Source: Takakia lepidozioides
Taxonomy: Eukaryota > Plantae > Bryophyta
Length of the DNA: 64,000 nt
Assembly: GCA_030704615.1 (NCBI GenBank)
Contig: CM060731.1
Coordinates: 48,856,001-48,920,000 of the forward strand
Reading direction: 5' to 3'
In this document: in pieces, positions 1-64,000 of the stretch
Position numbering within the stretch: position 1 is the stretch's first letter
Layout of the letters: every line of letters starts with the position of its first letter
Position numbers and translations under genes: made by a program
Notes under the pieces: model-generated
What the model was told of the DNA's origin: nothing
The model's input: only the letters and a program-made list of their open reading frames with translations
Databases searched by the model: none

Positions 1-149
1 TTCTCCTGATCACCTCCTTCATAGTTTTTCATTCCAATCTTTTTCTGCTGTCTCTCTGGCTTCCAGAGGAGCTCCCCGAAAGAAAAGATCAGGATCAGGA
101 TCTGGAGTAAGCTCTAGAGGAAGAGGTTCTTGGGTACCTCGCTCTTCCA

Positions 150-1020
150 CCTCTACCCCGTCCTCTTCAATTTCAGGCAAAGGGCCCGAAGCTCTTGGCC
201 CAAAGCCTTGCCAAGACTTAGCTCCGTGGATTGATTCTGTCGCTCCCGATGCTGACTCCCAGGAGGTGATTGGTCTGGACCTTGAATGTTTAAGAACTCA
301 TTCTTCCAAGATGATGCAACACGGGATTTTGGTGCATTTCCCAGGTAGACCCAGAGACAAGGACTGGGCGAGAAAGTGGGTGACCGAGCATTTGGGGGCA
401 CAAGGAGGATTGTCACACCACTTTTGCCACCCAATGGGTAGAGGATTTTACTCGCTTAAATTCGGCTCCAAGGAAGAGGTTGATCGCGCGCTCGCTTTCA
501 ACACTTGCAAATCAAGGTTCAAGGTCAATATTTTCCCTTGGACGCCGGAGTGGGGCCACAAAGATGGAGAGACTCGAAACCGCGAATAATCGCCCTTCCG
601 TTCCTTCCAGATAATTATTTGGCCTCCCTCCCAAAGATTGGTGCGCACTTCGGCTCTTATATCGGAAGCCTGAACGTCTTCGACCCAATAGATGATGTCG
701 TGCTGAGCTGATCAGGACCCCTCCATTTTCGACTCCAGCAAGGACTCGGGAATTCCCAAAATAGTGGTGTTGATGCCAGATTCCGCCAACATTGGAAGCG
801 CAATTAGCTGCCTACGCTTGATGAATCCTTCATTTCGGTCCAAATCAAAGAGGAGGTCTTAAGCATAATCTGCTATGGATGCAATGGAGAAGGGCATGTG
901 GTTGCAGACTGCCCCCGAAAAAGGTGGAGCCCCAAGCTCAAGAGACAATACCAGCCACCTATGCGAGGTGCCAAAGGGAAAATCGCAAAGTGCTCCAAAA
1001 GCAATTCAGTCCCCATCGCG
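150..1020 (+). mobile_element. Decayed L1-clade LINE ORF1 remnant (DUF4283-like region plus CCHC zinc knuckle)
   Basis: ORF 266-589 has MGRGFYSLKF..EEVDRAL..IFPWTP, typical of plant L1 ORF1. About 868-915 translates to ICYGCNGEGHVVADCP (CX2CX4HX4C). Frameshifts and stops throughout. Confidence 0.7.
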
Positions 1021-1044
1021 CTCAAGAGATGCCAGTGCAGTCAG

Positions 1045-1253
1045 GTGGTAGCTGAAATAGAGACACTGCATCAGGGTGTGTCCCTTCAGGCTCTACAGCT
1101 GGATTTGTGCTCCATTGTGTCCACTCTGACATTTGCAAAGACCATTCAAGAGCTGTTTGAAGGAGAGAATCCACTAGGTAACCTACAGCTACTGGTCAAC
1201 AATGCGGGGATTTTGGCTGCATCCCAGCGCTGGACCTCCGATGGATTTGATTG
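1045..1253 (+). pseudogene. Isolated exon of a short-chain dehydrogenase/reductase (retinol dehydrogenase-like SDR)
   Basis: Translates ..LQALQLDLCSIVS..LQLLVNNAGILAASQRWTSDGFD (SDR LDL and NNAG motifs). Bounded by CAG at 1042-1044 and GT at 1254-1255. No flanking SDR exons seen in the window. Confidence 0.7.
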
Positions 1254-1987
1254 GTGTGCATGCATCCTTCCCCCCCAACTAGGAGCTCAGCATCCAGATT
1301 TTCTGCTGATCAGCTCATGAACTGTAAGTTTCATCAAGGATGAACTCAGTCAGAAAAGTTTCCAACTAATGCCTTGCAATGACAATTGCAGCATAGGAAC
1401 CTGGTGAAGAATTTTCATATTCGTCGGGTATCAATAGAAGCATACTACACAGACAACAAGGCGGTGGAGTTCTCTCTCAAACTGGTGGGCAATATGTTCG
1501 CAGAGGAAAATTTCCAGTTCCATCTCAGCAACAACACCACGGTGCATTTTGGGGCTTTCTGGGAAAACACTGCGGAATTTCACTCTGCCTCCACGGTGCA
1601 CACTATGCTTGCCTTCCACTATGAAGACGTTGTAGCTGACAAGCCGAAGTTCAAGCCCTATTCCTGGGCTACGCTGCAATCTCTGGAGGAGGGTTCTGGG
1701 GGCTATCTGCCAAACAGCAAAGAGGCTCCAGCGGGTAATTTTCCATCCTCTGGCGGATTCGCCAGAAGCATCAAAGTGTTGCGGGCAGGTTTCATTCTCG
1801 TCAACAAAATCCTCGGTCTGGCAGCACCTTCGCCTCTCTCACCTACTACCTGCAAGGCTGAAGAGGTGGGCTTCTAACCATATGCCAGCACTTCGAAATC
1901 GACGCGTAAGGGATCACCATCAGCTCCTTCGCCCTCAACTTTTGTAGCTCTACCTTCTCTGGTAAGACTAGCTTGCTACCCCCCCCC

Positions 1988-2558
1988 TGTCAAGGACGAG
2001 AACATGACTGAACACAAACAAGAGATCAGACTAGAGGTACACAACTAGACAAGAAATCAAGGTCGGCGTGGCCGAATGCATGATGAGTAAATAGGAATCA
2101 AGACGATTTTTATAACAATGAACAAAAGTACAAGATATTGGAACACAACTAGAATACTGGAATGCTGGAAACTGGACTGGAGTACCATATATTGGAAACT
2201 GGGCTAGAGTACTGGGAACTGGACTGGGGTACTGGAAACTAGAAACAAGAGTAGCTTGAACTGGTGTTAGCGAGACTGAAGAATGTCCAGTCTCGCCTCC
2301 TATATATAATGGCTACTAAGAAGCTTTCCTAAGAAGCTTCCCCTACGGAGGTTTTTTGCTGGAGAAGTTTCCTCCAAATGAAGCTTCCTGAGCAGTTTCC
2401 CAAGTTACTCTTGGTAATTTGGTAAACTCTCGGTAATTTGGTAAGTAATAGTAAATCATGGTAGATCATGATAAATCATGGTAATTTTTGGTAACATGAT
2501 AACTTTGTAACTTCTGGTATTTACTCCTGGTAAGTTTATCTGGGCTATGTCCGTGACA
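1988..2558 (-). repeat. 3' LTR of the Tcn1-like element (571 bp)
   Basis: Ends TGTCA...TGACA. Its first 220 bp or so match 6970-7191. TATATATA at 2301-2308. Polypurine tract GAGGAGGGGTGA (minus sense) adjacent at 2559-2570. Confidence 0.85.
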
Positions 2559-3179
2559 TCACCCCTCCTCTAGCGCCGAGTTCCTCGAGGAGCGGTAAAA
2601 TCATGGACTTGCTTAGAGTTGGAGAAAATCCAAAATCCGGCGAATGGTACTTGCCAAGTATTCGGCTGTTCGTTCTTTACTCAAATGATTTATAGGTCCC
2701 TTCAACCATCGATAGTGTCCAACACCTTGAACTTAGGACCACGCAGTGATTTGAGCATTCTGATTTTCGAAGCTACCTTCAAACATGATTTCGTTGTCCT
2801 CTGGGTTCGAAGCCTCAACCTCCAACGGAATTAAAAGACTTTGAGTAGGCTCTACTTGTCATCGTACGGGGTCCAGACAAGGAAGTACGCGTCGCATTTG
2901 TGGCTCATCGTCTCGAGAGCGTCGGCGTGATGTTGAAGGTCATGAGAGTCGGAACGGCTGATCTGGTTACTGAGTAAGCGACAACTCCAATGTATCTGGT
3001 TCCTGTGACTCCATACTGCCAATACAAGATGCAAGAGTGTTGGAAGTGCTGGAAGTGTAGCTATATATATTGATGTGTGGTGCTCCTCCCTCCTTAGTGT
3101 GTATCAGGTACATTGAATGTGGAGTTTTTACCTTGAAGCTAACTTGGCTGACATCATCGTTGTGACGTCTTATTGACAT

Positions 3180-3365
3180 GTAGCTTGGGGCTTAGCTGGA
3201 TATCGTTGATGAAACTCTTGGACTTTGTCAGATGCATTGGCGAGGCTGACTGAAGGTTCCCACGTTCATTCACTGATGTCGTAGTCTTTCCAATGTACGA
3301 AATACTCAAGACGTTTATACTTGATGCGAGAGTCTAAGACTTCGTTGACTTCATACTCAATTTCC
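3180..3365 (-). pseudogene. Integrase C-terminal chromodomain (one in-frame stop)
   Basis: Reverse translation EYEVNEVLDSRIKYKRLEYFVHWKDYDISE*TWEPSVSLANASD. Confidence 0.85.
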
Positions 3366-6300
3366 TGATTGACTTCGATTGGTGGAGGTGGTACGGAAGC
3401 TCTCCCGGGAATATTCGATGGATGATACCACTATAATAATGAAACATGAAAGACTGGATGGATGCGCATACTTCATGGGAGTTCAAGCCGAAAACTGACC
3501 GGATTTACTTGTCGAATAATTTTGAATGGTCCCAGACTTTGATAATCCAATTTTCTTGATGGTTGCGAGGTTTGTATGTCTCGTCGAAGAAGCCACACAC
3601 GATCTCCGACCTTGAACTGGGGTTGGAGTTGGTGATGTTGATCTGCATACTCCTTGTATTGTTTTTGAGCTTCTGCGAGGTGGAATGTAAGCTCCTTGTG
3701 AATCGTAGCAAGATGAGTAGCAAGATTTTCTGCAGCAGGGCTTCCAACAGTCTTCATGTAGAAAGGGTTTGCTCGAGGATGATGACCATAATTGGAGAAA
3801 AATGGAGTTTGTTTGGTCGAAGAATGTATAGTGTTATTGTAGGCAAACTCAGCCAATGACAGAAGGTTTGCCCAATTATCTTGGTGATATTTTATCGTAC
3901 AACGAAGATACTGCTCCAAAATTTGGTTTACACGTTCGGTTTGACCATCAGTCTGTGGATGATTAACTGTAGAGAGGTTGATCTTAGAAAGATTATATGG
4001 TTTTCCTTGAAGATGTCTGGGACGGTAGGTAATAACAAAATCAAACCTTGCTAGTGACATACTCCATCTCGCTTAACGTCGATTCAAAACACGAGCACTC
4101 ATAAAATCCTCGAGGATCGGTATAGACTGTAACCTGATGTTTAGCTCCATCCAATAGATAATGCCACTCCTCAAAAACATCAATAATCGCTAGAAGTTCT
4201 TTGTCATGGATTTCATAATTGATCTACGCAGCAGAAAATTTGCGAGATCGAAAACCAACAGGGTGAAGTCGACCATCTATACCATATTAAGAAAGTACCG
4301 CGCCAAGTGCCAAATCCGATGCATCTGCTTCCAAAAAGAATGGTTTACATGGATCTGCATGTACTAGTATTGGAGCCGTTGTAAATGCCTACTTTAGCCT
4401 TTCAAATGTTTGGTCAATCTTCTCGTCTCATACAAATTTGTCATTCTTTATGAGTTGTGTCAATGGTAAAACAATTTTGGAGTAGTCCTTGATGAAGATT
4501 CTATAGAAATTTGCAAATCCTAGAAAACATTGTATATCTCGGACCGAAGTTGGTTTAATCCACTCGATGATGGTTTGTATTTTCTTCTGATCCATGAAGA
4601 CTCATTTGTCGGAAATAATGTAGCCCAAAAATTCGACTTCAGATTGGTGGAAAAGACATTTTACCAACTAGGCATATAATCTTTTTTCCCTCAATTTATC
4701 AAGGACAAGGCGTACATGGCGACCATGTTTTTCTTCATTCTGTGAAAATATTAAAATGTCGTCCAAATAAATGATTAAGTCATCTAAAAATTCTCGAAAG
4801 ATGTCATTCATCATGTGTTGAAAAATTGCTGGAGCATTTGTAAGACCGAAAGGCATAACACTGTATTCGAAATATCCATACTTTGTGCGAAAAGCAATCT
4901 TCCATTCGTATTTTTTTTTTATTCGTACAAGGTTGTAAGCTCCTCTCAAGTCGATCTTTGTGAAAAAAATTGCTCGTCCAAATTGGTCGAGGAGTCCGAA
5001 AATCAGCGGTAGTGGGTAACGATTTTTTATAATGACTTTGTTGAGCCCACGATAGTCCACACACATGCGTAACGATCCGTCTTTCTTCTTCATAAATAAG
5101 ATAGGTACTCCCGCAGGTGATTTCGAATGTCGAATGAAATTCTTTGACAAATTTTCATCAATGTATTCGCGTAAAACAGCCAGCTCAATCTGAGATAAAT
5201 TGTAGATCGGATCGAATGGTGATTGAACTTCTTCTTGCAACTCAATTGCACAATCATAAGGTCGATGTTCTGGCAACATGTCTGCATTTTTCTTCTCGAA
5301 GACATCATTGAAATCTTGATATTGAATGGGTAATGTCGAAGTACCTTGGTCTGTGTGGTTTTGATCGGAGTCGCATAAAGTGCAAATGTCGCGTCTTTCT
5401 TCGTAGCTCTCATGAAGGCTCTAGCTCCAAGAAACAGGGGTTGAATACATTTTGTACTTTTGCATTTTTGTCTTGCCGAAATTTTTCGCGATCGCTAGTC
5501 GATGTCAGGATTATGAAGTACAAACCAGGGAAGTCCAAGGATCATAGGATTTGTTGGAGACTGGATGACATTGAAAACACTCTGTGATACTTGATTTTTA
5601 AGCTTCACTTCCAGGGGTTGAGTTTCATGGTCAATATTTCCTGATGCTAACGGTCGTCCATCGATGACTTCAACAGGGGCCGAGAATTTCTTTCTTACGA
5701 GTGTTAAATTGTGTTGCTTCGCAAAGTCTTTGTCAATAAAACACGCTGAAACGCCCGAGTCCAAAAGTGCTTCTACGGAGATATCTCGATTTTGCATCCT
5801 GATCTTTACTGGAACTGTGAAACAAGATACAGGGTCTGGAGGTAGAAAAAGATTTTTTTTTGTGAAGAATTTGGGATGTCCAGCCGCATGGTCCCTACTG
5901 TGACTGGACATTTTTGTTTTCCGACCTCCTTGTATCGAACACTTAAGGTGTGCCCCGAGCTTTAAATCTTCTCTTGTTGGGGCAGTTTAATGTTATATGA
6001 TCATCTTCTCCGCAATAAAGGAATAATTCGAACGCCGTATTTGTTTTTCTTGTGGTGTCAATGGTTTGAATCGGACAGCATCAATCTGCATATGATCATT
6101 ACCGGATGTCTGATGGATCATTGTGTTTGGTGCCGTAGTATCAGCGACATGGTGCGTCATCGACTATCCAGATCGCTTCTCTTGCCGTCTTTCAAACAAA
6201 CTATTATCGCATGCAATGACTTGGGTGATGAATTCGCTCAGTGTATCCACGTTTGACATTGTCAGCAACAAATCTTTTACATCATCTTTTAGCCCACATC

Positions 6301-6952
6301 GAAACTGATTAATGAGGCTCTTCTCATTCCAATCGAGGTCGCACGCAAGTTGTCGAAATTCGGCAGCATAAACGGAAGCAAGACGTGCTTCTTGCCGAAA
6401 ATTTCGCATCTTTGTCTCTGTAACTCTCTCTTTATCATTCTCTCCAAACGTTGTTGTGAACTCGGACATGAATGCTTCAAAATTATATAGTAAATGCGAT
6501 TTTTTTTCTAATAGCAGTGTAAACCAAGATAGGGCAATGTTTGATAGAATGGTGCCCACAAATCCGACTTGAATACCTTCATCAGGGTAGCATTGTGGAT
6601 ATAGTCGTAGGAACAGTCGTACTTGTTGAACAAAACCGCGAAATCTTGATCTTGTCCCATCAAATTTCTCGGGCATGTTGATATTTGATTATCTCATAAT
6701 CTGTTGAAAAGGAACCGTTGCAATATGAGTTGTTGCAGTAGGGACTCGTATGGTTGAAGATCCATTGTTCGACTCCTTTAACTCTGAAATTTATTGTTGC
6801 AAATTGTGGAGAGCGTTGCCAAGATCTTGAGACTGATCAGCTTGCAATTGGGCGGTAGAGGTACGAAGTTCTTGTATCTAGAGCTGAAGACTCTGCAATA
6901 TGACGACCATTTCCGCAAATGTGTCTTCTATCTTAACTAACTAAGGAACAAA

Positions 6953-6964
6953 CTTCAGTCTCGC
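6953..6964 (-). promoter_or_regulatory. Non-tRNA (self-priming type) primer binding site
   Basis: GCGAGACTGAAG (element sense), 5 nt inside the 5' LTR. It is perfectly complementary to CTTCAGTCTCGC in the LTR (2270-2281), which lies about 27 nt downstream of the LTR TATA box. Confidence 0.75.
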
Positions 6965-6969
6965 CAAAC

Positions 6970-7191
6970 TGTCAAGGACGAGAACATGACTGAACATAAA
7001 CAAGAGATCAGACTAGAGGTACAAGACTAGACAAGAAATCAAGGTTGGCGTGGCCGAATGCATGATGAGTAAATAGGAATCAAGACGATCTTTATAACAA
7101 TGAACAAGAGTACAAGATATTGGAACACGACTTGAATACTGGAATGCTGGAAACTGAACTGGAGTACTAGATACTGGAATTGGGCTAGAGT
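6970..7191 (-). repeat. Truncated 5' LTR of the Tcn1-like element
   Basis: Matches 1988 to about 2210, then breaks abruptly into LINE endonuclease sequence. Confidence 0.85.
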
Positions 7192-7194
7192 CCT

Positions 7195-7878
7195 CAATTA
7201 TTTTCTTGCAGGAGCACTGCAAGTTAAATGATTCCAAAATTGCTCCATCGGAAAATTATTTTGGCCTGCTAACCTGGCTTGGTGGAACAGAACAGTGGCA
7301 GACTCCAGAGGGGGTACGGCAGTCCTGATTACACCCGCCCTAGCCAGTCAAATATCAAGTGTATGCACTTGGATGCCTGGCAGGGCCCAGTTCGGTCTTC
7401 TCTCTTTGCCTTCCTCAGATTGCAAAAATCAGATTTATAAATGTTTATGCTCCAAATTCAGTTGCTGAAAGGATTATGTTCTGGCAGATTTTGCATTCTA
7501 GAATTCTCCAACATCCGGATATTGACCAGTGGATCATGGCAGGGGACTTCAACATGACTGATAGAGCTCATGATAGGCTGGATCCTGCCTCCCATTCCAT
7601 TACGCCGGATGAGCTGAAAGCTTAGGAGACCTTGTGTCTGTCTGCCGGAACTGTACTTTTTGTATTATTCCGTGGGCAAAGCCGTCCCCGCTAGGGCCTG
7701 TGCTTCCTGACTATGATCATGCGGAAATTAGATCACACTTTGTTGTGCCAAGATCTAGATCTAAGGGAAGGGGGTATTTTAAGTTAAACCCAACCCACCT
7801 TAAATCAAAGGCAATGGTCAATGCCGTGTCTCAAGAGTGGTACTCGTCTGGTAATAATTTTGAGTCACCCACTCTCAG
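7195..7878 (+). mobile_element. LINE ORF2 segment 1: APE endonuclease
   Basis: INVYAPNS and WIMAGDFNM motifs (7359-7625), then GYFKLN. Interrupted at 7879 by an LTR element. Confidence 0.85.
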
Positions 7879-8601
7879 TGTCGCGGCCCTTTGCCTTGAG
7901 GGCAGGGGGTCGGGACACATGAGGGGCTGCCCCTGTGGTGGGGGCAGCGGCAGCGATAGGTATGGGGGGCTGAAGCACCCTTGAGTGCCCAAGGCACTCA
8001 AGGAGGCGGAGGCGCTCACTAGGTGGAGCCCCGCACACCGGGTTGCGGTGGAGGTGGCTCCACAAGGGTGGTGGTAGCTTAGTGGGACTTAGTGGGGGTG
8101 GCATAGGACTCACCATGGGGTGGAGACCTCGAGGTGGGAGTCGTGGGGAGTCTTGGGACTCATCACGGTCCATTGGGGCCGCGGTGAGTGGGCCAAGACT
8201 CACCGCGACTCACCACCGGGAGTCGAGGGTTTTCGTGGTGGTTCGCCATAAAATGGCATGGCTGGTTATGAAACCCCGCGGACAGCTACAGAAGTATATA
8301 TAGGGAGTAGTAACCCCGAGAACGGTGCAAGCCCGTTGGTGACCAAAAACTAGTGAGTAAGCGAGCGAGCCGGAAAGCGACCAAAGAGTGGGGAGCTGTT
8401 CCGGACTGCCATCTACCAAAGGGAATTCTCCTAGTCCCAAATAGGTGGAAGGGTTTAGAGGGAAGCGGAAGGGGACCGTTATGTCCCGGTGAGCAGCCGA
8501 AACTCCAAGTTGGCCCGGCGGCCAGGTTGGGAGTCAGGCGCGCGCATCAAAGCGAGTAACTATGACTTGAAGGGGAGTTTACCGAACTGAGGTGTGCGTC
8601 A
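7879..8601 (+). repeat. 5' LTR (723 bp)
   Basis: TGTCGC...GCGTCA; TATATATA at about 8295; near-identical to the 3' LTR. Confidence 0.97.
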
Positions 8602-8603
8602 CT

Positions 8604-8615
8604 TGGTATCAGAGC
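8604..8615 (+). promoter_or_regulatory. Primer binding site for initiator tRNA-Met
   Basis: TGGTATCAGAGC, 2 nt after the 5' LTR. Confidence 0.95.
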
Positions 8616-8656
8616 TTAGAGTTCAGTACGCGATCGTCCTTGGGATTGGCCTCATC

Positions 8657-11600
8657 ATGGGGTCGGGCAAGCCGAAGCGAAAGCGGAACGGCCCAAAAGA
8701 TGATGATCCCGGTGAGCCCGATGGGGGCGACGTGTCACCGAGGCGGCCGTTTGAGGAAGCGATTAATGTTTCCGAAAACGAGGCCGCTCAGGAGCGGGAG
8801 GAATCCGAGGAGTCGGAGCCCGAGGAATCTTTGAGAGCTCCGACAAACCAAGAGATGCCTCCCATGCCGGCAGCCTTTTGGGAAGGGTTGTTGGCGCAGT
8901 TTGGCGGGACGTTGAAAGACGTGTTGAAGGCGGCTAATGCCACTTCCACCAAGGCAAAGTTTAAGGTGAAGCCTAAGGAACCCGGCACCTTCGAGGGCGT
9001 TCGAAACCGGAAGGCACTCAACACCTGGCTCCTGGAGCTAGAGCAGTACTTCCGGGCGGCCAAGTTGAGTGACGAGGATCGGGTGGAAGTGGCTCCCACC
9101 TATTTGAGGGGCTATGCTCAACAATGGTGGCAGAAACGCCTTCACGACCGAGGCCCAAGCCCGGAAACCTTGAACTGGAGTGAGTTCAAGGAATTGATGA
9201 AGAGACAGTTTGTGCCCCTCAACGCATCCTGGCTTGCCCGGGACAAGATGAGGAATTTGAAGCAAACAGATGACATTCGGGGGTATGTCCAGGCTTTCAA
9301 TGTGCTGTTGCTCGAAGTCGCGGACATGGCAGAACCAGAAATGGTCTTCAACTTTGTGGCGGGACTGGCCCCATGGGCTAGGCGGAAGTTGGAGGAGAAG
9401 CCACCCAAGACTTTGAACGAGGCAATTGAGAGAGCTGAATGTTTCTCGGATGTCCCTAGGGGTGAGAGACAAGGCCGTACGGAGCTGAACCACAAGAAGA
9501 CCCGGCGGGAAGGTGACTCCTCCCGACCGGAAAAGAAGTGGGATAGGCCACGCGGCGAAAATGGCACGTGGAAATCGAAGGGAGGTCCTTCACACGTCAA
9601 GGCGGCACCCGGTGCTTCGAAAGGAAAAGCGGGTGGAGCGACTTATGGCGGACAGAAGGCGACCTTTGATGGAGTGTGTTTCAATTGCGGGGAGCCCGGG
9701 CACATGGCCAAGAAGTGCACGAAGCCCCGGCAATTGAACATGACTCGGGCGACCACGGAGCTGTCGGAAGATACCATCAGTCGCTTGGTGGAAGCGGTGG
9801 TCGCCAGGACTTGCAAGGTAGGCAAATTTTCTTGTGAGTTGTATCAGGAAACTGGCGCCTTACGAAAAGGGAGTCAGTTATTGTTCGTGGATGGGATAAT
9901 ATCCGGAACTAATGTGTCGTTGTTGGTGGACACAGGAGCGTCGCACTCCTTCATGACGCCGGCGGCGGCGCGAAAGTTGGGACTCCCGACAAGTGACGTG
10001 GGGGCCTCTATTGAGGTGCGCTCTGCCAAAGGAGAACCTCAGTTGGCGACAAGGTTGGCGTTTGATGTTCCTCTTCAACTGGGGAGTTGGGAGGGACGTG
10101 AGAACTTCACTATCTGCGAGATCGATGGAGTGGATCTCATTTTGGGAATGACCTTTTTGAGCAAATCCGGAGCGGTCATAGATGGCCGCAAGAGAGTAGT
10201 CACGCTGCCATGTGGGAATGGTGGCGAGGTTTTACGAGTGTCGGAAACGCCCAAATCCGTGGGAGGGCGAATAAACCTTCTATCAGCAAAGGAGTGGGCC
10301 GTGGAGGAGACACACGAGTCCCAGTTTTTGCTTTACATTAGAGAAGTGAAAGGAGAAGGCGATGGGGAGCCGAGCCCAGATTGGATCAAGGGGATTTTGG
10401 AGAAATACCAGGATGTGATGCCGGAGGATTTACCAAGCGGCTTGCCACCGCGAAGAGGAGTTGACCACAAAATTGAGGTGATACCGGGATCGGAACCGCC
10501 TGCCAAGGCGCCCTACCGGTTGAGCCACAAAGAGTTGGTCGAGCTGAAGACTCAGCTCAAAGATCTAATGTCAAAGGGGTACATCCGGCCGAGTAAGTCA
10601 CCTTACGGAGCCCCGGTGCTATTTGCAGACAAGAAGGATGGGACGCTGCGGATGTGTGTCGATTACAGGGCTCTGAATAAGGTGACTATCAAAAACCGGT
10701 ACCCTTTGCCAAGGATCGACGACCTCTTCGATCGGTTGGCAGGAGCGAAGTATTTCAGCCGGATCGACTTGCGCTCCGGCTATCACCAAATTCGGGTGGC
10801 GGAAGGAGATGAGGAGAAGACCGCGTGCAGGACAAGGTATGGTTCATATGAGTTCTTGGTGATGCCTTTTGGGCTCACCAATGCACCAGCGACATTTAGC
10901 ACGCTGATGAACAGCCTTTTCCAGGAGTGGTTGGATGACTTTGTGATCGTGTACATCGACGACATCTTGGTGTACTCGAAAACAAAGGAGGAGCACCTGG
11001 AGCACCTCAAAAGGGTGTTCCAAAAATTGCGAGAAGGGAAGCTGTATGCCAAAGCTTCAAAGTGCGAATTCGGGGTCACAAAAGTGGAGTTCTTGGGGCA
11101 CGTGATTACACAGGATGGGATCAAAATGGATGACAGAAAGGTGAGGGCGATCTTGGACTGGGAGCCTCCGACTTCGGTCCCGGGAGTGCGATCCTTCCTA
11201 GGACTCGCCTCCTATTACCGGAAGTATGTGAGAAATTTCGCCAAGATCGCGGGGCCGCTGTCGGACCTTCTGTGTAAATCCAAAGTCTGGGTATGGAACA
11301 CATTTTGTGGCCAAGCTTTTGCTGAATTGAAGCAGCGGATGACGGAAGCTCCAGTCTTAAAAATCCCGGAGTTCGATCGTCCGTTTGAGATTCATACAGA
11401 TGCATCGGACTTCGCAATTGGGGGTGTACTTATGCAAGATGGACGTCCAGTGGCTTACGAAAGTAAGAAACTGAATGAAGTGGAGCGACGGTGGCCGACG
11501 CACGAAAAAGAGATGAAGGCGGTGGTACATTGCCTTGAACTCTGGCGCCACTATGTTGGTTCCAACCCAGTGAAGGTGTTCACGGACAATGTCACGGTGA

Positions 11601-13219
11601 AGTATTTTGCCACGCAGCCCAAGTTGTCCCCAAAACAACTTAGGTGGCAAGATACTTTGGCAGTGTTCGACGTGGATATCCAGTACAAACCGGGACGGGA
11701 CAATGTGGTGGCCGATGCTTTAAGTAGAAAGCAGCAGCTCTTGTTGGTGTACAAGGGCGAGACGGCGCTCCAAAGGAAGATCCGGAAGGCTTGCCGGAAG
11801 GATGAGCTGGCAAAGTGCGTGATGCAGAACTTGAGAATGGGGGTTAAATCGCAGTTCCACTTGCAAAACGGACTGCTCCGGTATAAGCAAAAACGTCTCT
11901 ATGTGCCAAAGGGAGGGATCAGGGATAGTCTCTTGAGAGAATGCCATGATAGCCCGCTTGCGGGCCACGGTGGAGCCAAGCGCACTGCGGCACTCTTGAA
12001 GAAAGAGTATTTCTGGCCCAAACTGAGGGAGGAGGCAGAGGAGTATGTAAAGACATGCACCACATGCCAACAAAACCGGAGCGAGTATAAAAAGCAAGCG
12101 GGGCTGTTACAACCCTTGCCGATTCCAGAGGGGACTTGGGAAAGCGTCTCGATGGATTTCATGACTGCTATGCCGCTGTCAAAAGGATTCGATGCAATCA
12201 TGGTGGTGGTAGATAGGTTCAGTAAAATGGCCCATTTCATCCCCACCAAGGAGACGGCAACTGCGCAGGAGACAGGGCGACTTTACTTCGCCCACGTCTT
12301 AAAGCATCATGGAGTCCCGAAGGATATTGTCTCGGACCGCGACCCAAAGTTTACGAGTAAATTCTGGAGAGCACTTTGGAAGAAGATGGGGACGAGGCTG
12401 AAGATGAGCACCGCCTTCCGACCTACGACGGACGGCCAAACGGAAAGAGTGAATTCCGTAGTGAAGCAATTCTTGCGGAATTACGTGTCGGCAGACCAAT
12501 CAGACTGGATGGAACACTTAGACGCGGCAGAGTTCTGTTATAATAACACAGAACACTCCGCGACGGGAGTTTCCCCTTTTGTGTTGGTCTATGGAAAAGC
12601 ACCTCTGGTGCCGACAAGTTGGGCCGCCCAGGACGTTGAGGAACCGGCAGTAGCGGCGGTACTGGAAGAACGCGAGCGTTTGTTGAAGCTCGCAAAGTAC
12701 AACATTGCCAAAGCTAGGAAACGGTATGAAAGGCAGGCGAATCGGAAGCGGAGGGAAGTGAAGTTTGAGGCAGGCACAGAGGTCTGGTTGAACATCAAGA
12801 ATTTTCGACTACCTCCGGAAATGAGTCCGAAGTTCGTACCTCCGTATGCGGGTCCCTTTCGCATTCGGAGGGTTATGAATGAGGATGTGTATGAATTGGA
12901 GCTGCCAGCAAACAGCAAGGTGCACCCAGTATTCCATGTCTCCCTTTTGAAGCCTTACTTCAAAGATGAAGCACGTCCGAATCGGCAGCAAGTGTTGCGT
13001 CCGCCACCTATGCTGTTGGATCATGAAAATGAACCCGAGTACGAGGTGGAGGCAATACTTAAGTCGAGGAGGTTCAAGAACCGAGAAACGGAGTATCTCG
13101 TCAAATGGAAGGGCTATCATCTTGTGGAGGCATCTTGGGTGCGTGCCTCAGAAATGGGAAACGCATCCGAGGCAGTTGCAGCGTTCGAAGGGCGACCTCA
13201 AAAGCGGAAGAAGCGTTGA
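8657..13219 (+). CDS. Gag-Pol polyprotein (gag, CCHC, protease, RT, RNase H, integrase, chromodomain)
   Basis: [14 protein letters not shown]; LVDTGASH; YIDDIL; TDASD; integrase H-H-C-C then SMDF/SDRD/GQTER; GPF module; [19 protein letters not shown]. First in-frame ATG after the PBS is at 8657. Confidence 0.97.
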
Positions 13220-14125
13220 TGGGGACATCAACCTTGGAGCGTGGGGGAGGAAATGCATGCTTAGCCCGGTTTAGCTAGCTCAGGAATCCGATTGCAAAAA
13301 CTTGTATTGTACAAAAATTTGTGATAAAGGAAATGGGTTCCAAATATTGTGCGTCCTATTGTGTTTGGAATGGTGATGCATGGTGTGGTTGGCTGGTGTG
13401 TAGAATGCATGCTAGCTTACAAAAGTGGGAGAGGTAAATTGGGTTAATCGTGTGTTTGCGCAGTGCCGAAATCGGGTGACTCCCATCCAAGGGGCAAGGA
13501 AACTTGCGCCTTATTTGGGAGTTCAAGTGCTAGTGCGCACCTGGCGCGTGCGCGTACTATAACTGCGCTACCGAGGGGGTTGCCTTGTAGTGCGGGCTAA
13601 CGCGGAAGCTACGTGCTTCCGTTCACGTACTATAATCGTGTAGCCTCGGGACGAAGTCGTAGTGCGGCTTCGGCGTGTTCCCGTACCTCAGGCCAGCATT
13701 CCAAGGCGGACCCAATTGTAGTGATTGGGGCGCACGGTTGGTTCAAGGTTATCTTCCTAGTCAAAGAGGGTTCCAGGTGAACCCTTGCTCAAGGTGATGC
13801 CAAAAGCGGCATCATGAGCGATCGCAAGCAATGTTGTTGCAGTAAGGCGATTCGATCCTCGGGGAGGATCGTTCCTTGGCCTTGAAGTAGGCCAAGAAGA
13901 GTGCACTGGGAGGAGCTGGAGAGGCTCCACCCTTGGCCGGGACTTGGAGGAAGTCGGCCGAACTAGCTAGTGGAGAGTGGAGTCAAGTGTGGGGTTTGGT
14001 TCTTTGCCATGGGACGCCATGGTACGGAAACAAACTCCTTGATGTGGGACGCCACAACTTGGATGTTCGTTTCTACAAAATGGACAAGTCGATGAGGACA
14101 TCGACTCCCTGTTGGTAGGGGTGTG

Positions 14126-14849
14126 TGTCGCGGCCCTTTGCCTTGAGGGCAGGGGGTCGGGACACATGAGGGGCTGCCCCTGTGGTGGGGGCAGCGGCAG
14201 CGATAGGTATGGGGGGCTGAAGCACCCTTGAGTGCCCAAGGCACTCAAGGAGGCGGAGGCGCTCACTAGGTGGAGCCCCGCACACCGGGTTGCGGTGGAG
14301 GTGGCTCCACAAGGGGTGGTGGTAGCTTAGTGGGACTTAGTGGGGGTGGCATAGGACTCACCATGGGGTGGAGACCTCGAGGTGGGAGTCGTGGGGAGTC
14401 TTGGGACTCATCACGGTCCATTGGGGCCGCGGTGAGTGGGCCAAGACTCACCGCGACTCACCACCGGGAGTCGAGGGTTTTCGTGGTGGTTCGCCATAAA
14501 ATGGCATGGCTGGTTATGAAACCCCCGCGGACAGCTACAGAAGTATATATAGGGAGTAGTAACCCCGAGAACGGTGCAAGCCCGTTGGTGACCAAAAACT
14601 AGTGAGTAAGCGAGCGAGCCGGAAAGCGACCAAAGAGTGGGGAGCTGTTCCGGACTGCCATCTACCAAAGGGAATTCTCCTAGTCCCAAATAGGTGGAGG
14701 GTTTAGAGGGAAGCGGAAGGGGACCGTTATGTCCCGGTGAGCAGCCGAAACTCCAAGTTGGCCCGGCGGCCAGGTTGGGAGTCAGGCGCGCGCATCAAAG
14801 CGAGTAACTATGACTTGAAGGGGAGTTTACCGAACTGAGGTGTGCGTCA
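14126..14849 (+). repeat. 3' LTR (724 bp)
   Basis: Preceded by a G-rich PPT (GGTAGGGGTGTG, 14114-14125) and followed by TSD CTCAG. Confidence 0.97.
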
Positions 14850-14854
14850 CTCAG

Positions 14855-16728
14855 ATTTCTTTCTAAGTTGGAAGCAGTGCGCCTCAAGTCCCAGGAGCTA
14901 TCTAGGGCAATTGCTTTCGCCAACTCTCAGAGAGAAAAATCCCTGCTTAAATGCCTGCATCTTTGTCAGCAACTCATCGAGAACAAAGACAAGGGCCCTT
15001 GCACCATGATGAACTATATGATTGCCAAAGATTAGTTTTAGACAAGAAAAGGAAAATGCCTTGAGATTAAAAGCAGGGGTGAACTGGTCTCTTAAGGGAG
15101 AAAAGATGTCTCATTATTTCTTTGTCAAGGCCAAGCAAAGAAGGATGGCCTCCTCCATTGCATCCCTCAATACTCCAGATGGGACTCCTTGCTCCTCCCA
15201 AAAGAAATGGCGGGCATTGCATCTATGATAAGGAGAAAGAAAGCCTGGATGCTCCCCTCACTGATATAGAGTTGGGGGAAGCCTTGCAATCCCTCAAAGC
15301 AGGAAAAATGCCAAGGCTGGATGGATTGCCTATAGAACTCTTTAGAGCTCTCTGGTCCTCTATGTTGGATGACTTTGTAGCCATGGCAAAGGACATCCTC
15401 GCTAAAGGTATAATGCCTTCCCAGATCTCGGAAGGTCTTATAACTTTAATCTTTAAGAAGGGAGATAGGAATGACTATCGGCCCATCACTTTGCTCAATA
15501 CCACATACAAAATAATTGCCAAAGCTCTGGCAATGAGACTCCAGCCCATTCTCTCCCGGATAATCAGACCGGAGCAGATTGGATTTCTCAAAAGCAGAAT
15601 GATTCTAGATAACTTGGTTCTTATCAATGAGGCCATTCATGAAGCTAAGAGATCAGAGCAGCCCTTGGCCATCCTTATGCTGGACTTTGAAAAGGCCTTC
15701 GACAATATAGATTGGAATTTCTTGCACAAAGTTATGGTTAAGATGGGCCTGCCAGATTCTTTCTCTAGATGCGTGAAGTTACTTCTAAGCTCAGCTTCAA
15801 GTAAAGTAACAATTAATGGCACCATCTCAGGAGCCTTTGTCCTCTACAGATCGGTAAGGCAAGGTTGCCCATTGGCACCATACCTCTTTCTAATAGCTGC
15901 TAATGCTCTTGGGCACTACCTAGCTACCAGGCAGGATATAGAAGGTTTGAAATCTGCGCATGGCCCTTCTATCAAGTTGTCTATGTATGCAGACGAGACT
16001 GGAGCTCTTGCTTAACAATGAAGATGTCTCCAACATCGCTAGAGCTTGGCAAGCCTTGCATCAGTTCTGCTCTGCTTCGGGATTGAAAGTGAACTGGAAC
16101 AAATCGGTGGGACTCCTCACGGAGACTCTTCCAAATGCTTCTAGGCAACACTGCCCGTCTTGGGGACATGACCTGGGTCCCAAATGGCTATCGCCAGGTA
16201 TGTCACATACTATTTTAGGCCTTCAGGTGGGCATTGGATTCACAGAGGAACAAAGGTTTGACCCAATCCTTCAGAAGCTTCGTAATAAGCTAGCCTTTTG
16301 GAGCTCGGCCATGCTCTCTTTGGCTGGAAGAGCTCTGGTCTTGAATCAAGTCTTTTTAGCCTCTATATGGTTTTCCGCATCTGTGTGGTCTCCAGGATCA
16401 AAGCTAGTAGACAAAATCAAAGCTATAATGCGTAATTTCTTATATGGTGCCACACCTCAATCCCCCACCAGAAGAGCTTTGGTCTCATGGACGCAACTAT
16501 GCAGACCCAAAAAAGAAGGCGGGCTAGGGCTAATTGATCCATCATGGCAAATTACCGCTCTCCTAGCCAAATGGATTCCCAGAACCTTGCAGCTAGGAAC
16601 CAGTCTTTGGTGCAACTTGGTAAGATTGCATTTAGTGAACTCCACGCCTCGGAATTCCAGCTCCTGGGCTCCTTCATTAAGATGGCTAGTCCACGGATCA
16701 GCCAAATCTGTTAGAATTGAGCAAGAAC
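14855..16728 (+). mobile_element. LINE ORF2 segment 2: reverse transcriptase (frameshifted)
   Basis: YRPITLLN, LDFEKAFD, VRQGCPLAPYLF, YADET, LSLAGRALVL and PKKEGGLG motifs. Confidence 0.93.
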
Positions 16729-18735
16729 CACTACAGGAAAAAGGGGGGGGGGGGGGGGGGTTTCAATGCTGCGGCGTCGTAAAACAGTCTTTTTCGGGCG
16801 GGAAAAAAACCAAATTTGCGACGTCCGGGTGTCGCAAGCCCGTCGCCAAAAAAACGTCGCAAATTTGTGACCAATGGGGGTCGCAAATATGCGAAACCGC
16901 GATTTGCGACGCCCGGGCGTTGAAAAAAAAAAAAAAAAAAAAAAAACCTATTCTACAATGCAGAATTAGCACCGTCCGGGGGTCGCAAAGTGCGACGCCC
17001 GGACGTCACAATTTAAGGGGGTACATTTGAATTTAGGCGGGAAAATTTGAATTTGAAATTTGAATTTCAAAAACTTGTTGACCATTGACTCCTGTTCTAT
17101 CTAATGGCGATATGTTCATTGTTCTACATATATCATGCAACGCAAACTTGAACCTAAGACCTCCACGTTATAACATTTCTAAGTCACTACAAACTAACCA
17201 ACACACCTACGCTACATCTATGTATCACAAAAGCAATCTAAATTTATATACTAGGGCTTCGCGTTGCTCTGCATTACTAGCGACGAATTCTGAGAACTAT
17301 GTTCAATTTTCACAAAAAAATGTGGGTCATCTCCATTGTTTGATTCATTTACCTCTATCTTTGCCCAAGAAGTGAGGAGGAGTTGAACCCCCTTTTCTCT
17401 ATTTTTTCCCTTCGTTTAGCATTTGTTTTGTCTAGATCAGAGTCGATTGTTTATATCTTTTCTCATCATTTAATTTCTCATTTTAGTTTTATTGTCTTGA
17501 TTAAAAATGATTGTCTTGATAAAAAATGATCGTCTCGATAAAAAATTGTCTTTGATATTGATATTTGTTTTCAATGTTTTAAGTTTACAGTTTGTTTAAA
17601 GATTTACCAAACCACGGTTTTGTATTTTCTACGTGTAAAACATGTCTTGGCAGGATCTCTTCATTACTGAATGCTTAAACTTCTCACATTCATGTTCATT
17701 TCCAAGTATAGTGCTTATAATTCTCCTCAAGTGAAGCCGCGGTTTGGCTCTTCAGACAGCTTCAAACTGGGTAATTGGAAGTCGAGATTCATAAGTGTCA
17801 AGTTTACAAGGGACTATTTATTGTTGATTACATCCTAGAGGCTTCCATGTTTTGAGAGGGAGGGGCTCAAAAAGAGTTTTCTCAAGGGACTACAACTCTC
17901 TAGAGCCTTTTTGCCTAAATACACTGCAAGAACATCTTTTAATTAATGCGAACTTCTCACATTCCAGAATTTCTTTGAATGCCATTGCCACCATAAGTCT
18001 GAAAAGTCTGCGAAAAGATCACACCCAGGAGGGCCCATACATCCAATAATATAATACTCTCCTCTAGTGTGTGTCTCGATCTTTGAAAACCAGTTGTGTT
18101 CATGAGAAGATATGATGTGAAGAGGCAAAGGTGGAACCCCTAAGCCAGACAATGATCAGCACAAAGTGCCAAGATATACATTGCTTGCTCACCCATCTGC
18201 CCCTGCTTCCGCCATACATATCAATCTATATCTGGTTAAGGAAGTCAACATGTCATTGGATGAAAACTAGGGCATATTACTTCACAACCCAGACTCCAGC
18301 TTTTTGTCATGGTCCCCTCCTCCACCCAGACCACTGAATCTGATGGTCTTGACAATATTCAATCAATTCATCCCCACTTGTAAAGGACCATTGTACACTT
18401 AGAATGATTGCATTCATCAACAGATAAAAAATCTTAAGCCTTTGTACAAAGTAGCTAGAGGGTTTGATCAGAGGCGCGTAATCCTATATCTCAACCTCCC
18501 TTCCTCAATAGAGACAAAGGAACTAAAGTATGATGCCAAAATGTACCTACAAGGCAAAACGACTTGTGGCCGAGATGAGAGTGACCAGTGACACCACTGT
18601 AGCCCCATAATATTCCTTGATCAATTGCTGGAGTGCCATTGACCTCTGTGTCCTGTTGCCCACCACGGATCCCTGAACCATGTGGCATCCCCAATGTCCA
18701 TATCCAATTTTAAATACACTTGTGTAGCATTTTCC

Positions 18736-20808
18736 TCAAGAGCTTTGACAACATAGTTTACATGACCATTCATTCAGCCATCTGCACATTGCCATGGATT
18801 CTGCAGGCACAAGCAAAGCCTTCCACACCACACCATCTGGATTGATTGGCATTTTATTAATTAGGTCCATTGCCTCATCCAGTTGTCCCACACGTCCAAG
18901 AAGGTCCACCATGCAGCCAAAGTGCTTTATTGTCGGAGTGACACCATGATGTTCACTCATGGAATCGAAGTAGCATCTTCCTTCATTCAGTAGGTCAGTG
19001 TGGCTGCAGGCAGAGAGAACACATATAAAGGTGATACTGTCCGACTTCAAGCCTTTCTTTTGCATTCCTTCAAATAGTTGTAGGACCTCCCTATGACAAC
19101 CATGTTGGGCATATCCTGCGATCATCGCATTCCACGACACCACATTTCATTCAGCCATATTGTCAAATATTCCCTTTGCATCCTCATTGCAGTCACATTT
19201 CGCATACAAGTGAACCAGGGCAATGTCCAGAATGACATTTGGTACAATTCCAACTTTGATGATGTCACCATGAACCTCTTTGCCCTTTTCCAGGGCTGCC
19301 AGGCTTGCACACGCATTGCAAATGCACACAAACGTGATGTGGTCAGGCTTCACCCCTTCCCCCAGGCCTCCATCCCGCACCCCTGCTGTGCATATCCTAC
19401 AAGCATGGCGTTCCATGACACCAAATCTCGTTCAACCATATTGTTGAACACTCCCTCCACATCCTCGATGTTCCCACATTTGGCATACATGTCTACGAGG
19501 GTATTGTTCATAATCACATCTGGTACAATTCCAGCTTTGGCGATGCAACCATGCACCTCTTTGCCCTTTTCCAGGGCTGCCAGGCTTGCACACGCATTGC
19601 AAACACAAACAAATCTGATGTGGTTGGGCTTCACCCCTTCCCCATCATTTGCTCATAGGTCTCCAAGGCCTCCATCCCGCGCCCCTGCTATGCATATCTT
19701 GCAAGCATGGCGTTCCATGATACCACGTCTCGTTCGGCCATATTGTTGAACACTCCCTCCGCATCCTCCATGCTCCAACATCTGGCATACATGTCAACGA
19801 TGGTATTGTTCAAAATCACATCTGGTACAATTCCAGCTTTGGCAATGCAACCATGCACCTCTTTGCCCTTTTCCAGGGCTGCCAGGCTTGCACACAAACG
19901 TTATGTGGTCGGGCTTCACCCCTTCCCCCATCATTTGCTAATAGGTCTCCAAAGCCTCCATCTTGCGCCCCTACTGTGCATAACCTGCAAGCATTGCGTT
20001 CCATGACACCACGTGTTGAACACTCCTTTCGCATCCTCAATGCTCCCACATTTGGCATATATGTCCACCAGAGCAGTGTTTAGGATGACATCTGGTACAA
20101 TTGCAGATTTGATGATGTCACCATGGATCTCTTTGCCCTTTTCCAGGGCTGCCAGGCTCGCACACGCATTGCAAACGCATACAAACGTTATGTGGTCAGG
20201 CTTCACCCCTTCCCCCATCATTTGCTCATAGGTCTCCAAAGCCTCTATCCCTCCATCCCACGCCCCTGCTGTGCATACCCTGTAAGCATCGCACTCCACG
20301 ACACCACATCTCGTTCAGCCATAGTATTGAACACTCTCTTGGCATCCAAAGATTGAAAGATTGTAGATATTGGGAAGTAGCTAGTTTTGTTTTGCAGTAG
20401 CCTGAAGTCTGCTTTTGGATGTATATCTTGGACTCGGTGTTCAGTGATGTTTTGGTGCCTCTTGTCCTGCATTTTGACTCCAGCCGAAGATGAAAACTGA
20501 GCGTAGACATAGCCAGGACTAGACTTGAAGGAACAAAATCAGAGTTTAGATTAAATTGGAAAGCACTACTAAAGGACCCAGTAAGTAGACCACTTCTTGC
20601 ATGCTTGAGCTCCAGCAACTGGATCAACCGCACGATCTGTAGTTGCCGCTCCGCTGAGCACTTGCTCTTATATAAATTTAGGCAACTTCGATTCCTTTGC
20701 ATGATCTCTGTCACATTGGCGAGAGATGTCAGGGGTCCCTGAGAATGGATGCCGTCTACATTTGGCATACATGTCCACCAAGGCAGTGTTCATAATGACA
20801 TCTGGTAA
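18736..20808 (-). pseudogene. Fragmented PLS-class PPR gene cargo (P/L/S, P2-L2-S2, E1)
   Basis: Repeated VVSWNAM, HITFVCVCNACASL and NTALVDMYAKCG motifs, ending HFGCMVDLLGR..PDGVVWKALL. Many frameshifts and internal duplications. Confidence 0.9.
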
Positions 20809-20824
20809 TCTGACAGGCATTCAC

Positions 20825-22810
20825 CTTTTTGCCTCGGTTGTCCAACCATTGACTGGGGTCAGAAAAGTATTCATTCCACAGCTTCTCCTCGTCTGAGTTA
20901 CCTATTTCTGGATACTTTCCTGTTGTCACATTGACAGTATAATGTCAAAGTCACTCCAAACTAGATTCACTCAACCAGCTAATTTGCAGAATTCAACATG
21001 GAAATGTAGGGCCGGTTCTGATAAGAGGGAAAAACAGGGTGAAATGTGTTGAAGAAGGTGCCTTCATTAGCAGTGCCTGATTTTGTCAATTGTGGCGCTA
21101 CTGCTGCGGCTTCCAGTTGATCATCTACCCATGCAAGTTTCTTGTAGCTATTGATCCACATGGAATCAAAAGGTAATCTTGTGCTTGAAATATGGCCTTC
21201 TTGGATGAATCTGGACCCACACTCTATCCTTGCTCCTTCAGCTATCCATGCCTCTGCACAAATCATACATACATCCTTGCCTTGCTGCTAACAGCTGACA
21301 ATGATAGCCTAGATTTGTTAGGAAACACCCAACTCAACTTATCACACCAGTTCCTATGCTCAATTGCATCTGCTACTCTTTGTAATCCAACAGACATTCA
21401 CCTTTTTGCCTCGGTTGTCCCACCATTGACGGGGGTCAGAAAAATATTCATTCCACAACTTCTCTTTAGGAAACACCCAGCTCAACTTATCACATCAGTT
21501 CCTATGCTCAATTGCATCTGCTACTCTGTAATCCAACAGGCATTCACCTTTTTGCCTCGGTTGTCCCACCATTGACGAGGGTCAGAAAAGTATTCATTCC
21601 ACAGCTTCTCCTCATCTCTGTCACCTGTTTTTCGATACATTCCTGTTGTCACATTGGCAGTATCATGTCAAAGCACTCCAAACTAGATTCACTCAACCAG
21701 CTAAGTTGCAGAATTCAACATGGAAATTTAGGGCAGATCTGATAAGAGGGGAAAACAGGGTAAATGTGTTGAAGAATGCCTTGATTTGCAGTGCCTGATT
21801 TTATCAATTGTGCCGTTGCTGCCGAGGCTTCCAGTTGAGCATCTACCCATGTAGGTTTCTTGTAGCTATCCTTCCACAGGAAATCATAGGTAATTGGAGC
21901 TTGAAATCTGGCCCTCTTGGATGAATCTAGACTCACACTCTATCCCTGCTCCTTCAGCTATCCTTGCCTCTACACAAATCATGCGTACATCCTTGCCTTG
22001 CTGCTATAATCTAACAATGACAGCCTAGAATTGTTCCAGCAAACACCCCAACCCTACTTTGACTCCAAACTATCAAAGATTCACTCAACCAGCTAACTTG
22101 CAGAATTCAACATAGAAATTTAGGGCAGATTCTGATAAGAGGGGAAAACAGGGTGAAATGTGTTGAAGAATGTCTTGATTAGCAGTGCCTGATTTTATCA
22201 ATTGTGTCGCTGCTGCTGCGGCTTCCAGTTGAGCATCTACCCATGCAAGTTTCTTGTAGCTATCTTTCCACAGGGAATCATAGGTAATTGGAGCTTGAAA
22301 TCCGGCCCTCTTGGATAAATCTGGACCCACACTCTATCCCTGCAGCTATCCATGCCTCTGCACAAATCATGCATACATCCTTGCCTTGCTGCTAGCAGAC
22401 GCATCCAACAAGCATTCACATTTTTGCCTCGATTGCTAAGACCAAGTTGAATCTCCCAAGAACCTTGTAAACGCGCTCAAGGACGCGGAAAATCTGAATT
22501 GCATCTGCTTCTCTCTGTAGTCCAACAGGCATTCACCTTTTTGTCTCCATTATCCCACCAATGACTGGGGTCGGAAAAGCGTTCATTCCAAAGCTTCTCC
22601 TCATCTTTCTCCTCATCTCTGTTATCTGTTTTTGGATACTTTCCTGCTGCCACAACGGCAGTAACTTGTCAGGGCCAAGTCTGATGAGAGGGCAAAACAG
22701 GCTGAAATAGGTCGAAGAAGAAGGTGCCCTCACCACATTGTCCTTGACCTTGTCTCATGACCCATGGAGGATTTGGCCACCATCAACCCAGAAGGACCTC
22801 TGTGTGTACT
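20825..22810 (-). pseudogene. Tandem array of intron-split OSB-type PDF motif exons
   Basis: Exon A (EEKLWNEYFSDPSQWWDNRGKK, GT donor) ends at 22537, 21548, 21402 and 20825. Exon B (AG acceptor, IHPRGPDFK.KIT.DS.W.DSYKKP.WVD.QLE) starts at 22320, 21926 and 21210. Spliced in phase 0 they give the WWDNR..K..P..PDFKHK....LW...P.WV consensus. Confidence 0.8.
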
Positions 22811-23491
22811 AAGAGCCCACATTTGCAGGTGTACTAAGAGCCCACATTTGCAGGATGGACAAACATCTTCACATCATACATTAAGAAAAGCCACACCTTG
22901 CGATTGCGGTTGTCCCACCATCGTGCAAATTCCAGCTCTAATGCGGTGTACTCAAAATCTGCAAATGTCTCCCTCCGCGCTCAAGCATCCCGTGCTGCAA
23001 GACGTCTCTTCCGGTTATTTTTGGGCATTTCGGGCAGGTTTCAAAGAAATTGACGACGACGATGACGTGTCTACGATGACATGGTGACGAAACATGGTGA
23101 TGATGACGTGGCACTATGGCACCCTATTCCTGCTCTACGCTAAACTAGCTTCCGACCTTCGGTCGTCGCTAGAATATACATATAAAGATTTCCTTCAAGT
23201 TCCTTCAAGTTCCTTCTAAGGGGGTCTCTCTTGTGACGCCGGGGAGTTGCAACCTCCACACTGTGGTGATGCTGTTGCGACGCCCTGACGTCGCAAAGGC
23301 GCTGGGGCGCCCTTAGTGACGCTTTTGCGACGCCAAGGCGTCGCAACGCCTAAATTTATTTTTTTATTTTTATTTTAATTTTTTTTGGATTTCCGACGCC
23401 GGGGCGTTGCAAGAAAAAAAATCCGCCGCAGCGAGGGCCATCTTTCCCCCTTCATGCAACTTTACCTGGGCGTCGTAATGGTGTCGCAGTG

Positions 23492-25392
23492 ACCATCCAC
23501 CTTCTAGCCATTCACCTTTCAAAGGTGAGTTAAACAAGATAGTCTCTTAGACTTCTAAACCTTTGGCCTTCAAGACTCTTAGTCTTCTAGATATGTTTAA
23601 TTACTTCCAACAAAATCGAACTGTGCTGGAAGCGACGCCTGGAAGTCCATATTTAGCGCCTGGCTGTCAATCAGACCGCATATGTTCCGGAGAAGAGCGC
23701 GTTGCTTTGAGGAGGCAATTCGTCAGCCTCTCTTTGGAAACATAAATCTGGACTATGCTCCCATGATCGAAATGGGCAACGTGGGAAAGCAAAGGGCTCA
23801 CGCACATCGCCAACAATTGGGAGATGGCGAGTTCCTGCCACCGGCTCTGCTGTCCTCTCTAGTTTCGGCCAATTCCATACGAAACGGGTGGGACCACATC
23901 AAACAGGGAGTGACATATGTTTTGCCCTTGCTCAATGGCAGAGATACCTCTCACAACAGCCCATGGCCATGCTGGTTTGGCAACAATGAGGGGAGTGCCT
24001 ACCTTGCCCTACTAGCTATTGCCCATTCAAATACGCATTGGCAAGGCTTGGAATTTGCTACAGACGCTGCGGGGAGTATCCAGTACATAGGTCAAGGACA
24101 GATGCATAAGGTCTCAGCGTTTAGAATTAGAGTTTTTGAGACTCTATCAGGGACTCCAGACCCCAAGCCGCCCCTAGGAGACGAATCAAGTTGGGCTCGG
24201 CAAATGCCACTGTCCTGGTTCCTGCGCTTTCCACTTACCAGGCTGTAGTTTGATCCAGGAGAGTGGACCTGGATGGATGCCAAAAAAACGCCGCTCCTAG
24301 GACATATAGTCAGGATGGGCTATAGAATGCAACTGGGAAATGCCAACTGCACAAACAAGTGGAACAAAAAATGGAATCTCAACTTGCAAATTCCAGCCTG
24401 GAAAGGAGTTTGGAAAGATATCTGGGCCAAACACCGCTCGACAAAAATTAACGCGTTCCTCTGGAAAATCGCCAATCAAATCCTTCCTATGGCTGTCAGT
24501 TTGCAGGATCGGGATCCCACATGCATGGTGTGTAGCTGTGGCATGGCAGAAACCATGGAGCATTGTCTCTTCACTTGTCACTTTCTTTCAAGAATTTGGC
24601 ATCTCGTGGCGGATTTACTCTGCTTGGAACCCCCTCCCTCCCTTGTCAGCACCTCTTCTCATGCTTAATCTAAATAGAGATTCGGCTTGGAACAGCTGCC
24701 AGTTATGGGCTTGTCTTCGTGCACTTACAATTTGGGCCATTTGGAAGGGAAGATGAAACCACCCTAGTATCAGATCGATTCTAAGTTTTCGGATCTGATG
24801 ACTGAAGGGTGTAAAGCGTTGGTCTCTTTGCAAGTAGCTATCAACAGGTGCAACGAAAGAAGGAACAGGGAGCTTTTCGAGGATTTCGACACCACCTGGG
24901 CAAAAGACGGCCTCATCTGCGCAAGGCTCTCTGACTCCAGAGTTGAATGGCGTGATCAACTCCCCAGCGCTTGGCAAATCGCCAACTGAGTCTGACGCCC
25001 CGATATTAATTGGAAACACAGCAAGGCTCACAGCTCCAAATCCAAAATGCATCCAGATTTTGGTCGCTAGTTCTTGTATGGGTCCTTTACAGGGTCTAAC
25101 TTAATCGTTCCCTCCTCTCTGCCTCTTTATGATCTTGCCTGCAGTCTCCTTATCTTTTAAAGCGCTTCTTGGTTCTCTTATGAGTCTGCCAGGTAGTTAG
25201 CTTTCTATTTCTGCCTCGTTTTCGGCATCAGCCCCGCTCCCCCCCCCCCCGCCAGACACTGGGTGTTCCCCATGAGATAGGCCTTTATGGCCTTCTTGGA
25301 GGTTATTTTTTCCTCCATTTGTCTTATTTTCCCCTTATTTAATAAAACTCATCCGGGCACCAAACCCTGTTTGGGGGGAAAAACAAAGAAAA
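23492..25392 (+). mobile_element. LINE ORF2 segment 3: C-terminal zf-RVT region, 3' UTR and A-rich tail
   Basis: KINAFLWKIANQILP..CMVCSCGMAETMEHCLFTC and IWAIWKGR. AATAAA at about 25341 and an A-rich end at about 25379-25392. Confidence 0.85.
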
Positions 25393-25414
25393 CCATCTTC
25401 AAATTAATAACCAA

Positions 25415-25675
25415 CAGTCAGTAGCTCAGTTGGATAGTACATTGAGTGCCACCCAGATGAATGTGGGGTCAAATCCTGCTACCTTGACGGGTGTGGTATG
25501 TTTGTATGTTCTTCTCCTCCTTCCCTTAGGCGGTGTCCCATGTGAAAGCCTTCTTGGTGAGGTTGATATGAAAGAGGTTATTTTCTCCTCTCACTATAAT
25601 CAAGGGGCCTGATTTGTGAGCTATCCGTCCCTCCCAGGTGTTTCCTTTTAAAAATAAATAAAATAAAAAAAAAGA
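25415..25675 (+). mobile_element. tRNA-derived SINE
   Basis: Pol III A box TAGCTCAGTTGG (25422-25433) and B box GGGTCAAATCC (25466-25476) at tRNA spacing. 3' part shares GCCTTCTTGG..GAGGTTATTTT with LINE tails. A-rich tail at 25650-25673. Confidence 0.7.
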
Positions 25676-25880
25676 ATAAGATAAGGGTCCCAAAATGATC
25701 ATCATCTTGGCAGCGATTAATTCTGAAGATCCCCAAAAAAAAAAAAAAAAAAAAAACAAAAACAAAAAAGCAGGGGCTTGGGAGCAGCCAATGGGGTGGG
25801 ACGACACTAATTGCTAAAAGTTAACGGCCCAGAATAAAACTTGCAAATATTCATCTCTGAAGTCAAACATATTCATCCAA

Positions 25881-25951
25881 GAGAAGAGAGATGGCCTAGC
25901 AAAGACGATGGCCGAAGAGAAGAGAGATGGCCTAGCAAAGACGATGGCCGA
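25881..25951. repeat. 36-bp tandem duplication
   Basis: GAGAAGAGAGATGGCCTAGCAAAGACGATGGCCGA occurs twice. Confidence 0.85.
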
Positions 25952-26399
25952 GCTTGCTGGACGAACCATAGCCCAGATGGTGAGACAGGATCTGCCGGTC
26001 TGAATGTCTAAATGTCTGAATCTCTTCGAGTTCAAGGGAGGAAGCAATATGCGCCTACCCATCACTGCAAGTTTTTGTTTTTTTCTATCAAATACCAAAA
26101 GCCTGATCAATGGTAGGTGGGCCCGTGCCTGCTTCAATCTGACAGCAATGTTGAATGAGTCCCCTTTGTTTTGGATTTGGAGCTTGTTCCCTCTCAAACA
26201 GGGTGGAGAGGGCCAGATGTGAAATCATTTCACCATGCCTACAATCCTCAAAATATTCTACTGATAAGTTCCATTCAGTCACTCAAGCATCATTCTTCTT
26301 CATAAGTAAGTTTTATTGCCCCCATTTAGGTAGAAAGTTCACACCCGTAGGGGGGGTTTAGAAAGTTCACACCCGTAGGGGGGGTTGCCTTTGAATGTA

Positions 26400-27480
26400 G
26401 GCAGTCGCTTCCCGGATGGTGAGATCTACAAGGAATCTAAAAACGTGGAATGGCTTAGCAGGCGCCGCTTGGAACCTGTCTAAAAGCTTATTTGTGTGCA
26501 ACGGATCTGGCACGATGGATCCAAAGCGAAATTTCAGCCTAGCAAGCCGATTTGATTGTGGCTGGTTGTCAATTTGATATCCCTGTCAAACTCGGGGGGT
26601 GACGTCGCCATGGAGGGGTGTGATGAGTTCTCGCCATCAATCTGGCGGTTTGAGCTGCCCAGGCACAGTGGGGATGGTGACGAGCTGCTAGTGCAGAAGA
26701 AAGACCGTTTCTGCCCAAGTGCTGGCGAACTGACCGTGGATAGCTGCCGCTTGTTGGGGTCTTCTTGCGACATCTGCACAAAGTTTTGCCCAAGCCTTCC
26801 TCCCTTCAATCTGCAAGTCCCAGAATACTCTAGAAAGCAAGGTAGATAAAGTGCAGGTGGTACCCGAGGGTCCAGGCACATCTAACTTTCCAAATGTTCC
26901 ACAGTGTAGAGTTGCGAAGGCAATCGTAGACTGGGCAGTTTGAAGCCTTGGTTTTTGAATTTGAGTCGTAGTTGAGTAGCAAATGTACAACTGAGAAGTC
27001 TTGGGTATCCCAATGTCTATAAAAATCTTTAACGATAGGCCAGACTTTCCTGGGGGTAAGGCAACAGAATAGGCAATGTTCCAAGGTTTCCAACTGCCCA
27101 TAGGAGCAACAAGAGCAAAGCAAGGCTTCCTGGAATTGTAACCACTCTCCCACCTTAAGGACTCTGTTGGCTATTTGCCATAGAAAGGCGGACATCTTGG
27201 CTAGCCTTGTTTTTTCCCAGATATATGTCCAGATTGATTTCCAGTTTTCCTCCACAAACCCGTAAGATTGCCATTTCGAGTTCCATTTGGCACAGAGGGG
27301 GCTGGGAGATGTCAGAGCCTTGTATGTTGTTCTGGTGGTGTACGCGAAGAAGGGAGTCGGAGATCTAGAAACGGGCTTTTCCGTTCAGTATCCACCCTGT
27401 GACCATGTCTCTATCCCTACAAAGTACAGTCCCTCTCTCCCTTCCTAATCTCCCCCATACTCCCATCAGAATCTGCTGCT
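26400..27480 (-). mobile_element. 5'-truncated LINE 3' fragment (zf-RVT)
   Basis: KMSAFLWQIANRVLKVGEWL..CSCC..ETLEHCLFCC..TLWNIWKVRC, homologous to 24273-25000 and 40340-40970. Confidence 0.85.
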
Positions 27481-30222
27481 GGTCCTCTTCCACAAGAGAC
27501 ATGAACCCAACTCCAGACCCTATGATCCCCATCAAAACCTGGCTAGCAGCAAATTCATTCTTTTGGATTTCAGGAAGGCCCCTCGCAGTGCTTCCAGATT
27601 TATTTTTTCTAGTGGGCTCTGATTGCAGAGGTGAGGTGGAGGCCATAGAAACTTGTAAAATGTAGCCTTTACCCTCTTTATGTATTTATTTTTTTCCGCA
27701 GACAAGGGGAGGAAGCCCTTCACCCTCTTTATATACTCTCTCAAGGCGGTGGTGCAGCCTTCTAAAAGGGGCCCACCGCCTCATCATGCTTTTGGAAAGC
27801 TCTAGAACTAGAAGGAGGGCCCACCGACTTCTATGCTAGCCTCTACAGGTGGCCTCACATTTCTTCCCTCCCTCCCCATTGGCTGTTCCAATCCTCTCCC
27901 TTTATTTGACCTTCAGGAATAGCCCTGCCAAAATTTGGGACCCGTATAACCAGCTGTCTACCTCCCATCGACCCTCCAACTTCTACGCTAGCGCCTCCTG
28001 CGGCCCCACTGATTCGCTCTTCCCACAGTGTCGGGCGTTGCCTGACCTTCCCAAACTGGCCAAATGAGTTGGTGTACATAGTTATTTATTCATTGTCATT
28101 TGAGGCTTGTTTTCTTTGTTTGGAAGGGCATTGTTCATTCTTTCTTGACTTTCTACAAGTCAAAGCAGGTCGGGAATAAATCGAGAGAGTTAGAATCATC
28201 TGCAGATTGGAGATCTAGTAGTCCAGAAACTGTTTAGTGCGGACCGAAATTCCATCCCCTTCTCCGCCAGAATTGAAAAAATGATGCTCATGAGTTATAC
28301 TCTTCAACCCTTCCATGTGCCCATCCTGGTGATGCATGCGAGCATCAACCGTACCTAGATTCCCACATTACTACTGTAACAGCTTTCACTGTGCTAATGG
28401 AGAGGAATCACTCTCAGAAATATTTTTGTGTCCCTCCTTCTTTTCTCTTCTCTTTCGGTGACCTAAAATGGTGGTCACACCTTGCAATTGCTCCAGCCGC
28501 GCACATATCTGGAGAGAGAGAAACGACAGGCGGAGAGAGAGACAAGCAGGTGCTCAAAGCCAGGCTGCTGCTTGGTGGAACCTGTCAGCTTTTTCAATCC
28601 AACATAATACAGTGTAGCAAAACCTCAGCATTCGGTCCTCTTGTCGCGCTACAGTGCCCAGAAAAACACCATAATGTTGCTAAGAATTTCAGTGTGCATA
28701 GTAGTAAGTGTACAGGGTACATTTTGCAATTCCAGTTTGTGGGTCACATCTCTTTTTCAAGGAACTAATCTGCCCCACAGTTTTACCCTCACCTCATGTA
28801 GGCTCATGTGTCAGGAGTCCAAAAGTGTACGCAAATCACTGCGCTCTTTTGATAAATCTTTGGACGACCCTCGAGAAAAGTAAGTTATGTACATTATATT
28901 GCGAGTCTAGTGTGTACAAACTGGTTGATGTGCTAAGTACCGTATCCCATTTGGTCCTGGACACTCGATTTATGTGCACAATTGTTGTACGCATTCCACG
29001 CAAGCATCGATATTGTGATGGGGAAACGCAAAAGGTGCTCACTCTCATATCCGTATAAAGTGGAGCTGCCTGCCTACTCTCAATTTTCCCGAGCATATCT
29101 CAGAAAATTGATTCATAAAGCAGAAAAGATGGAAAAATACCCATATCGGTAAGTTAGTAAACCTCGAGTGCAAATGTGAGGGTGCTTGACTCGGTCGGAT
29201 CGTAACTCCTACACACTGAAACCAATAATGTTATAATCACCAACCTGGCTCGGGAAGATCGATGGTGACCAGACTCACTCTCTCGCCGAGGCCATTGTGC
29301 AGTGCAATACATGTGCGTAAAGTGCGATTTTTAACATAAAGAAAAGTTCAGAAACAAAATGGGTCCCATAAAAGGAATGATAGGGTGAGGTGCAGGTACA
29401 GGAAGACGTATCCCAGTGTTGTGATTGAAGCTGTGACTGCGGTCCTGGCAGGAAACGTACGTCAGCAACCCGCATCCCGAGCTTTCATGGAGCCCACCAT
29501 CCTGCAGGCTGGTCGGATTCGGGGCGAGAGCAGAAAGCGTGGCAGCATCTGGTGGGAGTGGTGTTCAGAACGGACACCACTTGGGGGACGATGAGTGGAG
29601 AAGATTCTCACATGGGTTCTGTGGATCAAAAGTTGCGTCTTTTAAGAGTCTGACTCACAAGATGCTTGGGCTCGAGTTAATCTTGTGCAGGAGCTTTGCA
29701 TGCGCGACTGCCGTGGCTGTGTTTCTGGACAGACCTGATGTGTAGAAGATGCGAGGCTCGATTCTGTGGCGGGTTGTGAGCCGTCGTCGCTCAGTGTCAA
29801 GCCCAAGAGCTACCTTCTGCTGTCTGCGGCTCATGTTATTTGCAATCTGTTAGGAAGATCACGTTGCAGGACCTGGCTGTTTTATACGCAAGTTCCAAGG
29901 CCTGCGGAGGGGTGGCCGGAGGAGAGGCATGGTAATCAATTGCATTTGGCTCTGTACATGATTGTTTGTGTGTAGCCGGTGACGTTTATTCGTGTCTTGG
30001 AGGCATGCCGAAGAGGTCCAGCCGAATTCAGGACTGATACGTGGAGTAAAGTTCAGGTAGAGGGCGGGCGCAGACCATTCATGCAAGAGATCATTCAATG
30101 ATGTGAAATCTGGTGGAGTATGCGCACCTGACTGTAGATTGTCATTAAACAAGGATGGCAGCCCGGTAGAGTCGACAGAAATTCTTTCGTCCGTGGGATA
30201 CCAAGGTAGCAGTTGTCTAGCG

Positions 30223-30585
30223 ATGGCGAGAAAAAGAGTGTTGGCTCTGGGTCCGGCTCTTTCCCGCCTGCGATCATTCGGCTACCCGTATGAGCGAGTC
30301 AATGGGAAAGATCCCAGCTCTACCCGTTCATGGGGATGGAGAAGGCAGAAGTCCGTGAAGCTTGGGCAGAAGCCCAGACGAAGGTGGCCAAGGGGCTTCA
30401 GGGTGTCACGGTTTCGAATTAAGCTTGTGTCGCCCATTGTTTTGCTGAAAAGGTTGCGGGACGCGTATGTGCGGATGATGCTTGCGTTTGACGATCAGAT
30501 GGGCTACTGCGGTGCCGGTCTCCCTCTCGGATCGTATCCCATTTATCCCTTCCACATGCCAGGCCGAGCAGCAATCCGTTTCTAA
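30223..30585 (+). CDS. Small basic conserved land-plant protein of unknown function (about 120 aa, single exon)
   Basis: Intact ORF with YERV..W.WR..FRIKLVSPIVLLKRLRDAYVRMML, a motif seen in an uncharacterised plant family. ATG chosen at 30223; the ORF is open from 30103. Confidence 0.75.
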   Translation: MARKRVLALGPALSRLRSFGYPYERVNGKDPSSTRSWGWRRQKSVKLGQKPRRRWPRGFRVSRFRIKLVSPIVLLKRLRDAYVRMMLAFDDQMGYCGAGLPLGSYPIYPFHMPGRAAIRF

Positions 30586-32801
30586 GCCGGAAACCAGGTA
30601 ATAAACACACTCGATCATTTTGATGGGGGACGCAAGCCTACATAGAGTGGACTTCCTGGCGTTCAGATCGTGTACAATCATCAAGTTGAAGTTGATTATC
30701 TTTCTCTTTCTGTCTCTGTCTCTCTTTGAAATCTGGAATTTCGGTAGTGCCTGACCCAGTGCTGCTAGCGAGACTCTACCACGAGTCACTCCTGATCGAC
30801 GCATCTGTGATTGTCTGTACAAGCCAATCTTGAAGGTCTGTCTCCGGGTTGCAGAAAGTTAGCATTCGTTCAAGTCATGTACCGGGGAAACAAATTGGTT
30901 AGTCTTCCCACTGTCCAGTGGATGTCAAAAGCCTGTCTACGACGTTTTGTAGCTCTTCTAATTCACATCAGATTTTGTATAGGGATGGGTTTCCAGGGGG
31001 AATTCCAGGGGGTGGAATCTGAAGTGGGTGTTAGATCTTGTCATGTCGGCCCAGCTGGCAAAGACGATAATGTAATCAGTCTCATTAATAATGTAATTAG
31101 TCTAAGCATCACAAGGGGACTCAGCACAGTCGTCACAGGTTTTTAGTTGGCTTTGCGCCGGTGGCTACCCACAATGGGATTACTATGAAACTCTGTGAAG
31201 GTTTGTACGTCTTATTGCACAGCTCTATATTATATGAGCCATCATGTGACATTGCCAAGATCTGACTCGGCGAACTGAGTTTTTTCGCAAATTTCTGACA
31301 TGTGTACATACTAGAGTCTGGTATCTTGGTTGGGATTGTTCGACGTCCTGTTGTTGCATTACTGACACACTCTCGTCCCAGGATGTTTAGCTGTACAGTC
31401 CTATGCCAGTACAGTAATATCTGCTGGAAGGAAATCATTGAAGGGCTCTCTCCACACATGATCGATTGCACGCGCTCAATGTTCTACAGTACTTTCTACT
31501 GTCAGTCCCGTGGGATTGTTAGCTTCTTTCGTGGCCTGTTTTATGCAGACATCTTTCGCCTAGTTTCTGTGGAGCTGCTCGCTTGCCCATTCATGTAAAC
31601 TCTTCGAGCAGCTAGGATGAGTGTCGTCTGATAGGAAACAGCCATAGAACCTCGAAGACTGAATTTTTTTCGACAGACTCCATTTCCATCCTCTGAACAA
31701 AAACTTATGCAAGAATTCTTTGCAACAACCAACCATTCATCTCGACACTATTCTAGCGCCTTTCACAAGTTGGAACCGTGCCAACAGATTCACATAAATA
31801 CTTTACACTCGGGGCAGAGGCATGTCCAGGGTTCGACTGCAATCAACTTCATTTCAGCACCAGGATCGTCTTGTGCAGCAGTAGATTGAAAATAGATCAT
31901 AGATTCCTGACTGCCCAAGCACTTGCAGTTTGCAAAACTGCTGAAAGACACCAACTCCAGCCACGGAAACTCCCCTGGAACTTTCGGAAGATTGACCATG
32001 AAGTTGACCTTATAGAACTGGCAAGCTACCCTTTATCTGAAGGATGAATTTCAATTGGAATTTGCTACAGCCTCAATCCGTTGGTGAAAAGATTCTCTTT
32101 CCAAATTTGTGTTGTTTGGGGCTGTGTGCAACAAGGCCCACCACAGAAAATGCTAGAGGGCTCCAAAAGTACCTCATATAGAGGGAGACAAGTGTGCCAT
32201 TTTAGAGAGAAGACTCGGAGCCACTTACGGCTACTGCCCCCAAAGGGGAGTGGGGGAGTGGGTTGTGATATAATACCCTTCGAGAGCTTTCGTATATACA
32301 TATATATATATACACCCTTCCAGGCGTTGGGAAAATATTTCAATGGCACGTATCATGCGGCCAGAGTTCTTTTTGGAAGGCTGGACCACCTGCACACATG
32401 CATGCAGCTGGGCGCTCCTACCATCTGCATTTTCCTCACTTTGTACATGTCCTTCACAGATTTGGTGGGGTACTCATTCCATGGGCAATTTGCAACGGTG
32501 AGTGGGTAGAATAAGCCCCCAAGTTTGCGTTGGCCATGTCCATTAGAGAATGGTCCAGGAATTAAAAGGCGGGAATATATACTGAGCTACACAAGGATTT
32601 GAAGAAATCTGTAAGGGGTCCAAGAAAAGACTGTATGAAGGCGACAGCTATTAAGTGGGGGATGGTTTAGGGGCCAAATTGGGGTAAGTAGAGTACAAGT
32701 GTCAAGTGGTGGTTTCTAGGGGTGACATGTGTGGGGTGGGGGGGGGTTTGGTATCGTGTGAGCACAACCCGTGGTCATAGGGGTTAAATGTTTTCAAACC
32801 C

Positions 32802-32943
32802 GGTCATAGGAATTACATGTTAACAGGCACGGTGCATATGAGTACCTTCAGATTTATTTTCTCAGTGCGAAAGGTCATAGGAATTACATGTTAACAGGCA
32901 CGGTGCATATGAGTACCTTCAGATTTATTTTCTCAGTGCGAAA
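32802..32943. repeat. Perfect 71-bp tandem duplication
   Basis: GGTCATAGGAATTACATG...CTCAGTGCGAAA at 32802 and 32873. Confidence 0.9.
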
Positions 32944-34479
32944 ATAACTTTTCTAGGGCTTAAACTGCCCGATACCCGGACTGAAAACCACGATTTTTGT
33001 TTTTTTGGGGTATCTTGTTCGCATAACGTGAGGAAACCCCACGCCTATAGGGTGACATGTTTATCGTGTATAGGTGTTACTTGTTTCTTAAGTGATGCTA
33101 TGAGGGCCTATGTGAGCAGTTAAAAAAAGTTTCTCAATTTTAGTTTCGATGGAGAAAAGGCATCTAGGGAATATCCTTAATATTCGCTTGTGCTCACCAC
33201 TACCCAACCTCGTGTGGGGCAACCTCCTTCTACAACTATCTCCAACTGCTTGATGAGGTCGGGCCGTCGGCCCGAGAGGGTGTACAATAATAGGATAATA
33301 CATATTCATAGTGTTCTCCGTATATAAAGGAGAAGAATGCTCTCCCGCTCTCCTCCCACACCTCTTACTACTTACTTGCTAAGTTAGTACCTACTTTAGT
33401 GGGCTCTGCACATAAACATGAACCATAGCTATGTTAATTAATAGAACAACTGAGCTGTTAATTAAGCCCTAAGATAGAGGTAGACTATGACGTAAGGACA
33501 TTTCATACAATGTTTAACTTAGATGTCTGTCTCTTCTGTTTGGATTCCTCATGAAATGTCCATGGTGACAAGTGTTACATTGGGAAGTACTTAAGAACCA
33601 AGGACCCAATGTTAGTGGCAAGGTGGGACCCACAAGATGGGTGGGCCTTGCCTACCATAAATTGGGTTGATATGAGTTTAGCATAAAGTATGGGTTGAGC
33701 ACAATCCACTCTTCTGCTGGGATAAATATGTTTTCAAATGGAAATTCTAGCCATAGGCAGACATAGCTTGGTGTTGCTTCGTCAATAGGGTCGTTACGGT
33801 CTATGATGAATGTATTTCTATTTAAGTCGAAAGAAAACCAGTTCACAATACATACTTGGAATTTTCTTTTAAATAAACTATAAAATAGGAGGCCCTAAGA
33901 AACTTTATTTGGAATTATTAGTTCAAAAAGATATAGAGGATCGCGATGTGAGCTCTTGGAGCTCCAGCTTTTGTGGTGAGAGAGACGTTCAACGGCCTCT
34001 TCGTCTCTCTCGTCTCACTGATCACAAGGAAGGATTCCTCCTACTAATTGTGGATGCTTTTGGATATTGTTGTGCTAAGCCTCTTTGCTTCCTTTGCGTT
34101 TTGCCACGCAACAAATCCTAGATCGACGACCCATTCCTCCCCAGAACTTTCATTAAACTTGGCCCTGGAATTCATCTCCCCTTCATGATCCCATCCCGCC
34201 CAGTGAGTCCCCTTTAATTGATCCCATGCAGGCCAACGCCTCTATACCATAAACCATTGGCCCCCAAACCTTCCAGCCACCATGCAATTTCTGTGGATTG
34301 ATACCCCAGCCACCATTTAACTTGGTAGGTTCTTGGCACCCCTCCCCCTCTATCCTCACCGAGCTCACTGCCATCTCCCAAACCCTTCTAGCTCTTCCTT
34401 ATAGTGCGAAGGACAATGATAATCATTATATTTATCAATAGTTTGGTCTCGGAACACCATAATTAATAGTATCATTTTT

Positions 34480-34874
34480 TTCATTTGTGTTTGAAGATAC
34501 GCCAAAAGTCTCCAAAACTTTGGATCGTCCAAATTTTCATGTGGATCCCCGAACCTGTTCCTCTCAACATATTTCGCCACAGACGGAGCTTCCAACAATG
34601 CAAGGAGGTATTTCTCAAGCTTTCTAAGCAAACATTTGTCCTTTGCAAATGTTTCGAAGGGTGGAGGGTAAATGCATGACCCCATGGGATTGATGACACA
34701 CTTGTATGGGCTATCATCAACAAGGAGAGTGTTTTCCTCATCATATCGACCTTTGTATTTGTCCCACACTCTCCTAAGAGGCTTCAGAAAAAAAGGGCGA
34801 GAAGATTCTGTAGAACTTTTTGCTGCGTTGAAGTTTCTGGGAGCAATATTGGGTGGACAAACAATGCAATCGTC
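34480..34874 (-). pseudogene. Isolated exon of an FCP1/NIF-like (HAD) phosphatase domain
   Basis: CAG acceptor, then DDC..PFFLKPLRRVW..YDEENTLLVDDSPYKCVINP..IYPPPF. The N-terminal DxDxT motif was not found. Confidence 0.7.
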
Positions 34875-35039
34875 CTGCGACATAACAAAAATAGGCTGTC
34901 GAAAAGTGGAGACGCAAAGCTGCGGAGTGTTTGACATGCTTCCAATTAATATCACGCTCAAATTCGGGTGAGGCGATGGAAGGTGGCACGGAGGTTTCGG
35001 CAGCGATCAAGGGGTTGTATGTTGTAGTATAGGCGATCC

Positions 35040-35340
35040 TTCGAAGCACAACATTCCTTGCACAAACCCACGCATGCATTCATCCTACATTCATCCATTC
35101 CACATAGTCATTCATCCTTAAGAATTTCGCTGTACATTCTACTCAAATTTTCATGCATGGAATCGGCGTCTTAGGTCCCAGGCATCGTATGTTACCCTCC
35201 GTTCCACTCAACATTGCCCCCACGACAATAGGTCCTGCTTTTCCCATGGCTATAGGCTCCGCTTCCCTTATATGCTCATACTTAAGAAATCTGCTCACGC
35301 TTAGCGCACTAAGCGTGAGCGCGTTCACGCGTTAGCTTCC
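35040..35340. mobile_element. Orphan MULE-like terminus related to the ends of 41620-50836
   Basis: CATTCATCC repeats, a CTATAGG motif and a GCTCACGC..CGCG..CTTCCC end resembling 50420-50836. Confidence 0.5.
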
Positions 35341-36075
35341 CTCAGACCTGAGGGTGGCTGGTGGAAGCACCTGGTTAATGGGTACATCCTCAATAGCTCT
35401 CCTCTCGACACTACAAGAGATGAGCGTTTTTAGGACTACGGCTTTGGCGGAGTCATAAAAACTGCACTAGGTAGATGACTACAGAGCGCTAAAATGCATT
35501 GCAGTCATAGTTTTATGACTTTGTAGTAATGGATATCACTACATGACTCCGGAAAGTTAGGGAGCATTGGTCAAACATTGTTGACCATGATAACATGGAT
35601 GGTTTATATGACTAGTGTGATATGTTTGACTACACGTGGACAACGTTTCATGGAATCTTATGACTCCATGACTGAAGATGGTTTCATAGCTCTATTTATA
35701 CGACTACATCACTACGCGTGTCATTTTGAAGGCACATATAATGCAAATAAGGTTGCCCATTAGGTTTAAAAAAGTTAAAAAGTTGCTAATAAGGTTGCCC
35801 ATTAGGGTAATCGTGAACAGAAAGGAGGGCTGGGACTTGGCGTTTTTTTTGTCTCCTACGCCACACCACATAGCCGAGGGATGGAACGCGATGATAGCAG
35901 GATATGCAGGGGTGTGGGATGGAGGCGTTGAGCAAATGATGCACGAAGGAGAAGAGGAGGAGGAGAGGAGATGAGGAGAAGCCAGCTTGTCGTTCTTGGG
36001 AGAGTCAGCTTGGTCTTAGCAGGCGTGTTTCAATCTTTGACTACTCAGCTACGCCGTAGTGGTTCAATCTCACAG

Positions 36076-36797
36076 ACCAATCCGACATTACCTGACTACA
36101 GACACAAGCAACACACACAAGAGGTCCTTTTAGGTTGATGGTCGGTCAAATCCTCCATGGGTCAGGATAGGTCAAGGACAATGTGGTAGGGCACCTTCTT
36201 CTTCAACCTATTTCAGCCCGTGTTGCCCTCTCATCAGACTCGGCCGCAAGATGCATATTGAATTCTGTAAGTTAGGTCGTTGGGTAGATCTGTGGTGGTT
36301 TGGAGTGACTTTGGCAAGTTACTACCACTGTGGCAACAGGGAAGTATCCAAAAACATATAATAGAGGTGAGGAGAAGCTTTGGGGTGAACACTTTCCGAC
36401 CCCAGTCAATGGTGGGACAATGGAGACAAAAAGGCGAATGCCTGTTGGACTACAGAGAGAAGCAGATGCATTTCAGATTGTGATAAGTAGGGTCGGGGTG
36501 TTTTGGGGAAGAACTCCATATCAGTATGGTTGGGGTGTTTGCTGGTAGAATTCTAGGCTGTCAGAGGCATGGATAGCTGAAGGAGCAGGGATAGAGTGTG
36601 GGTCCATATTCATCCAAGAGGGCTGGATTTCAAGCTCCACATTACCTATGATTCCCTGTGGAAGGATAGCTACAAGAAACCTACATGGGTAGATGGTCAA
36701 CTGGAAGCGGCAGCAGCAACGGCACAATTGATAAGGTCAGGTACTTCTACTGAAGGCACCTCCTTCAGCACATTTCACCCTGTTTTTTCCTCTTATC
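36076..36797 (+). pseudogene. OSB-type PDF motif exons in CACTA 2 (first cluster)
   Basis: 36076: TNPTLPDYRHK..TQEVL.VDGRSNPPWV (frameshifted). Exon A ..DPSQWWDNGDKK ends at 36433. Exon B IHPRGLDFKLHITYDSLWKDSYKKPTWVDGQLE starts at 36608. Splice sites are partly mutated. Confidence 0.78.
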
Positions 36798-37669
36798 CGT
36801 TTCTTGCGAGCTGTCTTCTCTTATCTGTTTGTCTGCCCAGTCTTCAGTGAATGCGTCAAGGCTTTGTGTTTTGGCTTCTTCCTCGCTTTTGTCACCCTCT
36901 CCCATGAATATCTCTGGTTGGCGCTCAAACCCTGTTGAGCTGTAGATGTTGTCCATGCCAATGCATTCTTCTTCACCAAATCCATGTTTTTGCCCTAAAT
37001 CATTGATGTCTTGGCTGGATTTCTGCAGAATAGGCATCCCATCCCCTATTTCGGCCTTCTTTGCACTTTCCCGTGTCAACATGTTGATGTGGGGTGTTGT
37101 TGTAGTCTTATTGGAGTGTGATCACTTATATGGTATATCTCGTCCAACTCATCCAGTGCCTCCACTCATTATGAGTGAACTAACATGACACTTGTGCTAT
37201 TGGTTGCATCATGTACTCCGTGCTTGGCAGTGGGTAAGCTTCTCCTCCTTCCACGTACTCGTTGATCACTCCAAAAGGTACTCCATACATCTTCCCTTGA
37301 GGTCCTACCCCTTTTTTTGCTTCTGTGATTGTTTCAGCTTTGCTGAAAGTTTGCCAAGACCCATGTTGGGTTAGTGTGTGACGACTGTGTCTCATGTTAT
37401 TACAGATTTTGCACAGTGTTCTTTGTTTGGGCCTTCTGATGCCTTGTCTGATGGACTCAAGTTTGTCAAAATCAATTTGTATCCACTCTGCTTCCATGTT
37501 GTTGCTGTCAGCAGCTTGTTCTTCTGCCAGCTGAAGCCCGACAGGGCCTGGGTCTTCCCTTATGCCCGCATCAGAGCATTTCCCAATGTCTGTAGTTGCT
37601 TCATCCTTCCTCAACTCCGCCCTCTCTTTGGCAGGTTGCGCACCTTCACCTCCACCTCCACCTTCACCT

Positions 37670-37882
37670 CCATGGTGACATCATCAAAGCTGGAATTGTA
37701 CCAGATGTCATTCTGAACACTGCCCTGGTGGACATGTATGCGAAATGTGGGTGCATTAAGGATGCGAAGGGAGTTTTCAACACTATGGCTGAACGAGATG
37801 TGGTGTCATGGAACGCGATGCTTGCAGGGTATGCAGAGCAGGGACATGGTATGGAGACCTATGATCAAATGATGGGGGAAGG
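37670..37882 (+). pseudogene. PLS-PPR fragment in CACTA 2
   Basis: HGDIIKAGIVPDVILNTALVDMYAKCG..DVVSWNAMLAGYA, closely related to 19150-20340. Confidence 0.88.
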
Positions 37883-38612
37883 GGGCACCTTCTTCAATAG
37901 CTCACAGCGGCTACAAGTGGGTAGATGGTCAACTGGAAACAGCAGCGGCAACAGCACAATTCATAAAACAAGGCGCTGCTAATGAAGGTACATTCTTCAA
38001 CATATTTCACCTTGTTTTCCCTGCTATCAGAGTCGTTCCTAAATTTTAATGTTGAATTCTGCAAGTTAGCTCGTTGGTGGATCTATGGTAGTTTTGGAGT
38101 GATTTTGATATGTTACTGCCAATGTGGTCGACAGGAAAGTATTAATAAATAGATAACAGAGACTCGAGGAGAAGCTCTAGGATGAATACGTTCCCGACCT
38201 CAGTCAATGGTGGAACAATCGAGGCAAAAAGTGAATGTCTGTTGGAAGCAGACGCAAGTCAGCATAGGAACTAGTGTGATAAGTAGGGTTGGGGTGTTTG
38301 CTCAAGCAATTCTAGGCTGTCATTGTCAGCTGCTAGCAGCAAGGCGAGGATGTATGCATGATTTGTGCAGGGGCATGGATAGCTGAAGGAGCAGGATAGA
38401 TGTGTGGGTCCAGATTCATCCAAGAGGGCCGGATTTCAAGCTCCATATTACCTATGATTCCATGTGGAAGGATAGGTACAAGAAACCTGCATGGGTAGAT
38501 GGTCAACTGGAAGCCGCAGCAGCAGCGGCACAATTGATCAAATCAGGCACTGTTAATCAAGGCACCTTCTTCAACACATTTCACCCTGTTTTTCCCTCTT
38601 ATCAAATCGGCC
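37883..38612 (+). pseudogene. OSB-type PDF motif exons in CACTA 2 (second cluster)
   Basis: Exon A ..SQWWNNRGKK at about 38165-38230. Exon B CAG|IHPRGPDFKLHITYDSMWKDRYKKPAWVDGQLE starts at 38414. Confidence 0.8.
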
Positions 38613-41600
38613 GTAAGTATTGCACTGTTTAACAGGGTCCTTGATTCTAGTAGCATCAGAACAAACTAGTATTACAACAATTCAGCCCATGTGTGGGCTT
38701 GCTTATTTTTTGCTTACTGGACCTTTTCAGGCATGGATTTTTGGACCTTGTGACCTTTGAGGTGTCCATTGGGACATTGGTCTCCTTTGGATTTTTGTAA
38801 TATCATTTACACGGCGTGTATTCCCCTGTACTTGTCTATTTTGAATGTCCTTGTGGTTGCTAGTATGCAAGAGGGGTCCATTCTGTTTTTATATCAGAAT
38901 TTCACCATGTAATGAAGAATTTAAATCATTTAATCTATTTTTATTTTGTATAACATTATTAAATTAAACAATAATACCATTTAAAATTTTCCAAGCTGTT
39001 ATCCCCTGTTTTCAAAATTAAAATATAAATTTAAGAATTTAAAATTACAAATATAACTATTAAATTATTTTTAGAGACATTCTTGATGACACATGGCATA
39101 AACCCTGCCATATATGCTAGTCATATATTATGTCTAAGTGCCACATGTCACATCTGAAGTGCAACAGGTGTCGTGAGGTGTCGCTTGCGTAGTGGTGCAC
39201 GTGTTTCTCTAAAGCCTCTCCATGTAGGCAATGCTCATCAGACAATGTAGCCATATAGTTAGTCGTATGTAAGTCATAGAGTTATAACTACATCACTCTC
39301 TTATGCATGACTCCAGGTGTCACGCACGCAGTCACGGCTATGACTTGCAAAATGCAGTCCTAAAGACTAGTCGCTATGACAGGGTTTTTTTCACTACAGA
39401 GTGATATAGTCATGAACGCATATAGGACTGAAAAAATAGTCATATGTGCAGTCATAAAAACGCTCATATATTGTAGTGCGAATCTAAACTATGGAACCCA
39501 TCACTGAGATGGATGACACATGGCTTTAAACACAAGTCACTGGGCTCACCTCTTTGGAGAGCTATATGGACAATCTGGAACTCAATCAGGCCTCGTCTGG
39601 TTAAAAATGACCCCCAAACTTACGAGGAAACAATGCGCCAATATCTCACCCTCAACTCGAATACTCCTTCCGCAACAGAAAGAGCCTCTGCAGCCATATT
39701 CTCAGCCTGGGATAGATTACACATCACTCAGATAAAAGACATTTGGTGTGGGCAAGCCTTCTTATCCCAAGACCAAATCAATGACATCATAGGTACTCAA
39801 AGATGCATATCGGGCTACCAACTGCTTCTGCAAAGGATTCCAGACACTTGGAAACAACTCTCATTTCGGGGCCAGATCAAGGTAGCCCTAGCAATTGGGT
39901 CACCTATTCCAATTCCCCAAACCATGTCATATACATTACTGAAACGAAATCAGGCCATTTCTCGGGGCAAGTTCTTGACAGAATTGGAACTATCCAACTA
40001 GCTCAGGATTCATTCACTGTTTCCCATACAAATCTCCGGTGGTCATCTGCCGACAAAGATGTGAACCCTTCCGCGCCTCTTGACCAGACACCGGTTACCT
40101 GGCTATCCTCAAACTTGTCCTTTGGGTGGAAGGAGGTCCTCTCATGGGGCTGGCCATTGACCCTAAGGAGTGGTCATGGGACATTGGCACCTCTCGCCCT
40201 CTGTTCTTTAATTATTCTACCAAAGCAGCATACCGCTCACTGCTTAAAACACCCCAATTCCAAATCAAATGGTCCTCCAAGTGGGCATGTCATGGCCTCC
40301 AACAGGCTAGATGGAACCTTATCTAGCCAACATTTGGAATAAGCTCAGACCTGCAAAAGTGGCCGCATTTCTATGCCAAATGGCAAACCGGGTTCTCAAG
40401 GTGGGGAGGCCCTCACAAGTTTACTAAACCCTGGCTATCCTTTTCAGAGGCATTACTATGCAAATGTTGCAGCTTAGGTATGGCAGAATCTCTTGAGCAT
40501 TGCCTCCTTCATTGCAACATACCCTAAGAAACCTGGCCTCGTCTCATCCCCATTATGAATATTTGGAAACCAGGGTCACCATCCACAATTCAAAATCTAC
40601 TAAACTATGACGTTCTGTATCACCGGATCTATTGTCATTGTCCCGTCTTTGAATCCTTCAGATCAATAACACTATGGAATATCTGGAAGGTCAGATGCAA
40701 CTGGTCCTTCACTACAGAGAGGACATGTCTCTCTATGCTGTTAGCCACCATCTTTCATGAAGTTCAAATTGAGGCAAGGAATGCTTGGGTGAAAATGATT
40801 GCAGACATCAGCAGGGATCTGGACGCTGAACCTGGGATCTTCCGTAAATTCCAATCTTCATGGGGTAAGGTCGACATCATATGCAGCAGCTCTTTGTCGA
40901 GATGCTGCCAATGGACCAGGAACCCTCCAATCAGTTGGCAAAGAACAACAACGCCACCTCCAGGACTCACCTAAGTTTGACAGGGAAATTAATTGGAAAC
41001 ATGTCAACGATAGACACTCCACCAGGCTCAGCTTTGATCATTCATAAACTTCACCAACTCATTCCCCTCACCTGCCTTCTTCTCTTTCACTATTTGTTGG
41101 CTGCCACTTGCAGGGCTCCCCTAGGCTACCTCACGTCCTCTCCCACTCCTCCCTCACCTCTTCAGCCAATTATACCTTCACAATCTATCCCCATGGGGTT
41201 ACTTCCCATTCAGTCGGTCTAGACTGATGTCTCTCCCCTTGCTGGAATTGCAGGGCTCCTGTAGGCCTCCTCTCGATCTCATCGACTCTCAATGGCTTTT
41301 TTAGTTGAGCCTCTCATGATAGTTTCTCACTTCTGCAAGACTCTCTGTCCCCCAATCGGCCGGTCCAGGATGGTATTCTCTTAGCAGAGTTTCGAAAGCT
41401 CTTTCATTTGCTCTTTAGATCGGAGGTAGGGTTGTAGCTGGTCTACTTAACTATCCTCCTTACCAATTTTTGCCCACAATCGAGAGCTCACAACTCGTGG
41501 TCTCTGGTTCAGTCGTAGCTCGTTCCTAGGTAACAATCTAGGGAAATAGCTATAATTTTCATCTGGTAGGATGGTTCTTTCTCATTATGGATCTTTGGGT

Positions 41601-42042
41601 TCGTCCCGCACCAACTGGTGGGACGTGACTTCCGCGTGAGCGCAGGCTCACACCAGCTGATGTGGCGTGAGTGTGGGGTCACGCTGGCGTGGCGAGGGCC
41701 TGCTGACATGTTGTTATCCTGCTGATGTGGCAGTCGTCTGAATGACGTGGCATTTGGACAACTTGCCAGATGTCATGTCATTAAAAACATATAGCACCTA
41801 TAGCCGAGGGGCCTATAGCCGTGGCATTCATTCATCCAAAACACCAAAAATTAATGACTTGTGAAAGCATTTGCATCCATTCCATTTATTTTCAAACGAC
41901 TACACACAAGAAAGAAATGGCACACATTGCACAACATAATTGGAGGCTGCACTGGCAAATATACGAAGGGACATCAAGTTCAAGTTTCAATTCTTGTGAA
42001 ATCCAGTAGTGGAAATTGCAGATGACCAAAGTGAAGAGGATG

Positions 42043-43400
42043 CTATGTGCTCCTATCCCGCTGCATAAGTGTATTCACCTCGTTGAAACTCATGGTGGCC
42101 TGGTGAATGAAGATGTCGCGTCTGGGATCACAAACCATTCTGTTCAAGAAGATAAAATACAGATTCTTGCAGGGTATAAATTTTCCTATCTTTCCCAAAC
42201 TTGTTATAAGCATGCCAACAAAATCAGGACAAGTGCAATTGGGGAAATTTGAAACTGTTATGTCGTACAATTGCATAGCGGATGTGGAGGTCATCATAGT
42301 GTAGATTGTCCATACCCGGGATGTGGAACTTCCGTAGTGCCTGTAACACGACCTTGAAGCATTCGAGCGGATTCCACCTTGCCGAAGTATTCGGCAGTCG
42401 GAGGGAAAAGACAAACCAGCTTCCCATTTTGTTTTGTTGGCCATGCATCAGCGTTGGGTGGTGGCACTCGAGAACTTACTGAAGTAGAAGCACCTGCATG
42501 TATAGAGGGGGCTCGCTGAAGGGAGAAGCCTGCCTCCTCCAACATGGCAATCTCTTGAGTTATGAAATGTGTCCCCACCTCACAGGCCAAATGATTAGTG
42601 GAAGAGGCTTCATGACCACCGATGGTCGCACAGTCCCACGCACACACCTACCACAGTTGTCAAGGCAGAACCAGAATTAGTGGTTCTTTGCCTTTGCTTG
42701 CCCGTAAGGCCGGAACAAACCAGTGAAGGTCGGAGCCAGAATGCAGACCTTGCCTTTGGATATGGAGGACTTGCACTTCTCACGATTGGTGGCTCTGATT
42801 GCAGTGCACTTCACTCGAGACCCAGCACTGGTGTGTTCTATGTGCCAGACTTTGTCATGGCACATGGACTCCACCACATTGGGGAGGACGTTCGACTCCT
42901 GCACCCCATTGCATTGACAGTGGGAGATGCCTGGGTCTGGCTTTGTAAGAAAGGTTCCTCTACACTGGACATTCCGGAAACAAATCTCTGATGCAATTGA
43001 ACACACGGAGTGGAGAAGTTGTCCCTGTCCGGCCTGTGCGAGTCCGTATCCGAACCAGGAGGGGTGTTCAATTTCCATTTACAAGAGCCGAATCTCTCCT
43101 CGCCCTCCAGATGCGGAACTCTGGACACCGGATGAGCTCCCTCCGCACACATGCTGACAGCCCTGGCTATCTTGTTGGGATCCCCCGATCTTCTTGTGGC
43201 TTGCAACATCAACTCAGACTTGTTGGGACCATTGCCACCAACGCCACCCCGCAAGAACTCCCGGTATCTCGTTTGTTGCTATAGAGCTCGTATTTGATCA
43301 ACTTCCCGTCAATACCGTAAACCTCTCTTTCGAGGAAGACAGTGCCAATCTGGTACTCAAAACGTGTTGCTAGGAGATGTTCCTCCGCAATTGCAAAACC
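42043..43400 (-). pseudogene. C-terminal remnant of a MULE-associated protein with a SWIM-type zinc finger
   Basis: YDITVSNFPNCTCPDF..FIPCKNLYFIF matches SWIM CxCxnCxH with H changed to N. Frameshifted; no DDE core recognised. Confidence 0.65.
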
Positions 43401-43959
43401 ATTGTCATCGGCATCCTTCAAGAAATGGACAGGTTTCTCGGCAGGTTGAAGCTGACCAAGAGAGGCACATCCTGGAGTTGCAACAAACGGTCATGGCCAA
43501 TAGAAATGAAATCTCGGTCACTAACAAGGCTTGGAAGGAAGCCAATAATCTGCTTGCTGCCTATGCGAATTTGGTTGAACCTCATGCGAAGCACATGGAG
43601 GCTTTACAACAGCAGTTAGATGTGTACAAACTCAGAGAGGAGCACACTGACCGTTCAATGGTGAGGGTTTTGCCATGTAGAAATACCAAATGAGAGCCAT
43701 TTTTCGTGGCAAAGAATTGTGGGGTATAGTGGATGGGACAGTAGTTCGAGAGCCAGTTGGGGATAATGTCGTACCAACCATTCTTGTTGAGATAGCTGCC
43801 TAGGACAAGAAGAGTCAGGCGCTTGGAATACCTTATCAAGCCCTTGATAGGAGACTGCCGAAGAACTCGATGAGCTGTGATACTTCCTTTGCCTTCTGAA
43901 AGAAGTTGTTGAATCTCTAGTGCAACTAGCTAGTTACTGTTTACTTAGTCAATCTTCAG

Positions 43960-46843
43960 TCAGATTGTATTCTTCATATCGACAATGAGTTTCATTTGCT
44001 CAACATTCTCTTCCTCTGCCTTCGTACATTTTTCCGCTTGACTGTTTATTTCTTTTGTAGATTGGTCAAGCATAGTTGTGAGTGTAGCACATTGTATGGC
44101 CATCCTGTCATGCACTGTCTGCAACTCCATATGTAGTGCATTCACTTCTTGTAACTTGCTTTCATGCTTCACCTGCATTTGGTATAGTTGTTGCTTATGT
44201 GCTTCGTGCAAGTGGTCTTGTGCGAGGCATGCCTCAATCAATTGTTCCTTGGCCAATTGCAAAGCCGCTTCTTTACTCTCCAAGTCTTGCTGCATCTTGA
44301 GAGTCACCTCTTCATCGACCTTGTTTGCACACTCTGTGGCAAGTTGAGCCTCAAACTCTTTCTTGAGTTCCTCCCTCAAAGCTGCCAATTGAGTAGTGGG
44401 AACATGGGATTTGACATAAGTACCCAACAAATTCAGTGTCCTGTTTATGGAACTCATAAGCATAGCCTGTTGAGGGTCATCTTGGTGAGCTTGCTGCTGT
44501 TCTCCCTGATCCGCAACAATGTGATGCCTTACGAACCATTCAAGCCATTGCCCCACCATATTTTCTTCCTGAACCACTTCATTCGTCACCGGTGCTGCAG
44601 TGTTTTGACATTCTACCTGTGGTACCTCCGTCACAGGTGTGTGTATTATATGCACCGCAAGGTTTCCCTTGGACAACCGTTGCACCTCCGGAATCACTGT
44701 GTCCTTGACCATACCAGAATATTCATAGAGAAGGTCCCCCTTCTCAATTTCTGCCACCACCTGTTCTGGAGTGGGAATATCTAACCCTTCTTTTTCTAAA
44801 TCAATTATTTCTAGTTGATCTGCATGGATAACTTGTGGTAACTTTGTGACAAGCCGATCCTCTGGCTGTGATGGCTGTGATACTGAAGTAACTTCCTCTT
44901 CCCTCTCTGAAGGTCCTGCTTCCAGTAATAGCAGTTCTCTGTGCTGCTGTGCCCCTTCCTGCACAAAAACTTGGGAAACATTATCATGCGGATTCCGTGA
45001 AGCCAGTGGATCCGCCACTACAGTCTTTCCCCGCCTCTGTCTCTTATTCTCGGGTTGCCCTGCCAGTCCACCCTCACTGTGTGAAGAGCCTTGCTCTTCC
45101 ATTGCAGTGGTTTCTGGCTCAAACACTCCCATTTCCTTTCTTTCTCGCGCATCAAGTATGCCAGAATCAAGAATTATTTGAGCAATGATTGGGCCAGACA
45201 CTATGATAGGAGACTTTGCGGCAGTACCCTGTAATCTTTTCATCTCCTCTACCAGTGCGTTGTACATTATGTCCGCCTATTCTACCTCTTCTCCTCTCAG
45301 GGCTTTGAGTATTTCTTCTGTGAAGGATCTGCTCAAATACCTCCCTTAGCCCTGGGTACACGGCCTTGGTACAAGCATAACCCTGAGTTTTAAAGAAACT
45401 CCCTTCTTGGAATAAGTCCCCTATTTGCAGTCTTGCCCTGTGCTCCTCCACATGCACCTGGCCTGCTGGCAATCGAAACAATTGCTGTAGGTATAGGGGA
45501 GTAATTACTAATTCAACTCCCTTCACCGTTGTTGCTCCTGTCCTTGGCTCAAAGTTCTGCAAGAATTGTAACATGTATTGTCTATGGTGCAATGTCCAAT
45601 CTTTGCTTTGCAATCCTTGCAATCTCAGCTCCTTCTGTATCGCCTGTGGAGTAGCAATCGTTTGTTTCTGCAGGATTGTGGTGCTCTTCACCCTGATTTC
45701 CTCCATTCCTCTCACTCTCTTTATTCTAGACCCACAGAAATGTTTTGGCTGTAACAATTGAAGAAATGCCTGCAGGGCACAAAGCATAAACGTATGGTTG
45801 CTACAAAAAACTATGGGTAATTTGTTGTAAGCCTGCGGGGCTTGCAAGCATCGATCAAGAGAAAAGATCCGCTCTGTTCTTTCGTCCCTATGCCACTGCG
45901 TAAGTAATATTGCGAGCGTATAGTCTGTTAGTTCCTCCATAGCTTCAAAGCTATAGCATTGATGGTTTGTCCCGTCGAGACGCCTGTTACTTAGAACGAC
46001 GCCGACTCTTGCGCTTAAATTGCCTCCAATTTCTTGATTTCTTTTCTGGCTTTCGATTGGCTGTAACCGCTGAGACTGGATTTTAGATTTAATTTTCTTT
46101 AGTGGACATTCCTTGCTGGACTGTCCACTAGGATAACACATGTGACAAGAATTTTGCTTTTCTGTACTTGCCGTTTGTTCTGTTGCCCCTTTTTCGTATT
46201 CATTAATGGGCCCGCCATTCATCCGAATTGACGTGCTAATTAGGTATTTTGACGGCCATTCTTGTCCTCTTTCTTGATGACATCCGTTCTTGCACTTCCT
46301 TCTTAGCTGTGTGTTGCGCCCTGACTTCCACATGTTCTTTTCTGAACTGACTTCCGTCCTTTCTTCCGCCGGCCATTTCCCTGAAGTTATCCTGCGTCCA
46401 CCTGTCACTGATTCTATGGATTGTGTAACCCTAGTAGGCTGTGTTGAGCTGTGACAGGCTGTGTTATACTGTGGTACGCCGTGATACGCTGTGTTGTACT
46501 GTGGTAAGCTGTGATAGGTTGTGACACGCTGTGGTAGGTTGTGATAGGCTGTATTGGTCCGTGCTGGGCTGTGATATGCTGTGTCGTACCGTGATGGGCT
46601 GTGATAGGCTGTGTCGCGCTTGTTCTGCCCGCCCTGGTCATATATGCTCGGCCTAGCGACAAGTGCTCCATACTCCGTTGGTATCACTGGTGCAGCCCGT
46701 GACTGCTTTTGCGTTTCAACATGCAAATCATGCTGCAATGGTTTGTCATGGATACCACTATACCCCTTCAACTTATTAGCATTGACTCTTCCCAGCATCT
46801 CTTTGTTAATGGTTTGTAACATGGCGGTGTTGTTATCATACAT
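43960..46843 (-). mobile_element. Retroelement-derived insert: gag-like remnant fused to a plant-transposon accessory domain and a coiled-coil ORF
   Basis: Degenerate knuckle CHMCYPSGQSSKECP. QFLQNF..VKGVELVITPLYLQQLFRLP resembles Tat/Athila accessory ORFs. The 435-aa ORF has a heptad-rich Q/E/L C-terminus. Confidence 0.45.
46435..46620 (-). repeat. 30-bp coding minisatellite (about 6 copies of a TAYH-type 10-aa repeat)
   Basis: TAYHSPSRYD-TAYHSPARTN-TAYHNLPQRV-TTYHSLPQYN-TAYHGVPQYN-TACHS in ORF 45167-46843. Confidence 0.85.
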
Positions 46844-48882
46844 CTTTTGTATGACATAAGGTCATTTCCATGGTGATTTAAGCTTAGAAGCTTTAATCTT
46901 TCCTTTCTTCCGCTTCAGAGGAACCCATGCATGAGAAATTTTGAGCCACTGGAAGCCTCAAAGTGCATAGTCCCATGACTTGTGTGTGGATTCTTGTTAC
47001 AAACGACAGTGGGGATTACATTTCTACGCCGTTAGAGTTCGCACCGATACTAACGAGGCCATCCTGTCATCGTCTTTTATGTCCCAAACCGTTAATATGG
47101 AAGGTTGAGCCTAAACCCAGATATTTGAAAAGCTGACATACCGTTAAAGAGTCTTCTAAAAATGGTTGTTAAGCAGTTATGTGCCTGTACCGACCTAAGT
47201 GAAAAGATGGCAGAGACAAAAGTATTGGAATCCAATGTCATCCCAACTTGTTGAGGCACGTGGAACCCGACAATACAATATTGAGTGCAGGGTTGCAGAA
47301 AATTCGGCGGAGAACCAATGATGCGTGGCATATTGTGCCACATATGAAGATTTCAAACCGGGAAAAACTGGCAAAAACTAGCCTAATAACTCATCCATCC
47401 AAATTGAATCTATCACCAAGCAATAGTACTACTAATGGCCATACCTAATTAGTTCAAGATGGCGGCCACTGCCGAAATGACAAATGTGCCTTTGCAAGGT
47501 GGACACGTATGTCGTGAACACATGCATAACGAGATCGAGGCCCCGGGTGGTACTAATCGCACGACGTCTCGCAGCCCAGTAGTTCGTGATTTTCAAGCTG
47601 GAGAGTAGCAGGAGATTGAGTTCCCAGCAAGAGAGTGGAAGGCGTAGAAGATAGTCTTCATTTTTCACTTCAGCGAGAGACAAGAAGAAGGCGAGAGAGA
47701 GAATGAGAGGTCGCAAGCTCAACATGACGCTGAAGGAGATACCAGAGGAGAGCGCTGCCCTGGAAACAGAGCACATGGCGGAGGAGGACCAGCCGCGCGG
47801 AGAAGCTGGTGAACGAGGGGAGGAAACAGCAACAGAGGACGACCCTGACGACATGGACACAGAGGAGCCCGACACCCTTTTGAGGAAGCGACGCCGAAGG
47901 GGAAGAAGGCTGCGCAGATGGGGATGACGACTACGATTGTGGCTCAAGCAGAGGCATCTGGGAGTGCTCCTCCCAAATGACCGAAGGTGATTCTCTCATT
48001 TCTCTTTATTGTAGGCAGTGGAGAAGGCATGAAAAATGTGTTCGTTGACCCACGCAATTTTTATGCCCTTTTTACTTCTGTTTTCTGTGTCAGCATTCTG
48101 TGTTAGCATTGTCAGATCTGTATGAGGGCTCATAGAAGTGTAGACGATAGAGAAAACATGGTGCTCTCAATTCAGACATGTTCTTTCGCTGGACCTTTCA
48201 TTCTGCACATAGTTGTCCACATTTTCTGAACCGCAGAGACCGAAGGATGAGAGAAGGGCAATGCGAGCATCCCCAAAAATTGCGTGTTCTCACACTGTCA
48301 CACCCTGCACTTCTCTCACTGTATTATCAAGGGAGGTGAATGAAGGGGAGAAAAAGAACCCCCTCAAAATTGAGTGCAGTGACGCACGCAGCGAGAGACG
48401 TCTTTCAAACTTCAAAAATTGAATGTGTTTACGGAGCTCTTTTATGAGTGAAGAAATTGGGTGTGTTGATGCACTCAGTTCTAGGCAGGAAAGGAGGGAG
48501 AAATCCAAAAAAACAAAAAAAACAAAAAAAACATATTTGTTATTTTTTAATTTTTAATTTTTTAATTTTCCACTTGTGGCCCTCCAAAATTGAGTGCGTT
48601 GACGCACACAGTTTCAGAGGGCCACAAACGCAGCTGTGGTTCGTCCCTCTTGAGTCATGCTTCTGGTTTTGGAGGATAGTTCATGTTTGCTGCCTGTCTA
48701 GACACGCTTACTTCCATTGGGCAAATCAAAACCCTTCACAACTGAGTGCGTTGACTCGCTCAATTTCAGAGGGTCTGGTACCTGATGTTTTGTCTGTCCT
48801 TCCATTGAGATTAGCTTCCGGTTTTGGGGGGGGGGGGGGGGGATTCCTCTTTTGGTGTCTGTATGGACATGCTTGTTGGCAG

Positions 48883-49650
48883 CCAAGAATGGTGGAATGG
48901 TGTCCACAGCTTATACCTGACAAAGGGGGACTGTTTGGGACAAATGGTAATCCTCCACTCCGATAAAGGGTAGCATTCTTCTCTTGTCTGCTTCATTTAA
49001 TTTTTCTGTTCACCCATCCAAAATTGAGAGCGTCAACGCACTCAATTCTGAAGGGGTGAAGTTGCACTGTTCTTTTGCCCTTTTGTATGCATTCGCTCAT
49101 TTGTGCTTTGTGTTGTCTTCAGTGCAGACCCGCCTTTTTGAAGCCATCTGTCTCGTCAGGGTGCACCCTTCTTCGACTCTTGCTGCAGTGAAGGAGTTCA
49201 GGCTTCATGGGAGAGGTTGTTTCATGAACAATTACGTGGATTCGAATGTCTGTTTGAGAAAGTCGAATAGAACACCATGGAGAGGGGCCAAGGAGAAGAG
49301 TCCAACTTTTATTCAAACTGTTATTGAGACACGTTCTCATCCGGGGGCGTGCATCGTCGACCTGACTCTTGGAACAAGTTTGACATCTCTCATTCTGTGG
49401 TTTTTTTTCCCTTAATACACAATTTGCAACATCTTAGTAACATAACTGTGTCTTGCAGGAGCTTCGTACCATGCTTGCAAGGTAGCGGGCCGACATTTGT
49501 TGGGTATGGAAGGGGATGCAACCATTTCTACTGAGACTCCAGGAGTTGCAAGGGCCAATGCCTGCCGCCAAAGAGCAGGAGGTTGTAGTGCATGTTGATA
49601 TCAATGAGGGAGATGACAAGGACCTCGACGACGATTTCACATGTGAGTAA
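48883..49650 (+). pseudogene. Spliced C-terminal part of an N4/N6 (beta-class-like) DNA methyltransferase
   Basis: Exons 48883-48946, 49128-49377 and 49459 onward, with GT-AG introns, give ..KEKSPTFIQTVIETRSHPGACIVDLTLGT-x-ASYHACKVAGRHLLGMEGD. This matches KP..L...I...S.PG..VLDPF.GSGTT..A....GR..IG.E. Confidence 0.65.
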
Positions 49651-50934
49651 GTTCGTTTGGTGTTCGTTTCCCAGTTATAGCATGTGCAGCGGCCCCCCCC
49701 CCCCCCCTATGCCTTTCACATTAGCTAATGCAATACATGTAATTTGGGTGGCAGGACATTGAAAGCTATTCCTTTGCACGACGTCTCTGTTCATGCTTAG
49801 CCTCATATGTTCAAGGGCACCACACAAATGCCTAACATTGGTTATGGGTCAAACAAAGAAGACAAAACATGTGCTGCCTAGTGGTTTCGTCAAATTTTTG
49901 GTGCACAATGTGAAAGACCTAGAACTCCTCCTCATGCACAACCGGTAGCCAAATTCATCTTCTAATATGTTGTTACAACTAATGGGTATGCTTACAACTA
50001 ATGAATAAGCTTGAAAATTTCATGCTCTCTCAGGAGAGATGAGCAGATTGTACCTCACTGGCAAGGCAACTAGGTCGCATTTTCAGTCCAGTGCCAGTTT
50101 AGGGTGGTGATCTGGTGTGTTGCAGGAAGTATGGTGCTGAAATGGCTCACAATGTGTCGACATTGAAGAGGAAAGCAAAAGTGGAGCGTACTGCACAGTG
50201 GAATGTTGCAGTAACCAGTGGGAGAAAATAAAAAAATCAAAGATCTGTCTCACATCTGCTGTGTTGTCTTATTCTACGTTGCTTTCATCAGTCTACCTTT
50301 CCCCAAATGGCAGACATCGTGGATATCATGTGCTTCATGAGGGATTTTCTCCAATTTGTGATGTTTGTGCAAACGACATTGATTGTTGTGCTTGGTTCAG
50401 ATAAATGTTAGAATGACATCCTCATTCAACATTCATCCACTCTCATACATCCACATTCATCCACAATTTTTCATCCACATTCATCCATATTCGGAGCGTG
50501 CTGACTTTCCTTCATCCTCATTAATTCATCCACAACCATTTTTCTATATTCGGTCTCTACAAACACAATCATTCAACAACATTCAGTATAAGCTCTCTTC
50601 TGCACTTCGCCTCGTCGCCCACATATGGTTCCCTATGTGCCGAATGCGCAAGTCCGCGGCTATAGGCACCCTTCTGCCTATTCGGTCACGGTTATAGGTC
50701 CGTGCCTATGGAAATGACGTGGCTTCACGTGACGTGGCGTCAGACCCATGAGCCAACGTAACAATAACTGTTGACGTGGCGTGAGCCTAGCTGCGCTCAT
50801 ATGCTCACGCTCACACGCTCGCGCGGAAGCATCCCCCCAACTGGTGTACATGCTTTATGGCCCCTCTGGGGTTTTATTTTTTCCCCAATCAAATAAAGTT
50901 CAGGGCTTCATCCCTTTGCAAAAACAAAAACAAT

Positions 50935-51700
50935 CAGAGCTCATACTTTATGGCAGATTTGGAAAGCTAGATGTGCCCATGTCTTTGTTGGGAGGCCATG
51001 TAGTGTGAGAAGTGATTCTTTGCTTGGTCCACTCAGACCTGCTGTATGAGGCCCGTAAGGCGTGGTGGGTGTTGAGGGAAGCTCTTCGCAGATGTGACAG
51101 CAGAAGGGGGACTCAACTTCTCACCCACTTCGACAGCACTTGGGGAAAGGGAGCCACCATATGCTCTAGAGACCCAGCGGGGACCGAAATTCGCTGGGAG
51201 GACTCCATCCCTCCAAGCTGGGAGCTCCTTTAGTTCCCAATCTTCCCTGGCTGAAGAGAGGAATCAAAAGTAAATTGGAGGCACCACCATTCTCTTAGGA
51301 AAATCAGATCTAGGACCCAACTGTCTTTTGTTTCTTACAAAAGAAAGCGCGAAAGCTACAAACTCTTCTTTCCTGGTTTCTCTCAACAGCTTTTATGCAC
51401 TCTGCTACATGCTCTCTGCTCCTGCTGCTTGTTCCTTTTTTACCTTCTCAACTTACTACATTTTGTTTTACATCAAAGGTTCCCCTATAGAGGGCTTTGG
51501 CTTTCTTTGTGACTCTGGTTTTGAGATTGCAGAACCTTGAATGCGCTTTCTTCGCCCTCTTCTTAGACTTGGTTACGAAGCAGAGTCTTCCTGGATCAGC
51601 CTCTATGGCACCCTTGGAAGAGGTTATTTTTTCCTCTTTGTACTTCTTGGATGTTTCATCCCCATACTGTAAAGTTTCAAGGCTACTATCTTCTTTTCTT
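50935..51700 (+). mobile_element. 5'-truncated LINE 3' fragment
   Basis: LYEARKAW..FDSTWGKGATICS..WEDSIPPSW, homologous to the other LINE C-termini. Same tail motif at about 51604-51635. Confidence 0.75.
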
Positions 51701-51955
51701 AACCTGAATCAGGTCGATTGGATATTTCAACCGTCTGTTTCAACCGTCTGTGGGCCCCTTGGATGACTCTGGATGAAAATGGGCCCTGAACAAAAGTTGT
51801 AGCCCTTTTAAATTCTGCGCCAGCTAGAATTTATTGCACCCTAATTGGATAAATCCTACGCCGTTAGGATTTTTTGAATTGATGACTTGTACCCAAAATC
51901 CAATGGTTTGGGGTCCTCCACGGGCTTTGACCTAGCCATATGGCAGGCAAAATGA

Positions 51956-52425
51956 CACTATAGGAAAAGGGGGGGGGGGGGGGGGGGGTTCGACGCCGCA
52001 GCCACGCCGCGGCGTCGTAAAACAGCCCTTTTCGGGCAGGGGGGAAGAACCAAATTTGCGACGCCCGGACGTCGCCAAAAAAACGTCGCAAATTTGTGAC
52101 CAATGCTACGCAGAATTAGCACCGTCCGGGGGTCACAATGTGCGACGCCCGGACGTCACAATTTAAGGGGGTGCATTTGAATTTAGGCGGGAAAAAATAA
52201 ATTTGAAATTTGAATTTCAAAAATTTGTTGACCATTGACTCCGGCGTTGACCATTGACTTCGGTTTTGTCTAATGGCGATATGTTCATTGTTCTACATAT
52301 ATCATGCAATGCATACTTGAACCTAAGACCTCCACATTATAACATTTCTAAGACACTACAAACTAACCAACACACCTACGCTACATCTATGTATCATTAA
52401 AGCAATCTAAATATATATATACACA
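51956..52425 (+). mobile_element. Truncated left end of the CACTA 1 family
   Basis: CACTATAGGAAAA plus poly-G and about 450 bp collinear with 16729-17250. No right end found. Confidence 0.85.
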
Positions 52426-52563
52426 GTATACGCTTGTGGGTCGGGCTGATTTGGGGGAGTTGCATTCCAATACTGTGCACTGGTTCATTTTGGGGAGGGG
52501 TCTTCTAATCTTTTTGGGCCACGATGAGGCCTCCTTTGACATGTTGAGGGTGACGATGGGTAT

Positions 52564-54120
52564 ATGGGCAACTCTGCTAACGAAGCAGATTGGGAAAATG
52601 AGGTGGTTGATATGGAGTGTGATGAGGAACCAACCGCTGGTTTTGTGGAGATGTTCAAGGCGAAGACGTGGGAAACCAATGCAAGCTATGACTTTGCGAG
52701 TGATAGAGCTGTTTTTACTGGCCCTCAACCTGGTCCCTGCCTGCCTGAGATGAAGGGCTCATATCCGATTTGGTTTTTTCGTTTGTTTTGGAGGCGACAC
52801 GTGCTTGGGCGAATATGTAGGGAGTCCAATCGTTATGCTGCTGAACCTTTGAGTATGGGCCCTCGTGGGGGGCCTTGGTGGAAAGAGCTCACTGTTCCTG
52901 AGCTGAGGGCTTGGATTGGAGTCTATGTCTTCATGATGGGCATGAAGAAATTGCCCTGAACACGGTTTTACTTTGCAACACTTGGAGACATTCTTCGCTT
53001 CCCTGTCATCTGCAAAGTCATGACTCGAGATAGGTATGAGGTCATACTCCGATTTTGCATCTTGTTGACAACGCCACACTGGTGGCAGATTGTAAGAGTC
53101 CCAATTACGACAAGCTTGGAAAGCTTAGGTAGGCGTGTGATGAGATTGTGGATAGGTGTAGAAATATCTGGAATCTGAACAAAATGGTGACCGTCGACGA
53201 GGTCATGATCCGTTACAAGGGGAAGTACTCCCCAATAGGATGTATATGCCTAAGAAACCATGCAAATGGGGCATAAAGGTGTGGGCCTTAGCTGACTCGG
53301 AGATTTCATATGTCTACGATTTTTCAGTGGACTCTAGTAAGAATGCAGGAGGACCAGATGGCCAGAGGCAGAAAAGGCACGGTTTGGGGCATGTCATTGT
53401 GACTGGCAATTACTTTACCGAGGTCCAGCTTCTTTCTGACATGGCCAAACTTGGCACTTGGGCCAATGGCATGGTAAGATTGAACAGAAAGGGTCTCCCT
53501 CCCTCTTTGCTGAAAATGAAAAATCCAAGACTGCCAAGCAAAGGCAGTCATGGTACAGGATGTATGAGTCGAAGGAGGTGGCTACTGTGTTGTGGTGAGA
53601 CAAGAATGGGGTATTTTTACTGTCATCTGCAGCTAGGCCAGCTTGCAGCCCTTCCTCTCCTGTGACTGTACGCCGTTTTGTGGAAAACCAGAGAGTGCCT
53701 GTGCCATCCGTGCCTGCACATGTGCATGCGAGGGGTAGATGTGCAGGACCAGCTTAGGGGTGCGTACAACTTGCAGCTGCGCACAAAGAAGTGGTGGCAT
53801 CGTCTGTTTTTGTTTCTTATGGATACTACGTTGGCCGTGAATGCGTATATCATTGCATTCTGCAATGGAGAGAAGGATGGGGCGTCGGGCCATGACCCAT
53901 CTGCAATTCAATCTGGCTGTAGCATATGGTTTGACAACGAGCTGCTGCACTGACAACATTGATACCATTGGGGATTCACAATGCACGTTTGTGCATCAGT
54001 GCCTTCACACCACACGGCGGCGAGTGTGTGTCATGTGTCATGTTCGTACTCACCATTAGTGCCCTGGCTGTGATGACAAACACTTGTGTCTTGGCGGTGC
54101 TGGAATGAGGCACACCGGCA
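52564..54120 (+). pseudogene. Decayed piggyBac-type (DDE_Tnp_1_7 / PGBD-like) transposase
   Basis: WKELTVPELRAWIG, MTRDRY, VTVDEVMIRYKGK, YMPKKPCKWGIKVWALADS, TGNYFT (D changed to G), MRGVDVQDQL, KKWWHRLF and a Cys-rich C-terminus CVMC..CPGC..LC...C...H. Frameshifts and stops. Candidate right end GGGG-TTAA at 55631-55638. Confidence 0.88.
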
Positions 54121-55914
54121 TACCTCGAGGTGACTGAATTCTGGCTTATTGTGGTGTCTTTTTTCTTGTGTGTGCATATGGTTGTGTGGGTGGGGGTTCA
54201 CCGGGGTGTGGGATGCATGCATGTATGCTGGAGGGTGTGGATGGCGTGTGTGTGTGGGGCATGGGGTGTGGGTGTCTCTGATGTATGGTGGGTATGGGTG
54301 TTTCTCAGGTTGGGGGGTTGTGTGTGTCCATGCTGGGTGACGGGCAGTGAGGGTCATGGGGGGCTGGTGGTGATGGTTGACGGGCAGTGGAGGGTGTGGG
54401 GGTCATATTTGGGTCTGTTGTTGTTGGTTGATGGGCAGTTTTGGGGGGTCATGGGGGTCTGCTGTTTGCTCATTTTGGGCTGTGGAGGTGATGGGGGACT
54501 GGTGATGGTTCACAAGCTGTGGGGATGATGGGGATCTGCTGCTGCTGGTTGAGGGGCTATGGAGGTGACGGGGGTCCTTCGGTCTTGGCGTGTGTGCGTT
54601 GTGTTTGGGTGGTTTCACAGTTTTGGGGAGGGGAGGGGAGGGGGGTGTAGCAGTCATGCTTGCTGGTTTTGGTTTTGGGGGTCATGCTTGCTTCTTTGAA
54701 GGGGGGGGGGGGGGAATCGTCTGTACACTAGGCATATCGGGGGGTTCAACTCCCCCCCCCCCAGTTTGTGGATCATGTCTTCGGGGTGGTCTCTGGTTTG
54801 GATTCACTGCATTCAAAGCAAAAGCAGGTGCTCGCGGGGAGCTTCAACACAGATGGCCCACATTCGTGACGGTTGGTAGTTGTTAGTTTTTGAGTTGCAT
54901 GTCGGGTGCAACGCCGAAACGTCGGGCTTCCCCGGGCCTTCTTTGGGTGTCGATTTTGGGGTCCCCTATGTTTTCATTGTAATCGGTGATGTAGCCCCCT
55001 TTTTGTAGCCAGAATTGTCTACCGGCTCGGGCAATACTTGGCTTGAGCTGGGATTCAAGTAGAGATACACCTAAATTGAAATCTCTGCCTGCATTTTGGT
55101 TAGAATTCAGGAATTCTTTTTGGAGGTATTAGGAAATCATTCAAGGAACAATTCCACCGTTGCAATTGTGGTTCCAATGCCAATTTGGACACCCCTATGG
55201 CTGAATTACAGGTCAATTGAGCTAAATGGTGCTTTTTGACCCCCCTTGTTTTCCCATACAAAGCAACCCTATGCAGATTTTGCAATTCTGCTTTGCAAAT
55301 TTGGGGGAAGATGCTTTAGGTGCCTGTGAATTGGAATGTGGTTGGGGTCTTGCAAGGAAAAAATATTTTTTCGGACCAATTGCCTGGTCAAACCAAATTT
55401 TCCCTCTAAAATTGGAGTATATACTGCAGATTTAGGGCTGACCATTTTGCTATAATCTTCCTAATGACATAGTGAAATGGGCTGGAATTTTTACAGCAGG
55501 TGCATGAGGTAAGTAGCCTCCTTTCATACTGTTCATCCCTGTGGATGTTTGTTAGCTGGGAAATATACCCTCATCCGTGAGGGTATGTGCTGTTTTTGAG
55601 TGGGCCCACCAAAAACAGCCTCGTCCATTAGGGGTTAAATTAAAAAAAATAAAAATCCCGGACTCGCCCACCATAAGACACACACACCCTAGTCAGTGAA
55701 GAAAGGAAGCAGACCCTCGATACCAAACGACCAAACGCTGTCCCTGTCGCCTTCTTTGTCTATGCATCTCACATGTGCAATGAGGAGCTGCTAAAGCGGA
55801 GATGCTTTGAAGCAGTAAAGTATAGAATGGCTCTGGCAGGAGGTTATCCTTGGGAGAGGATCCTAAGCGACAACATCTCTGAGAAGATATGGCTGCTAGC
55901 TGGCCACTCGTGGT

Positions 55915-56020
55915 TCTCACAGAGAAGTTCGAGAGCTGCAGAGTTTAGACATAAGTGTACAAAGGAGGCCCTTTGGATTGCGAGTTCCCTCCTTGGGTGA
56001 AAGCAGAACCAGCTGCCAAG
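55915..56020 (+). pseudogene. Degenerate PDF-like motif half upstream of the PPR gene
   Basis: RSSRAAEFRHKCTKEALWI, then after one frameshift FPPWVKAE; compare the PDF consensus R.PR.PDFKHK.T.EALW...PPWV. Confidence 0.55.
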
Positions 56021-56267
56021 ATTCAATGTCGAGCAAAATCTGGTGATGGTTCTGATTACCGTCAGCTCCAGGCCAGAACTAGAAAGGGTATTCTTTTGGT
56101 GATGATTCAAGGGAGAATCCAAACTGTTAATTCTCAATGCAGTAACCGATTGTAACTTGTTAAGAAGTAGATGGAAGCCTATCCTTACAAGAGATTGTTC
56201 TTTGAAGCGCCTAGTATAACCATTTTGAGTTCAAAGATTTCGAACTAAGAGTTTGGAGTCATGCAGG

Positions 56268-58610
56268 ATGACAGGGCTAAATCATGTAGAGTTGTTCGCT
56301 GGACATCAGACTTGCGGTGTGGGTGGCACATCGACCATCCCCACTGCTCTTGGAAGAGGATCAATAGAAGGAGTCAACAAGAATTCTCCTGCCACTAGTG
56401 GTGATATGAGAACATTAAGTAAAGTAGGACAAGCGAAAGAGGTGCTGCACTTTTTGCACCACCCAGGCATTTGGTTGGACTCGGATACTTATGTCTGCCT
56501 CTTGCAGAAGTGTACCAACAGGAAAGACCTGGCAGAGGGAAAGCAGGTGCACACCCACATCATCCAAAGTGGATTCAAGCCGAACATATTTCTGTTGAAC
56601 ACCCTTGTCAATATGTATGCCAAGTGTGGGAGCACAAGGGACTCTCGGGAAGTATTTGACAAAATGTCTGAACGAAATGCCTATACATGGACTATAATGA
56701 TAGCAGGTTATGCCCAGCATGGGTTTAGTAGGGAGGCTCTGGAGATCTACGAGCAAATGCAACAGAAAGGCGTGATGGCGGATAAGGTCACGTTCATTTC
56801 TGTTCTCAATGCGTGTGCCAGCCTAGGGGCTGTTGAAAAGGGCAGAGAGGTCCATGCCGACATCATCAAAGCTAGAATTGCGCCATACGTAAATTTGGAG
56901 AATACCCTTGTTGACATGTATGCCAAATGCGGTAGTATGGAGGATGCAAGCCAAGTGTTCAACAATATGGCTCAACGAAATGTGGTCTCATGGAACACCA
57001 TGATCGCAGGATATGCCCAGCATGGGTGTTGGACACAGGCATTTGAGATGTATCGGCAAATGCAAGATGAGGGGGTAAGACCGGACAGGGTCACCTTCAT
57101 CTGTGTTCTCAATGCATGTGCAAGCCTAGGAGCCCTGGAAAAAGGCAAAGAAGTCCATGCTGAAATCATCAAAGCCGGAGTTCCATCATATCTAAATTTG
57201 GAGAATACGCTTGTTGACATGTACGCCAAATGTGGGAGCATGATGAATGCTCGGCAATTGTTTGACAATATGGTTAAGCGGAATGTGGTCTCATGGACGG
57301 CGATGATTGCAGGATGTGCTGCTCATCAGGGTTGTGGTAGGGAGGCTTTCAACTTGTATGAGCAAATGCAGCAGGAAGGGGTGACACCCAACAGGATCAC
57401 GTTCATTTCTGTTCTCCATGCATGTGCCAACCTAGGAGTCCTGGAAATGGGCAAAAAGGTCCATGCTGACATAATCAAAGCTGGAATTGTGCTAGATAGT
57501 AATTTGGAGATAACCCTGGTAAACATGTTTTTCAAATGCGGGAGTGTGAAGGATGCGCGTCAAGTGTTTGACAATATGGCTGAACGAGATGTGGTTTCAT
57601 GGAGTGCAATGATCGCAGGGTATGCTCAGGGTGGTTGTGGTAGGGAGTCTTTCAAGATGTATGAGCAAATGCTATGTGAAGGGGTGACACCCAACAGCAT
57701 CACGTTCATTTGCATTCTCAATGCATGTGCCAGCCTAGGAGCCCTGGAAAAGGGCATCCAGGTCCATGCTGACATCATGAAAGCCGGAATTTTATCATAC
57801 ATCAATTTGGATAATGCTCTTATTAACATGTATGCCAAATGTGGGAGTATGAAGGATGCACGTCAAGTGTTTGACAATATGGCTGAACAAGATGTGGTCT
57901 CATGGACTGCATTGATTGCAGGATATGCTCAGCATGGATGTGTTAGGGAGGTCCTCGAACTATTTCAGCAAATGCAACTGCAAGGTTTGAAACCTGATGG
58001 TATCACCTTCATATCTCTTCTCTCTGCATGTAGCCATGTGGGTCTGGTGGATGAAGGCCGTTACTACTTTGATTCCATGAGTCAAGATCATGGCGTCAAT
58101 CCTACAGCAGAGCATTTTGGCTGCATGGTGGACCTTCTTGGCCGTGCAGGGCGGTTTGATGAGGCAGAGGATTTGATCAACAAAATGCCAACCAGACCAG
58201 ATGTTGGGGTGTGGAGGGTGTTGCTTGGTGCCAGCAGAATTCATGGCAATGTGAAGGTAGCAGAACGAGCGACGAAAAGTATTCTCCAGAGTGATCCACA
58301 GCACCCTGGAGCTTATGTGCTACTATCCAACATCTATGCTGCAACTGGTAGGTGGGAGGATAAAGCAAAGGTGAGAAAAATGATGGATGACAGAGGTATC
58401 ATAAAGGAGAGGGGCTGCATTGATATTGACAACCAGGTGCATACATTTGTGGTAGAAGACAACTTGCATCCACAAAGTGAGGAAGTCCATGTGGAGCTGA
58501 AGAGATTGTGTCTGCCAATGAGGGAGGCCGGGTACAGGCCTGATACACACTTTTTAGTGCATGATCTGGAGGAGAAAAAGGAGATATTTGGAAGGAGTGA
58601 TGGGTGCTGA
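56268..58610 (+). CDS. PLS-class PPR protein, E+ type (DYW truncated); putative organellar RNA-editing specificity factor
   Basis: Open ORF with 17 motifs, L-S-(P-L-S)x4-P2-L2-S2, then E1, E2, a degenerate PG box and HPQSEEV..AGYRPDT..HDLEE. It stops before the HxE..CxxC deaminase signature. The true start may be spliced (CAG at 56264-56266). Confidence 0.9.
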   Translation: MTGLNHVELFAGHQTCGVGGTSTIPTALGRGSIEGVNKNSPATSGDMRTLSKVGQAKEVLHFLHHPGIWLDSDTYVCLLQKCTNRKDLAEGKQVHTHIIQSGFKPNIFLLNTLVNMYAKCGSTRDSREVFDKMSERNAYTWTIMIAGYAQHGFSREALEIYEQMQQKGVMADKVTFISVLNACASLGAVEKGREVHADIIKARIAPYVNLENTLVDMYAKCGSMEDASQVFNNMAQRNVVSWNTMIAGYAQHGCWTQAFEMYRQMQDEGVRPDRVTFICVLNACASLGALEKGKEVHAEIIKAGVPSYLNLENTLVDMYAKCGSMMNARQLFDNMVKRNVVSWTAMIAGCAAHQGCGREAFNLYEQMQQEGVTPNRITFISVLHACANLGVLEMGKKVHADIIKAGIVLDSNLEITLVNMFFKCGSVKDARQVFDNMAERDVVSWSAMIAGYAQGGCGRESFKMYEQMLCEGVTPNSITFICILNACASLGALEKGIQVHADIMKAGILSYINLDNALINMYAKCGSMKDARQVFDNMAEQDVVSWTALIAGYAQHGCVREVLELFQQMQLQGLKPDGITFISLLSACSHVGLVDEGRYYFDSMSQDHGVNPTAEHFGCMVDLLGRAGRFDEAEDLINKMPTRPDVGVWRVLLGASRIHGNVKVAERATKSILQSDPQHPGAYVLLSNIYAATGRWEDKAKVRKMMDDRGIIKERGCIDIDNQVHTFVVEDNLHPQSEEVHVELKRLCLPMREAGYRPDTHFLVHDLEEKKEIFGRSDGC

Positions 58611-58899
58611 AACTAACTTAGCTGTGAAAGGAGATTGACAGGAAATGAGGTTGAGGAGATGCCCACAATTATGTGTCCACATGAGGCAGGGACCTGCAAA
58701 CAGGCGCAGCAAAGGCACTGAAGCAGATGAAAAGATCATACAGGACACCACTAGTGAAGAGGAGCCGACAAGCAGACAAATCAGATGGATATCTTGAAGT
58801 GAATGTTGAAGCCAGGGGGATTTGGAAGGCCAACGGGTATGGACAACACCGACTAAGGCCGTTCAGTTGGGGCTGCTGCTGCAAGCCGAGAACTGGGGT

Positions 58900-59950
58900 T
58901 CCGAAGAATGAGCCATTGAAGATGAACCTTGTATGACCTCTAGCATGGAGGAAAGGGCTCCAGACATATTGGCAGACACGGAAGCCATGCACTTCTTGAC
59001 ATTTGGAGCGTTGAACGATTACCTGAATAGATCAGAGGAGTGCAAGAGGGTTTTGAAAAGGACGAAGCATATCACCATGAGAACGGGGAGGTCTATTATC
59101 AAGGGAAGCTGGTGCCAAGGATTAAGCAGAGGAAATGACTAGCTGTGAAGTGCATACACGAGGAGACTGCGACTTCAGAATCAGGCATACACAGGTGGAG
59201 GTGTGCAGGTGGCTGTTTTGGCACAACTCGCAATGTCAGTTCACTTGGATAGTGGTGTGATTAGATCACAACTGAACAGTATCCCTATCCAAGACATCTT
59301 TTTCAGAGTGACCTTGGATACTGCAGGTCCTTTACCACTTACTGATAGGGGCAACAAGTATGCATGTTGACAATACGAAATGGGTAGAAGCACCAAGCTA
59401 GTTACAGATCACACTGCATTTCTTGGAGGAGATCATGTAGAGATATGGCTGTCCCCACTCCATACTTCATGATATGGCACCGAATGGGGCAATGAATTTG
59501 AAGTAATCTGTGACAAATACAAAAGCAAACAAGAGCGAAGCGCACCATACTGGCCCAGTGTCACGGGATGGTTGAGAGAGTCATCAATTTAATCAAGCAG
59601 CGCATTACAACTATAGGGGTTGAAAAGGACTCTGAATGGATCATAACTTCTAACGTGCATTGTTTGGATACTGAGTGGTTCAGCCACAAAGTTTTCTCCT
59701 TTCCTGGTGCTTACAGGCAATCACCTGGTTTGGATATGTTAAACTTGATTGCAGTCAGTAAGGTTGTTGTTGCTGGGGTTACAATCGAATTCACAAATAC
59801 TGAAGTTTGGAAGGACCCAATGGAACTTATGTTATCCACAAAGATCTCCAGAGTGTAAGCCAGGAACATCTGACAGATCTAATACAGAAGCAATTGCAGT
59901 TAGGATCAGGGGATCTTCAAAGGAGCAATCTTTGGTTTGGTGAAACTCTG
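58900..59950 (+). mobile_element. Highly decayed Ty3/gypsy integrase remnant
   Basis: FFRVTLDTAGPLPLTDRGNKY (about 59300-59360), GTEWGNEF, and APYWPQCHGMVER. Confidence 0.7.
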
Positions 59951-60456
59951 GTACTAAAGACTTAATTGTTTTGATCCAGGATGACCATTACCGATTCTGG
60001 CCATGATCTTCTCTTTCTTTTTGGAGTTTAAGGAGAGTTCAAGTTGGGGTGTCATTTGGGTGGTTTTGCAGCAACACCCCAGTTTGTGGAAGGGCAGTTT
60101 TGTGCATAGGTAGTTATGCAAGGGGGTTTAACTTTTCCATAGATTTTTTGACAACAAACGCCCCTTGATGTTATCATTAGCAAACTTTGCCTATGTTGTG
60201 CCCAAAAATGTATGTGTTTCGTGAACCAAAGTGAAGCTCAAATAATTTTCCTACAAGTGCCATGTTTATCATAAGGGCTTGTGATATTGTCAGGGACGGA
60301 GGGGTGTCTGGCCATACAGCGTTCAGTGTGGGATCCTAAGTGCAATATGTGTTCATGGTGGCTGTACTACCAGCTGCAAGAATTATGACAGTTCATTGCG
60401 ATTCTGCTCACAATCTCTCAAATTCAAACGTGACATTGACAACTGAACTTCAAGCC

Positions 60457-62591
60457 TTATCCCTTTGTCACCATCTTCAATTGCTTGAAGTTCTTCAAAC
60501 GATCATTCATGCATCCCAGTAGATATGACTGCTGAGAGGGCTTTGAGTTGGCAGGGGCTGATTGGTCAACCAAGAGGTCAAAACCTCCCACCTGTATTCC
60601 ATGTTCTAGATGTTCTTTAGATCATACAAAGTTAAGGAAAGATGCGAAATTTGGATCACATCATATACAGTGTTGGATCCTCAATGAATAACATTATTCT
60701 TTGTTTGGTGTCCTTTCTAGAGTTAGATTGCGTGATAACTAAGAGAAAGAAAGCAATATTGCTATTATTGTTATGTCCGTGGTAACCGGTGGGACATGTT
60801 GTGTCCTGTTTATGAAATAGGCTTTAAAACAAAGGCAATGATGGTAGGGAGATGTTGTCGAGGACTGACCTGTGGTAGACACTGAGCTGGCAAGCGGTGT
60901 TCCATGTCAATGAGAGTGAGTACATCATCGAGCATCCCATACTTGAGTTCATGGTCTGTGGGTGTGTCTGCCCCCAGGCTTGGTGATGCATTCACCTACA
61001 TTATTCTCTTTGGGGCTGAATCAGGCCAAAGTCATACTTCTCTACACTGAAATTTTTGTTCCTGTGTTTCAAACCCTGGATTGTGCCATAAGTTCAACTC
61101 CTTGGCCATATGCTGCAGACAATTGATTGTATGTGAATTTTGAAGGTGGCCCCCTCTCCACCCCCTCGTTTTCTTTTGGCCTTCCATAAAGAGGAAAGGG
61201 CATGACCCCAGATGGAGAACCAACTTAGCAAGAAAAGCCTAGCCAGGAAGCCACAAACATGAGACTTAGTTTAAATATGTTGCTTGGGTGCATACTTCCC
61301 TTACATTGTATTAATGCGGAAGGTGTGATGACAGACCTCAAGAAGCCATGGCTTTAATGAAGCATCAACAAGGATGTCATAGCCGTAGAGTTCAAAGCAA
61401 TGCTTGTCCTGTATCATCACATTTTGCATTGCCAATAAGGAACGCAAGATAAGCATATGAATATTGTGAAAGAGCGCATTCACATCTTGCTCCCCATGCT
61501 TTGATATCATGTGCATCTTCAGGCTATGTAGCGGCCTGCACCCCAGTCACTTGGTACCAGAATGTAAGGGCTATGATAGTGGACAAATAAAGGCACCACT
61601 TTTGCTATTCAGTTTCTTACTGTATTATGGCAGCTATAAACTCCCCACCGATTTAGACAGGGAATGTATCTTTCAAAGAGAGGACCAAAAACAAAAAGTG
61701 AGGGTTGAGGGAGGAGGGTTGAGCACTTACCATTTAGTGCCTGTCTTGGACTTGTATGTGGGCGCATGTTTCTGAATAGAGAAATTCGTGAGATGTACTA
61801 AATTGTTAACAATGTCTTCCTTCTTGATGGTAAAGTGTGCAATTGTGAACCTTGCAAACCCAGATCTGTAAACATATGCCTGCCACAAACCTCTACAGCC
61901 CACCAGTTTATGAACTTTCTTGAAACGTGGTGGAGTTGGATTTGATACTGTTTGTTATTTGCCTGGAAATGTTGGTAATAACATGTCTGAAGGGCTTAAT
62001 CCCATTGGCTGAGCTGGGTCATGGGGTATGCACAGCCTGTTATGGAAGTCAGCCAAAATTGCTATTGCACTTGTGCACAGCTAACAACAAGCCAGTCAGA
62101 ATGTTGGATAAGTGTTGATTAAGGGTCTTCCATCCTGCATGGAGGGAGATTTTCCTGCGAAAGGGGCAACAACATACACTTGTGGGCATTGTCCCTGCAG
62201 GATATCAAGCCTCAGAATTTGCTTGTGGGGTTTGTTGCGGGGGATGGAAGCTCCACCAAAACTTGCCACTACACTCACACAGTCCATGAGAAAAAGGATA
62301 CAGAGACTTCATTGCCGTATGGGGTGGAATAGACATCTCTAATACAACATCGATTACAGCCCTGCTGCTCTAGCTCCTAGTTTGGCCGTAGATGTGACAC
62401 ACTAGCACAATGACTAAGACAGAGGAACCAAGTCCTAGTGGGGAATGCAAGAAAACTCCAATTCTGAGTGGTCGAAGTGATACCTTCAAGGGAGCATAAG
62501 CAATGACAATAACATATATACGAAGGTCGAATTTTTTCCCACCAACCAAATAGGGGTTATCAATGTATCGCTGCACTATGTAATTTTCCAC
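60457..62591 (-). CDS. TTLL9: Tubulin polyglutamylase TTLL9-like, last five exons (62591-62484, 61879-61731, 61535-61337, 60995-60870, 60591-60457); 5' exons lie beyond the window
   Basis: All introns are GT-AG and the frame is conserved. [24 protein letters not shown]; GFARF; HLTNFSIQK; SKHG; [28 protein letters not shown]; DMEHRL..QVGGFDL; TAA at 60457-60459. Confidence 0.9.
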
Positions 62592-63679
62592 CTGTAGATT
62601 GCACCAACACTTCATAGTTTATAAATCTACATTAGACCTTGATGAAGCAACTTTTAAAAAGACTAAAAGATGTCTAAAAGACCTCCACACGTGGTCACCA
62701 GGTTGAAATTCAAACTTAAGAGTAGGCTTCCTACCTCTGGCCAGTAAGTTACCCCAGCTGGGAAAAAGGCAATCCACATGTTTGAACATGGGAATGATGG
62801 TGAGATGGGCAACATTTCTTATGGGTAACTCTGCTAAACAAGAGACAAAATTGAACAGATCACCAGCTCAAACTTGAGAAGCTCAAACCATAGCTGAAAC
62901 CTGTAGTTCTCCTTGAGTCTCAATTCGGGGTTGGATGCTCAAGTTGCTCCAGAGTCAACAATGTTATTGAGCTAATCGAAGGAAACAGCTTCTCCCCTCT
63001 TTTGCCCTGCTTACACCTCTACCCCCATCTGCAGAGTCTGAACCGGGCATGTATGGCCACAAGGATACAGCAAGCAACATCTAAGGGTACACCATCCTCA
63101 TCATCTCTGTCTTTTTAGAAGTTCCCAGAGGCCTTTAGCTATTAGTAATCAAAGTGCTTGGTGGCTTACCTGCACGAGGCACTCTGCCTTAATGCAAATG
63201 TTTGATGCTATACTTGCCCTTTGGTTTCTGTGGTCCTATTGTGTTGTTCTGCTTGTGTCCCTTGGGGCCTCCCATGGATGTAATGAACTCCATTCTTTCT
63301 TACTCTGTATCTCATGACTTGCTCATTCATGTATTGAATGGCATGAGGACCCACATGAAGGAACCCCATAGTCCATTTAGGAGTTCTTAGTGTGTACGAA
63401 CCCAGCCAAAAAGCTCAAGAGTGATTACCGTCCAGATGCTCAGAGTTAATTTGACCAAATTCTACAATTCATCTCCACCTTTTCCACGAAGGCTCTTGTT
63501 GATACAAAAAATCTCTCCCTCTTCTTGGGTGCTCTCAAACTCCCTCGACCATCCAGGGGTCGATGAACACAACCTCTAATGCCTTCATCTTTTTCATTTC
63601 AGGAATAACGAGGCGTAACTGGATAATAATGCCCTCCTACCTCTCTAGGAAATTTTCTACAGCCCTCATAGGAACCTCT

Positions 63680-64000
63680 GTGCCTTCTGAGTTGGCTCTC
63701 AAAGGTTGTGGATTGAAACGGAGAAATGGTTTAGAGAAGGAAACGCTCCAATCTGCCCAATTTGTGCATTGGAGGAAGTGGAAACAGATCACTTCTTCTT
63801 CTCCTGTCCACCACATTACTAGATACGTAGGAGATATTACTATCTATTCCCATTCCTTAGCAAAGACTTTCAGATCCCAAGTGCCTTGCGGCCTAGCTGC
63901 TTGGGGCCCTTTGTCTTAGGGTGTCACTTGATGAATCTTGAAATGCTCATTTCTTGTTCTACCCTCCCATTGGCCCTGTGGGTGTTATAAAGTACTTTCT
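63680..64000 (+). mobile_element. Decayed LINE zf-RVT fragment inside a TTLL9 intron
   Basis: CPICALEEVETDHFFFSC at about 63753-63810. Confidence 0.55.

Follow-up and report, generated by a model that had tools for sequence, protein, structure and literature searches.

A decayed array of intron-split OSB-type PDF exons beside a PPR pseudogene in Takakia lepidozioides

The PDF motif reportedly belongs to the plant Organellar Single-stranded DNA Binding (OSB) proteins, a description credited to Zaegel and co-workers in 2006. PDF-PPR genes encode a PLS-class organellar PPR protein with one or more OSB-type PDF motifs placed before the repeats. The motif is about 50 residues long, reads W..WWDNR..K and then PDFKHK..LW..P.WV, and is described in PMC4166229 and PMC6963530; one of its carriers, AtOSB1, binds ssDNA (PMC6963530, PMC4166229). 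Pack-CACTA transposons have been described by Catoni et al. 2019 (PMC6379663) and in PMC8903248. In full-text searches no literature was found that connects the PDF motif with PPR or DYW proteins, and PDF-PPR fusion, though undescribed in searchable literature, is common in annotated seedless-plant proteomes.

The stretch of DNA analysed here, referred to as the window, comprises 64,000 nucleotides of Takakia lepidozioides (assembly GCA_030704615.1, contig CM060731.1, positions 48,856,001 to 48,920,000 of the forward strand), and contains an array of PDF-motif exons at 20825-22810. With OSB proteins the array shares the same signature of about 50 residues (LW..F..P..WWDNR..K, then PDFKHK..LW...P.WV) and a phase-0 intron placed as in an OSB4 gene of Dichanthelium; it differs in having no OB-fold/SSB domain, in a second half that is nearer the PPR-linked subtype, and in that its copies are broken. 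The likeness to the PDF-PPR genes of seedless plants (P0166, P0153 and P0062, from a lycophyte, a moss and a liverwort) extends to one to three PDF cassettes lying before a PLS-PPR array, a similar size of the first exon, the same intron phases, one identical GTGAAT donor and, in many of the Diphasiastrum copies, a core FSDPSQWWDNR identical to that of the array. Those genes are intact and annotated and their cassettes are old and diverged, whereas the array consists of near-identical recent duplicates at a locus with frameshifted second exons, a truncated first exon, a rearranged junction between PDF exon and PPR sequence, and decayed PPR repeats. As for Pack-CACTA transposons, a separate element at 35409-39478 of the window has CACTA-type terminal inverted repeats (TIRs), a 3-bp target-site duplication (TSD), subterminal repeats and scrambled host fragments with introns retained; the array, in contrast, lies outside that element and is without its defining ends. 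With a probability of about three in four, the interval is the defunct remnant of a PDF-PPR gene's 5' leader, its cassettes having been duplicated in place and outside any transposon.

Anatomy of the array

A three-frame reading of the minus strand over 20750-22830, together with alignment of the copies, resolves 20825-22810 into alternating segments, four A pieces and three B pieces. The repeat is far beyond chance (self-BLAST of the unit, E 1e-42 to 1e-147) and was recovered by repeat finding and by TRF. The base unit (A, intron, B, intron) measures about 577 bp, and the uneven spacing of the units is accounted for by two partial duplications, one of 146 bp and one of 394 bp. The core of segment A reads ...EEKLWNEYFSDP.QWWDNRGKK, and segment B reads IHPRGPDFK.. 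followed by ITYDSLWKDSYKK.AWVD.QLE.... With exon boundaries marked by a slash, full A copies follow ...CAG/ and every A copy of the interval ends AAG/GTGAAT, while the B pieces start at 22320, 21926 and 21210, each preceded by CAG/ or TAG/. The A exons are accordingly phase 1 at their start (CAG/GA..) and phase 0 at their end (AAG/GT), and the B pieces begin in phase 0 (CAG/ATT). The first-pass annotation had described a tandem array of intron-split PDF exons with four A and three B copies; the counts and the repeat stand, but it had missed that all three B copies are frameshifted and that one of the A copies is partial.

Two further pieces, both on the minus strand and both outside the interval, precede the array. 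A0 (22956-22895) is a probable divergent fifth A-type exon whose sequence ends ...WWDNRNRK; its acceptor (TTTGCAG/) is phase 1 and its donor (AAG/GTGTGG) phase 0, the donor context being identical to that of a Riccia PDF-PPR gene, and its match to the OSB-PDF HMM is weak (E 0.036, HMM positions 19-27). B0 (about 22810-22673) is a degenerate B second half plus tail, reads ...PPWV...GEGTFFF..., contains a stop codon and is 89% identical to 36113-36245 in the CACTA-borne copy, and taken alone it is not significant by HMM. Between A0 and B0 lies a perfect 25-bp tandem duplication (22804-22854; TRF period 25, 2.0 copies, 100% matches).

Within the interval, all pieces again on the minus strand, the first is A4 (22643-22537), a 107-nt A exon of the WWDNGDKK variant with a 12-nt in-frame insertion (OSB-PDF HMM, E 1.6e-5, positions 2-29). 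B3 (22320-22124) is shifted by -1 in frame between PDFK and ITYDSLW, and its second piece matches the PPR-linked PDF HMM at E 4.1e-5 over positions 34-60. B2 (21926-21732) carries the same -1 frameshift as B3, has no A of its own and has stop codons upstream; its status as a 394-bp partial-unit duplicate comes from the three repeat families found, and it matches the PPR-linked PDF HMM at E 4.2e-6. A3 (21642-21548) is a full 95-nt A exon (OSB-PDF HMM, E 7.5e-8, positions 4-29). A2 (about 21466-21402; E 1.2e-7 with the same HMM) is partial, comprising the 3' two-thirds of an A exon, and was made by a 146-bp tandem duplication of exon end and intron start at 21318-21610 (TRF: period 146, 2.0 copies, 94%). 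B1 (21210-21010) has a +1 frameshift, an extra T, after KHKITF, and its HMM pieces span positions 29-40 and 42-60. The last piece, A1 (20919-20825), is a full A exon of the WLDNR variant (HMM E 7.9e-8), and its donor is followed, about 15 nt on, by the middle of a PPR motif.

When set against the intact paralogues at 36608-36799 and 38414-38612, the B copies in the interval all (3/3) show a 1-nt indel between PDFK and ITYDSLW, a gain in B1 and a loss in B2 and B3, which puts the two parts into different frames; the tails of B2 and B3 have lost a further 2 nt. At the 3' end of B, the interval's three copies show CTACAT or CTAAAT in place of the paralogue's GTAAGT and so lack a canonical donor.

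Comparison of the array units gives identities of 90-96% for intron 1 and the tail and of 86-94% for exon B. Introns and other non-coding parts are thus at least as conserved as exons, which points to recent DNA-level duplicates evolving without selection. Copying at the DNA level, introns included, had been proposed in the first-pass annotation, and the introns retained in the array units bear it out. In this respect the array units are unlike the old, diverged cassettes of intact multi-PDF genes. The presence of at least two A subtypes, WWDNGDKK and WWDNRGKK, and of the divergent A0/B0 pair suggests that two or more cassettes were already present in the ancestor.

The PDF motif and its two-exon cassette

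An HMM was built from OSB proteins only (37 PDF motifs from 20 OSB or SSB-domain proteins), and A and B were scored as separate exons in this and every other PDF-HMM comparison. Among 2977 stop-to-stop pieces of the window, the top four are the interval's four A copies (E 7.5e-8 to 1.6e-5), covering positions 2-30, and the intact B paralogues cover positions 29-60 (E 7e-5 and 2e-3). The interval's own frameshifted B pieces are placed correctly along the OSB HMM; individually they are weak there and become significant with the PPR-linked HMM. These profile matches confirm the earlier proposal that A and B are complementary halves of an OSB-type PDF motif. Pfam scans of the A and B ORFs gave no match, the PDF motif having no Pfam family, and Rfam gave no match in the window.

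A B profile of 53 positions, made without the first 11 columns (IHPRGPDFK..), was searched against 1.84 billion representatives and returned three matches, two of which are low-complexity. The third, P0002, comes from a transcript assembly and is a PPR protein of 1371 aa whose N-terminal part has three PDF motifs; A aligns to each first half and B to each second half, the two abutting within one to three residues. Its 300-residue leader finds proteins named OSB1, OSB2, OSB3 and OSB4 by NCBI, several of them with an SSB OB-fold, at E values down to 1e-46, and few full-length relatives were returned with residues 1-300 as query.

The split between A and B recurs in annotated genes. In a Riccia sorocarpa PDF-PPR gene (P0062, R1sor_025308) an 84-nt exon ends ...WWDNRLGK/GTGTGG and the next starts RDPDYPDFKHK and continues into the PPR array; in a PDF-PPR-DYW gene of Ceratodon purpureus (P0153, KC19_1G285400) A and B are separate exons. 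The Diphasiastrum complanatum gene O6H91_11G109000 (P0166) has three cassettes, in the order A, B, A, B, A, B, followed by a PPR exon; every A runs from phase 1 to 0, the internal B exons from 0 to 1 and the last B from 0 to 2. One of its internal B exons ends G/GTAAGT and one of its A donors is AAG/GTGAAT, as in the window. In OSB4 of the grass Dichanthelium (P0047) both PDF motifs are split at the window's A/B position with the same phases. Other members are built differently: the PDF motif of Momordica OSB1 (P0068) is unsplit, and PDF-PPR genes of two Adiantum species (P0077, P0079) are intronless, as judged from gene span. The two-exon cassette (A phase 1 to 0, B 0 to 1 when internal or 0 to 2 when last) is found at this locus and is shared with Diphasiastrum, Ceratodon and Riccia, although within the window the phase-1 GTAAGT after B is kept only in the CACTA-borne copy, at 38613.

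Given its recurrence in Riccia, Ceratodon, Diphasiastrum and Dichanthelium OSB4, the phase-0 intron between A and B is judged real and old, and the joining of A to B in phase 0 that had been read from the window holds. The further proposal that B can rejoin A in phase 1 corresponds to real architecture, both in the three-PDF Diphasiastrum gene and in Dichanthelium OSB4. Intron positions and phases of the cassette are thus common to an angiosperm OSB gene and to the PDF-PPR genes of a liverwort, a moss and a lycophyte. Because duplicating or moving an A-B cassette leaves the frame intact, differences in the number of PDF motifs are simply explained, and an exon-shuffling origin of the PDF-PPR fusion becomes plausible. 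It is a good deal more speculative, and in our estimate doubtful, that tandem duplication and Pack-CACTA capture of this phase-symmetric (1-1) module could have multiplied PDF motifs (one to four per protein) and moved them between OSB and PPR genes. Both candidate processes, local segmental duplication and Pack-CACTA capture, are to be seen in the window on the same sequence. If this route were true, transposon-assisted exon shuffling would have built the PDF-PPR editing-factor family.

The CACTA element at 35409-39478

The element at 35409-39478 (plus strand, 4.07 kb) is a non-autonomous CACTA element of the Pack-CACTA type. Its ends are formed by a 29-nt TIR with 26/29 identity, a CGA/CGA target-site duplication and subterminal ATGACT-type repeats; it contains captured fragments, and the absence of a transposase from 35409-39478 makes it non-autonomous. 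Inside it are two A copies (36340-36433 and 38135-38231), two B copies with both reading frames intact (36608-36799 and 38414-38612, the latter followed by GTAAGT), a partial B (about 37900-38020) and two PPR fragments (35870-35950 and 37669-37884). The A/B cassettes are 77-89% identical to the array at the nucleotide level, and the interior is a scramble of PPR and cassette fragments. The element lies 12.6 kb from the array and in the opposite orientation.

The first-pass annotation had placed the array itself inside a CACTA element, and this placement is not borne out. No inverted repeat or CACTA-type pair with a matching 3-bp TSD encloses 20825-22810 more often than chance would give: in the window, two enclosing pairs occur against about 2.6 expected by chance, neither with subterminal similarity. 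The TIR family of the element is found in the window only at 35409 and 39478, and its backbone (35409-36113, 36797-37669 and 38616-39478) has no match near the array. The earlier idea of a transposon probably reflects the separate element at 35409-39478. Several candidate ends around the array were set aside. The CACTA-end pairs 11983/44602 and 1617/33313 are at chance level, and the latter has only a 9-bp TIR and no subterminal similarity. Clusters of TTGCGACGYC at about 16816-16913 and 23275-23346 were considered as the ends of one element, and the two regions have no similarity beyond the motif. The sequence CACTACAA at 17185 is internal to a repeat that is common with about 52354 and continues on both sides.

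The array could still derive from the interior of an older Pack-CACTA copy, one belonging to the 35409-39478 family, that lost its termini to later LINE or other insertions, although we regard this as unlikely; amplification would then have taken place within a transposon, in line with the first-pass annotation. Both loci have A/B cassettes of the two A subtypes, WWDNGDKK and WWDNRGKK, as well as PPR fragments, all at 77-94% identity, PDF/PPR junctions are scrambled at both, and transposable elements abound on either side of the array. The shared A subtypes argue that array and CACTA-borne copy descend from a common multi-unit ancestor. However, neither element backbone near the array nor a second TIR match in the window accompanies these pieces, the CACTACAA at 17185 being internal to another repeat, and the array locus has a PPR array of about 2 kb in gene order where the element has only fragments of 80 and 216 bp.

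The PPR pseudogene and the parent gene

A decayed PLS-class PPR array, recognised by PPR Pfam matches and including the beginning of an E motif, is contiguous with the PDF array at 20815-18790, likewise on the minus strand; it occupies three reading frames and contains stops. Its first motif is split by a foreign stretch of about 410 bp (20350-20760), and tblastn with the window's own 785-aa PPR ORF follows it through frames -2, -1, -3 and -2, up to query residue 658. Among the best 120 relatives of the window's other PPR ORF, 36 have one to three N-terminal PDF motifs; these belong to Diphasiastrum, Calypogeia, Ceratodon, Sphagnum and Adiantum, and the core FSDPSQWWDNR recurs in many of them. 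The best PPR matches, in Diphasiastrum complanatum, are 52-55% identical, and the Riccia gene is 68% identical at the nucleotide level.

A second HMM was built from 13 PPR-linked PDF motifs. The B pieces score 17-30 bits with it versus 4-20 bits with the OSB HMM (10-16 bits higher) and the A pieces score equally in both, a contrast that may be partly taxonomic, as angiosperms supply most of the OSB set and seedless plants the PPR set. OSB proteins have an SSB-like OB-fold N-terminal to the PDF motifs, and none was found in the window: with 16 OSB proteins as tblastn queries, all matches at E <0.05 fall in the PDF parts and the OB-fold side stays at E >=0.05. SSB (PF00436) is likewise absent from Pfam scans of the neighbouring ORFs. 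The PPR array on the same strand, the higher PPR-linked scores of B and the lack of an OB-fold match in the window together make a PDF-PPR gene the more likely parent, rather than an OSB gene.

This bears directly on the origin first proposed for the array, in which a multi-PDF OSB gene was captured with its introns and amplified in a CACTA element containing the interval. The PDF motif is indeed OSB-type, the multi-PDF OSB4 gene has an identical alternating exon structure, and a CACTA element with these pieces is present in the window, yet 20825-22810 has no bracketing TIR/TSD pair, no OB-fold sequence accompanies it in the window, and B is closer to PPR-linked PDF motifs. The cassettes, moreover, adjoin PPR repeats and not OSB sequence at both loci. 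A host gene of the OSB kind is thereby disfavoured, and this account of the interval as a whole is quite improbable.

Under the reading preferred here, that of a PDF-PPR leader duplicated in place, the order we infer for the events would be as follows. The cassette of about 577 bp would have been copied in place at the DNA level through one full-unit and two partial (146 bp and 394 bp) duplications, the 394-bp one probably by way of GTGAAT microhomology. The copies would then have decayed through frameshifts in B, truncation of A, loss of the B 3' donor, and frameshifting and interruption of the PPR array. A later deletion or rearrangement would have joined A1, with about 15 nt of its intron, to PPR sequence in mid-motif. 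A paralogous set of the pieces would have been picked up by the CACTA element that is now 12.6 kb away. The junction between A1 and the PPR array is unnatural, an intron start being fused to a mid-PPR motif with no B between, and the locus is therefore rearranged and not a simply mutated gene.

After splicing, the locus gives no continuous ORF (B indels in 3/3, a partial A2, stop codons, and PPR in three frames). With its frameshifted B copies, truncated A, lost B 3' donor and a PPR array that is both frameshifted and interrupted, the array is dead and non-functional as a protein-coding unit. The earlier reading of the unit as encoding a tandem PDF repeat has to be given up in this sense, the evidence ruling against a preserved multi-PDF coding unit and describing the decayed product of a recent segmental duplication. 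The array locus is a dead relic without functional importance, and its value is that of an anatomical record. That it could serve as a functional multi-PDF leader in an expressed PDF-PPR gene, its defects spliced out or due to sequencing errors, is hardly credible: canonical AG/GT sites do border the A exons and the B pieces on their 5' side, and intact three-cassette genes do exist in a lycophyte, but three independent indels fall within B coding cores, one A is truncated, B ends in CTACAT or CTAAAT in place of a canonical donor, there are stop codons, and reading through the PPR array would take three or more frame changes besides its interruption of about 410 bp.

The flanks of the array also contain LINE-type reverse-transcriptase fragments, with RVT_1 at 15122-16015 and zf-RVT at 24273-24668.

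Intron position within the PDF motif

In the window, the first and second halves of the OSB-type PDF motif, which is nucleic-acid-binding, are encoded by two small exons, A and B. A phase-0 intron occupies an identical position in the motif in an angiosperm OSB gene, Dichanthelium OSB4, and in the bryophyte and lycophyte PDF-PPR genes of Ceratodon, Riccia and Diphasiastrum, and in every case the A exon runs from phase 1 to phase 0. That OSB and PDF-PPR genes share this intron position and these A-exon phases suggests that the PDF module, in the form of an exon cassette, was transferred from one gene family to another.

Mobile elements and PDF-PPR sequences

Inside a non-autonomous CACTA element of Pack-CACTA type (35409-39478; 4,070 bp), defined by a 29-nt TIR, a CGA target-site duplication (TSD) and ATGACT-type subterminal repeats, PDF A/B cassettes and PPR fragments lie in scrambled order. 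An internal 872 bp (36797-37669) finds no match elsewhere within the window.

At a separate locus, the PDF-PPR pseudogene is interrupted in the middle of its first PPR motif, where approximately 410 bp (20350-20760, minus strand), without obvious TIR or TSD, replace about 4 codons between ...DMYAKC and DAKRVF.... The pseudogene is flanked by non-LTR retrotransposon fragments (RVT_1 and zf-RVT) at 15122-17030 (+), 24273-24668 (+) and 26830-27255 (-). An unbroken Ty3/gypsy polyprotein ORF of 1541 aa at 8594-13219 (+), comprising gag, protease, RT, RNase H, integrase and chromodomain, possibly represents a young or active LTR retrotransposon of chromovirus type.

Other repeats and ORFs

Clusters of the 10-mer TTGCGACGYC, some palindromic, occur at 16816-16913, 23275-23346 and 52056 (7 matches vs 0.11 expected). 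Block 16730-17250 is found again at 51956-52419, and clusters and block probably belong to an unclassified family of repeats. Two long overlapping ORFs of 435 and 558 aa at 43960-46843 (-) have no Pfam match. An ORF at 34365-34961 (-), weakly matching NIF (NLI-interacting factor-like phosphatase; E 4e-5), is possibly a host-gene exon.

Follow-up and report, generated by a model that had tools for sequence, protein, structure and literature searches.

Locus 3, at 55773-58610 of the 64-kb window (the whole stretch of Takakia lepidozioides DNA analysed here), probably belongs, as a derived and most likely dead copy, to an ancient family of PLS-class PPR editing factors that carry one to three OSB-type PDF motifs at their N-terminus. 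Neither a fusion of PDF and PPR nor a deaminase can be encoded by the locus 3 copy: its PDF motif is frameshifted and divergent and contains a stop, the copy lacks the intra-PDF intron and a recognisable transit-peptide exon, its PG box is degenerate, and its reading frame closes ahead of the Zn-binding HxE/CxxC core. The N-terminal PDF(n)-PLS-E/DYW architecture itself exists in predicted proteins of liverworts, mosses, lycophytes, and a fern. In intact members of the family, the PDF motifs follow a putative transit peptide: the exon of this peptide comes first, then the exon of the first PDF half, an intron, and the exon of the second PDF half. The latter leads, through a further intron or without a break, into a single large exon for the PLS array, E1/E2, and the DYW deaminase. 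The features placed at locus 3 were as follows.

55773-56000, plus strand: ORF with the divergent PDF core, 75 codons from ATG to TGA (stop at 55998-56000)
55848-55979, plus strand: PDF relic whose two halves adjoin in a single frame ('PWERILSD...SWFSQR...AEFRHKCTKEALWI'; gapped tblastn)
55980-55984, plus strand: single frameshift (5 bases) between 'LWI' and 'FPPWV'
55985-56086, plus strand: end of the PDF motif and linker ('FPPWVKAEPAAKIQ..SGDG..') in the +2 frame (tblastn to P0068, P0058, and P0119)
56152-56266, plus strand: candidate last intron (GTAACT...GCAG), 115 nt, phase 2, predicted from the letters
56253-58610, plus strand: PLS-class PPR ORF, 785 codons of open frame, first in-frame ATG at 56268
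58242-58427, plus strand: E motif (Pfam PF20431 E_motif, aa 664-725, 2.6e-19)
58428-58589, plus strand: start of DYW, about 55 first residues (alignment A3), with a degenerate PG box

A full-length but divergent PDF motif was located at 55848-56086, approximately 270 bp 5' of the PPR ORF and on the same strand. Its first half ('PWERILSDNIS..SWFSQR', 55848-55934) was found by gapped tblastn in frame with the second half. The frame of 55773 yields 'RAAEFRHKCTKEALWI', and the +2 frame, open from 55955 to 56152, yields 'FPPWVKAE'; the ORF at 55773-56000 ends in a stop because of the frameshift. The sequence-only reading had described a degenerate second half of PDF with one frameshift here, upstream of the PPR ORF in the same orientation, and its peptides were recovered together with the first half. 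The relic contains indels relative to a family motif that is otherwise nearly indel-free, and it has lost D20 and P31, both of which are invariant in 19 PPR-borne PDFs (alignment A1). Several other invariant residues are retained or conservatively exchanged (W, R, F, K, LW, and P.W; D to E). A contig of X1, which may be the source sample, spans 55713-56043 without gaps and agrees with the assembly over the frameshift.

The earlier reading had also proposed a comparison of the upstream peptide with shuffled sequence. Against an HMM of the motif derived from 34 PPR-borne PDFs, the ORF at 55773-55997 scored 21.6 bits, and none of 2000 shuffles of it reached this score (mean −2.2, maximum 12.7). 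When 2977 six-frame pieces of the window were scored, the best piece of the relic (55914-55988) gave 20.0 bits, against a ceiling of about 6 bits outside the PDF loci. Pfam assigned no family to the upstream peptides or to the N-termini of the PDF-PPR relatives because it has no PDF model, and for the same reason PDF is missed by domain-based annotation. The intron that interrupts the family motif after 'NR..K' is absent from the relic at 55848-55979, where the halves are contiguous, and no homologue of exon 1, the transit-peptide exon, was recognisable 5' of the relic by tblastn. The elements at locus 3 follow one another as they do in the family: PDF, the 'PPWVKA..IQ..SGDG' linker, a spacer, 'GD..LSK..KE.L', and PPR.

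Exons and ORF pieces were used as separate search queries. The PPR ORF matched Pfam PPR_2 at 1.1e-94 (11 stretches) and PPR at 3e-89 (12 stretches), and it contains five consecutive P-L-S triplets, each about 303 nt long; the open frame with PLS motifs and an E motif described from the letters was thus confirmed. Likeness to the PPR start of the family ('GD..LSK...KE.L') sets in near 56400, inside the ORF, and the closest homologues are Diphasiastrum PPR-DYW proteins with 50-55% identity. The PG box has a 2-residue deletion and reads 'RGCIDID', and the DYW homology breaks at 58589, immediately before the catalytic HSE, with a stop six codons further on (both alignment A3). There was no Pfam match to the DYW deaminase family PF14432 in the ORF, and no DYW core with HxE and CxxC was detected anywhere in the window by the DYW HMM, Pfam, or tblastn. 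The segment at 59041-59100 was considered as a displaced DYW core and rejected, its tblastn match being weak (E 0.83) and unsupported by Pfam and the DYW HMM. The 2.36-kb PPR frame is free of stops, and its Pfam PPR scores match those of intact relatives in height.

The sequence-only reading had reported no phase-compatible splice donor between the motif and the PPR exon. This did not hold, since 57 open GT/AG combinations exist, for example donor 56152 with acceptor 56266. The position of this candidate intron fits that of the last intron of P0086 and P0073; the phase 2 of the relatives' last intron was deduced from the bases flanking the mapped exons. An alternative would be an intron at 56088-56367. 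Frameshift aside, all of 55773-58610 can be read open with one intron. Since this is so and the PPR frame is open, selection may continue to act on the PPR part of locus 3, or the copy could be of recent origin. Only two runs contain the stretch, as Logan contigs that are collinear with intergenic and transposon DNA and therefore behave as genomic DNA; splice joints at 55.7-56.6 kb and signs of expression were not found in them. Thousands of contigs with at least 90% likeness cover the PPR body of the ORF. The PPR family of this locus is very large and young, and the degenerate copy is useful mainly as evidence of turnover.

The existence of the family was examined in other plants. One to three canonical N-terminal PDF motifs were found in annotated PPR(-DYW) proteins of Diphasiastrum, Sphagnum, Ceratodon, Calypogeia, and one fern. 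Among the 120 best PPR homologues, 35 carried PDF motifs; by group, carriers were 27 of 37 for Diphasiastrum, four of five for bryophytes, one of 14 for ferns, and none of 43 for seed plants, the last being Ginkgo and Cryptomeria matches. Conversely, all 27 matches in a search with the PDF region were PPR proteins, most of which also list PF14432. Exon maps of Ceratodon and Diphasiastrum genes place the PDF exons 5' of one large PPR exon. Most of the fusion proteins of other species are automatic gene models, and only the Diphasiastrum protein P0269, in which a single exon (aa 132-783) runs from the second PDF half through the PPR array to DYW, proves the link with no splicing assumed. These results agree with the N-terminal architecture proposed in the sequence-only reading. 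They do not agree with its restriction to one lineage, as the architecture spans liverworts, mosses, lycophytes, and a fern, nor was locus 3 itself found to be a fusion gene, its PDF being frameshifted and divergent and the DYW core absent. The earlier statement that no description of such fusions was known is in line with our literature search, in which no paper on PDF-PPR fusions was found.

The profile of PPR-borne PDFs matched 1257 clusters, with SSB+PDF OSB proteins among them at E values of 1e-22 to 1e-64. From moss to lycophyte, the mean column identity of PDF was 68%, compared with 43-55% for the PPR body. Twelve of the 13 PPR-borne PDFs clustered together (SH-aLRT 94) when a tree was built from 128 PDF motifs; a single origin is not claimed from this grouping because the 68-column tree is too poorly resolved. 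An AlphaFold2 model of the motif, based on a 128-sequence alignment, predicted a helix, a small hairpin, and a helix (pLDDT 88.9). A search of PDB sequences with the PDF profile gave nothing, and fold comparison of the model gave no convincing match (best Foldseek E 2.1, best VIA Z 4.4, with weak WW-domain-like rows only). Its presence in PPR proteins marks PDF as a mobile module rather than an appendage specific to OSB proteins.

Two further PDF and PPR pairings are present in the window, which is dense with transposons.

18736-20347, minus strand: locus 1, degraded PLS-PPR array with 70.8% nucleotide identity to the locus 3 ORF
20816-22926, minus strand: locus 1, PDF array of about four tandem units with a period of about 720 nt, with stops and frameshifts
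35409-39478, plus strand: locus 2, non-autonomous CACTA element of 4.07 kb with PDF pieces and a PPR fragment

In each PDF unit of locus 1, 'WWDNRGKKVN' is followed by an intron of about 200 nt. At about 20816, a PDF first-half exon abuts the middle of the PPR array in an aberrant junction, and locus 1 as a whole is a scrambled pseudogene. The terminal inverted repeats (TIRs) of locus 2 (35409-35432 and 39455-39478) agree at 22 of 24 positions, for which 0 chance matches are expected, and are flanked by a 3-bp target site duplication (TSD; CGA/CGA). The element contains PDF pieces at 36070-36166, 36392-36442, 36611-36712, 38184-38231, and 38417-38518 and a 215-nt PPR fragment at 37669-37884, and no transposase ORF was found in it. 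A junction common to loci 1 and 2 was rejected, the shared PPR-fragment sequence there being only about 50 nt. The sequence-only reading had counted three pairings, two of them within CACTA elements. The other two pairings do exist, with PDF and PPR co-oriented within each, but CACTA ends belong only to the one at 36.0-38.6 kb and none were found around the one at 18.7-22.9 kb. Since only one of these two loci lies inside a CACTA element, the three loci are not three independent genes.

Several other explanations of locus 3 were weighed. It could be a live gene for an 'E+'-like PPR protein lacking both PDF and deaminase, with the PDF trace as a leader or uORF, translation from 56102 (with the 56152/56266 intron) or from 56268, and DYW recruited in trans, as is the case for the E+ factors of angiosperms. 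We consider this doubtful, albeit a real possibility: the 785 codons are without stop or frameshift beside an indel-ridden PDF stretch, the Pfam PPR scores are on a par with those of intact relatives, and many Diphasiastrum PDF-PPR models likewise end in E motifs without DYW (e.g., P0080 and P0086). On the other hand, a transit-peptide exon is not recognisable and the PG box is degenerate, while the end of the ORF six codons past the break in homology looks like a rearrangement and not a designed terminus. Furthermore, we know of no documented trans-acting DYW partners in lycophytes. An intact PDF-PPR fusion gene, in which the frameshift is an assembly error or is bypassed, is very improbable. 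In its favour, the PDF frame is out of register by just one frameshift, and splice sites of compatible phase are available; however, the X1 contig is collinear and gap-free over this region, the motif has suffered indels and the loss of two invariant residues, and there is no DYW core.

The juxtapositions in the window might also be accidents of transposon-mediated fragment capture rather than remains of fusion genes, as would suit the transposon density, the confinement of locus 2 to a CACTA element with TIRs and TSD, and the aberrant junction of locus 1. This is hardly credible for locus 3, which retains the exact family order and linker sequences and has no detectable flanking TIRs; moreover, single genes of other species encode the same PDF-PPR architecture. 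As for a chance origin of the PDF likeness, the match is short and Pfam is silent on it, but with respect to the PPR start the peptide is correctly ordered, spaced, and oriented, and the shuffle, six-frame, and collinearity results effectively refute it, leaving a probability close to nil. A decayed member of the PDF-PPR family is thus the reading that we prefer.

Like the PLS-class PPR-E/DYW factors of C-to-U editing (the DYW type of Physcomitrium and the E+/DYW types of Arabidopsis), locus 3 has P-L-S motifs, E1/E2, the DYW start, and one large intron-free PPR exon; what sets it apart is an N-terminus that is no longer intact and the absence of the DYW catalytic core. Its relatives carry N-terminal PDF motifs, which are missing from published PPR domain schemes; PMC9459714 does not mention the PDF motif. 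With OSB proteins, the PDF-PPR relatives have in common the PDF of about 50 residues (LW..FF.DP..WWDNR..K...PDFKHK.T.EALW....P.WV), and the PDF intron lies at the same point in three mapped relatives (L001, L002, and L003) and in loci 1 and 2 of the window. Unlike OSB proteins, PDF-PPR proteins have no OB-fold/SSB-like domain, their PDF is N-terminal and not C-terminal, and its partner is an RNA-binding PPR array. No Pfam match to the SSB domain was obtained for the ORFs of the locus or for the N-termini of PDF-PPR relatives, whereas true OSBs from the PDF search match PF00436. A 2026 survey of the OSB family required OB plus PDF (PMC13393729), and PDF-PPR proteins were therefore outside its reach. 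The likeness to Pack-type non-autonomous CACTA elements (CACTA termini, a 3-bp TSD, and an interior of host-gene fragments) is confined to locus 2 and does not extend to locus 3 or, apparently, to locus 1.

PPR-DYW proteins in general recognise the RNA 5' of the target C through their PPR array and deaminate this C through their DYW domain. The PDF module may add a sequence-independent affinity for single-stranded nucleic acids, or may anchor the factor at the nucleoid. According to PMC6963530 and PMC4166229, which cite Zaegel 2006, AtOSB1 needs no more than its PDF motif to bind ssDNA. In a wider and rather unlikely scenario, many editing factors of liverworts, mosses, lycophytes, and ferns would carry a conserved PDF that binds single-stranded nucleic acids and couples editing to the organellar nucleoid (co-transcriptionally, at displaced ssDNA or R-loops) or raises unspecific RNA affinity; it would have been lost in seed plants, and copies such as locus 3, where a decaying PDF precedes an open PPR frame, would be snapshots of that loss.

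As a degenerate copy, locus 3 adds little beyond the finding at the level of the family. In the usual view, PPR-DYW editing factors consist of a transit peptide, a PPR array, and E/DYW. A conserved extra module that these factors share with the OSB proteins of recombination surveillance would extend the editing machinery of seedless plants by a new component.

The locus under study (locus 3) consists of a PLS-class PPR open frame and a degenerate PDF motif upstream of it, in plant nuclear DNA that is transposon-dense and has a G+C content of 46.6%.

Features of locus 3
55848-55979, + strand: PDF relic before the frameshift ('PWERILSD...SWFSQR...AEFRHKCTKEALWI'), from gapped tblastn of the whole motif, in one frame
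55980-55984, + strand: frameshift, with a frame change between the motif parts
up to 56086, + strand: PDF relic after the frameshift ('FPPWVKAEPAAKIQ..SGDG..'), from gapped tblastn
56253-58610, + strand: PLS-class PPR open frame of 785 codons, with 12 PPR stretches by Pfam

Both degenerate PDF peptides described by the sequence-only reading were found 5' of the PPR frame. The second half of the motif reported there was recovered, but the trace is longer: gapped tblastn using the N-termini of PDF-bearing relatives as queries aligned the whole motif. A PDF HMM made from 34 motifs of PPR homologues was used to score the window. The ORF at 55773-55997 scored 21.6 bits, whereas its 2000 shuffles averaged −2.2 bits and peaked at 12.7 bits (0/2000 at 21.6), and the upstream peptide thus surpassed every sequence in the shuffle comparison that had been named for it. 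DNA mononucleotide shuffles reached at most 7.0 bits, and of the 2977 pieces from six-frame translation of the window, none outside the known PDF loci scored above approximately 6 bits. The relic contains indels, which 18 of the 19 family motifs lack altogether; D20 and P31, both of the invariant set, are missing, and the frameshift leads to a stop at 55998-56000. A contig of the public sequencing run X1, possibly the source sample itself, spans 55713-56043 and aligns to the assembly without a gap, which makes an assembly error an unlikely cause of the frameshift. Upstream, the trace is adjoined by a high-copy repeat (55401-55639), over which a contig of a second run, X2, has a depth of approximately 615 vs. 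5 in neighbouring single-copy DNA. This repeat may have displaced the 5' exons of the gene. In both public runs containing the locus-3 stretch, it lies in contigs that follow intergenic and transposon DNA collinearly, and these show no sign of expression or splicing.

In the database, the PPR frame, which has an E motif at aa 664-725 (Pfam), best matches PPR proteins of Diphasiastrum complanatum, a lycophyte (50-55% identity); next come Ginkgo, Cryptomeria, liverwort, moss, and fern proteins. Thousands of contigs with at least 90% likeness to the PPR body were present in the two public runs, indicating that this PPR family is very large and young.

The locus-3 copy does not encode a PDF-PPR fusion. 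In addition to the frameshift, its PDF halves are contiguous; since all three mapped relatives, as well as the two other PDF and PPR pairings of the window (loci 1 and 2), have an intra-PDF intron that is absent here, the copy represents either an intron-less subfamily or a retrocopy. An alignment with four DYW proteins demonstrated that the frame keeps P2-L2-S2, E1/E2, and approximately 55 residues of the DYW domain. Similarity ends at 58589, directly before the catalytic HSE, and a stop follows six codons on. At 58625, just past this stop, an X1 contig has 11 inserted nt (GAAATAGGGAG), an indel difference between the run and the assembly. No DYW core was detectable anywhere in the window. 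A 20-residue candidate at 59041-59100 (+ strand), 50% identical to 'C..CH.ATK.IS...GRSII' (tblastn E 0.83), gained no support from Pfam or a DYW HMM and is probably a chance match. The earlier statement that no phase-compatible splice donor exists proved incorrect, as 57 GT/AG pairs would bring the 'PPWV' and PPR frames together free of stops. One of them joins a donor at 56152 (GTAACT) to the previously proposed acceptor at 56266; the predicted intron is 115 nt long and in phase 2, which, judging from the bases next to the mapped exons, would be the phase of the relatives' last intron. With so many pairs available, no single one carries weight without RNA.

If one intron is assumed, the frameshift is the only break in the reading of 55773-58610, and the PPR frame runs uninterrupted for 2.36 kb. 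Either locus 3 is a young copy, or selection still acts on the PPR part as an E+-like protein with neither PDF nor deaminase. Three features speak against the second possibility: no exon for a transit peptide can be recognised upstream, the PG box has degenerated, and the end of the ORF appears accidental. A live PDF-less PPR gene seems unlikely, and locus 3 is probably a pseudogene.

Features of loci 1 and 2
18736-20347, − strand: locus 1, degraded PPR array
20816-22926, − strand: locus 1, PDF unit array
35409-39478, + strand for the PDF and PPR pieces: locus 2, non-autonomous CACTA element of 4070 bp (TIR 22/24; perfect 3-bp TSD, CGA)
36070-38518, + strand: locus 2, PDF pieces inside the element
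37669-37884, + strand: locus 2, PPR fragment of 215 nt inside the element

Both loci had been placed within CACTA elements. This applies to locus 2, a captured-fragment element in which PDF exon units and a PPR fragment of an editing-factor gene were taken up by Pack-CACTA-like capture, but no CACTA ends were detectable around locus 1. The PDF unit, including its intron, is common to both loci (77-92% identity), and at locus 1 the PDF first-half exon is joined aberrantly to the middle of the PPR array. With a capture at locus 2 and an aberrant junction at locus 1, the three pairings in 64 kb are not three independent fusion genes, and the case for a PDF-PPR family rests on other species.

Elsewhere, the window contains a young Ty3/gypsy-type LTR retrotransposon (7878-14851) with a 1541-aa gag-pol ORF (8594-13219) and 727-bp direct repeats (7878-8603 and 14125-14851; 99.6% identical). 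Two overlapping ORFs at 15122-17030 (+ strand) are LINE-type reverse-transcriptase-like by eye, from translation only, and are related to a piece at 51956-52419 (77-84% nucleotide identity). There are also piggyBac-like transposase fragments at 52564-53665 (+ strand; Pfam DDE_Tnp_1_7, 5e-13 for 53240-53665 and weaker for 52564-52959), ORF pieces at 61301-62615 (− strand) resembling by eye exons of a tubulin-tyrosine-ligase-like gene, and an ORF at 34365-34961 (− strand), probably a gene fragment, with a weak match to NIF (NLI-interacting-factor-like phosphatase; 3.9e-05).

The PDF-PPR fusion family is real. The proposed N-terminal PDF architecture is borne out by PDF-bearing PPR proteins of other species and by their exon maps.

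Exon maps of intact relatives
Ceratodon P0073 (gene L001): transit-peptide exon; PDF first-half exon ending '..WWDNRNRK'; intron; PDF second-half exon; intron; PPR-DYW in one exon
Diphasiastrum P0086 (gene L002): three PDFs, each split at a common point, then one PPR exon
Diphasiastrum P0269 (gene L003): PDF second half, whole PPR array, and DYW in a single exon (aa 132-783)

The single exon of P0269 proves the physical fusion with no assumption about splicing. PDF motifs lay N-terminal to the PPR array in 35 of the best 120 PPR homologues of the locus-3 frame: 27/37 in Diphasiastrum, 4/5 in bryophytes (Calypogeia, Ceratodon, and Sphagnum), 1/14 in ferns, and 0/43 in Ginkgo and Cryptomeria. 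A search restricted to the PDF region of P0037, a liverwort protein, gave 27 matches in Sphagnum species, Calypogeia, and Diphasiastrum, all of them PPR proteins and most also listing the DYW deaminase family. A profile of the PPR-borne motifs, searched against 1.84 billion cluster representatives, matched 1257 clusters at E ≤0.001; the best 150 were mostly classical OSB-like proteins, and 12 had PPR arrays. A Pfam SSB match was found in six of ten scanned proteins (one under Pfam's own cut-off). Since this profile recovers both OSB-like and PPR proteins, the PPR-borne and OSB PDF motifs are homologous. From moss and liverwort to lycophyte, the motif has a mean column identity of 68% and 13 invariant columns, exceeding the conservation of the PPR bodies, which argues for function. 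OSBs are reported to have up to five PDF domains; in contrast, some PDF proteins from public data without a Pfam domain (P0121-P0125) carry far more, with 9-13 in tandem (13 in the 1160-aa P0121).

No paper linking PDF or OSB motifs with PPR or DYW proteins was found in a search whose reach excluded most subscription journals, and the fusion is provisionally regarded as undescribed. PDF goes unmentioned in a 2022 review of Physcomitrium PPR proteins (PMC9459714), and a 2026 survey of the OSB family required both OB and PDF domains, so that proteins like PDF-PPR would have been excluded from it (PMC13393729).

An AlphaFold2 model of a PPR-borne PDF from a 128-sequence alignment was confident (pLDDT 88.9, pTM 0.77) and predicted a small hairpin rich in Trp between two helices; no convincing solved relative was found (Foldseek E ≥2.1; best VIA Z 4.4). 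In PPR-DYW factors, the PLS array recognises RNA and DYW performs C-to-U deamination. Reviews report that the PDF motif of AtOSB1 suffices to bind ssDNA and that OSBs favour ssDNA over dsDNA or RNA (PMC6963530, PMC4166229). Our best inference is that PDF would either lend editing factors an affinity for single-stranded nucleic acid that does not depend on sequence or position them at the nucleoid.
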